Below the pieces are notes generated by a model. It saw nothing but the letters and a program-made list of their open reading frames with translations, searched no databases and was not told the DNA's origin. Made by a program: the position numbers and the translations under genes. Below are positions 1-64,000 of a stretch of 64,000 bases of DNA, in pieces (within the stretch, counting starts at the first letter, position 1; each line of letters begins with the position of its first letter). This DNA comes from Antechinus flavipes (Eukaryota), in contig NC_067401.1 of assembly GCF_016432865.1 (NCBI RefSeq), positions 152,272,001 to 152,336,000 of the forward strand, written 5' to 3'.

Positions 1-70
1 TATGTGGATTTATTTTGTATCCTGCAACTTTGCTAAAGTTGTAGATTGTTTCTAATAGTTTTTTGGTTGG
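1..70 (-). mobile_element. L1 ORF2 fragment running off the window edge
   Basis: tatgtggatttattttgtatcctgcaactttgctaaagttg resembles antisense marsupial L1 ORF2. Confidence 0.55.
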
Positions 71-504
71 CAATTATTGCAATATTAAAAAAAAATCAAC
101 AAAACTTAATTCCCTTTGTTTGGCTTGGTGATATCATATTTTGTGAAATAGATAACTAGAATTAGCTTTCACTATTTTGGGTCCATAGAGAATGCTCTTA
201 ATTGGCCCTCCCTATGATTTTGGTCTCTTAGATTCTTCACAAATGAGTTAATTGGCCATGGACAGTTTCTTTTATTAATCCAAAAGGATTTTCTTTGTTT
301 TACCTATGCTCACGAATAAGTCTTTATTGACTTGTTCTATCATTATTTCTTGTACCCACTAAGACTTGATAGATCATAAAAATCTATAAAGAAGTGGAAG
401 GCCTCAGTATGAAAGTTCATTTAATGAACTACTCCAACAATATACTTGTAATTGGATTCATTTAGTATCTCTTAATAATATGACTGACTCTATTCCTTTC
501 ACTT

Positions 505-1200
505 TTTTAAAACTTTATTTTCAATTATCAAGCATTTGGTTTTTTCTCCCTATCACCTTCCCCAAACCAATTGGAAAAAAGAGATAGTGAAAAGGAAAGC
601 AAAATTCTCATAACAACTATGATAGTAAAACAAAACCAATTCCCACATTTCAAAAATATCTGACTTATTCTGCATATCTGACCTATGATCTAACTGTGCT
701 GAGTAGTTAGTACCATTATTGAGCATTTGACCTCTGGAGTTGTGTTTAGTCACTGAGTTGATCTGTATTGTTAAGTCTGTGAAAACTGATTGGTGCTTTT
801 TCTTTCTAAATTCTTTCTAAAAATTAAAAAAAAATATTTTTGTTATATAAATTGTTCTTCTGGTTCTGTTCATTTTACTCTGCATTACTTCATACAAATC
901 ATTTCTGAGTTCTCTGAAACCATCTCTTTTATCATTACCAACTGAAAAGTAATATTCTATTATAAGCATTCAATTTGTTCAGTGATTCCAAAATTGATAG
1001 ACATCCCTTTAGTTTTAGTTCTTTGCCAGCACAAAAGATCTTCTATAGGTATTTTAATATAGGAATCTTTTTCTGTTTCCTTTCATCTCTTTGGTAGTAT
1101 AAACCTCACCGTGGCAATGTTGAGTCAAAGGATATGAACATTTTAGTGACTTCTTGGGCCTGGTTCCAAATTTCTTTCCAGAACCGTTGGGCCAATTCAC
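505..1200 (-). mobile_element. Old marsupial L1 3' end (L1_Mars-like)
   Basis: T-rich start followed by typical antisense L1 3'UTR/ORF2-end blocks (ttcattttactctgcatt, gttcagtgattccaaaattgatagacatccc, ttccaaattttctttccagaa). Confidence 0.5.
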
Positions 1201-2431
1201 AACTCTACTAACAGTGCATCAGTGTTCCTGTTTTCCCACAGCCCCTTCAACATTTGAACTGACCCCATTACCAAAACTTTCAACTTAAATTGAAATATTG
1301 TCTCTTTGGAAACTAAGTCTGTATAATCTGGAGTCTCTGAGAATGGATTTTTTTTTTTTTTTTTTTTGGTGAGGAAAAAAAAAATCTCTTTTGACAACGT
1401 CAAAACATTACTGAATCATGATTCTTCTCTTTCCTCAAAAGCAAAGATCAAGCAGAGAGGAAGTGACCCTCATCTTCTTCCCCCATGCCCCATTCCTCTC
1501 CAAATCAGAATTCTATGACCTGTTGACTGTCTTTTTAGGGTTAATATGGTTTGATGATAGTCTTCATATGAATCAAGGATTTCCTAATATTAAATTTTAT
1601 CTAGAATGGGTTTTTAAGGGAAGGAAATAACATAGGATATGCTTACCTGGAACTCTTCATGGAAAGAACAGATTCTCATCTGTCCCAGATGACTGCATTG
1701 TAACAATAAGTTAAGGAAATATAATTTGTAAATGGCAGTGTGCTAAGTTACTACTTTTGTTTAGGGATCTTGATTTAAAATACATATATGTATCTGACCA
1801 TCAACTGACTATGAATACATTATGGATGAATAGATTAATAGCATAGTTCAAAGAAGCAGTATATAGTAAACCCTTCACATTATGGATTTTTTGTTGTTGT
1901 TGTTTGAAGTATCTTGTGAAAGCCCATCACATATGTCTCCATCCTTCATATTTTATTTCCTTTTCAGTTCTTTAATTGCCTGTTGAATATTTCTACTTGA
2001 AAGTCTTGCCATTACTTTGAATTCAACGCATCTAAAACTAGATTCATCATTTTTTCCCCCTGGTGATTCTCTTCCCCAACATTCCTATTTGAATTAATGA
2101 AATTAATTTTCTGAGTTAGTGGGTTTGCAATCACAATATCATCTTTGATTCATTTCTCTCTTCACCTCCTATATCCATTCAAGTCAATCAATAAATGTAA
2201 GAATGGAATTACAAATATTCAGATAATCCTTGTCCTCAAGGAACTTCAATTCTGTTGTAGATGATAATAAGTAAAAGGGAATGGGAAAGGGGGAGTGGGT
2301 GGAGTATTCAGGTAGTTGAATAGTGTGATAATGGCCAAGAAGTATTGTGGAGGCCATTTTTTTCTTATTAAAAAAAATTATTGTTAAAAAAATAATTTAA
2401 CAATGATATAGTGCTTTTTTATGGGGGAGGG

Positions 2432-2661
2432 GGCACTGTGCTAAATGCTTTACAATTATTATCTCATTTGATTTTCTTATCTTACCAATCCTTGGAGGTA
2501 GGGGATGTCATTATCTCCATTTTACAGATGAGGAAACTGAGGGCAACAAAGGTTAAATAACTTTCTAAGGGTCATTCAACTAGTAAGTGTTTGAGGCTAG
2601 ATTTGAATTCAGATTTTCCTGACTCCAAGCTCATCTCTCTTTTCACTGTGCCATCTAGCTG
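2432..2661 (-). mobile_element. MIR/CORE-SINE
   Basis: CORE motif in antisense: cattttacagatgaggaaactgagg...tttgaattcaga...ctgactccaag. Confidence 0.75.
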
Positions 2662-3289
2662 AGAACTAGTAGTAGTTCTCCTATCTTTGAATTTTTTCTT
2701 CTCCCCCACATTCCAAAGTCTTTCCATACTACAGATAAACCAAAGTACTCAGGTATTGGTCATACCTGGAAACTTTTGTTCCTTTCTATATTTCTAGTCT
2801 ATTATCTCTTTGTTAAGAAGTGAGAAGTAAGCTATATTGTATGTCCTCTGGAGTTATAAAACTATAGCATAGTTTTAAAGCTAGAATGAACCCTAAAGGT
2901 CATTAAGACCAACTCCTCCATTTTCTTATGATCAAACTGAAAATCAGGTTGGTTAAATGACTTGCCTAGAGTCACATAGTAAATATTTGAGGATGATTTG
3001 AACTTAGAGCTTTTAATTTTAACACTCTAATCAATATCATTCCTACTGAGCATTGCATTGATCAAAATTTCTAAAGCTTTCAAAGTTGTTTGCATTTAGT
3101 GCTGTAGTCATAAAATAGAAATTATTCTCCTTTTCTACTCACTTCATCTATTAATACTACTTAAAAAAAATCCATTTCTTTTGTTACCTTTTATGGTACT
3201 ATAATATTCCATTTCATACATACTTATAAATATATCCAAACATAATCATTCTCTAATTGATGGACAACTAAGTGATTTGAGGAATTAAG

Positions 3290-3480
3290 TGGTGGGTTTG
3301 GAGTTAGGAGAACCTAAGTTTGAATCTGGCTTCAGACAGCTGGGTGAGTCATTTAACCCTGTTTGACTCAGTTTCCTCATCTGTAAAATGAAGTAGAGAA
3401 GGAAATGATAAACTATTTTGGAATCTTTGCAAAGAAAATTCCTTAAAAAGGGATCATAAAGATTCAGGCATGACTGAAAT
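3290..3480 (+). mobile_element. MAR1-type CORE-SINE
   Basis: tRNA-like head (ggagttaggagaacctaagtttgaatc), CORE (ctcagtttcctcatctgtaaaatg) and RTE-like tail (gagaaggaaatg...catgactgaa). Confidence 0.7.
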
Positions 3481-4916
3481 TACAAAATAGCAACAACAAT
3501 TGAACATTCCCCTAGCTTGCAGATCTTTGCTCTTAAGGGGGAAAGTAGCCTCTATCTTACGTTCATCAGCTTTGTTCCATGTCACCAAATGCTGGTTATA
3601 AGAAAGACTATCACAAATAGTGAATAGCAAGTGAATTCACCTATTCAAGTAAAACTGCAGAGAAACTGGAGAAGTTCTAGATTACATTAACTCTAAGAAT
3701 ATAGAAGACAGAATGAACTCCTTATTTAGGAATTGATATATCATCTTGAAACATATGATAGTCTGTTATGTAGGTATACAGCATTGCACTTGGCATTCTC
3801 TGCCAATTAGGAGCCTCAGCTGACTCCATATATACAGCAGTATGCAAGATATTTCAGTTTTAGTTCCAAGACTAGTTAATTTGCAGGGACACCATCATTC
3901 AGAGGACACTGTATTTTGGAGATGAGAGACATGGATTTAATTCCTCTATCTATACCATAGATAAAGGACCCCAGGGATAAATCAGTTCACTTCTGGGAGC
4001 TTCAGTTCCCCGCCTCCCCCCCCCTTTTTTTTTTCTTCAAGAATGTGATATTACTTACTTTGCTTTAGGGATCTAAGGAAAATGACGGCAAGGAATGCTA
4101 AAAGAAAATTGAGTCTCATACCTTTGGTAACTATTATTGAAATAGGTTGAGATGAGTAGGCTTGCAAAATGGTTCAGAATAGATGGCGTCTTTTTTCTCC
4201 ACCTTATTTTGAGGAAAGGGTACAGCAGCAGAAGAAAGATAGTGAAGTTGGGAGAGTTCATCTCTGGTAAATGGCAGAATGGTATGTAGAAATGCAGGCA
4301 GAAATTTAGATTTATGTGCTCAGTTTCTCCCTTTCTTCCAGTTGGACAAAACTGGAAGATAAACCTCATGGTCCTCCCTATCTCCTTATCTAATAATTAC
4401 CTTCATTATTTCTACTGCCAAATTAACAAAGAGAGCTGAGGTATTGGGGGCAGGGATTAGGAGTACCATTTCCCTACAACAGATCTAATTTAGGATCATA
4501 GATTTAGCAACCCCAGAGTACAACTCTGGTGATTTTATAGATGAGGAAACGGAGGCACAGAGCAGTTAAGTGATTTGCTTAAAATCACATGTCTAAGAAG
4601 GATTGTGTGAAGTAGGACTTGAACCCAAATTTATCTGACTCCAAACCTAGTTCCTTATCCAGTAAACCACATTGCCTCTCCTAAGAATATTCATTATCAT
4701 TAATAAAAATCAGAGATTGGGAAGTGTGGGCCAAAAGTTTTAAGTATGGATTATATAGTATGTTTTTAGGGAAAAGACTTTCTCAAACAACTGGAAAACC
4801 TTAGGTTTGGTTAATATAAACATTTCTCTTTTGGAGATAGGCTAAGGACTCCATAACTACTAAGAGATTTGGGGTCAAAATTACTGTGGAACACATATGA
4901 CTCTCATCTATCAGAT

Positions 4917-5826
4917 CAATGGTTTCCAATAGTTGTTGTGTAGTTTTATCAACAAAAATGTCTTGAACAGGTACTTAATATATTGATAATTACTTAAAAA
5001 TATTGGAACCTATTTGTGTATTAGTAGATTATGTGCTACTAATAGCACAGAAATAGAAATCAAAAAATGAGATAAAAATGAAATCATCAACAGTGTTTTG
5101 ATCAAACTAAAATACTCAGAGCTACCTGATGATGAAAGATGGATAATAGAAACTGATATAAAGTCCCAAGTAGGCTGACTTTATTGCACATGCAGGGATA
5201 TTTAGTAAACAAAATGTTTTAATATTAGTGAGAACAGTGTGATTGGATTTGTACCATTATTTTTGAAAATCTCGGTTTGATACCTTTTGATGTGATAATT
5301 TGAAGGTCTGGTTCTCAGTTCAGCTTGTTTGGATATTTGGTTTTAATGGTGACCATAGCTGAAAAAGATGCAAAGATATACAGATCCATATGGAAGAAGT
5401 TCACCATTCTTTGCACTGACTAAATTGTGATACGTACTTTTCAATCCTGTATATCAATTATGCAAAGCTTTAAATGCAAATTGACCTTATAAATTTTTAT
5501 CTTCCCTAATATCAATCAGTAATTCCCCAAAATGAATTGGAAGATATTGCATTTTTTATTTTTAACAAGGGATTTAAAACTTATATAAACCTTTCTTTGA
5601 GGAAATTTTTAAATAAATAAGAAAATTATCTTTCTAAAATTTTTAAATTTGAAGATACAGGTGGCACTATTTTTGGCAACAAAAAGTTATTAAATGTCTT
5701 GCTGATCATGATTGCTTCTTTCCTATGATTAGCTAATATCATAAGGCACAACATTCTTTTAAGACAAAGTTCATTGTCAATGATAATAGATGTAAATTCA
5801 TAATTCAAACAATCTTCATGGTAATT
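4917..5826 (-). mobile_element. hAT-Charlie (Charlie1-like) DNA transposon, decayed transposase C-terminus
   Basis: Minus-strand frames with stops/frameshifts give LIDIREDKNL, YHNLVSAKNGELLPYGSVYLC and FSAMVTIKTKYPNKLN*EPDLQIITSKGIKPRFSKIMVQIQSHCSH* (stop at 5225-5227), matching the Charlie/ZBED5-type dimerisation region; TIR-like caatggtttccaa near 4917. Confidence 0.8.
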
Positions 5827-5844
5827 TTGAATTTTTTTGATTCT

Positions 5845-6070
5845 TCAGTTGTTTAAGTCATATTCCACTCTTTATCATCACATTTGGGGTTTTCTTGGCA
5901 AGGATACTGGAATGGTTTGCCATTTCCTTCTCATTTTATAGATGAGAAAACTGGGGTCAATAGGGTTAAGTGACTTGTTGTCCAGAGTTACACAATTACT
6001 AAATGTCTGAGATCATTTTTGAATTCAGATTATACTGACTCCAAGCCTGGCACCATTCACTGCATCACTT
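5845..6070 (-). mobile_element. MAR1-type CORE-SINE
   Basis: ttcagttgtttaagtcat...catttggggttttcttggcaaggatactggaatggtttgccatttcc...agatgagaaaactgggg. Confidence 0.8.
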
Positions 6071-6589
6071 TAGTGACTTCTTAGTGACTTCAAATATTAT
6101 TAGAATCTTATTGCTTTTACATTGTTATGTGGTTGACAAAGAACTTTTATTAGAAGCAGTATCAGATATGTTAGTTGCTTACAGTACTAGTATTATCTTT
6201 AATCTGTGGTTTCTTTGCAGGAATCATTTTTTAGCTACTTGTCCATTTTGTGTGAGAGAGAGGTAGTTAGGTGTCACAGCAGATAGAGTGTTGGTCCTGG
6301 AGAACAGTTCAAATCTGGCTGCAGACATTTAGTAGCTAATGACTCTGGGCAAGACAGCTAATCTCTGTCTAACTTGGGTTCCTCTTAAGTAAAATGGGGA
6401 TAATAATAATAATACCTAATTCTTAGGGTTGTTGGGAGGATCAAATGCACTTAGTACCAGACTTAGTACATAGTAGGTACTTAATAAATACTTATTCCCT
6501 TTTCCTTTCTTTTCCTGTTTATCACCTTAAAACTATATCCTATGACTTGTAAATTCACCTGATGGGAGTTCATATTTTTCAGGGATATT

Positions 6590-6822
6590 CTAGAGCCAAT
6601 TCCTGCCAGCTCTGAGTGTTCAATTACAATATGAACATTTATTGACATTTCAGAAATTATCAAACACTATAAATCAAGGTTTGATTTATTGTTTTGTCAA
6701 TTGTCTTTACTGAAGAAAGTGATGGAGAAAATGTTAATGATGTAATTTAAATTTAAAAGTTTGTTGTGCATACATTCCTCCCTCCTTATTCCCTGGAGAG
6801 CTGGTTGTTAAACATTTACCAT
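6590..6822. mobile_element. hAT-Tip100 (Arthur1-like) MITE end
   Basis: ends in gagagctggttgttaaacatttacc; the complementary-type end (gtatactggtaaatatttaatgactggctttcc) occurs separately at about 7695-7735. Confidence 0.4.
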
Positions 6823-7344
6823 ATATTGCATCTTGCATATATTGCAAAATGTTGCATTTTGCTGAAAGTGATTGAACAAGTGAGGGCACTATTATCTGCC
6901 ATTCTGGATTTTACAACTACAGTGATTCCCCTAGGATATCTCTTGGGCTTTTTATTATAAGACTGTCTGAAATGCTGACCAAATAAGAGAACCTGTTTCA
7001 TTTCTAGTTAGCCTTATGGCTGCTACCCTAGTTTGGGGATGACTAGATCACAAGGTTAACCATCTGGAAGATCTTGTATTCAGAAATCTGATTAAAGCTT
7101 TGCCTTAGCTCAGTTAAGCTGTCAAAGAGAAGGGAAGAGAAGGGAACCATCATTTATAGAAGCTCCTAATATGGTCTAGGTACTGTGCTTAAGCACTTAT
7201 AGATGTTATCTCCTATGATCGTCACAGTAATCTTGTGAGGTAGATGTGATATTATTTCCATTTTATAGATGAAGAAACTGAAGCAGACAGCAGTTAAGGG
7301 ACAATAGTTTGCATAGTAGCTGTCTTCTTGATAGGTAACAGAAT

Positions 7345-7680
7345 GTCGGGGTTGTAAAGAATCTTAGACATTATCTCGCCCAACCTGACTTGGAACCAGA
7401 TTTTCCTCTGCAACATACCTATCTTTGTTTGAAGAACTTTAGTGACAAGGAGTCCATCATTTCTTGAGATGACCTGATTTATTTTTGGATAGCCATGATT
7501 GCTAGGAAGATTTTCCTATATTCAGCTGAAATCTACCCCTCCACATCTGCCTATTGTGAAGTTTTTAACATGGAAGTCCTTCAAATACTTCCATACAGCT
7601 GCCAATCATGTAATTTTTCTTATCTCTGTGTTCAACAATTCTAATTGTTTTAATTCATCCTCATAGGTCATGATCTTGAG
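7345..7680 (-). mobile_element. L3/CR1 3' portion
   Basis: antisense L3-type blocks: gaagattttcctatattcagctgaaatct, acatggaagtccttcaaatactt, ttcatcctcataggtcatg. Confidence 0.6.
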
Positions 7681-8814
7681 GTCACCCTCCACTGGGAGTA
7701 TACTGGTAAATATTTAATGACTGGCTTTCCAGGAAAAAAAAAAATCTACTAATACAATAACTCCATCAAAATAGGAAAAGAAGTTAGCCTATCATGACCT
7801 GTTTTTTATTTATTTTATTTTTAAATTTTTAAATATTTTGATTTTTCCCAATTATATTCAAAACAATGTTTTTACATTTATTTCCAGAACTTTGAGTTCC
7901 CAAATTCTCCTCCTTGTCCTCTATCCCATCTCCCCGTTAAGAAAGTACATAGGAAGTTGTGCAAAATAATTCTGTAAAAGTCATGTGGAAAAAAAACCCA
8001 ACAACAAACCACATAGATTTCTCCTTACCAGAAAGAAATTCTCAAGAAAAATCAAGTGAAAAAATAAAGGAGAGAGAGAGGGTATGCTTCTATATATATG
8101 CACACATCAGTTTTTTTTCTGGATATGGATAAGATTTTTCATCATAATCATCATCATTTCTATGACCTGGAATTTCACTTTGCTTAAGTTCATGAAGGAC
8201 TTTCCAGATTTTTTTTTTCTGAGAGCATCCTGCTTATCATTTTCCACACAACAATAATATTCCAACATAGCCACATATCCCAATCTATTCAGCCATTCCC
8301 CATTGATGAGCATTCTCTCAGTTTCCATTTTTTTTGCCCTGAGAAGAGAGCTGCTATAAATATATTTGTACATATAGGTCCTTTTACTTTTTTTTTTAAA
8401 ACTTCTTTTGGTGTTTAGTAGTGTTGTTAAGCCAAACGATTTTATAGCCCTTTGGACATAGTTGATATCTTTTGACAAATTATCAATTGGATCATGGCTC
8501 TTATTTTTTTAAATAGATGTAACTCAGTTCCCTCTAAGTTTGAAAAACATTTTCTTTTTCATGGTATTTTTCATTTAAAAATTAAAAAAAATACCCTGTT
8601 CTTTGTTTTTAATTGAATAATAGCTTTTTATTTTCAAAATATATGCAAAGATAGTTTTCAACATCCACCCTTGCAAAACCTTGTGTTCCCAATTTTTCTC
8701 CCTCTCTTTTCCCACTCCCTCCTCTAGACAGTAAGTAATCCAATATAATTTAAAACATATACAGTTCTTCTATACATATTTCCACATTTTGTGCTGCACA
8801 CAAAAAAAAGGCTG

Positions 8815-9500
8815 AGGGCTAATATATTGATCTTAGTAGTCTATATATTGACATATAGATCTTAGAAGTTCTGGAATACTGTGGTCCACCAGGCTAGCCA
8901 AGGAAGTCCAGGTCATACAGAGCAAGCCAAAATTCATTAGTCCTATGTATAACTACTAATGATATCATGACCTATGAGTAGGTCATATTCATAGAGAGAT
9001 TCACTCTCAAAACAGAGTCCCCCACTATCCTCCCAATTAGAAATTTTATCAGAAATTTAACTAAAACTCATCGGCCTAGAATCTGCTGATGTCTTTCTTC
9101 TCCCTTTTCTGAAAACCAGGACAACATTTATCCTTCTCTATTTTTGTAGCACTTTTCCCATTCTCCACATTTTAAAAAAAGATCACTAACAATAGTTTAA
9201 CGGTCATCTATGCCAGCCCTTTCAGTACCCTGTAATGTAGTTCAACAGGATTTGATGAATTGAATTCATCTAAGGCAGGTAGATACTCTCCTTTTATCTC
9301 CCTGCTTCTCTTAACTTTTCATTCTCTTTGACAGAAACAACAGCAACAAAAAAAGAAAAATCACTCTACTTTTTGGCCATTTGCTGTCATTGTGACCCAT
9401 TGTGCACAATGGTCCCATTTCCTAACATAATCAGATCTAGAGTAAATGTTTTCATTCTTTTTGTTGTCTGTGGCATTCTGTAGCAGTCTCAGTTCATTCT
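8815..9500 (-). mobile_element. L3/CR1 ORF2 (region entering RT)
   Basis: Minus translation about 9300-9060: EYLPALDEFNSSNPVELHYRVLKGLA*...RRINVVLVFRKGRRKTSADSRPMSF, matching CR1 HLAALDEFKSPGPDELHPRVLKELAD...RANVVPIFKKGKR.DPGNYRPVSL. Confidence 0.85.
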
Positions 9501-9559
9501 GAGCTTTAATGTTAGAAATGATTCTTATGGAACACATTGGTATTCTTCCTCCATTACTT

Positions 9560-11599
9560 GATCTTGCTTTTATCAGATTCTATATGTCTTTTGAAAATTT
9601 CTGTGCATTTTATTTTACATAATTCTGTTCTCCAAAATACTCAATCCTTCCATATCTCATGCAAAATACATTTTCCCTCAAAACAATATGACAAAACTAC
9701 TTAATAGAATGCTTTTGATTGTAAGTACATTTCACTTTCCACTTTTTGTGGTTTTCCAATTGTAAACAGAAAGGCAGGATGTGGACTTTTCTGGCCTTTC
9801 ATTTGAATAATTTAGTGTCAGCATTGTCCTTTATCTTTGTCCTGTGTTTTTTGTTATACTCTCTTCATTTACATTGTAGTAATCATTTATGTATATTGTG
9901 ATTTTGGCTCTTCTGTGTTATCATCCAAATCATTACTTTTTTGCGGGGTTGTGGGGGAATTCTTCATATTCATTGTTTCTTATGGGGAAAATTATACCAC
10001 TGTATTCATAAATTGTGGTATAATTGGATGTTATTGATGCGTCTCCTGAAAATTTTCTGATCAGTGAGTTCCTTGAATGTCCGTGTCATTATCTTTAGAC
10101 AAAGTCCCCCTTTCCTCCATGGAATTGTTTCTCTCTGTTTTTAGAATTTCAATTTTGAGTGCTTCTCTCTTGAGCTGACTTCCTTTCCATATGCATTTCA
10201 GGCCATGAGATCCTACCTATCTTTTCAAACTTTTGAAATTTATTATCCCCGAATCTCAAGTAGTTGCCATCTTACTTTATATCAGTCTGCCCTATATCAC
10301 AAAGTATAAGTTGGAATTGTTGCATTTCCGTACTCCCTACCAAGTTCCCATAATTTCCTTTGGATTTTCAGGGTTTCTACTTTGGTGTCTAATAGAGAAT
10401 TTTTGATTTGTTGACTTTGTAGCATTTTTTGTTACATGCTCAATTCATTGATCTGCTCTTTCTCTTTTTTATTGATGCAGATATTTAGAGATATAAATTT
10501 TTCCCTAAGTACTGTTGTGACTGCATCCCACAAACTTTATTATGTTACCATTATGTTATCTCATTATTATCATATTTAATGAAATTTTTGATTGTACATA
10601 AGATATATTCTTTGACCCACGTAAGATTTGTTCTTTAAGCCACTCATTCTTTTGAGTTAGATTATTTAGTTTCCAGTTAAGTTTTGGTGTATGTTTCTAA
10701 AGCCTTTTAAATAATATATTTTTCTTTACATTATGGTCTGAAAAGAGTGCATTTAAAATTTCTGTGTTTCTGCATATGTTCATGAGGTTTTTATGGCCTG
10801 TTATATCATCAGTTTTTGTGAAGGTGCCATGTACAATTGAGAAAAAAGGCATACTCTTTTATATTCCCTTTAAATTTTCTTCAGATCTATCATACCTAAC
10901 TTTTCTAAAATTCTCTATCTCCTTAACTTCTTTCTTTATTCTAGAGTTATTTTTATCCAGTTCCAAGAGGGGAAAGTTAAAGTTTCACCACTAATATAGT
11001 TTTACTATCTCCTCTAAAAACTCATTTAACTTTCTCTTTAAGAAGTGGATGTCGTGCATATATGTTGCATACATATTTGATGCATACATGTTTAGCTCTG
11101 ATATTATTCCATTATCTATGATACCTTCAAGCAAAATGTAGTTTCTCTGATTATATCTTTTAATGAGGTCTAATTCTGCCATTGCTTTGTCTGAGATCAT
11201 GATTACTAGCACTTGTAACTCAGCTGAAACATAATAGATTCCATTCCAGTGTCCCCCCACCCCCCCCATAACTTTATGTATTTCTTTCTGTTTCAACCAT
11301 GTATTTTGTAAACAACATTTTGTTGGATTCTATTTTCTAATCTATTCTGTTATCCACTTCTATTTTATGGATGACTTCATCTCATTCACATTCAAAGTTT
11401 TGATTGCTGTGCATTTCCTTCTATCCTAATTTCTTCTGTTTCTCCTTTTCTCTTTTTACCCCAACCCTTCTCAAAAGTCTGCTTTGTTTCTGGTCATGGT
11501 CTGCCTTGATCCATTCTCCCTTTTATTACACTTAATCCTTTTCTTTTACTCCCTTCCCCTTCTACTTTACTGTTGGGTAAGATAGATTTCTAGCCTCAG

Positions 11600-11658
<59 letters not shown>

Positions 11659-13680
11659 TCTTCCCTCTTTGAACTGGTTCTGTTGAGAGTGAGGTTTAAG
11701 TGTTCCTTGCCTCCCTTATTTTCTTTGTCACTGTAAAAACTCTTCTTTGCTTCTTTTATATGAGATAATTTTCCCCTTTCTTCTTTTCTCTCCCCTCCTC
11801 TTACAGGACATCCCACTTTCTCACCCCTTCATTTTATTTGAGATCATTTCAACTTAATTGACTTACCTATGCTCTCTGTCTATGTAGACTCCTTCTAACT
11901 GCCCTAATAATGATTCAGTTCTTAGAATGTATAAGAATGTAAACAGTTTAACCTTATTAAATCTCCTATAACTTTTCTTTTACATTTAATGTTTCTCTTT
12001 CTTTTATGCTTCTCTTGAGTCTTGTGTTTGAATGTCAGAATTTCTATTTAGCCCTGGACTTTTCATTGGGAATATTTGAAAGTCCCCTATTTCATTAAAT
12101 GGCCATTTTTCCCTCTGTAGAATTATACTCAATTTTGCTAAGTAGGTGATTCTTGCTTGCAATCCTCATTCCTTTGCCATCTGGAACATCATATTCTAAG
12201 TCTTCTGTTCATTTAAGGATAAATCTGTGTGATTCTTACTGTGGCTCTCTGATATGTGAATGGTTTCTTTCCAACTGCTTGCAATATTTTCTCCTTGACC
12301 TACGGGCTTTGGAATTTGACTATAATACGCCTAAGAATTTTCATTTTGGGATTTCTTGCAGGAAATAATTGGTGTGTTCTTTAATTTTCTGTTTTACCCT
12401 CTGTTTTTAAGATATCATGGCAATTTTCCTCTATAATTTCTCAAAATATAATGTTAAAGCCCATTTTTTAATTATAGCTTTTAGGTAGTTTAATAATATT
12501 TAAGTGATCTCTCGTTGATGTTTTTTCTAGGTCAGTTTTTTTTTTTCCTATGAGATGTTTAACATTTTCTTCTATTTTTTCATTCTTTTGACCATATTTT
12601 GTTATTTCTTGTTGTCTCCTGGAGTCATTAACTTCCACTTGCCCAATTCTAATTTTTAAGGCATTGTTTTCTTCAGTGAGCTTTTGTACTTATTTTTCTA
12701 TTTGACCATTTCTACTTTTAAGTGAGTTATTTTTTCCAGTGAATTTTTGTGCCTTTTTTTTTTTTTAACCATTTGGCCAATTCTAGTTTTTAAGATGTTA
12801 TTTTCTTCACTATTTTTTGTGCCTCTTTTACCAAGTTGTTAATTCTTTTTTTTGTAATTTTCTTGTAGCACCCTCATTTCTTTTTCTATTTTTCCTCTAC
12901 CGCTTTTATCTCTTTACTTTTCTAGAAATTCTTGTTGCACTTGTGTCTAGTTTCTAATTTTTTTCTTTGAAGCTTTGTTTGAGCCTGTTTTCATATTGTT
13001 GTCTTATTTGTTCATTTTTCCAACCTCTTTCTTGATTTTGGACTTTATGTTAAAGTTAGGCTCTGATTATCTGGGTGTGGGGAAGCATTATCTTAAGCTT
13101 CAAGCTTTTTTGTGCTGCTGTTTTCAGAGGTAGTTTTGGGGCTCTGCAAGTTTTTGGTGCATCTAGATACCAGGGCTAGGTATGGTCAATACTCTCCCAG
13201 TCTGTGTTCTAGTTTCTCTGCAGACACAAACACAAATATTCCTCTCTGTCCTGAAACTGTGATCCAGAAGAACTATGTATGTACAATAGAGTTGCCAAAT
13301 AATGACCAGTCCTGTACCTAGTGCTGGCTCAGGATTCTTGGTAATCTCTTTTTGACCAGTTGTCTGACCACCTTACTATCTTTGGGCTGAGAATTCCCAA
13401 AGCTACTATAACCGTTGTTACAATCACATCTGAGACCCTCTCTGGGTACTACCACCATGTGACCTTTGCCCCCTATACTGATGTTAGAGACCTTTCTTGC
13501 CAAGTTCCATAGATGTCTTGGGTTGTGAAATGTCTCACCCTAACCTTTTGTTGACTCTTCTGCTCCAGAATTCAATTTGTCATTATTTGGAGGAGATTGT
13601 TGGGGAAGTTGCTGGATTGTAGTATATTCTTTGAAATTTTCTTCCTATCATTTCCACTCTGGCTACCATGTCTTCCTTGT
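9560..13680 (-). mobile_element. Old L1 (5' region, ORF1, ORF2 endonuclease, deleted 3' parts), inserted into L3
   Basis: ORF 10991-11296 (GIYYVSAE...ISDKAMAELDLIKR...NYILLEGIIDN...LNMYA) is a decayed L1 APE endonuclease N-terminus; ORF1 C-terminal-type sequence at about 11950-12550. Confidence 0.8.
11604..11656. repeat. (TG)n microsatellite
   Basis: pure TG run. Confidence 0.98.
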
Positions 13681-14039
13681 TGGGAAATATCAGCTTTCTG
13701 ATGGTAATTTCTCTGTTTGTTTTCCCCTATTTGGTAAGGATGAAATAGTTATTAAAAAATCAAGAATGTATTCACTGTGCTGTTTTCAGAGAAAAAGAAA
13801 CAGAAACAGAAACAAAGAGAGAAAAATACAGAGAGAGAGAGAAAAACACTAAATATTGTGTCTACATGCTAGCCAGCCTTGTGATGTGTTTCCCATTTTC
13901 AAACATGACCTATAAGATGATTTATTTTGCTTGGCTATATTTATTTGTTACAAGGAGCTTTGGAGGAAATGAAGGGCAAGAGATAGCTATGTATAAAAAA
14001 AAAAAAGAGCATCCATGAAATATTTTAAAAGAAAGAAAA

Positions 14040-14560
14040 ACTTTTCTTGCCACTACAATTTTCCATTTGGTTTTTGGCTTTCCTCACATGCTTATCTTTT
14101 AAATATTTCAATCTACTCTTCTTATTCTCCTTTTCCTATCTCATTCCAGCCATATTCCAATCATGGGTCACAATCTATCAAATTTTGATATTACTTATGA
14201 GATCAAATTTGTCTATATAAGTGTTTGGATTTCTAGTTCATGTTGGCTATGGATTTATTCTGGGTCTTTTCTTAAAATTTGTGTCCTATGAATTTTTGGA
14301 AATCTCCATGATTTAGAATATCTACCTTAGTAGATATTAGCAATGTTATTCTCCCTTGTCTTATTCCCCAGTTCAAACTCCTCTGATTACATTTGTAAAT
14401 CTATCAATCATTTTTAAACACATAATAATACAAATAACACAAATAATACAATAACACAAAATAATAATAATGACACACTTATAACATCAAAATTTCTAAA
14501 TCCTACTACATCATGTCACTCCTTGTGAGATACACTCCATCCCTGATTAAATACTCATTG
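14040..14560 (-). mobile_element. L3/CR1 ORF1 end and ORF2 endonuclease start
   Basis: Minus: YLIRDGVYLTR (DGVY at 14530-14541, cf. CR1 RDGVHLT) then DKFDLIS...THDWNMAG at about 14230-14150 (cf. KYDLIGITETWWD.THDWN). Confidence 0.7.
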
Positions 14561-14659
14561 TTTCTGTATTTTAAATATTAGTTCAGGAATGTAAAATACA
14601 TTCTCAAACATTATCTTTATAAGTTCTGTTCATTTCCCAAAGTGAATTTTCTTATTGGG

Positions 14660-14901
14660 ATGTAGCCCTAGTCTTGAAGGAGACTGAGGTTTATGATCTC
14701 TTGGGTTCAGTAAATCTAATCTACAGTGAACTAAACAGATCAGGAAACCTCATCAATTCTTACATTATTACTATGATTAGAGTAGGAGAAGAGTTTACCT
14801 AAAGGGGGTTGAATTAGTCAAGTTAAAAAATGGAATTATAGTGGAATCGAGTCGGTGAGTAACTCCTGGATATAGGCCTGGCTAAGATTGAGAGACCCAA
14901 T
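14660..14901 (-). mobile_element. Possible solo LTR inserted in L3 ORF1
   Basis: about 240 bp non-L3 block interrupting colinear L3 ORF1; plus strand starts tgtagccc (minus strand ends GGGCTACA); other end abuts a poly-T run; no TSD confirmed. Confidence 0.3.
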
Positions 14902-14929
14902 CTTTTTTTTTTTTTTTTTTTTTTTTTAA

Positions 14930-15440
14930 ATCTGATTTTCTCTTCTGAAGCCCTTATTTTCAAATGATTACAAAGTTGAAAATACCATCTGTGACCCTTT
15001 GGTTTTCAATTTCTTGCCCAAGAAATCCATAGCAATGCCTTCTGGCGCATAACTTATTCTCATGTGAATCACCAGAAAGGGATCATAGCCATCAGGTTTA
15101 ACAGGTGTGGGGAGATTTTCTGCAACATCCTGTATATATAGCCTAAGAAGACAGTAGATCTTTTTATTGTTAATGTCAATTTGACAAATAGCTGTCTCTG
15201 TACAACTTGACAAGGGTACCACTGACCACTATTTATTGCTTCATCCTCTGACCCTGACTGGATACTCTCTCATCTGATAATATCTATGGATCCATATCAT
15301 TTTTCATTGGCAAACAGAAAGTAGCTATTTTGTTTCTTTTTCAAAGGATCTACCTCCTTCTTCTTTGCAAAAAGCTGTTACTTAGCTTTAAGAATTCATT
15401 GGTCTTCATTCTTGCCTTTTTCTTGGGTCAGTTTCTTTCT
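14930..15440 (-). mobile_element. L3/CR1 ORF1p SGNH esterase-like domain
   Basis: ORF 14968-15222: TETAICQIDINNKKIYCL...IQDVAENLPTPVKPDGYDPFLVIHM...LGKKLKTKGSQMVFSTL aligns by eye to CR1 ORF1 TEAAICRPD..SREVCCL...IQDVTERLPRLIKPSD.YPFLLLHV...LGRRIK..GAQVVFSSIL. Confidence 0.8.
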
Positions 15441-18057
15441 CTCACTAGCCTCCCCAGATAGATGGTCAGGATTCTACTTAATAAGCTAGAAGGCACAGCG
15501 GATAGACCTTTTGAGCCTGGGCTCAAAGAAAAAAGCTGAATTCAAAAGCAGACTCAGAAACTTAATAGCTGTTTGAACAAGTCACTTAACCTTTATCTGC
15601 CTTGGTTTCCTTAGCTATAAAATAGGAATAATAATAGCACCTACTTCCCAGAGGTGCTGTTTGGAAAAAGAATATTTGTAAAATGTTTAGTATAGTGCCC
15701 AGCATATGGGTACAATAAGTGCTAGTTTCTTTCCTTCTTTGAATTCCTTTTCATCCTCGTGTTTTTACAATGAAAGCTATGTTTTATTTTTCTTTTTAAT
15801 TTATTCTTCATTTTTTTTTCTTGAAACTTGGAAAGTAGGATAGCATTCTTATAATTTTTTGATATTTTTTTTTTTTAGAAAGGAGACTAGAATGCAGCTA
15901 TGTGGTCCAGTAGATACAATGTTGGACTTGGGAATCAGAAAGACCCTCCAAATCCATCATTAGATATTGACTAGCTGTGTGATCCTGAACAAGTCATTTA
16001 ATCTTTATTTGCTTCAATTTCTTCTTTTGTAATGATAATGTAATATAATGATATATAACATAATGTAAGGATAATATAATTATAAAGATGATTATAATAT
16101 CACAGAATTGTTGTGAGAATCAAATGACACTTTATAAAATGCCTTGTGAATGTTATTATTATCATTATTGTTATTAATATTATATTGATGGAGAAAGGCA
16201 AACATCATGCTTTCTGTGAAGTCCAGAATTCACTCTTCTTTTCATATTTGCTAGAAGTAGGATCTTTCCTCCTTTACCATTTTTACAAGAAATTTTTGTG
16301 AAATGCTCTCTTTCCATATAGGTATGGGGCCAATTCAGTATACATTGAGATTTTATATATATGAAATATGTAATAATAATAATGATATATATGTGTGCAT
16401 ATATATATGGCTTGTGTATTTCAAGTAGCTCTTTTTTAGAGACAGGAGTCTCCTTATTTTAGTCTCTTGTTTTCCCCAATCTCCCATGCATCTTACTATT
16501 TGAATTATCTTATATGTCCAATTTATATAACTAGAGTCAAAATCTGACTTTTAAAAAGTCAGAGTTAAATGATCTTTTGGGAGTAGGTAGGATATATCCC
16601 CAGGGAAATTATGGTAAATAGAAGAAAGTACATTTTTGTATTATGATTGATAATAAGCTCATGGAGCTTGTTTATCCCAAGAATCCATCCCATAAATCCA
16701 ATTATAAAAAATCTCTAAGAAAGTTATTAAATTTTAAGTGACAAGTTGCTGAAGGTGTACAGGATAGTGGGAAGAGACTTAAACAGACATAAAAAGATCT
16801 GGATTGGACTCCCTGTTCTGCTATTTACTCATTTGGGGACTTTGGTGAGTTCATTTAATCTGGCAGATCCTCAGTTTCCTTATTTGTGAAACCAGGATAA
16901 TATAACCTGTCATTTCCTATCTACAGAGTTTTTCTGGGTACCAAATGCTATGATAACAGAGATAAAAGTGTAAGGTGCCTATGCAAACATAAAGCATATT
17001 TGTTCTAGGTCATAGATCAGAAATACCAGGGTCTCTGGCCACTGTTCCTTCCTTCCATTCCTGAGGAAAGTATAAACAGGGGAGGTTATCCCACAGCTAC
17101 CTGGCATATTTCCCACTGACCCCTTGGGACAGCCCCATTTTGCCAAAAGGCATGTCTGTTGTTGTTCATTTTAGGTAGAAGAAGCTGTCAGAAGCATGGC
17201 TGTAAGTTCCTGGACTTTCCCAGGTCACAGGGACCAAAGGGACCAAAGTGATAAAAATCTTGTTAGGCAGTGGAGAGGCCAAGAGGAACATCTTTATCTT
17301 GTCCAATTTTTAAAATTGTATTTAGAAGTTTGACATTCAAGCCAGAAAGATATGAAGGACCTGGGATGAATACAAGTGGGAGAAAAAAGTCTTGTGGGTG
17401 TTAGATGTACCACCTACCACCCTCCATAAGATTCTAAGGACTCACTTTTTTCCATAGAAGTGAGTTTGGCAAATGGAAGGTTTTCTGTGTGGCCAGTAAC
17501 TGTGCAGATACTCTTCCTTGAACATGTAGTGACCTGTTTTTTCACTGACAAGGGTGTGGTCTTGAACGTGCAAATAAGAGGCATTGTTAATGTAGAGACC
17601 GGAACTGGAGTAGATGTCTGGGACCCAGTTCCAGTTCAGTGATTATGTGTGATTTTGGGAAAGTCGCTGGACCCATTTCCTGATCTGCAAAGTGAGGGAG
17701 CTGGACTATATAACCACAAACTTTCCCTCCAGATTTGACACATTCTGTAATGGTTTAGTGTCTTTGAAATGAACTCCACTCAGCTGACCCACAGTGACAT
17801 CTGGACTTTCCTCCTTTGTTTTATGAACAGGCTGTGCTTAAAAGGCAGTTAGCTGTTAATTTCAGAAGTCAATTCAATTGAACGATTAATCCCACATTGT
17901 AGAAACCCCTTTCTATTTCTTCATTTCAAGAGTCCAATGGGAAGAGGCCAGTTTTGGAGACGAGGTTCATATATTCAGGCGTCCACTAAAATGTTGTTGG
18001 ACTAATACTTTTTGAAATTAGAGGGAAAAGTCTAATGTTTTGCATTATTGTGGTTTA

Positions 18058-18185
18058 TGGAAAGGAAGGGAGGAAGGAAAGGAAGAAGAGAAAAAGGGAA
18101 AGAAGAAAGGGAGGAAGAAAGAAAAGAATAAAGGAGAAAAGGGAGGAAGAAAAGAAGGAAAAAGGTAGGAAAGAAAGCAGAAAAG
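18058..18185. repeat. GA-rich low-complexity tract
   Basis: ggaa/gaaa repeats. Confidence 0.9.
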
Positions 18186-18379
18186 TTTCTTTGGTTACAT
18201 CCAAACTACCATTTAGAGAAGAGAGGTCTACTGTTTTTTAATAGCAAACCAAGAAGGAACTACTTTGCATTATATTTGCACGACCACATTTTAATGTCCA
18301 AAGTCAAAATACTAGTCTTATCACTCCTCCCCTCCCTCTCTCCACCTCTTTACCCATTTTTATCTTTCTTCCTGGTAAC

Positions 18380-19020
18380 TCCACTCTCGCACTGCTGGTA
18401 AGGTAGGATTACACTACCTGTTGGGCTGTTCTTCCAGGATCTCAGTCTGAGCCCTGGAATTGGAAACAAGTCCTTGGTTGAGAGGAATAAACCGATCGCT
18501 GACCATTCCGTTCTGCAAAGGTTCTGTGATTATGGGCCCAGAATAAACAGGATGGAAAGCAGGGAGCTTAGGGGACATTGTACATTCTTCATTTGTGCTT
18601 GGGCCTCCTTCCTCTTTTTTTTTTTTTTTTTCCTCCCTCTCTCTCCTTTGCTCACCCCAAACCCAAGTAAGTTGGGAGGTGGTAGAGGGAGCGGAGGTAC
18701 CCTCGAGACTTAGGGACAAGTGTCTTGAAGAGGAAGAAGGTGTAGTTGGAAGAAAAGACTTTGCTGGCAGTCATTTACACTTGGGCTGAGCTCAGCGGGG
18801 AGAGTTCTGCAACTGTAAGAGGTTAAAACTTGCCCCTGTGTTTACTTTTGTTGGCGGCCACCCTGCATAATAATCTGTCAACACGTCAGGTGCGGATTTA
18901 TTTGTGCATTAAAAATTGCCTAGAGCAGGCGGATGTAGACGTTCTGCAGCATGCTGGAAAATGTGCCTCCAGCACAAAAAACAGCCTCTCCAAATAGTTC
19001 ACCCTTTTAATAAGTGCATT
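18380..19020. promoter_or_regulatory. CpG-enriched promoter/enhancer-like element
   Basis: about 12 CpGs in about 560 bp of non-repeat DNA against a strongly CpG-depleted background; clustered TGTTTAC (18839-18845), TGACAG on minus (18875-18880), TGACGTGT on minus (18881-18888), CAGGTG (18887-18892); splice-donor-like sites on both strands. Confidence 0.55.
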
Positions 19021-20130
19021 TAATTAAAGTCGTATAACTCTTTTTTTATTATATTAAAAAAAAAAAAAAAACTTAGCCTGCTGAGGCTGAAAATAAACTT
19101 TCCAACACAAAGACGGAGTATACTCCCCCTTCCCCCTTTAAAATGGAAAACTCACCAGCATGTTGCATTCTCTTCATTGCTTATCATATGTTTATTTGTA
19201 AGTTGGTTCTGGGTAACAACTTGACTACTGGGCCTCAGTGATATGTCAGGGGGCAGTGCCTATTCGTGGTTTAAAGTGAGGTTATACCAAGTTGGATGGG
19301 CACCTCTTGTGGGTTCCTCTCTGCTCATCAACGGTATGTCATATTGGATTCGAAATTTGTGACCAAGGGAGGGTTGCAACATCAGCTCTCTAGGAACGAG
19401 GATAAGGATGGAAGTAAAGATGGATCTAGTTTTAGATACTTTTTCAGAAATTGTATTTCTGAAAGTAACATTGTATTCAGAATTGAGAATTATTGTAGTG
19501 ATTATGGACAAGCATGGAAAGGACTTAGCAATGGGAAAAATAAAACATGGACCTCCCACCATCCGAGAGTCCAGTTGAAGATAAGAGACAAAAAAAAGAA
19601 TATTCATCTGTAGGTAAGAAAATGAGGCAAAGTGTGGAAGTGAACAGTGTTGGATTTAGGAAGTTGGGAGTCAGGAACATCTCTAGTTTAAATCCTTGCT
19701 TAGCTGTGTGACCCTGGGCAAGCCACTCTCTCCGCCTTACTTTCCTCATCTTTAAAATGGGGATAATAAGGACCATTCTCACAAAACCTGGCTGTTGTGA
19801 GATTCAAATGAGATAATTTCTGAAGTGCTTAATGTTATTAATAATGATTACACACATTCTTGAAATTCTTGGTTTTGAGGCTGATAATATAAAAGCAATA
19901 AATACTATTCTTCAAACTTATTTTTTCTTTAATAATTCTGAAAATCTCTGAATAGGTCAAGGTTTTTGTTTTGGTTCCAAGGTGGTGACAGGAGGATTTT
20001 TGTAGAGGAACTTTGCATTTGCCAATGGATTAGGAAATCTGTCAGTGAGAAAGTGGTGGTCTCAGCTACGGACAAGCTGTGTGTGATGCGCCACAGTTGG
20101 AATGTCCTAGTTAGGGAGGCAGGGGCCAAG

Positions 20131-20131
<1 letters not shown>

Positions 20132-20176
<45 letters not shown>
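20132..20176. repeat. (TG)n microsatellite
   Basis: pure TG run. Confidence 0.98.
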
Positions 20177-20179
<3 letters not shown>

Positions 20180-22089
20180 AAGGGAGGTACCTGTGGGGAG
20201 GGAGCTGAAAGTCTCTGCTTGGTAATGGAGCACCAATCTCACAGCATACAAGCAAGGATGATTTGGAGCCTAATAATTAGGGGACACCAGAGTTGTCAAG
20301 AGAGATGCTGTGGAAAAACCTCATAAGAGCTTTATGGCCCAGAGAATAGCCTCAAGGGTTCAGATGTGGAACCTATGAGATCCAAGACTAGATATTCTTG
20401 GCAATTTTAAGGTAAGGATGGTTAAAAAAAAAAATAAAAGCCCCAAACTTGTCCCATGTTGGTTTCTTAGCTGTGGAGACATTCCAATGGGAGCACTGTG
20501 GGATGGGTGGTATCTGTGCCTCTTAAACAGAAAAGCACTATGGCCCCAAGAATTCTAGGCATGGAATTTTGGGAGTTTAAGGAGATCCAGCCCACTTCTC
20601 ATTAGCATACTGGTCTTCATTGTTCCTCAGGGAATGCCCATTAGCTTTTTATGGCAAGGAGAAATGGAAGTGGAGAGAGGGGGAGTAGAATTGGTTTGCC
20701 CAGGGCCACCCAGCAAGAGCTAAGGGACTAGGCAGTCTTTTTGGTTGTCATCTTGCTGGCCTTGTTGAAAAAAATAGGTCTATTACTAATTTTTTTTCCT
20801 CTGCAACATCTTCAATTTCCATTTATTTGCAAACTTTTTGAAATTGAAATAGCCCCTATCATTGTTTAATTTTTTTCAACCCTCTGCCCCACTTTCTACT
20901 GAAAAAAAAAAAAAAGAGGGAAAAGGAGTTGTATGGCATATATTTTTTAAAAATTAAAGTAAATTAAGGAGAATTTCATGATACCCTTTCAGATCACTGT
21001 ATTTTGAATTAAGAGCTATTGTTTCATAGATATTTGAGTGACTCCTATGCACAAGACAATGTACGAAGACATAATGTAGGGAAATACAAAACATGGTCTT
21101 CCTTATCCTCAAGGACTCTAGTTCAAGATATGAGACAAAAATAGTGCCAATGGAATATTTCCATGTATTCTTATTAATGCCATTATTAAATATTATTGTG
21201 TGGCATTTCTAATGCAATAGCTTTATTTTAAGGTCAGCTTCTTACTTATTTAATAATGTATCCTTTGACATTGAAGGAAGAATAACTGTAAACCAGTTCA
21301 GTAAGCACATGATTTGAGTACCAATAATCCAGAGAAACTCTATACTAGGTACTGTGGGAGTAGATTGTAAACTCCTTTGAGGTCAGGGATTATTTTTGTT
21401 AGTTTATTTGTATCTGAATCTCCAACACCAGGAAGAGTGGCCTTGTATATAATAGACAATAAATACTTGGTGGATTGGATTAGAAAGAGGTACAAAATAA
21501 GTAAGAAAGTATAAATAGAAGATAAACTTAGTTTTAGACCTAGAGGTATACCTAGATGGTATCATTGGAAGACAAGTGTATCAGGAGTAAAGAGACTTGA
21601 ATTCTGCTAAAAATACCATGATGAATGGCAGCTTAGTATGTTGAAAAGAATCACCAATTCAATTCTTGGGTTCTGTCTTTTACTAGAGATATAGCCTTGG
21701 ATAAGTCACTCATCTAATCTCCGGTTTGCTAATCTGAAGAATGGGCAAGTTTTACCACATAATTTGGAAGTCTTTTCTAGCTCTAAAATGTTCCAACATA
21801 ATCATTCTTTCAGCTTTCATTATTAGGCTATGTCAATCTGATGTAAGCCACCTGAAACCCTTTCTGTTGTTTAGTCATTTCAATTGTAACTTATTCTCAC
21901 ATACATTTGTCTAGTTCTAACGTCTCTTCTAACTAGTTTATAATTATCCTCTTTCAATGTCAAAGACATCACTGTGAAATAAGTAAGAAGCTGACTCTTA
22001 AAATGGAGCTATTGCATTAGAAATACACACAAATGTTAATAGTGGTATTAACAAAAATACATATAGGATATTCCTTTGGCACTTTATCT

Positions 22090-22990
22090 TTTGTTGTATA
22101 CATTCATAGCTTTCATCTCTATCTGTTGAACATCTCATGCTTCATATCTTGTAGACATCTTAAGCTCAACGTATCCAAAACTAAATTAATTACTTTTTCC
22201 CTAAATCCTTTCTTATTCCCAATTTCCCTGTTTCTGTAGAAGGTACCAACGACTTTGCAGTCACTCAAACTTAGAATATAATTATCATCACTGATTCCTT
22301 GCTCTCTCTCACATCCCATATCCAATTGGTTTCCAAATCCTGTCATTTCTACCATTTATTGCCTGAACTATTGCAGTATCTGGTTAGTTGGTTCCCCTGC
22401 CACAAGTCCCTCTTCATTTGAGTCCAAGTTTTACTCAGCTATCAAATTGACCCTGTCACCCTTCAGTGGCTTTCTATTACCTCTGTTACCTTCAGGATCA
22501 AAAATAAAATCCTGTGTTTAGCTTATTATGTCCTATATAACCTGGCTCCTTTCTACTTTTCCAGTCTTTTAACATCTTACCTCTACATTTTTCCTCCACT
22601 CTACAAATACAATGTAGTATTCTGCAGTACAGTATCACTAAGTGTCTCTACTATTTTTGGCACATAATTCCATTTCCCTGTTCTGAGCATTTTCATGAAT
22701 TGCCCCTCATATTTGGAACTCTCCCTCTCCTCATCCCCCCCTCCTGGCTTCCTTTAAATCTCATTTAAAGTCCCACTTTCTGCAAGAAGCCTTTTCTGAA
22801 TCTCTTTAATCCTAGTGTTTTTCTCTTTTGATTGATTAATTTATTCTGTAGATATCTTGTTTGTACAGAGTTGTCTTCATGTTGTCTTCCACATTAGTTC
22901 ATTGAAGAAAGCATGTATTACCTTTTTGCTTTTTGTTATATCCCCAGCACTTAGCACATTGCCTGGCATATATAACTGCTTAATAAATAT
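22090..22990 (+). mobile_element. L2 LINE 3' portion
   Basis: aagctcaacgtatccaaaactaaatt...cagtggctttctattacct...cttagcacattgcctggcata...cttaataaat, typical L2 sense 3' end. Confidence 0.8.
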
Positions 22991-23514
22991 TCTTTGTGTG
23001 ATTTTGCAAAAATAACCTTTCTGTTCCTTCATCTATGTGGGAAATTTCCCATCTAAATAAAAGATCACACCTTCTTTACTTTAAAAAAGATAACAACAGG
23101 ATGGTTTCTCCCTTCCATAATTCTTGGGATATGTTCTTGAATTCTACAGAATCAAGAAGGGCTGCATGAGATAGTTCCAAGTGCAAAATATAGAAAATTA
23201 AGGGACTATTCATCAGTAGATCATTTGCTTTAGTCTGTAACTTTGCCTAAGTCTAGCAAAATCATATTTCATTTCTAGTTTTGTGCCATGAAATTGAAAC
23301 TCAATCCAGTCAAAAGCAAAATGATGCTGGGAAGTGTGATAGGAAAGTAGAGAGTAACAAATCAGTTTGGGCCACAACCTGCACATTCATGGCTTGCACT
23401 GTCAGGGTTGGGAGTGAGGTGGAAGGGAGAGTGTAGTGTATTTAGATGACTATCAGTGATCTGGAGCTTTCCTAGCATGATGCTGCTCACCTGAGAAAAA
23501 GATCTAATTAGCCC

Positions 23515-23891
23515 NNNNNNNNNNNNNNNNNNNNNNNNNNNNNNNNNNNNNNNNNNNNNNNNNNNNNNNNNNNNNNNNNNNNNNNNNNNNNNNNNNNNNN
23601 NNNNNNNNNNNNNNNNNNNNNNNNNNNNNNNNNNNNNNNNNNNNNNNNNNNNNNNNNNNNNNNNNNNNNNNNNNNNNNNNNNNNNNNNNNNNNNNNNNNN
23701 NNNNNNNNNNNNNNNNNNNNNNNNNNNNNNNNNNNNNNNNNNNNNNNNNNNNNNNNNNNNNNNNNNNNNNNNNNNNNNNNNNNNNNNNNNNNNNNNNNNN
23801 NNNNNNNNNNNNNNNNNNNNNNNNNNNNNNNNNNNNNNNNNNNNNNNNNNNNNNNNNNNNNNNNNNNNNNNNNNNNNNNNNNNNNNNNNNN
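23515..23891. other. Assembly gap (377 N)
   Basis: run of N. Confidence 1.
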
Positions 23892-25289
23892 NGGGAGGTG
23901 AATATGCATTGTTGAGTTAGTGGAAGGAAGAAAGAAAGTAGAAATTCCTCTGAATCCTCGTAAATCACTTACACCCATGTTTTACAACATAGGAATTGTG
24001 GAAGCATTCTCTTGAGAAAGCAGACCTCAAACTGCTGAACTCAGAACTGTGGAACTCTAGACATCGGTTTGGTGGTAGCTGTGGGCAATTGTGTTGTATG
24101 CATTTGAATGGGGATAGCTTGGCCTCTTCTGCTTCTTGAACCTTTTCTCTGTCATCCATATCTTTCTTCTGATGTTTAAAATGGGCTGTACTGCTGAGAG
24201 GGACTAGCGCTGTGGACATCTGAATAACCTCTTCTTCATGTTTTCTGTCAGGTAAATAGTCTATATTTATTGAAAGGATGGGTAGAGAGGTATAAGATGA
24301 ATAGAAGGAATTATGGAATCAAAAGTATGAATGCGCTTGCTCTAAATTTTAGAATAAACCAAGAATTGGCAAACATCCTTAAATCTTGCAAAGTCTAAGT
24401 CATGTCAGCCATGGCACTTCTAGAAAAAAAGTACTCAGTGGCAAAGTCCTGCCTTGTACCTGTCTCCTTTGATGCCTGAAGATGAACCTAGTAAGGGATT
24501 TTCAGGCTTTGGACTGTTTTGGTAAAGATATTTTCATCCTCTTCAGCCAAGGGTTTCAGTCATTGTAGTTGCCACCCTTCTGTTATTGCCAGTACCAAAC
24601 CTACCCAGATCCCACCAATATTTCCTTGTCATGGCTTATGTTTTGTGAATGAGCCCGGGGGAAGGGGTAGATTTCAAAGCAGCTCCTGAGATATTATACA
24701 TCTTTATCTGATCCTAATTCCATGGATGTGTTGAAAGAGTGTCGATTTCAGATGGAGACATAAAATACCTCTTCATCTTGATGGCAGACTACATCAGGGT
24801 GAACTCTGCTTGCGAGTCATTCTTCTCTAGGTATCTTTTGCTGCACATCTTTTTCTTGCTCAGGAGATAGAATTCCATTTAAAAGACAGCTACAGCACCT
24901 GTGCCAGCACAATTGCATTCTTCCATTGAAATATCTCAGTAGAAAGAACTATGAGCACAAGTGGGTTTTCCAAGGGGTTTTCAGGGGAGTAAAAGGATTG
25001 AGTAAAGCACTTTTTTGCTCCAAAATTCTGGCTTCATTTGTGAAAGCAAGGATGGCTCAAGTATTCATTTGGGACCACTATGATTGATCCTCGAGCATTT
25101 ATATTACAATTAATGCAAAATCAACTCATTTTGATTCCCTTTCTTACTTTCCACTAAGCAGCAACTTGACATAATAGTATATTTGAAACACCCAGGAAGA
25201 AGTCTAGGGAAAGAACTCAGTTTGAGGTCCATTTACTGTTAGGAACAAGCTTTTGGGAGCCATCTCTCCACTGTAGGCATTCTTTCTGC

Positions 25290-25600
25290 TGTTCTTATGT
25301 CTGGAATTCTCTTTTTTCTCTGCTCCAACTACTGACCTCCCTGGCTTTCTTTAAGTCCCAACTAAAATCCTACCTGCTACAGCAAATATCCCCCAAACCT
25401 TCTTAAATCCAATGCATTCCCTACATTATTCCCCCCATTCTGTTATATAGCTTGCTTTGTATGTTTGTTTACATATTGTCTTCCTCATTTGATTCTTTGA
25501 ATCAAATTTCTTGAGTCCCCTCAAGAGGGACTGTCCTTTGCCTATTTTTGTATCCCCAAGATTTAGGTTATTGCCTGGCACCTAGCAGAAGCTTAATGTT
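25290..25600 (+). mobile_element. L2 3' end
   Basis: cctggctttctttaagtcccaactaaaatcc...ttgtatcccc...tgcctggcacctagcagaagcttaat. Confidence 0.7.
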
Positions 25601-27169
25601 TAAGAGATCATGGATTTAGCTGGTTGCTAGGTAGTATAGTTGAGAGTGTGTTAGACTTGGAATCCACAAGATCTGAATTAAAATCCTGTTTCAGATACTT
25701 ATTGGATGTATGACCACAGACAAATCACTTAACTTATTTGAACCTCATTTACCTCATCTATAAAATGGAGATGACAATACTACTTATTTCGCAGGGTTTT
25801 CATGAGGATCAAATGAAACTATCTGAATTGCTTTTTAAATCTTAAAGGACTCTATGAATGCTAGCTTTTGATATTAAGAGAAATAATTATTAATAACCAT
25901 TAATATTGGGGGATCCAGGGTTTTTCCCTTTATATTTCCTCATTCAGCAACTAACCCTTTAGGTTATTCAGCCAGCCTGTGAAAAACATTTCTGATAGAT
26001 GAAATTTCCCAAATTCTTGGCCTACATGCTTTTTGATTTTGGATGAAATCTTACAGAGTTCAATGAGATCTTGCCCTTAGGAAATAAACCCTGTCCTTGG
26101 GACCTTCCATTAGAATTTAGGGTGACCCAACTTATGAAAGGGAAAGTCAGCCAGAAAAGTCTGGGTAAAGATATTCTTTATCCCGCAAGAGGCTGCTGAG
26201 TCTCATGATTGAGTCACTTTCTCAGCAGACAGAGCTGAAGACTTTTTAACCACATCCCCATTAATATGTCTTTGCCCTTAGGTACACCCCCCCCTTTCCA
26301 AAGGCTTTTAAAACATTGAATGTTCTCCTGAGGGCAGCTTTGGGTTGGGAGAGAAAGCCACTGGCCACATTTTATTAACTATTAGCCATAATTAATAAAA
26401 TTATTGTTAATTACCCAGAAATTCTGTGTCTCAGGCTTTTCATTCCTCATAATATTAATATGCGAGTGGAGAAACATTGTTTCAGAAAGGCTGGAGGGAA
26501 AAGATTCTGCCATAATGTTAAATTAAAACTATTTCAATAAATGCTGCAATTGCTGGATAGTAGATAGAGGCAGGAGGAGATCCAGTCCAAAGAGTGAAAT
26601 GACAAGAGTTAGTCCAAAAACCTTCACCTTTTCCTACTATTAAAGGTGGGTAGGTGGAGAAAAAGTCCTTGTTCAAACATTCCCTGTTGGAAGTGATAGT
26701 TGGGCAGCTGAGCATTGATATTGGAAGGCATTTTCATCTTTTGATTTTGAAGAGTAATGGGTATCTAGTTATATTCGTCAATGAGTCTCAGTTTTTATGT
26801 TTCATAGAGGAAATCTCTGGAGTCAGTGGATCTATTGATTAAAATGCTTTGTACTAGGTGACAGAGAGAGTAATCACATAAAAATGAAATGGTCCCTGTA
26901 ATGAAAGATCTTAAGTTTTATAAGAATACCATATAAAGAAATAAATGCAGGGTTGTATATGTGTGTGTGTGTGGACATTAATCTTAAGAAAGATTAGGAA
27001 AGATGGCATAGAGAAGAAGGTATTTGACTTGAACTTTGAAGAAAACAAGGAATTCTAGGAAGTGGAAGTGAGGAGGGAGTGCATTCTAGGTATGGATTTT
27101 GGGGTCAGGAAGGGAATAGGGAGGGGGAAGGAAATATCTTGTTTAAAGGCGGTGGAGAAAAGAGTATTA

Positions 27170-27335
27170 CTCCTAGAGATAGCTTGTGACCCTGGGCAAG
27201 CCACTTAATCCTAGTTGCCTCAGTTTCCTCATCTATAATATAAACTGGAGAAGGAAATGGCAGACCGCTCCAGTATTTTTGCCAAGAAAACCCCGAATGA
27301 GGTCACAGGAATCAGATAGCTGAATAGCAACCAAA
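27170..27335 (+). mobile_element. MAR1-type SINE within an antisense L2
   Basis: cctcagtttcctcatctataa...ggagaaggaaatggcagaccgctccagtatttttgccaagaaaacccc. Confidence 0.75.
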
Positions 27336-28214
27336 ATAGGAAGTATAATGTCACATGTGTGGCTGAACAGTTTGGTCGGACCAAAATATGGATGAAGGAG
27401 AAATAAGAGATAATAAGGTTGAAAGAATATATCAGAGTTAGTATGAGAAGGGCTTTAAATGCCAAGCAAAGGAGTATATGTTTATAAAGAGAAAAAAAAA
27501 ACCTTTTTAGTTTTTTAAATTAAATAAAATTTTTTACACGGAGAACTTTTAAGATCATTTTAGACAGTGGAAAGAACAGTACATTAGGAATCAGAAAACT
27601 TGCATTTAAATGCTGGCTTTGCTGTGTATTATCTTTGTGGTAATCCTTGTTTCCTAATCTAACCTTGAGGAGCAGTTGCAGAGTGAAAAGGACTAGAGTA
27701 CCTTGGTGCTGCCCCTTTCTCTTAAAGGCTTTACTGATCTGGATGTAGGTATGCAGTTTAGACTTCAATGATGGAAACCCTACACTCTGATAAGAAGGGG
27801 CTTTCTTTTAGCATACTCATTGCTACACTTTTGTTTTGTGGTTCATATGTAGGGTTTTCCTCAAAAAATGGGAAGTAAAAAAAAGTATTTGGTATTCAAT
27901 ATGAATTAGTAATATAAATTCATAATTTAACTTATAACAAATGTAACAATTTTCTAGGAGACTAACACTTAAATCTTACCTGAGTGTAAAGCAGCTTGCA
28001 ATATTGCTAATTAGACATTTTATATTTCAACTCCTCTCTGAACTGTCTAAACAACTTCCAAGTATATGCTTGATGGTAAATTATCATATTTGAATCAGTA
28101 TTCTTTTTTCTTTTTGAGATGACTCAATCTATACATTTATTTTCATTTTTCCATGATAGCAAACCATTCTGAATTTTGTTATTTTATTTCTTGATGTATT
28201 TCTTTTAAAACATA

Positions 28215-28725
28215 TGGTAGCTTTTTATTTTTCAAAATACATGCAAGACAATTTTCAGCATCCATCCTTGCAAAACCTTGTGTTCCAATTTTTTTTCCTT
28301 CCCTTCCCACCTCCCTCTTCTCCTGACAGTGAGTAATTCAATATAGGTTAAATATGTACAATTCTTCTAAACATATTTCCACATTTATCATGCTGCACAA
28401 GAAAAATCAAATCAAAAGGGAAAAAATGAGAAAAAAAAAGCAATAAAACAACAGTGACAAAAAAAGTGAAAATACTTTGTTGTGATCCACATTCAATTCC
28501 CATAGTACTCTCTGGATGCAGATGGCTGTCTCCATTGTCTTTTACCTCAAGTTTATTGGAGTTATCCTGAATTACCTCATTGTTGAAAAAAGCCAAGTCC
28601 ATCAAAGTCAATCATCACATAATCTTATTGCTGCACACAATGTTCTCTTGCTTCTACTCATTTCACTTAGCATCAATTCATGTAAGTCTCTCCAGGTATT
28701 TCTGAAATCAGTTTGCTGATCATCC
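28215..28725 (-). mobile_element. Marsupial (dasyurid-type) L1 3' end
   Basis: agctttttattttcaaaatacatgc...ccttgcaaaaccttgtgttcc; same family recurs near 8620, 35200, 46340 and 54440. Confidence 0.7.
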
Positions 28726-29180
28726 CTTATATTATAATAATATCAAATCAATATTTTCAATGCTTTCCCCTCTAATACAGAAACTGTCTTTGTTATTCAC
28801 CAATTATAACCCAAGGGGATCCATGTCTTTGGACCTCTTAAATTCAGTTAGTCACCTCAAAACCTGGAGGTATTCATTATGGAGAGAATAAAAGAATGAT
28901 CATAAAAATGGCAGCTGAAAACTACATTCAGATTTAACTTGGTAGATCACATCTTATATTTTGTGCTTGTGGTTTCCTGGAAGCCAGAATCCAGGTATAA
29001 CAGTAAACCAATCAACCTTTCTCCTACTCACTCTTAAGAATCAGCTCCAAAAAACCCTTATTTATATCACAAGTGAGAAAAAAGAATGAGGCAAAGGGGC
29101 CAGTATCTTCCCTTTGTAGATCCTCTGAGTCATTTAATTCTTTAGACTTCACAACCAATAAGGAGTCATGCTATCATTTT

Positions 29181-30104
29181 TATTTTTATTTTTATTTTTA
29201 ATTTTTAATAGCTTTTTATTTACAAATATATGCATAGGTAATTTTTCAGCATTGACAGTTGCAAATACTTTTGTTCCAACCTTTTCCCTCCTTTCCTCCC
29301 TTCCCCTAGATGGCAGGTTGACCAATACATGTTAAATATGTTAAAGTATAAGTTAAATACAATATATGTACACATGTCCAAACAGTTATTTTGCTGTATA
29401 AAAAGAGTCAGACTTTGAAGTAGTGTACAATTAGCCTGTGAAGGAAATCAAAAATGCAGGTGGACAAAAATAGAGGGATTGGGAATTCTATGTAGTGGTT
29501 CATAGTCATCTCCCAGAGTTCTTTCGCTGGGTGTAGCTGGTTCAGTTCATTACTGCTCTATTGGAACTGATTTGCTTCATCTCATTGTTGAAGTGGGCCA
29601 CATTCATCAGAATTGGTCATCATATAGTATTGCTGTTGAAATAAATAATGATCTTCTGGTCCTGTTCATTTCACTCAGCATCAGTTCATGTAAATCTCTC
29701 TAGACCTTTCTGAAATCTTCCTGCTGGTCATTTCTTACCGAACAATAATATTCCATAATATTCATATACCACAATTTACCCAGCCATTCTCCAATTGATG
29801 GGCATCTACTAAGAGGGCTGCCACAAACATTCTTGCACATACAGGTCCTTTTCCCTTCTTTAAGATCTCTTTGGTATATAAGCCCAGTAGTATCACTGCT
29901 GGGTCAAAGGGTATACACAGTTTGATAGTTTTTTGAACATAGTTCCGAATTGTTCTCCAGAATGTTTGGATGCATTCACAAGTCCCCCAACAATGTATCA
30001 GTGTCCCAGTTTTTCCACATCCCCTCCAGCATTCCGCATTATCTTTCCCTGTCATTCTAGCCAATCTGACAGGTGTGTAGTGGTATCTCAGAGTTGTCTT
30101 AATT
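29181..30104 (-). mobile_element. 5'-truncated younger L1 with target-site duplication
   Basis: ORF 29762-30064 is the L1 ORF2 C-terminus (GTLIHCWG...IPFDPAVILLGLY...MFVAAL); T-rich tail at 29181; TSD tcatgctat[c/a]atttt at 29166-29180 and 30105-30119 (one mismatch). Confidence 0.9.
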
Positions 30105-30889
30105 TCATGCTATAATTTTTAAATGCAAACTCTTTAGCCCAAACAATGCCTAACTTCCCACATAGTTGACTGGAACTGAAAGTGGCAGCTCTGAGCACAA
30201 TCCATGGGATGACCCCTATAAGTTAATTATACCACCACTTTATGAAATAAGTGTGTTGGATTAGACTTTCTCTAAAGTCTCTAATAAACCTTCAACCAGG
30301 AATAGAATCATTTCCTATGAAAAGTATCCTCATTAATTCTGAAAACCTATCCTGATTGATTTTCTGCTTCTAAAGATTTCCTTGAGAAATAGGGGGAAAG
30401 CATGGAGTGAGGAGGAAATCTCAGAGAAATAAGATTGTAGAGACTTGATCTCAGAGAAATAGCCTAACATATTTGAAAAAACACCATGCTTGTTATCAAT
30501 GGACTTGGATTCAAATCCTACCACTAACACTTTACAGAATGTATGAGCTTGGAACATTTTTGAATCTTAATTTCTCCATCTGTAAAATAGATATTAATAT
30601 TTTTGCTGTCTGCCCCACTAGACTGATCTCTGTAATTATGTTATTGTTGTCACTAGAGATACCCAGGAATGGAAAAAGAGGACTTGGGATCAGCATCTCT
30701 GTGTGAAGAGGAGCAAGAATGAGCTGTCTTGGCTATGTGTGATGAAAATAAATCTCTGCATTATACACAACAGGTTTGATAATTTATTATTTTGATTTCT
30801 GTGGTCTATATCTCTTAGGCAATACTAAATGCTGATTGTGTTTGTCTCTTTACACAGTTAGTTTTTTTTTTTAATAGGTATGACTTTTA

Positions 30890-31400
30890 ATTCAATTTAC
30901 TTAAGCAAGCATTTATTAAGTACCTGTTCCGTGCCAGGCAGAGGATACAGCGATGAAAAAATGGAGCACTCTATGTTCTGGAGGCCTTTATGTTCTACTG
31001 GTAGGGTTTATGTATACTCAGATGACTAAATACAAAATATACGAAAAATAGAGAGTAATTTGGATATGGTGGGGACAATAATAACTGGAGTATATATATG
31101 TCAGGAAAGGCCTCCTGGAGATCTTACTTTAGCTAATTCTTGAAAGGGACTTGTGGGTTCCAATAAATAGAAGGAATAAAGAGAAACATATCAGGTATGA
31201 AGGATAACTTATGCAAAAGCATCCAGAGATGGAAAGCTATATGAAGGAAATACACAAGTAGCTCATTTGGCTGTAAACTAGAATACGAGAGATCATATAT
31301 AATTAGCCCAGAAAGATAAACTGGAAAGAGCTTTAAATGCTAGATAGAGGAACTGGTATTTTATCCTAGAGGAAATAGGGAGTTAGTATAATTTCTTGAG
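30890..31400 (-). mobile_element. L2 3' end, antisense
   Basis: aagcaagcatttattaagtacctgttccgtgccaggca followed by purine-rich L2 body. Confidence 0.65.
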
Positions 31401-32099
31401 CTTTGGTGGGGGAAAAAGTATTTATATCTAGATGATGGCTATCTTCCTAAAAGGTTTTCAATATTCAAATTTGATTTAGGAGGGTTAGTTTTAATTTAGA
31501 GCCAAATTCAGCTTAACCTGGCTTCATTTTGGTCCTTTAGAGTGCGGGGCCTGAAGTTAGGTAGATCTAAGTTCAAATCTGTTCTCAGATTCTGGACTCC
31601 AGGTTCAGTACTTCATCCATTATGCAAACTAACTGCCTTATTAAAACAGAACAAAACAAACAAACAAACAAAACCCAAAGCAGGGGAAAGAAATGTGCTA
31701 CAAGAGAAATGAGGAAAAGGGATAACATTTTTCTATTTCTCATAATTGAGATATTCAAGACAGGAATGATGGGAAATGGCATCTCATGTACTTCGCTCTT
31801 ATTTGAAACAGACATATAAGAGTATTTGTACACAAAGAATCTGGAATGGAAATATGTTAATTTCTCAACAAGGAACACAGGGAAAGGATCTTGTGAGAAG
31901 TGGATTTAAGAATTGTGTAGTGAAAACTCACATGCAGAATAAATATCAACTTTAGCAAATAGATCACAAGGGTGGATTGCAAAGGGACGGAAAATCAGAC
32001 ATTAAGGTCTGGACTTGGTGAAGAATGACCCAGTAGTAGGAAAAGATTACTTCAGCTATAGTTTATTAATATTGATCAGGCTACTTTTCTTTCTTTATC

Positions 32100-33130
32100 T
32101 CATTCTCTTTTTTTTATAAAGAAGGAGGAAGCAGGAAGAAAAGAATATAAGAGGGTATGACTGAGGGAAATATACAATTGACAATCATATCTATGAACTT
32201 AAATGGTATAAGCTTCCTCATAAAATCGAAGAGAACAGCAGAAAGGATTTGCAAGCAAAATCCAACACTATTGTGTACAAGACATAAACTTTGCACAAAA
32301 AAACCCTTTCAAACAGTTATAATGAACTGCTGAAGTGGAAATTATTATGCTTCAGGCAGATGAAAAACTCAGAGGAAGCAATCATGAATTTGGTCAAAAC
32401 CAAATCATAGAAATGACCAATAATTTCATCAAAGAAAATAAAAACAATGAAAATTTGTACAAAAATTTTAGGAATACAGCCCAGTGTATTGCTCTGGAAA
32501 TCATTTATAGTGATAAACATTCATTAACAATATTAAAAGGATGCATCAGTATTTTGGGCATGAAATTTTTAAAAATCTAATGAACAAAATAATTTAAAAT
32601 AGTCACAAAAATAGTAATCCTGAAAAATTACAGAAGAGATTAATAAAATTGAATGCAAAAAAGCCCAACTGAAAAATAAAACTGAGCTAATTCTTTCAAA
32701 AACCCAACAGAGCAGATGAAACATTAACTATTCTGATTTCAAAAGAGAGAAATACTATGTCACTAAAATATAAAAAATAAAAAAGAACTCACAATAAATG
32801 GAGAGAAAATAAAGGATATCAGAAACTATTTTGCTCAATTTTAATACAAATATTTACAAAAACATAAAATTCTCAGATTGTAGAACAAGAAATAAAGAAT
32901 TTAAATAAGCCAGTTTTGGGAGTAAGGGGAAAATTAACAAGTCATAAATCAACTTTCAAAAGAAAAAGACCTGTAGACAAGTTAATTGAAAATGAATTGT
33001 AAACATTCAAAGAACAATTAATTCCAAGGTTCTGCAACTTAAAAAAGAGAGAGTAAAGGAAATCCTGCCACATCCTTTCTATGATACAAATTTAGTCTTC
33101 AAAAATTTGATATTTGATATTTAAAAATTT
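32100..33130 (+). mobile_element. Old L1 ORF2 fragment
   Basis: ORF 32335-32580 NFIKENKNNENLYKNFRNTAQ resembles L1 ORF2 NFIK.N.NNETTYQNLWD.AK; very A-rich. Confidence 0.65.
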
Positions 33131-33199
33131 GATAGTAAGGAAAGAGAATATAGTAATAAATATAGGTTATATGAAAAACCTATATTTATTACTGTATTC

Positions 33200-34193
33200 T
33201 CTTTCCTTACTACATTAAACCATTCCATGTATGAAAGGAGTACACAAAAAGGAAGGGAAAAAAGAACAAAATGGACTAACATGATATGCTATTATATATA
33301 AAATTCCATGCCCATAGTCCCTTACCTTTACAAAGAAATAGAAGAAAGGTATAGGTTCATATCTCAAGTTTGAGCATGATAATTTTTAAAGAATTCAGTT
33401 TTGATTGTTTATTTTTCTTCCTTCATCTCCATATTTTTACAATCTTCTATGTTGTTTTTCTATTCTGCTTACTTCACTTTGCATCAGGTCATGTAAGTCT
33501 TTTTATGCCTCTCAGTATTGATAATTTCTCTTTAAAAATAGATTTGTGAATATATTTTGTTTTTCACATTTTTCAGATTTTCCTTGTCTTTCATCTCTTA
33601 TAACAAAAAAAAAAATAAGAGGAAAATATGAGTAGAATAAATCAATGCATTGACAAAAATTTGGCATTACCTGCTGTGTTACATACCTGTGAATTTCCTC
33701 CACTGCAAAAGATTAGGAATAAATTGTTTTGGTCTTTTTTTCTCTCACTTTGCAATTTTGTAACTATCATTCATTGTTTTTTTTTTTCCATTTATTTTGT
33801 TGTAATCATTGTGTATTTTGCCTTCTTGGCTCTGCTTACTTCATTTTGCAGCAGTTCATCTAAATCTTTCCCTGCTTCTCTATAGTTACATTCATTATTT
33901 CTTAAGGTACAGTAATTTTCCATGGGCTGTTGTGTTGCATTGTTTGTTTAGCTATTCCCCCAGGTATCTACTTTATTTTTACTTCTTTGCTGCAAAATAA
34001 TGATGCTACAAATATTTTGGTTCTTTTTTTCATGGACCTTTTTGAAAATTGTTCATATCTTTTTATGCCCATCTACTGGGAATGGCATCTGTTCTTATAT
34101 ATTTGTTAGATATCTATTTTGAATATCAGACCCTTATTGGAAATATTTGATAAAAGATTTCTCCCAGTTAACTGTTTCCCTTATCCTGGTTAC

Positions 34194-34247
<54 letters not shown>

Positions 34248-34400
34248 GTATGTGTAAAAGTTTTTCAGTTTCCTGTAATTTAAGTCATTTATTTTATTCT
34301 TTATAAGAATCACTATCTCTTCTTTGATACTTTACTTTCTAGCTGTAAAAAGTATACATTCTGTTTTTCTGTGACACTTCTCATAGTATGATCAGGTTAT
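33200..34400 (-). mobile_element. Old L1 3' end, contains (TG)n at 34199-34245
   Basis: antisense L1 3'UTR/ORF2-end blocks. Confidence 0.55.
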
Positions 34401-35199
34401 GTTTTTAATTTTGAATTTATAGCAAAAAACTTAAACTCTAAAATTCTATATACATTTCTGCTTCCCCCACTCCCCAACATAAGACAGATAAACATCCAGG
34501 TCTTCCCATCCTTTTGGATTCTATTTACTCAAAACTCCACCTCCAGTTGTTGCTCCAGGTGTTGTTAGACACTTGATAATTAGTGGAGCTAATTTATTTA
34601 ATCATGTTTGCACTGTTCTCTTCACCCCATTGTTGTTCTTGCCCAGCTCCTTTAGGTGTTTCTGGCTCTGTGCTTGTGTGATTTTGCCCAGGGCAGGGGG
34701 TGTGTGTGGGGGGAGTGAGGGAATACTCCTTGATGCCAGAGGTGTTCTTCCATGTTAGAACAATAGCTGTGCCTCAAAGGCTTGGCTACCTCCACATCCT
34801 ATGTTTTGGCATTGGTCACTGAAATGTTTTTAATTTTCTCCAGCTTGTTGATAAGTGGGATTTTTGGATGAGAGATGCCCTCCAAAGATGGGCAGTTATA
34901 ATACCTCCTCTTCATCATCCCTTTACTATCTTTCTGTATTTGCTCTGACTTTTTGACATGAAAATATACCAAGAACCACACTGAATTGGGAAGTTTCTAT
35001 ACAGTTTTTTCCTACATTTTCTACAATTAGATTTGGTTACAAGTTTTAAAAGGTAGAAGTTGGGATATGGTCCTCAAGTCAATGTATTCAATAAATATTT
35101 ATTGAGAATCACCATGTGCCACACACTATGGTAAGCATTTGCAACCCCAAAAGAGGCAAAAGACAGTCCTTGACCTCAAGGAGATTAAATATTTTAAAA

Positions 35200-35610
35200 A
35201 TATTTTTATTGAAGTTTTTAATTTTCAAAACATATGCAAGGATAATTTTTCAACATTGACCCTTGAAAAACCTTGTGTTCCTATCCGCCCTTTCCTCCTA
35301 TCCCCTCCCCTAGATGGCAAGTGATCCAATATATGTTAAATCCAATATAGGCATACATATTTATACAATTATCTTGCTGCACAAGAAAAATGAGATCAAA
35401 AAGTTAAAAAAAAGAGAAAGAAAATAAAATGCAAGCAAACAATAACAAAAAGAAATGAAAATGCTATGTTGTGATCCACCCTCAGTTCCATCTTCTCTCT
35501 GAGTGTAGAAGACTCTATCACAAGATCATTGGAACTGGCCTGAATCATCTCATTGTTGGAAAGAGCCCTATCCATTAGAATTGATCATTGTATAATCTTG
35601 TTGCCATATG
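35200..35610 (-). mobile_element. Marsupial L1 3' end nested in an L2 tail
   Basis: tttttaattttcaaaacatatgc...ccctagatggcaagtgatcc; flanks gacctcaaggag / aaggagattacaatt resume L2. Confidence 0.7.
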
Positions 35611-35799
35611 CAGTAATCAAGGAGATTACAATTTAAAGGGGGAGACAATATGCAAACAAACCAATTAAACAGGTTTAAGTGACTTGCTCAAGGTCACAGA
35701 GCTAGTCAGTGTCAAGTATGAGGATTTGAACTCAAATCTTCCTGACTCTAAGGCTGGTACTCTATCCACTGTGTCACCTACTGTTCCTATACCTGAAAC

Positions 35800-36160
35800 T
35801 TAAAGCAAGTCAAGGAAGTCATGGAGTAGAGGAAGAAGAACATTCAGAGCATGGGTGACAGAGAAAATGCCTGGAACTGAGAAAGAGATCTTGTCCATGA
35901 AATAGCCAGGAGATCACTGTTACTAAATTGAAGAGTACATGTTGGTGAGCATGATGTAAAAAGGAAAAAGTAGGAGAGTCTAGGTTATGAGGGGCTTTGA
36001 ATGCCAAAAAGAACATTTTGTATTTGCTCCTAGAGGCAAGAAATAGCCACTGAGGTTTATTGAGGAGGTGAGGGTGACATGATCAGACTGCATTTTAAGA
36101 AAATCACTTTAGTAGCTAAGCAGAAGATGGATTAGGGTTGGGAGAGAATCGAGACAGGCA
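35800..36160 (-). mobile_element. L2 fragment
   Basis: purine-rich antisense L2 (ggggctttgaatgcca, tgacatgatcagactgcattttaagaaaatcacttt). Confidence 0.65.
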
Positions 36161-37269
36161 GGATAAAAGCCTGGTAAAGGGGCTGCAAGTGACAAGACTG
36201 AAGCCCTTTAAAAGAAGAAAAGGACCAGAATACCCAGTTTTATGTTGAATGTGAAAACTGAGAGTCACCTCCTGCTTAGATGGAGACAATTCAAAATGGC
36301 AGCCAAGACCTGATTGGACAACACTGTATAGCTTTTGTATTGAAAAGATGCTTTTGGGACAACTGACTCCACTGAACTTATTAAAGGGGGAAGTCTGGAG
36401 TTAAAATCTTGGCCTCCTCAACCAACTGTTATATTTATACAAACACATGGAACTACGTGGAAGGAAAATTAGCCCTTTCCACCAACACTTCCCATCTCTG
36501 GATATTTATTTCCTTGTCTATATAAAAGAGAGAGTTGGATTAGATGGTTTTAAAAGATCTCTTCTGTCTTCATTATGCAAAGATTTTGTGATTCTAATTC
36601 TGTCTCCCATATCACCCCACATAGTGCCTTGTATACAATAGGTCTTCAATAAATATTTATTGAATAAAGATTCGGATCTCTTTAAAAACAGCATTTTAGC
36701 TGTAAAGGATTGTGTCTCTGTGTATGTATGTTGGAGAAGAGAACTTGTAAGGCATGTTGAACTAGAGATGATAAATCATGATGATTTAGAGAGATATTCA
36801 ACATAGAGAAGGAGAAATAAATGGAGTTAGGGACTCCTGTGGGAAAAGTTTCCTTTAATTATGGGAAAATACAAGCAAAGGGAAAAGTATCTGTTTACTA
36901 TTTTGACAACAGCCTTTCACAGCACTGCCTTTGCCATACCACCCCCAAATGGAGCTCATTCACATGAATTCATGAATTCATTTATTGCCTTCCCATGTAC
37001 TTTCCCCTCTGTCCCCTCAAGCTTACTGTTCCTTTTTGTTTCAAACAAATGAGCATACAAAAAAGGGATCTGCATTCCTTTGGATAATCTTATTCAAACA
37101 TGGAAAGGCTGTGCTTTCTCAATTAATCAGGCCTTCCCCCTTGCTTTCTCAGGATCTCAATCAGAGGTCTTGGCTGGACTCCAGCTTCTGGGCCAGTTGT
37201 TGGAACCAGTGTGACACCTGCCCAGGTAAATAAGAGACTATGTGGTATGTTAAATTTAAAAAGTTTTTG

Positions 37270-38200
37270 CACTAACAAAACCAATGTAGTTAAGATTAAG
37301 ATTATAAGGAAAAGGGGTACAAAAATGTTTTTCCCCAACAAATTCCTTTGATATAGACCTAATATTCAAGATATATAAAGAACAGATTCAAAAATTTAAG
37401 AACAAAAGCTATTCCTAGTAGACAAATGCACAAATAAAATGAATAGACAATTTTCAAGGGAAGAAATCCAAGCTATCAGTAGCCATATTTAAAAAATATT
37501 TCAAATCACTAATAATTTGAGAGATGCAAATTAAAACAACTTCGAAGTTACAGTTCATATCCCATAGTCTGGCAAAGTTGATGAAAAAAAGAAAATGACA
37601 AATCTTGGAGGGGCTACCAGGAAAAAAATACTGATGCATTCATTGTTGGTGGATCTGGGAATTACTCTATTCTAGAAAGCAATTTGGAACTATGCCCAAA
37701 TAGTTCTTAAATTGTGCATACTCTTTGACCACTGTTGCTATGATTGCATTCATACTCCAAAGAGATCAAAGAGGAAAAGTATCCATATGTGCAAAATATT
37801 TATAGCAGTTCTTTTGTAGTAGCAAAGACTGAAAACTAAGTGAGTGCCCATCAAGTAGGAAATGTCTACAAATTATGTAAGATGAATAAATGAACTGTTA
37901 ATGTTCCATAAGAAATGATAAAAGTGATAATTTCAGAGAAATCTGAGATGACTCATATAAACTGATGAAGAGTGAAGTGAAAACAATAAAAAGAACATTG
38001 TAAAGAAAAAAATCTTTGAAAGATTTAAAAACTCTAATCAATACAGAGACAAATCTTGATTCTGGAGACCTAACCATGATGAAGCATGCTTACCCACCTC
38101 AAGATGCAGAATGAGATACATTTTTAAAGAGGGCCAGTATAGAAATTTGTTTTGTTAGTTGCTATATTTTCATAATTTAAAAAAATTTTGTTCCTAATGG
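37270..38200 (+). mobile_element. L1 ORF2 3' end and 3'UTR
   Basis: gaatagacaattttcaagggaagaaatccaagctatc...gcaatttggaactatgccca...gagtgcccatcaa. Confidence 0.8.
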
Positions 38201-39479
38201 AGGTGACAAGAGGAGAAAAAGATCTAGGGATAAGAATTTTTCCTCCCTTCCAAAAAAGAGAAAAAAAAAGAAAGAAGGGTTAGTAAGAGTGTATACACAC
38301 ATATTTTATATACAGACTAGATCGAAAAGAAGGAAAGAATCACAGACCACTAGGACAGACAGGTTTGAAAAGTAGGTTGAATTTAACAGCGATCCAGTTT
38401 TGTGTGTAATATTATTTTTCTGTTCTATAATTCTACTTATACCCAAATCTGGGATAGTTTGCTGAGGAACAGCTTTCTGTTCCATGCTAGAGTTTGAAGA
38501 AGTCAGTCCTCATCCATGTTGGTGGGTTCCAGGATTCTAGTCCAACACATAAAACTCTCTCTCATGATTACCCTCCTAAAATTCCTTTCTCCTCATGTCT
38601 CCAAAAATCTCTTCACAAACTGAAGTCTCTTATGTAGGTACAATGTTAAAACTTAGTATTCTATCAGCTACTTAGGAATCACTTATATAGCACATAGTAC
38701 AACTGCCCATGTGTGGATAAAAAATAGGAATATATGTATATGTATATATGCAATATATATACATATATATGATGTATATTTTATTTGATGTTTAAATTCA
38801 AATTTTTTTTAAAATGAGGTTATATTATGTCAGAAAGCTGTCTTTCTCTTTGCTCTAATGATGAGCTCAAGAAAGATGATGGGGAAATTGTTTTCTAGGA
38901 ATGATGGGGAAAAGGGAAGGATGGGAAACTAACCCTTTATATTTAAATAAGATGGGAGGAGTCTGCATAAATAAGATGGGAGGAAGCTGGCATAAACTTT
39001 TCTGAGGTCTTTATTTTCAGATATTTTGCATTTTCTAAGACTTTTTTATTTTTAGCAGTTTTGTTCAATGAAAAAAGCACTTTATTTGGAGTCATAGGAT
39101 GTTGATTTTGAATCATGATTCTTCTTAATATCTTTGTGACTTTGGACAGATGATAATTTCTCTGGGGTTGTTTCCTTACTTGTAAAGTGAGTAAATTGGC
39201 CTTGTTGACCTCTTGAGTTCCAGTTCAGAAAGTTCCTTTCCAGTTCAGAATCTGCAGTGGATCAAGATAGTCACTCAATAAGCATTTATTAAGCACTTAC
39301 TATGTGCCTGGAATTGTGCTAAACACAAGACATACAAAAAATTCTCTTTCCCATCCCCATAACACACCTTCCTCCACCCTCCTGCCAGTCTCTGCTTTTA
39401 AAGATGTCACAGTCTAATGAAAGACAACATGCAAATAATGGTGTACTACACCTCTCCCCTTTCACTTCCCAGTACATAC

Positions 39480-39480
<1 letters not shown>

Positions 39481-39528
<48 letters not shown>
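39481..39528. repeat. (AC)n microsatellite
   Basis: pure AC run. Confidence 0.98.
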
Positions 39529-39530
<2 letters not shown>

Positions 39531-39844
39531 TAAATAAACAAAAGAAATTTTGATATGTGTACTTGGCTGTGTAGAACTTGAGGAGACCTGAATGTTGTTG
39601 ATTTTTCCTTTTGTCCTGGGTTCTAAAATTCCATACGAAGCCAGTGTGCTTTTATGAACAGGCAGAGAAAACAGTTTTCTTGTGTTATAGGATTTCTCTT
39701 TGGTGTGTTTTAATGGGGCATGAAGTAGGGTTATTGTATCACATACAGAAAGTTTTTTGCTCCCTCCCTCTCCCCACCACATCGGTAATTCAAACATTTT
39801 CCTGGGCAATTTATTTGGGGCTCAATTCCTCACAGTTGCTATTG

Positions 39845-40030
39845 AGTAATAACATTTGTTCAAATCTTACGTGTTGGGATCATGACTTCAGGGAGGTGAT
39901 GTGAATTGGATTTAAGTGAGGAAGGACTATACAAAGTCATCAGCCTTACTTTTAGCTATAGTCATCTGGATCTAGTAGCCTGATATAGATCAGGACGATT
40001 GGAGATGGTTTTGTATGCAGTGGGAGACCA
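39845..40030. mobile_element. Marsupial RTE-related short element (family uncertain)
   Basis: catgacttcagggaggtgatgtgaattggatttaagtgagg...gatcaggacgattggagatgg resembles a common marsupial interspersed repeat. Confidence 0.4.
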
Positions 40031-42879
40031 AACATTGCATGGAGCAATTACTTCCTACAAAGGAAGTCATCTTTTCCTTGCTACAGTATTAGACCTGAGG
40101 ATAATAGTAACCTATCCAGGTTAAAGAGGTTCCTCAATGTCTTGTTATCTGAACAGTTGTCTCATTTTAGGATGAGCTGGAAAGATCTCTGATCACAGGC
40201 CATTCTAGGCTTTCCTCTAGAAGATCTCTACAAATTATAGAAATAGATTACTCAGGTTCTCATCCTATTCCTGGAGGCACAATCAGCCAGCCAGATCTTC
40301 TTGTCCAGCTAGACTGATGCCAAAGGAGACTATGAGGAAGAGGCTGAGGTATAAAGTCTGGAAGTCTCTGAAAGTCCTGGGCAAGACAGAAGTTTTCCTC
40401 TGCCTAGTTTCTGAGAACTACCTAATATTTTTGTTCCTGGAAGGAGAAAATACCAACTTGAAGGAACTATTTGGAGACTGGGGAATTTTGCTATGTGTTT
40501 ATGACTGTTGGAGTTGATTAGTATCATGCCATACTTTACAGGCCCCTGTTTTTCCTTTGCCCACTCCTTCCTCCATAAAGGGAGGAGGTCTATGCCTAAA
40601 TGATGCAAAGGGAACTTAGAGCTGGAACAATATTGAGGGGAAATCTCTTTTGTTGCCAACAACAACAAAAAATACTACTTAGCAGGTTGGCTGAGAAGCA
40701 GCATCTGTCTTTAGTACAGGGTGTGCCTGCATTGTTCATCAGCTCTTATCATTTCTCACACAATGTATGAAGAAATTTCCTTGCTTTGGAAGTTCTGTTG
40801 AAAATAGTTCTGTGTTGTTTATTTCTTTCCCCCCTCATTTTAAAGATCACTATTTATTTTATGCCGTTTAATATCCCTTCCTCTACTTCACCCTCCATCT
40901 CCATCCCTACCCCTAAATACTTTCCTTGACATTCTTTTGACCAAAAAAGGGAGCTTGTGAACAAGGCCAAGGACTCTTTAAATCCAGTTACCAGAAGCTG
41001 TCAAAGTTAATACCTATGTATGTGAGCTTTGCAGCTCAGACCAACGGTGCTTGATTGAGTTCTCATCCCTTCCATTTAAGACCAGGGTTTTCTTTCCAAC
41101 AATCATGTGGAAAACTTGTTTGATTCTATACTATAGTTTTCTGTTTTCCTCTTAAAAAAAACCAAAATCTTGATCTAGAATTTTGACTTGTGAAATCTGC
41201 AGTTATGAAAATATAAGACTATCCTTTCAGCTTATTCTTACATAGCAACTTGTGCTGAAGGGGAAACTATTTGATGTCCCTTTAATGAATTTTGTTTGCT
41301 TTCCCCCCCACATCTTAGTCTTGCTGGTTAAATATTTGGTCAAATAGCCTAAGCATGAAATTAAATAGGGATCAAAACTGGCAATGCAGGTTCAGTCTGC
41401 TCCAGAGCCGATCTAAAAGCTTCAAACCCCTACTTCTGGCCAGCTTTTTGTGCTATGCCTTAATCATTCAGTCTGATTCTCCAGTAGTCTCTCATAATCT
41501 TTACACTTATTACCCCAGGCATCATGCTGCTTCCTCATTTGGCTAGCCAAGATGGTGCCTAGCTACTTGTGGACATATTGGCGTTCCCTATTGCTGTGTC
41601 ACTGGCACTTAGGAAATCTGAGTAGATTGCTCTAGGTCAAATGAAAAAAAAACTATAGGTACCAGGGGAATTCTAGGGAGTTTGCCTGACCAGCAGTCAG
41701 GTCTGTGACTCTACTCAGTATTTCCAATGCCTGTGTCTCTGTGGAATTTTTATATGATGGTTAACATTTCTCCCCAGGGACAGAAATTTTTCAGCCCCTT
41801 GCAAAATTAGCTGAAATGAATTTGAAATCTTTATCAGGGACATTAAAGCAGGGGACAATTATTCCATCATCCCAGATATTCAGATCATGGCTGTTTTTAG
41901 CAAGTTTACATCAACAGGACAAAACATCATTGGTCAGGTTCCTTCAATAACTATAAATTACATGCAGGATCTATTACATGGTTCTATCATCATTGTAAAT
42001 GAATTTCCAACAGGAACAAATGAGCATAACTAGCAAAACAATGAAAAACCAACAATAACAATCTCAATAGTTATTATCTAGCAGTTGCACAGTGCTTGAA
42101 ACATGTATAGCTTTTCATTTGGTTCTCACAGTAATCCTGGGAGTTAGATGCTATTATTAACATCTATATTTTCAAGTGCAGAAAGTAAAGAAGACAAGAG
42201 CTAAGTGATTTGCCCAGTGACACATATAAAGTATCTGAGACCAGATTTTAACTTATGCCTTCCTGACTCTAGCTCTGTCCCTCTATCTAGTGTGCTACCA
42301 CCTCCTGATAGGTCTGTGAAAGAACAAACATTGGTGTATATGTAAACAAGCAAATAGCCGCACAATGCATGACTCACAGAATCTAGTCATAATCCTAGCT
42401 ACAATCCAGTCATAATACTAGCACCAGGAAGATAAATATAAACAGCAGAATAATAAAGAGCAGTATTATATGTAACATGTAGTAATTAGTATGTACATCA
42501 GTAATATGAAGTTATAATAAAGCCATGTATTATGTGAATGACTTGAGTTTTGCTCTTTGGCTACATATGTAAGCATTTATCCAGTTTCATCTGTAACCTT
42601 CTATGTCAGCCTATCTGGGTTAGTTGGATCTAGTTGCTTTGTGACCTATTGATCTTTCTGGTTTTATACCTAGAAGGTAGATGGTATTGAATTCTGCTTG
42701 TATTCCTCTCTCATAATTTGTTAGCATCTGAGACTGTCCTATTAGTATTTTTATGTTTTGTATCACTGCAAATGAAAATTTAAGCAGAAAAGTGCTGTAT
42801 CTGAGTTCAATCCTCTCCTCTGGCCAAAGTAGGGTTTATTTAAGCCCAAGTTAAGCTTTTTGGGTTACAATGTCATTTT

Positions 42880-43020
42880 CACTTCCTGCTCTGACTCATT
42901 AGAAAGTTTAATTCTCCTGTGGATAATCAGTGGTTGCATAAAATTGTATTTACAAAATCCCCTTGTCAGAGGCTGTTGTATAAACAGACATGGTCACCAC
43001 TCCAGTGCAGGTTCTCATCA
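42880..43020 (-). mobile_element. Ty3/Gypsy integrase C-terminal end
   Basis: VYTTASDKG then LCNH*LSTGEL (42909-42941), cf. Gypsy VYKVKPE.G...LHRNHLLP.GEL. Confidence 0.55.
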
Positions 43021-43690
43021 TCTCATGTCTCAATTTTTGCCATAGCTTGCTGGTTGGTCTTCCTGCCTAAAGTTTCTTTCTTGCTTCAATCTCTTTTCTG
43101 TTCAGCTACTAAAGTCATTTTTCCTAAAGTGCAGATTTGATGAACTTATCCTCCTACTTAGTAACTCAAAGGATATTTTATTGTCTCCAGAATCAAATAT
43201 AAAATGCTCTACTTGGCATTCAAAGGCATTTATAATCTAGCTCCCTCCTACCTTTTTTAGTATTTTGTACCTTATTCCCCAACATATACTCTATGATCCA
43301 GTGACACTGGTCTCCTGGCTGTTTCCCACATTCAAGACACTCCATGTGTCTGCTCTGGGAATTTTCTCTGACTATCCCCTATCCTTAGAATGTTCTTTCT
43401 CTTTCACTTTGCCTACTGACCTTCCTGGCTTTCTTTAAGTTCCAACTAAAATCTTATCTTCTACACAAAATCTTCCCCAATCTCTCTTGATTCTAGTGCC
43501 TTTCCTCTGTTAAATATTTCTTATTTACCCCATATATAGATTGCTTTTTATAATTGTTTATATTGTCTCACCCATCAGATTGTAAGTTTTTTAAAGTCAG
43601 GGACTGTCTTTTGCTGCTTCTTCTTCTTTTTTTTTTTTTTGGTACCCTCAGTGCTTAGGACTGCACATACCTTTTAATAATTATTTATTG
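43020..43690 (+). mobile_element. L2 3' end inserted in the Gypsy integrase
   Basis: tgccatagcttgctggttggtcttcctgcc...ggcattcaaag...cttaggactgcac...aataattatttattg. Confidence 0.8.
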
Positions 43691-43817
43691 ATTAATTAAA
43701 GATATCTAATGTCTCACAGACTTATTTTGGAGTAGCTTTCCATCAGTCTGATAACTGATGGATTCATTGAATAGTGAGGTTTCTCACCTTTACTCAGTCT
43801 CTTTATTGAAGTTCTTG
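43690..43817 (-). mobile_element. Ty3/Gypsy integrase C-terminal (GPY/F-region) fragment
   Basis: HQLSD*WKATPK*VCETL (core 43728-43760), cf. HKLADRWKSTPY.VC.QL. Confidence 0.65.
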
Positions 43818-44008
43818 AAGGGGTCCTCAAACTACACCTTGGGCCAGATGCGGCAGCTGAGGATGTTTATCCCCCTCACCTAGGGCTATGGAGTTTCTTT
43901 ATTTAAAGGCGCACAAAACAAAGTTTTTGTTTTTACTATAGTCCGGCCCTCCTACAGGCTTGAGGGACAGTGAATTGTCCCTCTATTTAAAAAGTTTGAG
44001 GACCCCAA
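43818..44008. mobile_element. OC1 (OposCharlie1)-type non-autonomous hAT MITE
   Basis: perfect 14-bp TIR ggggtcctcaaact (43820-43833) / agtttgaggacccc (43993-44006); internal cactgtccctca...ggagggccggactatag resembles OC1/nhAT MITEs; TSD not clear. Confidence 0.8.
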
Positions 44009-44179
44009 TTATGACAATGAATCTGGGGAACATATATTTCTGTAACTAAGTAACTTAAGTAAATTTAGTAAGAAGTAACTCTTCTAACTAGTTGGTAGAT
44101 TTCTTTTATTCATCAAATGAGATAACATATGTAGCACAAATATTAAACCATTATATAAATTCTATTTTTGTTTACTATT

Positions 44180-44870
44180 TAATTTTTTCCTATTTCAGGT
44201 AAATTTTTAAAAAATATTTGCTTTCTAAAATTTTGAATTCCAAGTGTTCTTTCTTCCTCCCTGATTCCTCTTTGAGAAGGTAAACAATTTTATCCAGATT
44301 ATATATGTATAGTCGTATAAAACATATTTCCATATTAGTCATGTTGTGAAACTATTTGGCATTCAAAGATTTTTATAATCTAGCTCTCTCCTATCTTTTT
44401 TAGTATTCTTATACCTTATTCCCCAACATGTACTCTGTGATCCAGTGACACTGGCCTTCTGGCTGTTCCACATTTTTAGACATTCCATGTCTCAGCTCTG
44501 GGCATTTTTTCTGATTATCCCCTATCCTTAAAATATTCTTTCTCTTCCACTTTGATCACTGACCTCCTACCTTTAACAGATAAAAAAATTAAAAAATATA
44601 AATAAAAGTTTTTAAAAGTATGCTTCAATCTGTATTCAAACTCCATCAGTTCTTTCTCTCAAATACTCTCTCTTGAAGATAGCATTTTTTATCATAAAGC
44701 TTTTGGAATTTTCTTGAATCATTGTATCTCTGAACATGGCAAAGTCATTCATACTTGTTCATCATACAGTATTGCAAGACCCTGCGTGGATACTTACTTT
44801 ACTTTGTATCAGTTCATTTAAGTTTTTCCAGGATATGAATGTTATTGTTGCTGTGGTTAGTATTATTATT
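44180..44870 (-). mobile_element. Old L1 3' end carrying an inserted L2 copy (44356-44564)
   Basis: aacatatttccatattagtcatgttgtgaa...agtatgcttcaatctgtattcaaactccatcag. Confidence 0.6.
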
Positions 44871-46100
44871 CTTTATCTCAGCCAAGCCGTGTATTGGTTG
44901 GGCTGTTCACAACCTAAGACTACACAGGACAAATGAAGAAGTAATTGTTGCTCTCACCCAAGCACCAGCAACTATGAATAACTTTATTCTATAAAACCTA
45001 AAGAGTCAATCCATTCTAATATATTTGTATTGGAAATTCTACATGATGATTCTGCTGAAATTTTTCTTCATATCGCAGTGTTCCTAAAAGATGTGATTGA
45101 AATACTCGTTATTCTTTTTTGACTTTTTTTCTCCACACTTTCTTATGCTAGGATTTTTTTTTTTTTGAGTAACTTGTTCTTAAAGTTTTTGCCTTAGTCA
45201 AAAATGCCTTTAAAAAACCTTAGTCACTTCTGACAATGGAGGTTCTAAGTTCAAGGATCATTGGGAATGCCATTGCAGTTAAAACCACAATGTAAGGGCA
45301 AACACAATTTTATTAAAGTGATAGAAAAGAAAACAGAGGCCCCAGTAACTTCTCTGAAGAATTTATCGTATGGAATGAGAAGCTTCCACTATTATAAGTT
45401 TGATGAGATCAGAAAAGCACTTTTTATATGAAATTGAATTATTTCTCTGGGGACTAGCTCAGTAATTGGATCAGTAATTGGGTGTCACCCAATCATTTAA
45501 AACTCGGACATTACACAACATATAAGGACAAATAAGGAAATTCCGGTGGCTAGGTTCAGGCAGAGGTCACTACATGTCTGAAAGTGAGACCTTTTGTTCA
45601 ACCTGTCTTTGTGTAAATAAACTCTTGTGCAAAATTCCTTGTCAGCTATAGCAACTGTGGAAGCTTTTCAGGTTTCTGGTTGGGTTTGCCTGTGCACGAA
45701 ATGGTCAGTCGCCATAGAGCTATAACTTATTTTTGCTTACTTGCCAGAGATAAAGAGCCAATGCAAACCACTTACATGATACTTATTAATATACTTTATT
45801 ATTTTTCCTATGAAAACTTCTTGATGGCTTCTCTTATTCTGTATCAATATAATCCATTTCTTGCATTTTCCTGGGTTTTTCCTTGATCCATATATCTGAA
45901 GTCATTATACAGTGCTTTTCTGGTGCCATCTGATTTCCTGGTGCCGTGGATGTGGTCAAGAACAGTTTGGTATAGTACTTGTTGGCCTGTCTCCAACTTT
46001 TTACATTGTTTCACCAGTAAAATGCTTTCTAGTGAATGAAAGTCGAGTGTTTTAGCTTAAGCAACTAAGGCAAAAAAGTTCAGTTGGAGCAATATAACAG
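44870..46100 (-). mobile_element. Ty3/Gypsy integrase zinc-finger and DDE core, decayed
   Basis: VLYQTV; RKALYNDFRYMDQGKTQENARNGLY*YRI; VCIGSLSL; ATDHF...KASTVA; D*GKNFKNKLL (D 45197-45199); EYFNH (E 45105-45107); LLGTLRYEEK...HVE. Confidence 0.75.
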
Positions 46101-46149
46101 GGCTGACATGATACTGAAATGTTGTTTATTTGGAAGTTCTGGAAATTTC

Positions 46150-47450
46150 AGAGATGTTCATAAATTGGGATAGCTGAACAAAATATGATTGTGATGAAAT
46201 ACTACTGTGCTATAATAAATGATGAGCTCAGTGATCCTAGAAAAACGTGAAAAGACTTGCATGAATTTATGAAGAGTGAAATGAGCCGAACCATGTTAAC
46301 GCTGAATGCAGTAACAGCAATGTTTTTTTTTTTTTAAGTTTTTATTTTTAAAACACATGCTTAGATAGTTTTCAACATTGACCTCTGCAAAATCTTGGGT
46401 TCCAAATTTTTTTCTCCCTCCCTTCTCCTCAACCTTCCCTTAGACAGCAAGTAATCCAATATTTGTTAAATATGTGCAATTCTTATATATATATATATTA
46501 TCACAACTATCATGCTGCACAAGAAAAATCATATCAAAAAGGGGAAAGAAAACAAAAAGCAAGCAAACAACAACAAAAAAAGATGAAAAAACTATTTTGT
46601 GATCTATACTCAATCCCCACAGTCCTCTCTCTGGATGCAGATGGCTCTCTCCGTAATCCAATATATGTTAAATATGTGTAATTCTATACATATTTCTACA
46701 TTTATTGTGCTGCACAAGAAAAATCAGATCAAAAAAGGGGGAAAATGAGAAAGAACACAAAATGCAAGCAAATAATGACAAAAAAAGTGAAAATACTATG
46801 ATCTACACTCAGTCCCCACAGTTCTCTCTCTAGTTGCAGATAGCTCTCTTCATCCCAAGTCGATTGAAATTGGCCTGAATCATCTCATTGTTGAAAAAGG
46901 CCATGTCCATCATAATTGAGTATAATCTTAGTTTTGCTGTATATAATGTTCTCTTGGTTCTACTCACTTCACTTAGCATCAATTCATGTAAGTCTTTCCA
47001 GGCCTTTCCAAAATCATCCTACAAAAATATGATTTTAAGAATGACTTTGAATGAATATGATTTTAATTATTATAAATACTTAAGTGAATTATAAAGGATA
47101 TGTAAAGAAAGATGTTGTCTATATCCAGAGAAAGAAGTGATAAATAAAAGTATGTATTAAATCATTTTACATATATATGTATGTCTGTTCACTATATATA
47201 TATATTATACATGCATGCCTGTTTGTGTCTAATGGTAGCCATCCCTATAATAGCAAGGGATGGGGGAAAGAGTAGGAAAGGAAAAAGAAAGAAATTTACA
47301 TGGTAATTTGTTGTATATTTGAAAGCAATAGTAAGTGTACATAGCAGAGTTGCAGTTTCATGTGCAATCATCTTTTTTATTGTACTATTACGGAAATGCT
47401 TGTTTTATTCCATAGATTAAAAATAAAATCAATTTAAAAGAAAAGAAAAA
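46150..47450 (+). mobile_element. L1 3' end with a nested antisense L1 3' end (about 46330-47010)
   Basis: sense L1 (gatgaaatactactgtgctata...agtgaaatgagc) resumes near 47020 after an antisense dasyurid-type 3' end. Confidence 0.65.
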
Positions 47451-47459
47451 AATTCTTAG

Positions 47460-48302
47460 CTGCTCATTAATTTGACTTTTATCCAACTTTCTTGAATATT
47501 ACATATAGTCTTCACTACTTTCAATATAACCATCATTTCAGGATTGCACAGTTTTCAAGCCAGAGCATCTGCATCCATGTCAGTCTTTCCTGCCTGTTAG
47601 CACATGCTTGGCTGGTATTGCTCCTCATTTCTGGCAAGTAGCATCTAATTTGGCACTGGCTAGAAGATAGGTCTGTAGATTACTGTCAGTCCATACTTGG
47701 AATTTTGCTCTTTCCATAGTTTTTGAATTTTTTCATATCAAAATCAGTAACTTCAGCTTGTGTGTATAAGAATGTATCTAAATCTCATCACTAAGTTCTC
47801 TGCCAGTGAATGCCATTAGTTTGGATGACTATCACTCACTTGGTATCAAATTGCTTCAGAACACACCAGGGTGGCATCTGTGTTTGGGATATACTCCATA
47901 AGGCAGCACTGGTGCATGTGTGTGGCATGAGACTGAGTTTTTGACTTCATAATTTTAAAGCAATTTGAACATTCTGTCTTTTTGTTTCTGTGTCTCCTCA
48001 GTTGGGTATTCTAGAGTGAATGGATTAATAATGATAGCATAATTCTTAGAAAATTTGTGATGGTAAATCCTAGAAAAGTTCTAGATTCTGAAGATTCTGT
48101 GGATATGGCCATTTCAGGAGCACTCCTGATGCCTCTGTTATTGTTCATGTCATTTTAATATGCTATTTGACCCATACTTTCCCAGTCAAATCAATAAACA
48201 TTTTTTAAGCATCTGTGATATGCCAAGTAGTGTGCTAAGTGCTTGATAGAGATTTTGCAAAATTGACACTTGTCATTTGAAAGTTTTAGACTTTTTCTAG
48301 AT
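47460..48302 (-). mobile_element. Ty3/Gypsy RT C-terminus and RNase H, decayed
   Basis: KSLKLSNDKCQFCKISIKHL; LKWPYPQNLQ..RTFLGF; KFSKNYAIIINPFTLEYP; HAPVLPY; NTDAT; THKLKLL; AKFQVWTDSNLQTYLLASAKLDAT (47637-47708); GKTDMDADAL; short L2 tail at about 48185-48245. Confidence 0.85.
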
Positions 48303-48510
48303 CTCAGCTTCTTAAACTATGGTTTGTGATCCCATATTGGGTATCATAACTTAATGTGAAGATTGCAAAATTATGATTTATTATCATAATATAATAATAT
48401 ATTATAATGTTTGATTTGCATACCTATTTTATATGCCTACATACCCAGTGTCAGGTAAAAATTTCTTGAGCCAAAAGGGGACATGAGTGGAAAAAATTTA
48501 AGAAACTCTG
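48303..48510. mobile_element. hAT-Charlie MITE inserted in Gypsy RT
   Basis: imperfect TIRs ctcagcttcttaaact / aatttaagaaactctg; 8-bp flanks ttctagat / ctctcgat fit the Charlie NTCTAGAN target. Confidence 0.7.
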
Positions 48511-48640
48511 CTCTCGATGATCTAACATATACCAATTTTTCTTCATGTTCTAGTATCTTTCCAAAGACAATGATATTATCTATATATACCACTACTTCTG
48601 GGTAATTCATGTTACTGAATAATTTCTTTATCATTTATAT
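48511..48640 (-). mobile_element. Ty3/Gypsy RT catalytic region
   Basis: NMNYPEVVVYIDNIIVFGKILEHEEKL, cf. DMN..EVLVYLDDIIVFG.TLEEHEERL (YxDD decayed to YIDN). Confidence 0.85.
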
Positions 48641-49395
48641 TATCCAGAAAACTAATGATGTGAAATAAACACTAAATATATAAAATCATACCACAATTGC
48701 ATTATGAGGCAGAGCTACGAAAATCAGTATTTGGCAAATAAACAAATTATGAGATGTGAGAATCAGTTAGCATGTGTTAAAATCATAGGAAAGCATTGTT
48801 TGCATCTATTTTTATATTCAAGCAATTAGTTTATAAACAATAAAATCCCAAGAAATAAAAATTATTTACATATGTTCATTATCTGACCAGTCCTTTCTTA
48901 ATGTAACAATTAACATAATTGAAACAGGTATTTTGCCTTTATAACAACTGTTTTATGAATGAAATAGATAATCCTAAGAGAAGAGAACAACTATATGAGA
49001 TATCCAAATAAAAACAAAACAGACTAAAAACTGAAAACTGAATTCTTTCTTTGAAAAAAAAATTAGAACTGGAAAAATTTTTGATGAATAAACATGAACA
49101 TTTTGCTTATGCATGTATGTATATGTATAGGAATATACACATATGGGCACAGATAACATGTATGTATGTATATATATACACATATATCTGTGTATATTTC
49201 TTTTGAAAAATAAAAGATAAAAGGAAAATTCTTCCAAAAATTTCAATAAAAACTGAACTAAAATTCTGTTCAAAATGGAAAAGAAAAGAAAAAGACTAGT
49301 ATAAAGAGTGAGAGAATCCCAGTGGCTTCAGTAACATTAGAACTGAGTTGAACAATATACTACCGATTCAAAAACTAGGAAATAACATATATATA

Positions 49396-49410
49396 GCCAC
49401 CAGGGGGAGC
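49396..49410 (+). promoter_or_regulatory. Candidate CTCF site
   Basis: GCCACCAGGGGGAGC, one mismatch to the core CCACCAGGGGGCGC, in non-repeat sequence. Confidence 0.45.
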
Positions 49411-49793
49411 TTGTGAGTAAGGCCAGTGGATTTCTAGCTCCAGGTACGGGAACCTGTACTGAAGAATTTTCCAATTAAGAACAATGATACCTGCACAAAG
49501 TACTTACCTTGAACTAATTTTTTTTTCTTTCAAGTATATTTGCAGGAAATTTGCTAAGCTCTACAATGAGGCTTCCCAGCTCACATTCTCCACCCTCTTT
49601 ACCACCAAAGGAAAGGAAAATGTCTAATATTTGAGTTGGGATTTGTGAAATTTGCATTCCTTCTCTCTAGTAAGTTCACCCCAAATGCCCAGCTTGCTCT
49701 GAGGGAAAAATAGTTCCTGCTCTTCTCTTTCCTCATTACCCTATCATCAGTCTTGCTCCTGGACAATTTAATAACCACAGCAAACATCTTGGT

Positions 49794-50010
49794 NNNNNNN
49801 NNNNNNNNNNNNNNNNNNNNNNNNNNNNNNNNNNNNNNNNNNNNNNNNNNNNNNNNNNNNNNNNNNNNNNNNNNNNNNNNNNNNNNNNNNNNNNNNNNNN
49901 NNNNNNNNNNNNNNNNNNNNNNNNNNNNNNNNNNNNNNNNNNNNNNNNNNNNNNNNNNNNNNNNNNNNNNNNNNNNNNNNNNNNNNNNNNNNNNNNNNNN
50001 NNNNNNNNNN
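49794..50010. other. Assembly gap (217 N)
   Basis: run of N. Confidence 1.
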
Positions 50011-50594
50011 GTAACCTAAGCATCAAACTAAATGAAGGAAAGCAAACTTTAGTGCTGTCTAAAACAGTTAGAATGAGATGATGACAAAACAGGAAATAAA
50101 GTAATTGACTGGCAAATAGTAAAACTTGGGTTTCCCCTTGGAGAGTGGAAGGAAAAGGGACACTGTCTCCTTCTTCTAACTTGTGCTTGGGTTAACAAGA
50201 CGAGCTCAGCCTGGTTCATAGATCCTGATTTCATTGCCTCCAAAGATTCCTCCCTGCTCCTGTCATGTTGTTCCATACTTGAATGACCAGATCTACTCCT
50301 TCAGCCCAGTGCCACATGGCCTTTCTATCTACAACTGACCATTTTTTTTCTAGGCAAGATAACATTCCACTGGCTCTGTTGGAGTTCCTAGCTTAATGTT
50401 ATAGGCACTTTGGAATTTGAAGTGGTTTGGTCCAGGTCCAGGTCCAGGTTTGCTATAGGAGCCCCAGGAGATTTCTGACTAATCTGACTGACCAGGAAGC
50501 ATCAGTTGTCTCCCACAAAAGACACTCATGGCTTTATAGTAGGAATAAAGCAGAACTCCAGTTTATACTCTTCCTACACCTTCATTGTCTTCAG

Positions 50595-50660
50595 CGTATA
50601 CTCTCTCCCCTGGGAAAGCGCATCCCTGATCTTCAGTTGAAGAATTATAAGTGGCTTAGG
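50595..50660 (+). other. Candidate 66-nt internal exon
   Basis: pyrimidine tract ctcttcctacaccttcattgtcttcAG, then AGG|GTAAGT donor; only phase 0 is open (RILSPLGKRIPDLQLKNYKWLR). Confidence 0.3.
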
Positions 50661-51812
50661 GTAAGTGACCCAAAGGACCTTTCCCTAATAATTTCTGCCA
50701 CTTGCCCCAGGAATAAGGACAAGAACTAGTTAGAGAAGATAGGAGTTGGATTTAGGGCAAGATAGGTCAAGATCTGGGAGTAATTACAGTTGTTGTCTAT
50801 TTGAAAATACTATTTCTCTGTACTCCTAAAGGTGCCCTGGAGTGCAGCTTTTGAGAGTGGTGCATTATAAATCATTTGTCTCTGGCTGTGGGTTGAAGTC
50901 TCCCATCCCCCACATTACTACCACCACAGTAGGCCACATTGAGAATCTGGACTAGAAAGACTTTATTATTCAGCTAGGGAAGCCTCTTTCCCTAATAAAA
51001 CTGAGGTGAGTGCTTAGGAAAACATGGACCTGCCAGTCCATACACTTTGGGCTGAGGGGAACTTCCTTTCCAATTGATTCCAGTTTGTTCACCTTCACTT
51101 TTTCTCTCAAACCATTTTGTGGGGCCAAGTATATTTTGCCATCATAAACCACCAATTAAAAGCCCTTTGGAGGAGGGAAAGGGTGGAGATGAGGGAGTCA
51201 GTAAGCAAACAGGAGGAGGAGGAGGAAGAGATTAGAATGAAGGAAAGGCATGAAGTCCTATCAAAGAAAAATAAATTTTGCAGAAGGGAAGCAAGAGGTC
51301 CCCTCCCCCTTTATGGGTAAATCATCATGTTTTATGGTTGTGATGCAAGTAAAAGGCAGGAGATCAGACTGTCTTTAATGGCTAGGGTCATTTATCTTAT
51401 TTATGTTTGTCTGAAGCTTAACATATTCCATCAAAGAGCAGCTTGGATATGGGGACCTCTGTAGGCTTTTTTGTATGTTTTTGTTAACATCATCATGATC
51501 ATTTTCAAGATGTGTTCTGGAACTTTATTCTTGAAAAGATTTTGAGTAGAGAAAATTCTAGTTAGAACTTTCAAGAGCTCTGAATTCTATTCTTTGCTTT
51601 GAACAAGTTATTTTAATTCATTAAGCATTTATTAAGCCCTTTGTGATGTGCAAGGTTATCAAAGATATGAGCACAGAACTTCATAGAGCATGGTCCAAGT
51701 GTGTCAACATACCAGGCACACTCATGAGTACAAGATGTAAAAGAGCTCAGTTCTGGTTCTTAAGAAACTTGTAGACTGAATTCTTCTATAACTTTTTTCA
51801 TGAGTTTATACA

Positions 51813-51948
51813 GGGGTAGTTCCTTAGCATTGTGGATAAAGTACCAGTCCTGGAATTAGGAAGACCTGAGTTCAAATCCAGCCCCAGATACTATTTGTAT
51901 GTCCCTGGGCACTTAACCCTATTGCCTCAAAAAAAAAAAAAAAAAAAA
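51813..51948 (+). mobile_element. Short tRNA-derived marsupial SINE (WSINE/SINE-1-like) with poly-A
   Basis: ggggtag...gtggataaagtaccagtcctggaattaggaagacctgagttcaaatcc...ttgcctc(A)20. Confidence 0.8.
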
Positions 51949-53339
51949 GCTCATATACCATTGTTCATATGATACCTTTTTCTTATTTTTATCCCCAGCT
52001 CCAGTTTCCAGAAATGAATTCCCTGTCTCATTCCTTAAAAATATTTTGAATCTACTTTTATATTATATATGCTTGTTTCCCCTATCAGAATGAAAAATCC
52101 TTGAGCAGAACTATTTCATATTTGTCTTTGTATTCCCATCATGGAAGCTCCTTGAAGGCAGGTGCCATCTTTGTTATTGTTGTGTGTAGTTTTCTTATTG
52201 TTGTTGTTGTTTTATATTTGTATCCCTAGCGCTTAGTACAGTGTAAGTGCTTAATAAAGGCTTATTGCCTACCTGCCATTTTATTTGTAAATAGTGTCCA
52301 GCTCATTTGTTGCTGTCTAGTTGTTTCAGTCATATCTTCTGGAATGGATTTCCTTCTCTAGTTCATTTTACAGATGAGGAAACTGAGGTAAACAGGGTTA
52401 AATGACACAGGGTCACACAATTAATAATTTTCTGAGAGCAAATTTGAGCTCAGAAAGTCTTCTTGACTCCAGGCCCAAGACCTAATTGCCTCAATTTAGG
52501 ATATTAAGTTTCTGACAAATAAAAGACCAGGAGTCAGAATTTCTCTGTAAAGTGCTGAATATGAAAGAAGGAAGATAGGAAGTATGGTTGGGTAGTGTAG
52601 AAAAAGTTGTAGAGTCAGAAGATTTTGTTTTGGTATTAGTTTATATGATTTTAGGCAAGTCATTTAATTCCTCATTTAAAAAAAGGTAGAATTAGATTTG
52701 TTATTCTTTAGTTGTTTCAGTCATGTTCAACTCTCTGTGATCCCATTTAGGGTTTCCTTGGCATAGATACCAGAATGGTTTATAATTTACTTCTCTAGCT
52801 TAGTTGACAGATGAGGAAATTGAGGCAAATAGGGCCAAATGACTTGATCAGGATAACACAGCTAGGAAATTTGGGATTTGGCTAGATCAATTTTAAAGTT
52901 CCTTCCAGTTCTAGGTCCTATGACTGTGTACTCATGGGAGCAGAATGTCTTTCTTCTGTGGGTTTATGGTACTCCATTTATGAAATTCACTCAGAATATG
53001 GTGTTTTTGAAGGGAGAGCATTGATTCTTTGACATTAACTTGTGCAATTCACTTTAATCTCTTTGGCCCTCAATTTTTCTTATTTGAAAAATGAGGCTGA
53101 AGTAGATGCTTTTCAAAGTTTCTTCCAGCTCTGATATTTTATCATTTTAGAATATCTTCTCACTTTTTCTCTCCTTCCCTCTTTGATCTTTTGCCACATA
53201 GAATGTGGAGTGGAGCTGGCAGAGGATAGTTGTCTTAAAAACTTTTTTTTTTTTTGGTCAAATGGACTGCAATTGTTTAAACAAATTAACCTACTCAGCC
53301 CCTGGCTTTTATTCTCCTTTTTCTGAGAAGGTGACTTTT

Positions 53340-53735
53340 CTTCGGTTCCTTGATCTGAGCGCGATGGAGTGAGAAGGGTGGAGCTCCACAGTTGTGGTTG
53401 AAGGCTGAGGTTTTTATATGTTTCACCGGAGAGAAGAGAATTCATGGTTCACTTCTAATGATAGGGCCCTTGCAGGTAGGAGCATGCTCGAGCCCTCCAG
53501 CCTGCAGACGTGTGGTTAGCCAAACGATGTTCCTGGAATTCCCAAACCGGATATGAAATTGCTAGCAGGATATAGAGAATGAAGAACAGAAGTGCCCAAA
53601 GTGCTTTACATAATGAAAAGCTCTCTCCTTTCTGGTTGTCTGATTGGGCCTGGAATTGCTCTAGAGTCTAACAGCCAGTCTGAAGGCTGTAGCATTAGCA
53701 AAATATTGTATATGTCTTGAAGTGGGGCCTGCCGC
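53340..53735. promoter_or_regulatory. CpG-enriched regulatory-like element
   Basis: about 9 CpGs in about 400 bp of non-repeat DNA; CAG|GTAGGA at 53475/53476. Confidence 0.4.
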
Positions 53736-55244
53736 TTTTTCTCACTTTGGTTTATTTACATCCAGTGTCTAAGGCTTCCATCTGTGAGTGTGTTGTGCTA
53801 TAAGGCATTCTAGACTAGAAGTGGCAATAGTGCTTTTGGCTTAAATGGAAAAAACCAAAATTAACAAAAAATCAATTGAACAACCAAATGGTGGGTAAAA
53901 AAGAACTTAATCCAGACTGGTTGTATCTATTTGCTAATGGTTGGGTTTGAGGGGAAATCCATATTTGGGGTGGTGGGAGTCAAAGAGGAAGATAGTGATA
54001 CTGAAGGTATGTCTGAGAATTCATTTGGACAGTCTTCCTGTATTAGGGGGAAAAGGGGAGAAGCAAGTCCTTGGGCAGCACTGGGATATAAGAACCAAAA
54101 AAGTAACCTGCTAAAAAACAATAACAACAACAACAAAATAAAACAAAAAGAAAAGAGTTCTGGTTTATATATGTAAAAGGATCCCAAACTCCCTCTACTT
54201 ACACAGCCAACTCAGACTATGTTACCTCTGCCCATACATGACTTATTTCCCCTTTCCCCCCTTTCCACCTGCTTTTTATTCCTCTTTATTTTTTGACAGT
54301 ATTTTTTTTAAAAGAATTAACAAGTTTTTGTTTTCTCTTTTTTCTACTCCTCTTTCCATTAAAAAAGAAAAAAGAAAAGCAGTCAAGAAAAGCTAATTCC
54401 TCTTTTTATGTGCTTATTTTTGTCTTTTTTTTAAAATTAAAACTTTTTATTTTCAAAACATATGTATGGATAATTTTTCAACATTAACCCTTGCAAATCT
54501 TTATGTTCTAAATTTCCTTCCCCTTGCTTCCCCTCCTCCCCTAGATGGCAAGTAATCCAATATGTCAAACATGTTAAAAATGTATATTAAATCCAATATA
54601 TGTAAACATATTTATATAACTAGTTCCTTTTTTTTTTTTTTTGGCCCTTAAAAAACATATATGTCTCATTCTATATCCTGAGTCTCTCACCAACCTATCA
54701 AATAGGGTGGGGGAGTAGCATGCTTTCTCATTGATCCTTTGGAGTTATGATTGTTTGTATCGGGTGCTTAAGCCTTTTAAAGTTATTTGTCTTTACAATT
54801 TTGTTGTTCTAGCTTTGAAAGCAGCGTGTTGAACTCTGATTCACAATAACGAGTTCCAAAGAATTTGTGATGAAACATGTTATTCAACTCCAGATAGAAA
54901 GCTGGACTTAGAATGCAGATTGAAGCATATTTTCTTTTTTTTTTTTCTAGGAACATGGCTGATATAGAGGTTTATTTGACATCTCGATACATTTGTAATG
55001 AGTTTTATTTTTATCTTTGCAAAGAGTGAGGGAGAAGGTTGAGAGGAAATTTGAAAATGAAAATAAAATTGACTTAAAATTTTTTTTTGTTGTTATATAA
55101 AATGTTTTCTCCTGATTATGTTCACTTTATCCTATATCGGTTTAAACATTCCTTCCCAAATATCTCAGGTGCCTCATCTGCTTTTTGATGCCTTAAAGAG
55201 GCACATATTCCTGTTTTTCAGTCTCTTTTGTCTTTTCTTCTCCA

Positions 55245-55489
55245 TTCCTTCTCCCTGTCTTTCTCTCCTCCTTCTTTCTTTCTCTCTTACCTTCTTTCTC
55301 TCCCTCTCTCACTCTTCTTCTCCTTCTCTCTCCATCTGTCTCTCTTTCCCCTCTCCTTTCTTCCTCTCTTCTCTCTCTCTCTCCCTCCCCTCTCTCTGTC
55401 TTTCCCCTCTCCCTTTCCTTCTTTCCCTCTTCCCCAGTCTCTCCTTCCCTCCATCCCTCCCTTTCTTCTTTTACCTCTTTCTCCCTCAT

Positions 55490-55571
<82 letters not shown>

Positions 55572-55574
55572 TCT
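55245..55574. repeat. CT-rich tract with (TC)n at 55494-55574
   Basis: polypyrimidine mirror repeat. Confidence 0.97.
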
Positions 55575-56004
55575 AATTCCTATTGTGATCATTCCACTTC
55601 TAGACCTTATCTTCCCTTAAGCTCTGGCATTCACAGTTCTCTGTAATTTTATTTAGGCTTATCTCATGTTTTTCTTCTTCATAGAATCTATATTCCACTC
55701 TAGTTAGACTATTTCTTCTCTTTTTGTCTTACCACTTTTTTTATTCCATCTTCTGTGTTTGAAATAGACTTATTCGATAAACTCTATTGAAATCTCTTCC
55801 TTTTTTAAAGTTCAAGTAGAGACGTCATTTCCTTCAGAAAATCTTTCTTCCTTGTCCCTCCACTTTCTCTAGCTTTTCATAGCCCTTTGCCTAGACCCTC
55901 TGTTTGTACTGATTTCTCACCTTGGCTTAGATCATATTTATGTGCTTCTTCTGTCCTTCCAGTAAGCAATTTGAGATGAAGCCCTGTGTTGAACTTAATA
56001 TATG

Positions 56005-56345
56005 CTGTTGTTCAGTCATTGATTTGTATCCAACTCTTTGTGACTCCATTTTTTATGAGGTTTTTTTGGCCAAAGATACAGTAGTGATTTGCCATTTCCT
56101 TTCCTAGCTCATTTTATAGATGAGGAACTGAGGCAACTTTTTGTGACCCTCATTTGGGGTTTTCTTGGAAGAGATGCTGGAGTAATTTGACATTTCATTC
56201 TCCATTGTACATTTGAGGAAACTGAGGCAAACAGGGTTAAGTGACTTGCCCAGGTTCACACAGCTAGTAAGTGTCTGAGGCCAGATTTGAACTTAGGAAG
56301 AACAGATCCCATTTTATGCACTATGGACCGCCTAGCTGCTCCCTG
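56005..56345 (-). mobile_element. MAR1-type SINE with duplicated tail segment
   Basis: ttgtgac..cattt...gatgaggaa block occurs twice. Confidence 0.75.
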
Positions 56346-57412
56346 TATATATACATATATGGGTGTGTGTGTGTATAAAAATATATCATATATATATATA
56401 GTACATATATATGCACACAGAAACATGCATACCTACACATATAAAATTTGACTGCTGGTATTATTAATGCCATTTTATACCTGAAGAAACTGAAGTTTAA
56501 AGAAATGAAAGCATTTAGCTGTGATCACATAGCTAGTTGCTGTTGAAATGCAGAATCTGAACATAGGCCTTAGACCTTGACATCCAGAGTTCTTTCTATT
56601 GTGTCAAAGGCTCTGGGGGAAAACGACCACAACAATAAAGCAAAATAAAGGACAAATTTGTGGAGTGCTATCCTCCCTTGACCTTCTTTTAAGTCTTCCT
56701 CTATTCCTGCTGCTTTCTGTTTATTTTTAGGACTGAGGTACAATGGTGTTTTTTTTCACTTTACATTCCCGAGTGATAATATTTTTTAAAAAAAGAAATC
56801 AATGTCATAGCTCATTTAAATAGGTTCTCTAATATTTTAAAATATTTGATTATAATCTGTAATTGCAGAGACACCAGAGATACAAAAACATAAATCTAAA
56901 ATATTAGGATGCTACAGTAGATTTAATAATAAAATTTTAATAATCAAACACTTTAAAAATATCTGTAGACTGCTTTTCAGGTTGTGACTTTAAATTTAGT
57001 AGAAGAATATTTGCAAAATAAAGAAAAGATAGGAGCCTTCAAGCAAAGAGAAGATTCTACAAAATTAAATTATAAGTTCCTTTGAATATACAGACCTCAT
57101 GAATAATCATACTATTAGGGAGGAGAGAAAAAAGTAGGAATTTGTCTAAATAAATCAGTCCTCACACCTCCTTTTCCCTCACTTCTTTCTATTTTTTCTT
57201 TTTCCTCCCACTAGGGAAGGAACAGGGAGGTGGATAGGAAAGGTCATAAGATCACACATCTAGAGTGGGAAGGGCTGAATGACTCAATGGCCATCCAGGC
57301 CAATTTCCTCATTTGTAAAATGAGGAATTTGAATTCCAGACAAGATAAACAATTTATCCAAAGTCACAGTTAACACCAGAAATGGGATTTGTACCTACAT
57401 CCTGTGATTCAG

Positions 57413-58192
57413 TAATCTCAGATATGCAGATAATACCATTCGGTTGGGAGAAAGTGAAGAGGAATTAAGAAATCTCTTGATGAGGGTGAAAGAATATAAA
57501 AGCTGGCTTGAAGCTTAATATTAAGGGGAAAAAAAAATCAAAATCATGGCAACTGGTCCCATTACTTCCTGGCAAGTAGAGGGAGAAGAAATGGAAATAG
57601 TGCCAGATTTTATATTCTTGGGCTCAAAGATCACTGCAGATGGTGACTGCAGCTGTGTAATTAAAAGATGCTTGCTCTTCAGAAGGAAAGCAATGGCAAA
57701 TCTAGAGAGGTGTGCTAAAAAGCATCACTACTGATAAAGGTCCATATAATCAAAGCTATGGTTTTTCTAGGAGCAATGTAGGATTGTGAAAATTATAGCA
57801 TTAAAAAAAAAAAAAAACGAGGGCTGCAGAATTGATGCTTTCCAATTGTGGTACTGGAGAAGAATTTCAAGAATCCCGTAGACAATAAGGAGATCAAATT
57901 ATTCGGTATTTAAATACATTAATTCAGACTATTCACTGGAATGTTATATACTGAAGCTGAAGGTCAATACTTTGACCACATAATGAGAATGGGACTCTGG
58001 AAAAGACCTGGATGTTGGGAAGGATTGAAGGCAACAGAACAAGGAGATGGCCAAGGATGAGATGATTAGAGATAATCATGAAAACCACAAACATGAACTT
58101 GGACAGACTTTGACACATCGTGGAGAATAGAAGGACCTGGGTATGTTATGGTCCATGGGATCACAAAGAGTTGGACATGACTGAAAGACCTG
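57413..58192 (+). mobile_element. BovB-type RTE LINE, 3' 0.8 kb
   Basis: LRYADNT (RT YADD decayed) at about 57418; MATGPITSWQVEGEEMEIVPDFIFLGSKITADGDCS...; tail ccatgggatcacaaagagttggacatgactgaa. Confidence 0.88.
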
Positions 58193-60013
58193 GAAAGCTG
58201 AATTGTATAACCTGGATTAGGAAACAGTGGGCTAAAGAAAATGAAATTTTTCAGCTCAGCCTTCAATATTGTAGTGTTTAGTTAAATATTTAACAATATA
58301 CATTAATGGGCCTGGGAGCAGAAAAATAATTGAAATAGTGAAGAAAGCCAATACTTAGATCATTCTAAAGCAATATGATGACCTGAATTTGGTAGAAAGA
58401 GAAAGAAAGCTTTACAGCCAGGCTTTTTGATAATCTGTTGAATCCCATGGCCCTCTTTCTCAAAAAGTGGGCTTTTAGAAAGTATAAAATAATTTTAAAA
58501 AGTGGCATTACAGAGGAAAACAATTGAAATAAAGTTGAAATGAATTTATCAAAAATATTAACAACAATGATAATTTTGCAGGTTCTAGTCTATTTCTGTT
58601 AATAGAGTTAGTGCCACTTGAAACAAAATAAGATTCCAGAAAAGTGGGCATAGTAAGGACTAAATACTGGCAGGGCTTAGAATAGGGATCAGAAGGGAGT
58701 CTGAGTAGTTAAATGAAGTCAAAAGTCCTTGGGATGGCTCCAGCAGAGAGGTTCATGTGTTCATCATCCCAAAACCTAGAACTGATGACCATAGGCATTG
58801 TCTTTCATGTTACTAGAGCACTCAGTCTTTGCTCCTAAGAGAGCAGCCCACTTCAGGTTCAACATTTCAGTTTTAGAGAGCTCTCTTTAGAGAGAAACAA
58901 TGGCTTGTTTCTAGGATTGACTCCTGGCTTCTTGGATTGGGATAGAATCTGGAAGGAGCAAGCTTCCATAGAAGGCACCTGGACTCTGAGTTTTCTTGGT
59001 TCTCTTGCATTTGGAGGAGGGAGGGCTGTTTAGGGGCATCCCAATTCTGAGTCCCAACATTATTTGCAAGGTTTAAGTAGATTGATGGCATTAGAAGTTT
59101 TGAATTTTTGTATTTATATATGTAGGAAAACAGTTCTTTATAAACTATATTTCCATATCAAATGATTTCCAGAGACCATTTATTCATTACCCTCATTCCA
59201 TAAATCATATTCCTCTAGTCTTTTCAAAACTTTTAAAAAATCATTGCCTTCAGGAAGCCTCCTTGGATTAAAAAATTTGGATCACTTTGTACACCATGTA
59301 TACCACATAAATTTTCATTTGAAATGTATGAAAGCTGCTATCAGGTAATAGGTTTAGAAATATAACACCAACTTCCTTGAAGGGGATTAGTTCTTTTATT
59401 GGCAATATCTCTATAATTCTGATAGCTGTAACAAAGTAAATGAATGGTGGCATCTGCAAGTGTATATACACATCCAGAGGACAAATTTTGCTTAAGCACA
59501 GAGAACTGAGCAGGACTGTCACAAAGGACCCCAGTCATTTATGCTGGTAAAAACAGAAGGTTTATAGTTGGGAAGGACATTGGTGACAATCTAGTGTAAA
59601 CGTATCAAATCAGTTCAACAAATGCTGATTAAATATTTTTGATGTACACGGTGTGATGTTCCCTTTTAAAAATAAAAAGAGGCAATAAAATCTTTGCCCT
59701 CAAAGAACTTACATTCTATTGGAAACAAAGCACTCTAACATTCATCTAATGCTTTTAAGAGTTCTGAAATTCTTCACTCATTTTAGAGGAGGAAATCATG
59801 GTTCAGAATGTTTAAGTGAGGTTTAAGTTACAAAAATAGGATTAGAGTAAATATGGAACCTCAGAATTGGAGGGAACCTCAAAGTTTATCCAATCTAGTT
59901 ACTTCTTGGGGCAATTAGGTGGATTGATGATGCAGTAGGTAGAGTACTAGACCTGGGAGTCAAGATGACCTGGTTTTAAATCCAGCTTCAGAAACCTATT
60001 ATACTATACTACC

Positions 60014-60122
60014 TTTTCCTTCTTTCCTTCCTTCCTTCCTTCCTTTCTTCCTTCCTTCCTTCTTTCCTTCCTCCCTCCCTCCGCTTCCTTTCTCCCCTTC
60101 CTCCCTCCCCTTCCTTCCTTCC
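60014..60122. repeat. (TTCC)n-rich tract
   Basis: imperfect TTCC/TCCC repeats. Confidence 0.92.
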
Positions 60123-60199
60123 ATTTATTGAGCATCTGTAATGTGTAATGTACCTTTTTAGATACTCATGGTATAAATGTAAAAGGGAAAAAATAAATC

Positions 60200-60960
60200 C
60201 CTGATATTGATTCCATTCTTTTCACATCCTACTCTTAATACTAAAGATTTCATTTAATCAATAGCCAATATCAATAGAGGGATGTGACTTTGTCATATTT
60301 TTTTCTGTTATTCTTCTCAAGATTTTGTATTGCTCTTCCATCCCCAACAGTCGTATCCTATAAAAAAGATGTATAGTCAAATGAAAAAAATCCTCAATAT
60401 ATTAGCCATGTCTGAAGATGTGTGCCTTATTCCCCACTATAGTCTACCACTTTTTTGCTGAGAAATGAAATTGATCTTTCTAAATTAGAACTCTAAAACT
60501 AAGTCAGTCCTTGCATTGATCAAAAGTTCAGATGCCTTTCAGTATTGTTTTCCTTACTTTACATTATGTAGCTCATTTCCCTGGTTTTACTTTGTATCAA
60601 TAATACAAGTCTTCTCAGGTTTCTCTGAATTTTTTCTTCTTTGGTTTTGCCATATTCTCATTCATTCTTTCATTTGTTTGATCATTCAGCAATTGATGGG
60701 GGTCCACTTTGTATCCAGTTTTTTGTTTTTGTTTTTGTTTTTCTTGTTTTTTTGCTACCACAAAAAGACTGTCATGAATATTTTGGTATATGTGAAACTA
60801 TTTCCTCTGTCTTCAGTCTCTTTGTTGGACATTCCTCGTAGTTAGATTGCAGAATACGTACAGTATAGTATTTTTTCCAGTATTATTTTATATACTTTTC
60901 CAGAATAATTATACAATTTGTATCTTGTGATTAATCCCCCCAACTTCCCACATGTTTACA
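60200..60960 (-). mobile_element. Old L1 3' end
   Basis: taatacaagtcttctcagg...aattgatgggggtccactttg...atgaatattttggta. Confidence 0.55.
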
Positions 60961-61287
60961 AGGGTTTTGAAGAGAGATGTGGCCAAATTTCACCAAAAAA
61001 AATGGCCAAAAAGATGTAGCAAGAATCAAAAGTCAGGCATCTGGATGGTATGCAAAAGGGGCTCTTCTACCTAAATAATTAAGGTTGATCCATGTTTCTA
61101 AGTAACATCTCTTTGATTAATTGTCTGAGTTTCACCTGAAAATGAAAATGGACTTCACTTTCACCCAATTGTGGGCAAATGCATAAGGAATTCTGTATTG
61201 ACCAAGTAGACAGCAACATGGCTTTTGGGCAGAGGCTGTCTTTCAGTCACAGCTCAGCTGTGTTTCAGTTTATTTTATCCCGTGCAG

Positions 61288-61367
61288 GATACGGAACAAT
61301 GGTCACATTTCTTATTTCTTGGCTGCTGCTTTCTGGCACGCTTGACGGGATTAAGGGCTGAATGCAG
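61288..61367 (+). other. Candidate 80-nt exon in a CpG-retaining island
   Basis: tttattttatcccgtgcAG acceptor and CAG|GTGGGT donor; about 7 CpGs within 61280-61490. Confidence 0.35.
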
Positions 61368-61785
61368 GTGGGTTTCCTTCCCCTCCCCTCCCTGTCACCT
61401 GGACATTGCCATGGCGATAATCCTCCCTGAAACAAAAATAAAGAGGAGAACCGGTTGGACAGAAAGTGTGGCTGAGAAATCTTCGAAGGAGGTAGAGAGG
61501 TGAGGGAATGAGACAGAGAAGCACTGAAGGGAGGGCCTTGGAGAGAGAGAAATGACCAAGGTGAGGGGTGAGTTGTAGGGTGGGCACTTCCATAATTTTG
61601 AAATCTGAACAGATGAAATTTTAGGAAAGAGCATTAGTTTTTAACAATTACCTCTTTATTCATGGATTGGATAGGTTCTTGGTTTGGGTTTTTGTTTTTG
61701 TCTTTGGCAGGCAAAAATCCTGTTTAGTTCTTCTCTGCTTTGGATCCATAGTCCATATGCATAAAGGATAGAATGATTTTTATGG

Positions 61786-62136
61786 GTTAGTGAACTTCCT
61801 GAATTAGGAATTCCTTAATTTGCATCTTCTGTGCAATTTATAGTTTTAGACAATTACTTAGAGCATTGAAAGATTAAATCACATGTCCAGGGTCATACAG
61901 CCAGTAAATTTCAGAGATAGGACCTACATCCACATGTTCTTGGAGCTGAAGTCAAGTCTCAGTTTCTCCATCTGTAGAAATGAGCTGGTGGTTCACTAAG
62001 TGGAGTAGGGATTATAATCTATATGGGCTGTGGAATACCTTTTGAGTTATCAGCTTCTAAAGAACCTCTGACAATTTGAAAAGAAGATTTCACTGGATCA
62101 GCAGGCAAAAATCTAGATCAGAGTTTAGCAGGGCAA
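61786..62136 (+). repeat. Local direct repeat, copy 1
   Basis: matches 63427-63754 at roughly 90% by eye. Confidence 0.95.
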
Positions 62137-63426
62137 AATCAACAGACTGGGATCAGACTGGGGAGGAGGATGTAGTTAATGTAATTCTAAATTCAAAGTT
62201 AGAATCATAATGGAGACAGTTAGAAATGGCTTTCCATGGCCACTGATGAGATTTAGATGAGAAACAAGCTAAGACATTTTAAATCTACTGAATAATTCTA
62301 AGGAGATTGAGAAAACCTGAAGATAAATCACTGAGTTTTGATTGGGAACTCATCTCATCAGTGGGCAGCTTGTGGGCATCTGGGATGCATTACTGAGGAA
62401 CATTTTGGAATCTGCTCCTAGAGATGTTTAAGAAAAACTCAGACAAACTGTCTCTCTGGAATTGTTTTGTGTGCAGGCTGCCTAGAGGGAGGGGCATGGC
62501 TTAGTTGACCTCCCAAATCCTTTTCTAGTCCCAGAATTCTCTAGACTCTTAAGTCGTCTGAAAGCATATCTTCATTGGGCAGATGCAGATATTAGTAGGA
62601 AACTGAAATCTGATGACAAAGAAGTTATTTTCATCAGAATAGCAAATCTTCCCCCCTCCTTTTTGTCTTAAGTAACCACCATACCATCTATCTGATCACA
62701 GCTGCTCATTACCAGCTGCATTCTATGGGCTTTATATATGTATCCTTCGACACACTGTGGAGATCATGAAAATACCCACACATTCATTCAATTCTTGATT
62801 ATCCATGTATGCATTATCTACTCTGTGATTTTATCTACAGGTACCATTTTTTAATCACAGACTGCTATTCCTTCAGATCCTTATTGTCTTACCACTTCTC
62901 AGGAAATATATTTGTTTTTATATCTGTTAAGCAAAGGATATTCAGGAACCCTGACTAACTTTGGGTCCATTTTTGGGAGTTTGCTCTGGCTTTCCTTCCA
63001 TGATTCTTCTCCCTGACTCCTCCAGCTTCTGGCCCATTTTAGAGTTCGGGATGGCTTTTGGCCATCTTTTTGTACAGTTCTGGAATGAATGGAAAAGCTT
63101 ACTTGCATTTCTTTTCATTTTTATAATTTGTATTTCTGGAGTTCTTTTCAGATATTTGTTGGGGTTTATGTGGAAAATCTGGGTTTCTTTCCCTCTGATC
63201 TTTCTCATTGCTCTCCTAACTGGAAGTTGATAGCTATATATTTTTTTAAAAATCAGATTTATATTAATAAAATTAAAGCATTAAAGATCTAAGGATGGAA
63301 GGGGTCTCGATTCTCTGCTAATCCCCCTCCTTCATTTTTATAAATGAGGAAACAGATTCAAGTGGTCAAGTGAGTTGTCCAAGATTATATGGAACTAAAT
63401 ATCAAAGTTGGAATTTGAACTCACCA

Positions 63427-63754
63427 GTTAGTGAACTTCCTGAATTAGAAATTCCCTTTAGTTTTAGACAATTACTTAGAGCATTGAAAGATTAAATCAC
63501 ATGTCCAGGGTCATACAGCCAGTAAATTTCAGAAGTAGGACCTAAATCCATATCTTCTTGGAGCTGAAGTCAACTTTCAGTTTCTCCATCTATAGAAATG
63601 AGCTGATGGTTTACTGAGTGGGGTAGGAATTATAATCTATATGGGCTGTGGAATACCTTTTGAGTTATCAGCTTCTAAAGAACCTCTGACAATTTGAAAA
63701 GAAGATTTCACTGGGTCAACAGGCAAAAATCTAGATCAGAATTTACCAGGGCAA
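63427..63754 (+). repeat. Local direct repeat, copy 2
   Basis: matches 61786-62136; lacks about 23 bp near the 5' end. Confidence 0.95.
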
Positions 63755-64000
63755 TTCTTTGATTCCAGAGGTATGGAGAAGAAGAATTATGTTTGAAAAC
63801 TCAGAGAATCATAAAACTTTGGATTTGGAAGGAACCGTAGGGATCATCTAATCCAGTTTATTCTTTTCTTCCTCAAGTTCCTTCTCTATCATATGTCTTA
63901 CAAGATATCTTGAATTTTTCTACCCTCCACAAATCCCTTTCCAGAACTGTTCTCTTGCCCCTTTTCCCGTCTATATGTTAAAATTCTTTCCAGTCTTTGA

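Follow-up and report, generated by a model that had tools for sequence, protein, structure and literature searches.

The window analysed here, 64,000 nucleotides of Antechinus flavipes DNA (NC_067401.1, positions 152,272,001 to 152,336,000), contains a genuine, dead Ty3/Gypsy pol fossil of a known kind. It is very probably the back half of a 5'-truncated element from a family with a PNMA-type gag, which likely spread in one old wave of about the age of L2 repeats, followed by what was likely neutral decay. The surviving parts are the C-terminal half of reverse transcriptase (RT), RNase H, integrase, a 3' non-coding region and a polypurine tract.

A Ty3/Gypsy pol on the minus strand

We searched for 16 peptide motifs and found every one on the minus strand, following the strict order that the initial annotation had proposed, from 48,592 down to 42,909. 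With tblastn, the Gag-Pol of a turtle Gypsy element (P0007) aligns in seven colinear pieces over residues 819-1587, from 48,634 to 43,707, and the pol order RT, RNase H, integrase is found in the window copy. Frameshift-aware alignment of the RT-RNase H region to turtle Pol scores 286, against 35-51 for 14 control stretches; the ordered remnants are thus borne out by motifs and by colinearity with Gypsy Pol. The integrase pieces are weaker: three, scoring 82, 55 and 43, each exceed 60 of 60 random controls and uphold the proposed integrase remnants, but the LCNH..LSTGEL piece is non-significant by itself (6 of 60 controls score equally high), with DNA-level backing from one of eight other copies (z 7.7).

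The assignment to non-chromoviral vertebrate Ty3/Gypsy elements rather than endogenous retroviruses (ERVs) agrees with the turtle matches, with our trees and with the poor performance of ERV sequences. The best match of the region to Gypsy proteins has an E value of 3e-14, whereas the best of four long ERV-type open reading frames (ORFs) from the same genome reaches E 0.018. RT-RNase H is nearer Gypsy than retroviruses in protein matches, the trees containing Gypsy rows only. No chromodomain, the mark of a chromovirus, was matched in the nearest living relatives, which carry a PNMA gag. The Sushi-ichi or chromovirus lineage, represented in therians by fossils and by the domesticated genes PEG10 and RTL1, is a Ty3/Gypsy lineage that differs from the present family in both gag and clade.

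The individual pieces were confirmed through DNA matches to other copies of the family. Pfam returned no RT, RNase H or integrase match for whole frames or pieces of the window, and word-indexed protein searches with window pieces returned no match at all. A full protein scan with these pieces reached a turtle RNase H among four matches, two of which (P0001 and P0003) were rejected as spurious repeats. An upstream 'protease' and downstream extensions were also rejected, as products of over-permissive alignment settings (controls 175-241).

Extent, interruptions and decay of the copy

At least seven later insertions have stretched the element, about 2.9 kb in itself, over 6.9 kb. Its surviving 5' edge is marked by DNA matches of four longer copies, which end at 48,628-48,635. 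Nothing above background for gag, protease or the first half of RT was found in the 35 kb upstream (48,635-64,000 and the next 20 kb); the sole upstream DNA match, to locus L074 (z 12), sits in an insertion of that locus and is read as a shared repeat. Since other copies possess the 5' half that is absent here, we read its absence as truncation, and this half would have been lost after insertion.

On the minus strand, the first RT piece (residues ~819-863) occupies 48,511-48,635 and the RT end (residues ~864-884) 48,246-48,302, the former placed by protein alignments and DNA matches and the latter, like the pieces at 47,441-48,184, 45,631-46,100 and 43,700-43,820, by protein and DNA alignments. 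Between the two RT pieces lies a 208-bp MITE (48,303-48,510) with imperfect inverted ends, 8-bp flanks that agree at 6 of 8 positions and three matches in family-copy loci, which we take to be of hAT/Charlie type. The initial annotation held that the RT frame resumes across this MITE; both RT blocks do share one genomic frame, but the codons beside the MITE match the reference poorly. A further insert that it had not listed, a short high-copy repeat with approximate edges at 48,185-48,245 (36 of 40 genome matches of the DNA search), is presumably L2-tail-like. The connection, RNase H and the start of the RNase H-integrase linker (residues ~885-1170) follow at 47,441-48,184. They are separated by nested 3' ends at 46,101-47,440, which we assume to be L1-like, one (~46,322-47,022) lying within another in opposite orientation, from the linker end, the zinc-binding region of integrase and the start of its core (residues ~1216-1391) at 45,631-46,100.

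The second part of the integrase core (residues ~1401-1545; 44,786-45,204) is reached after an LTR-like insertion of a separate repeat family (~430 bp, 45,205-45,638; 33 other genome matches at 65-87%). Its DNA z scores exceed 4 for 10 of 15 copies and, in a second comparison, for 4 of 11; it is weak below 44,975. Nested fragments, presumably L1-like, then fill 44,009-44,785 together with a 223-bp stretch (44,352-44,574) that is 86% identical to 43,209-43,432; these and the nested 3' ends were delimited by DNA comparison with copies. They are followed by a young hAT MITE with inverted ends (43,818-44,008; median 91% identity to four other copies), which we regard as OC1-like. The C-terminal integrase piece (residues ~1550-1590) lies at 43,700-43,820, and a nested fragment of ~700 bp, L2-like in our reading, at 42,998-43,699 (DNA comparison and repeat matches).

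The pol end and the beginning of the 3' non-coding region (minus strand, 42,345-42,997) lie partly beyond the range initially annotated and are supported by DNA matches, 8 of 40 copies matching 42,754-42,307 at 56-64% identity. Past a nested SINE (42,090-42,344; 74 matches in family-copy loci), presumably MIR-like, copy comparison places the rest of this region at 41,767-42,089 on the minus strand, with a conserved block and, at its end, a polypurine tract (41,775-41,767). The element thus extends some 1.1 kb further, to 41,767, than the limit first drawn. A purine tract followed by TG occurs in the window and in 6 of 8 other loci with the block (the doubtful L064 excluded), and from its position after the tract a 3' LTR presumably starts at the TG at 41,766 (minus strand, 41,540-41,766, the lower coordinate being arbitrary). 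The DNA searches used for the 3' region and LTR are insensitive; with them, the window sequence past the tract had no other genome match. Sequences after the tract are unrelated among copies, one pair excepted, so no LTR can be delimited, and 52 loci, each of 10 kb, yielded no recognisable LTR pair.

Over 199 aligned codons, the best piece of the window copy shows 7 frameshifts and 4 stops, and the copy contains no element ORF of 110 codons. Its divergence from other copies is average (0.675 vs 0.70). By word matching only, the share of query words found was 0.32-0.80 in 8 sequencing runs (5 organism labels) and 0.06-0.15 in RNA-type runs. As far as sequence can tell, the copy has likely decayed neutrally since insertion.

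An old family with a PNMA-type gag

A turtle RNase H query gave 143 matches among 150 scored (of 406 candidates) in this genome, a lower bound, and PNMA-gag queries gave 41 among 137 scored. The window copy ranks 72nd among the scored RNase H matches; many copies are more complete, several spanning more than 800 reference residues, and its first description as a 'long internal copy' overstated what is a mid-ranked, 5'-truncated 3' half. Stops and frameshifts were found in every copy examined, at about 2.9 and 3.1 per 100 codons, respectively (40 copies). In L022, L027 and L051 the longest ORF is not in the RNase H frame. Family copies differ pairwise by 0.51-0.52, compared with 0.48 among L2-like neighbours and 0.41 among MIR-like ones. 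Family copies are therefore about as old as L2 repeats, and the window copy itself is ordinary, this genome holding well over a hundred such wrecks.

All 24 tested fossils fall into a single star-like clade whose sister is the turtle elements (SH-aLRT 99), both in a turtle-anchored tree and in one with a fish anchor and turtles excluded from the profile; in the latter, just 17 of the 24 fossils are nearer turtle than anchor. Both pol trees were built by a quick method and carry no bootstrap values. The living proteins, 120 of 5,302 matches to the turtle query, include neither crocodilians nor squamates, and long-branch grouping may account for part of the fossil clade. RT-RNase H groups with living elements that have a PNMA gag, in trees without Gypsy12_DR itself. 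The nearest living proteins sampled, turtle Gypsy elements P0007 (Caretta) and P0011 (Malaclemys), share ~50% identity over RT-RNase H and hold PNMA gag, RT, RNase H and integrase in a single intact frame, whereas the fossils are broken and, unlike the turtle elements, absent or unalignable over reference residues ~510-627. The best solved relatives of the turtle Gag-Pol are Ty3 Pol (E 1e-95) and the PNMA2 capsid (E 2e-38).

A PNMA gag shares locus and strand with the family's pol in four cases (L084, L085, L110 and L141). This link, the most useful one, had been missed by the initial annotation. Locus L101 holds an intact ORF of 462 codons within the fossil gag clade (support 97/91), lying antisense and adjoining laminin-alpha exons; the fossil gags are on average slightly nearer to turtle (38%) than to L101 (35%). 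According to PMC3789554, PNMA-MS1 has 456-458 residues and lies at LAMA3. L101 is thus likely PNMA-MS1, and the family is likely the source of this marsupial capsid gene. The window copy lacks gag, and its own tie to PNMA is at the family level alone. We propose that the family would have moved by the ordinary LTR cycle, its RNA packaged in a Gag capsid, reverse-transcribed with the purine tract priming the plus strand and integrated by the DDE integrase, and that one gag was likely retained as PNMA-MS1.

Origin of the family and its meaning for PNMA genes

The lineage is already known. The literature describes a therian internal sequence, MamGyp-int, with seven LTR types in Repbase (MamGypLTR1a-d and 2-2c; PMC5753468), and annotates PNMA2 as its gag (10.1101/2023.02.09.527862). 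MamGyp-int is likewise a mammalian Gypsy fossil family with several LTR types per internal region, described from the human genome and here likened to the present family by description only. A gag-only search found 20 wallaby and 14 opossum matches, mostly called remnants (Iwasaki 2013, PMC3789554); these Gypsy12_DR-related remnants belong to the same lineage, and the text consulted mentions neither a pol or its copy number nor a 3' end or a sister group among reptiles for them. The 'rare Metaviridae remains' of mammals, whose active relatives persist in reptiles including turtles (Kokosar and Kordis 2013, PMC3670739), are similarly fragmented, and the at least 143 RNase H matches found here exceed 'rare'. 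Our literature search, which covered neither database entries, subscription papers nor the supplements of PMC3670739 and PMC3789554, found no pol-bearing PNMA-lineage copies in marsupials.

There is roughly an even chance that the copies are simply the marsupial share of curated MamGyp-int (or MamGypsy2), dating from before marsupials and placentals parted, with nothing undescribed among them. In its favour are the Repbase LTR types, the PNMA2 annotation, an age range that extends to the split, and the varied sequences behind a common purine tract, which would suit a single internal region bearing many LTRs. Against this, PMC3789554 makes the case that the insertions in marsupials postdate the split, and reports no orthologues in common. 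This origin would be compatible with our preferred reading of a decayed PNMA-gag Gypsy family and takes away only its novelty. Horizontal transfer from a reptile lineage into an early marsupial or therian seems improbable. It would account for fossils that are 50% identical to living turtle Pol vs 37% among themselves, for integrase pieces at 68-70%, for the star-like internal tree and for a fossil node that is separated from that of the turtles by just 0.17-0.23 substitutions per site. However, the turtle-fish distance in the same trees is ~0.4-0.5, and on divergence dates we take 0.17-0.23 to be close to what slow vertical inheritance since the amniote ancestor would produce.

A functional or exapted locus, coding or regulatory, is very unlikely: one family gag was likely domesticated elsewhere, but nothing positive points to function at this locus, and its frameshifts and stops, average divergence and lack of a 110-codon ORF speak against it. 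That the locus is an ERV pol, or that its motifs came together by chance, has a negligible probability; Pfam is silent and certain motifs are merely 4-5 residues long, but the Gypsy alignment, the control scores and the ERV ORF comparison refute both.

A bolder version of the dead-Gypsy reading, possible although we doubt it, is that hundreds of copies represent an uncurated, marsupial-specific family that burst after the split, has living turtle elements as its sister group and gave rise directly to PNMA-MS1. If true, the burst would mark the final autonomous wave of Metaviridae in marsupials and would decide whether PNMA domestication occurred once in therians or independently per lineage. 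Two papers are divided here between independent, post-split origins (PMC3789554) and one therian event (PMC3670739). Because both Pfam and plain DNA search miss Gypsy internal sequence, marsupial repeat annotation may miss it too.

The locus is a routine fossil, and the family matters slightly more, as the likely parent of a marsupial gene. With at least 100 datable pol-bearing copies, and PNMA-MS1 among their gags, it offers a direct test of the disputed PNMA origins, according to which orthologous sites in opossum, diprotodonts, monotremes and placentals carry a copy.

Pol remnants in the window and their later insertions

The minus-strand element (window 48,635 to 41,767) is very probably the real, dead 3' half of a Ty3/Gypsy element of the PNMA lineage, and is an ordinary member of its family. 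All 16 pol motifs searched for lie on this strand in the order claimed by the initial annotation, and tblastn with P0007, an intact turtle (Caretta) Gypsy Gag-Pol, bears out their colinearity, with seven pieces in order from residue 819 to 1587. In frameshift-aware alignment the RT-RNase H region scores 286 against 35-51 in 14 controls. For integrase, three pieces each score above all 60 controls, and the last motif does not. The suggested Pfam profile search of the window recognized none of its pol motifs. A full protein scan with the window's 82-residue RNase H piece returned four proteins, two of them Gypsy-type RNases H, the better from the turtle Caretta (E 1.8e-5); turtle RNase H as query gathered 120 of 5,302 longer living relatives. 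The window (G000:C4:152,272,001-152,336,000) has 29 ORFs of at least 110 codons, none a convincing host ORF; a 115-codon frame at 29,762-30,109 (minus strand) resembles the end of an L1 ORF2.

Alignment with other copies at the DNA level bears out the pieces and identifies the gaps between them as insertions, which spread about 2.9 kb of element over 6.9 kb. These later arrivals comprise two hAT MITEs, one inside RT and the other young; two nested L1-like ends and further L1-like fragments; an L2-like fragment and a short L2-tail-like piece; a MIR-like SINE; and a 430-bp repeat (45,205-45,638). The hAT, L1, L2 and MIR names are tentative, and repeat status comes from genome and copy comparisons. 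The repeat at 45,205-45,638 is LTR-like and unclassified, and most of its 33 other genome matches span its first 230 bases only. Two L2-like segments, 44,352-44,574 and 43,209-43,432, are 86% identical over 226 bases, far above other L2-like pairs, and likely represent a local duplication within the fossil. An L1-like 3' end contains a two-copy, 199-bp tandem repeat (46,451-46,849).

The 5' edge is abrupt: matches to four longer copies end at 48,635, and neither the remainder of the window nor the 20 kb beyond it yielded gag, protease or the first half of RT. At the other end, the element is present at the 3' limit initially annotated, 42,880, but runs farther: 42,754-42,307 is matched by 8 of the 40 copies fetched, mostly directly after their integrase, and a conserved block ends in a purine tract (41,775-41,767) followed by TG. 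This block is present in five of the 40 pol loci (one doubtful) and in four more chosen because they have it, and is convincing in none of 12 further loci. Since the sequence after the block is unlike between copies, one pair excepted, and that of the window has no other match in a genome search, an LTR likely starts after the purine tract, yet no LTR is delimited. In four loci (L094, L095, L096, L100) the block and tract are followed by mutually unrelated sequence, which could reflect several LTR families or non-autonomous elements.

A decayed family and its relatives

Turtle RNase H finds at least 143 matches in the 3.19-Gb genome (406 candidates, 150 of them scored), including a few overlapping rows or members of another Gypsy lineage; the window copy ranks 72nd among scored matches. 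All 40 copies fetched, the 39 best-ranked and one other, are broken: their 16,932 codons carry 485 stops and 530 frameshifts. Several span far more of the reference than the window does (for example L057, residues 300-1598). Some family members have protease or RT joined straight to integrase, an arrangement that suggests internal deletions. Protease or RT directly abuts RNase H or integrase in L143, L145 and L148, possibly internally deleted, non-autonomous forms. In eight copies (L057, L060, L062, L064, L076, L081, L084, L089) the alignment begins near reference residue 622-629 and leaves out residues 510-627 or so, which suggests a protease-RT spacer shorter than that of turtle elements.

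The RT-RNase H tree proposed with the initial annotation was built from the window copy, 28 living proteins and the 23 copies retaining 190 residues or more; it groups the fossils in a single star-like clade, with turtle elements as its sister (SH-aLRT 100 and 99). Anchoring on a fish protein, with turtles omitted from the profile, gives the same topology (97 and 99); both are quick trees with long fossil branches, and crocodilians and squamates are absent.

Other loci also surfaced. RNase H fossils L022 and L035, and L027 and L051, appear distinct from the window's family, and each pair from the other, which suggests at least two further Gypsy lineages in this genome. L048 (G000:C2:515,475,765-515,476,088), an RNase H-like domain within a 988-codon open frame that is not ERV-like, is probably a domesticated gene, presumably one such as NYNRIN. 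L030, L032, L037 and L041 are young endogenous retroviruses, their ERV-type pol reading frames running to 807-1,324 codons free of stops.

Age of the family

By a single method throughout, window-to-copy divergence is 0.51-0.52 for the three long Gypsy pieces and 0.36 for the short RT piece. Among the insertions it is 0.48 (L2-like), 0.41 (MIR-like), 0.38-0.45 (L1-like pieces), 0.31 (430-bp repeat) and 0.10 (young MITE). Codon-anchored divergence between Gypsy copies is 0.70 (763 pairs), a figure probably inflated by misalignment. Taking a neutral rate of 2-2.5 per billion years per site, halved divergence would put the family at roughly 105-175 million years. This range straddles the marsupial-placental split, and age therefore does not decide between origins before and after it.

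A link to PNMA genes

Living relatives carry a PNMA gag, with no match to a chromodomain, and the best matches of P0007 among solved structures are Ty3 Pol and the PNMA2 capsid. The genome yields 41 PNMA-domain matches among 137 scored, and gag and family pol share one locus and strand at L084, L085, L110 and L141. The window copy has no gag, so its PNMA link runs through the family only. The top PNMA-domain match is a gene at L101:1048-2433 (G000:C1:494,628,212-494,629,600, plus strand) with an intact frame of 462 codons counted from the first ATG. It lies antisense to, and adjoins, laminin-alpha exons, which fits the marsupial gene PNMA-MS1, placed at LAMA3 in the available text of PMC3789554 and PMC3670739; we consider it likely the PNMA-MS1 orthologue, its neighbour being LAMA3 or LAMA5. 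A gag tree combining L101 with 19 living proteins and 16 of the 31 fossils tried nests L101 among five fossil gags (support 97/91), inside a marsupial gag clade (89/93) sister to turtle.

In the portions available, PMC3789554 reports Gypsy12_DR gag matches (20 in wallaby, 14 in opossum) and argues that insertion postdates the marsupial-placental split; PMC3670739 argues for a single therian origin and terms mammalian remains rare. Human Gypsy traces include MamGyp-int, its LTRs and X1-X4_LR (available text of PMC5753468), and the accessible part of a preprint (10.1101/2023.02.09.527862) describes PNMA2 as the gag of a MamGyp-int element. The available text of PMC10516033, PMC4408412, PMC9004415, PMC4350176 and PMC5857283 does not describe the window's family, Dfam and Repbase entries lying outside that scope. 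The odds are about even that the family is already in the curated databases as MamGyp-int. If it is not, the family is likely the parent of PNMA-MS1, and would offer a direct test of PNMA origins.
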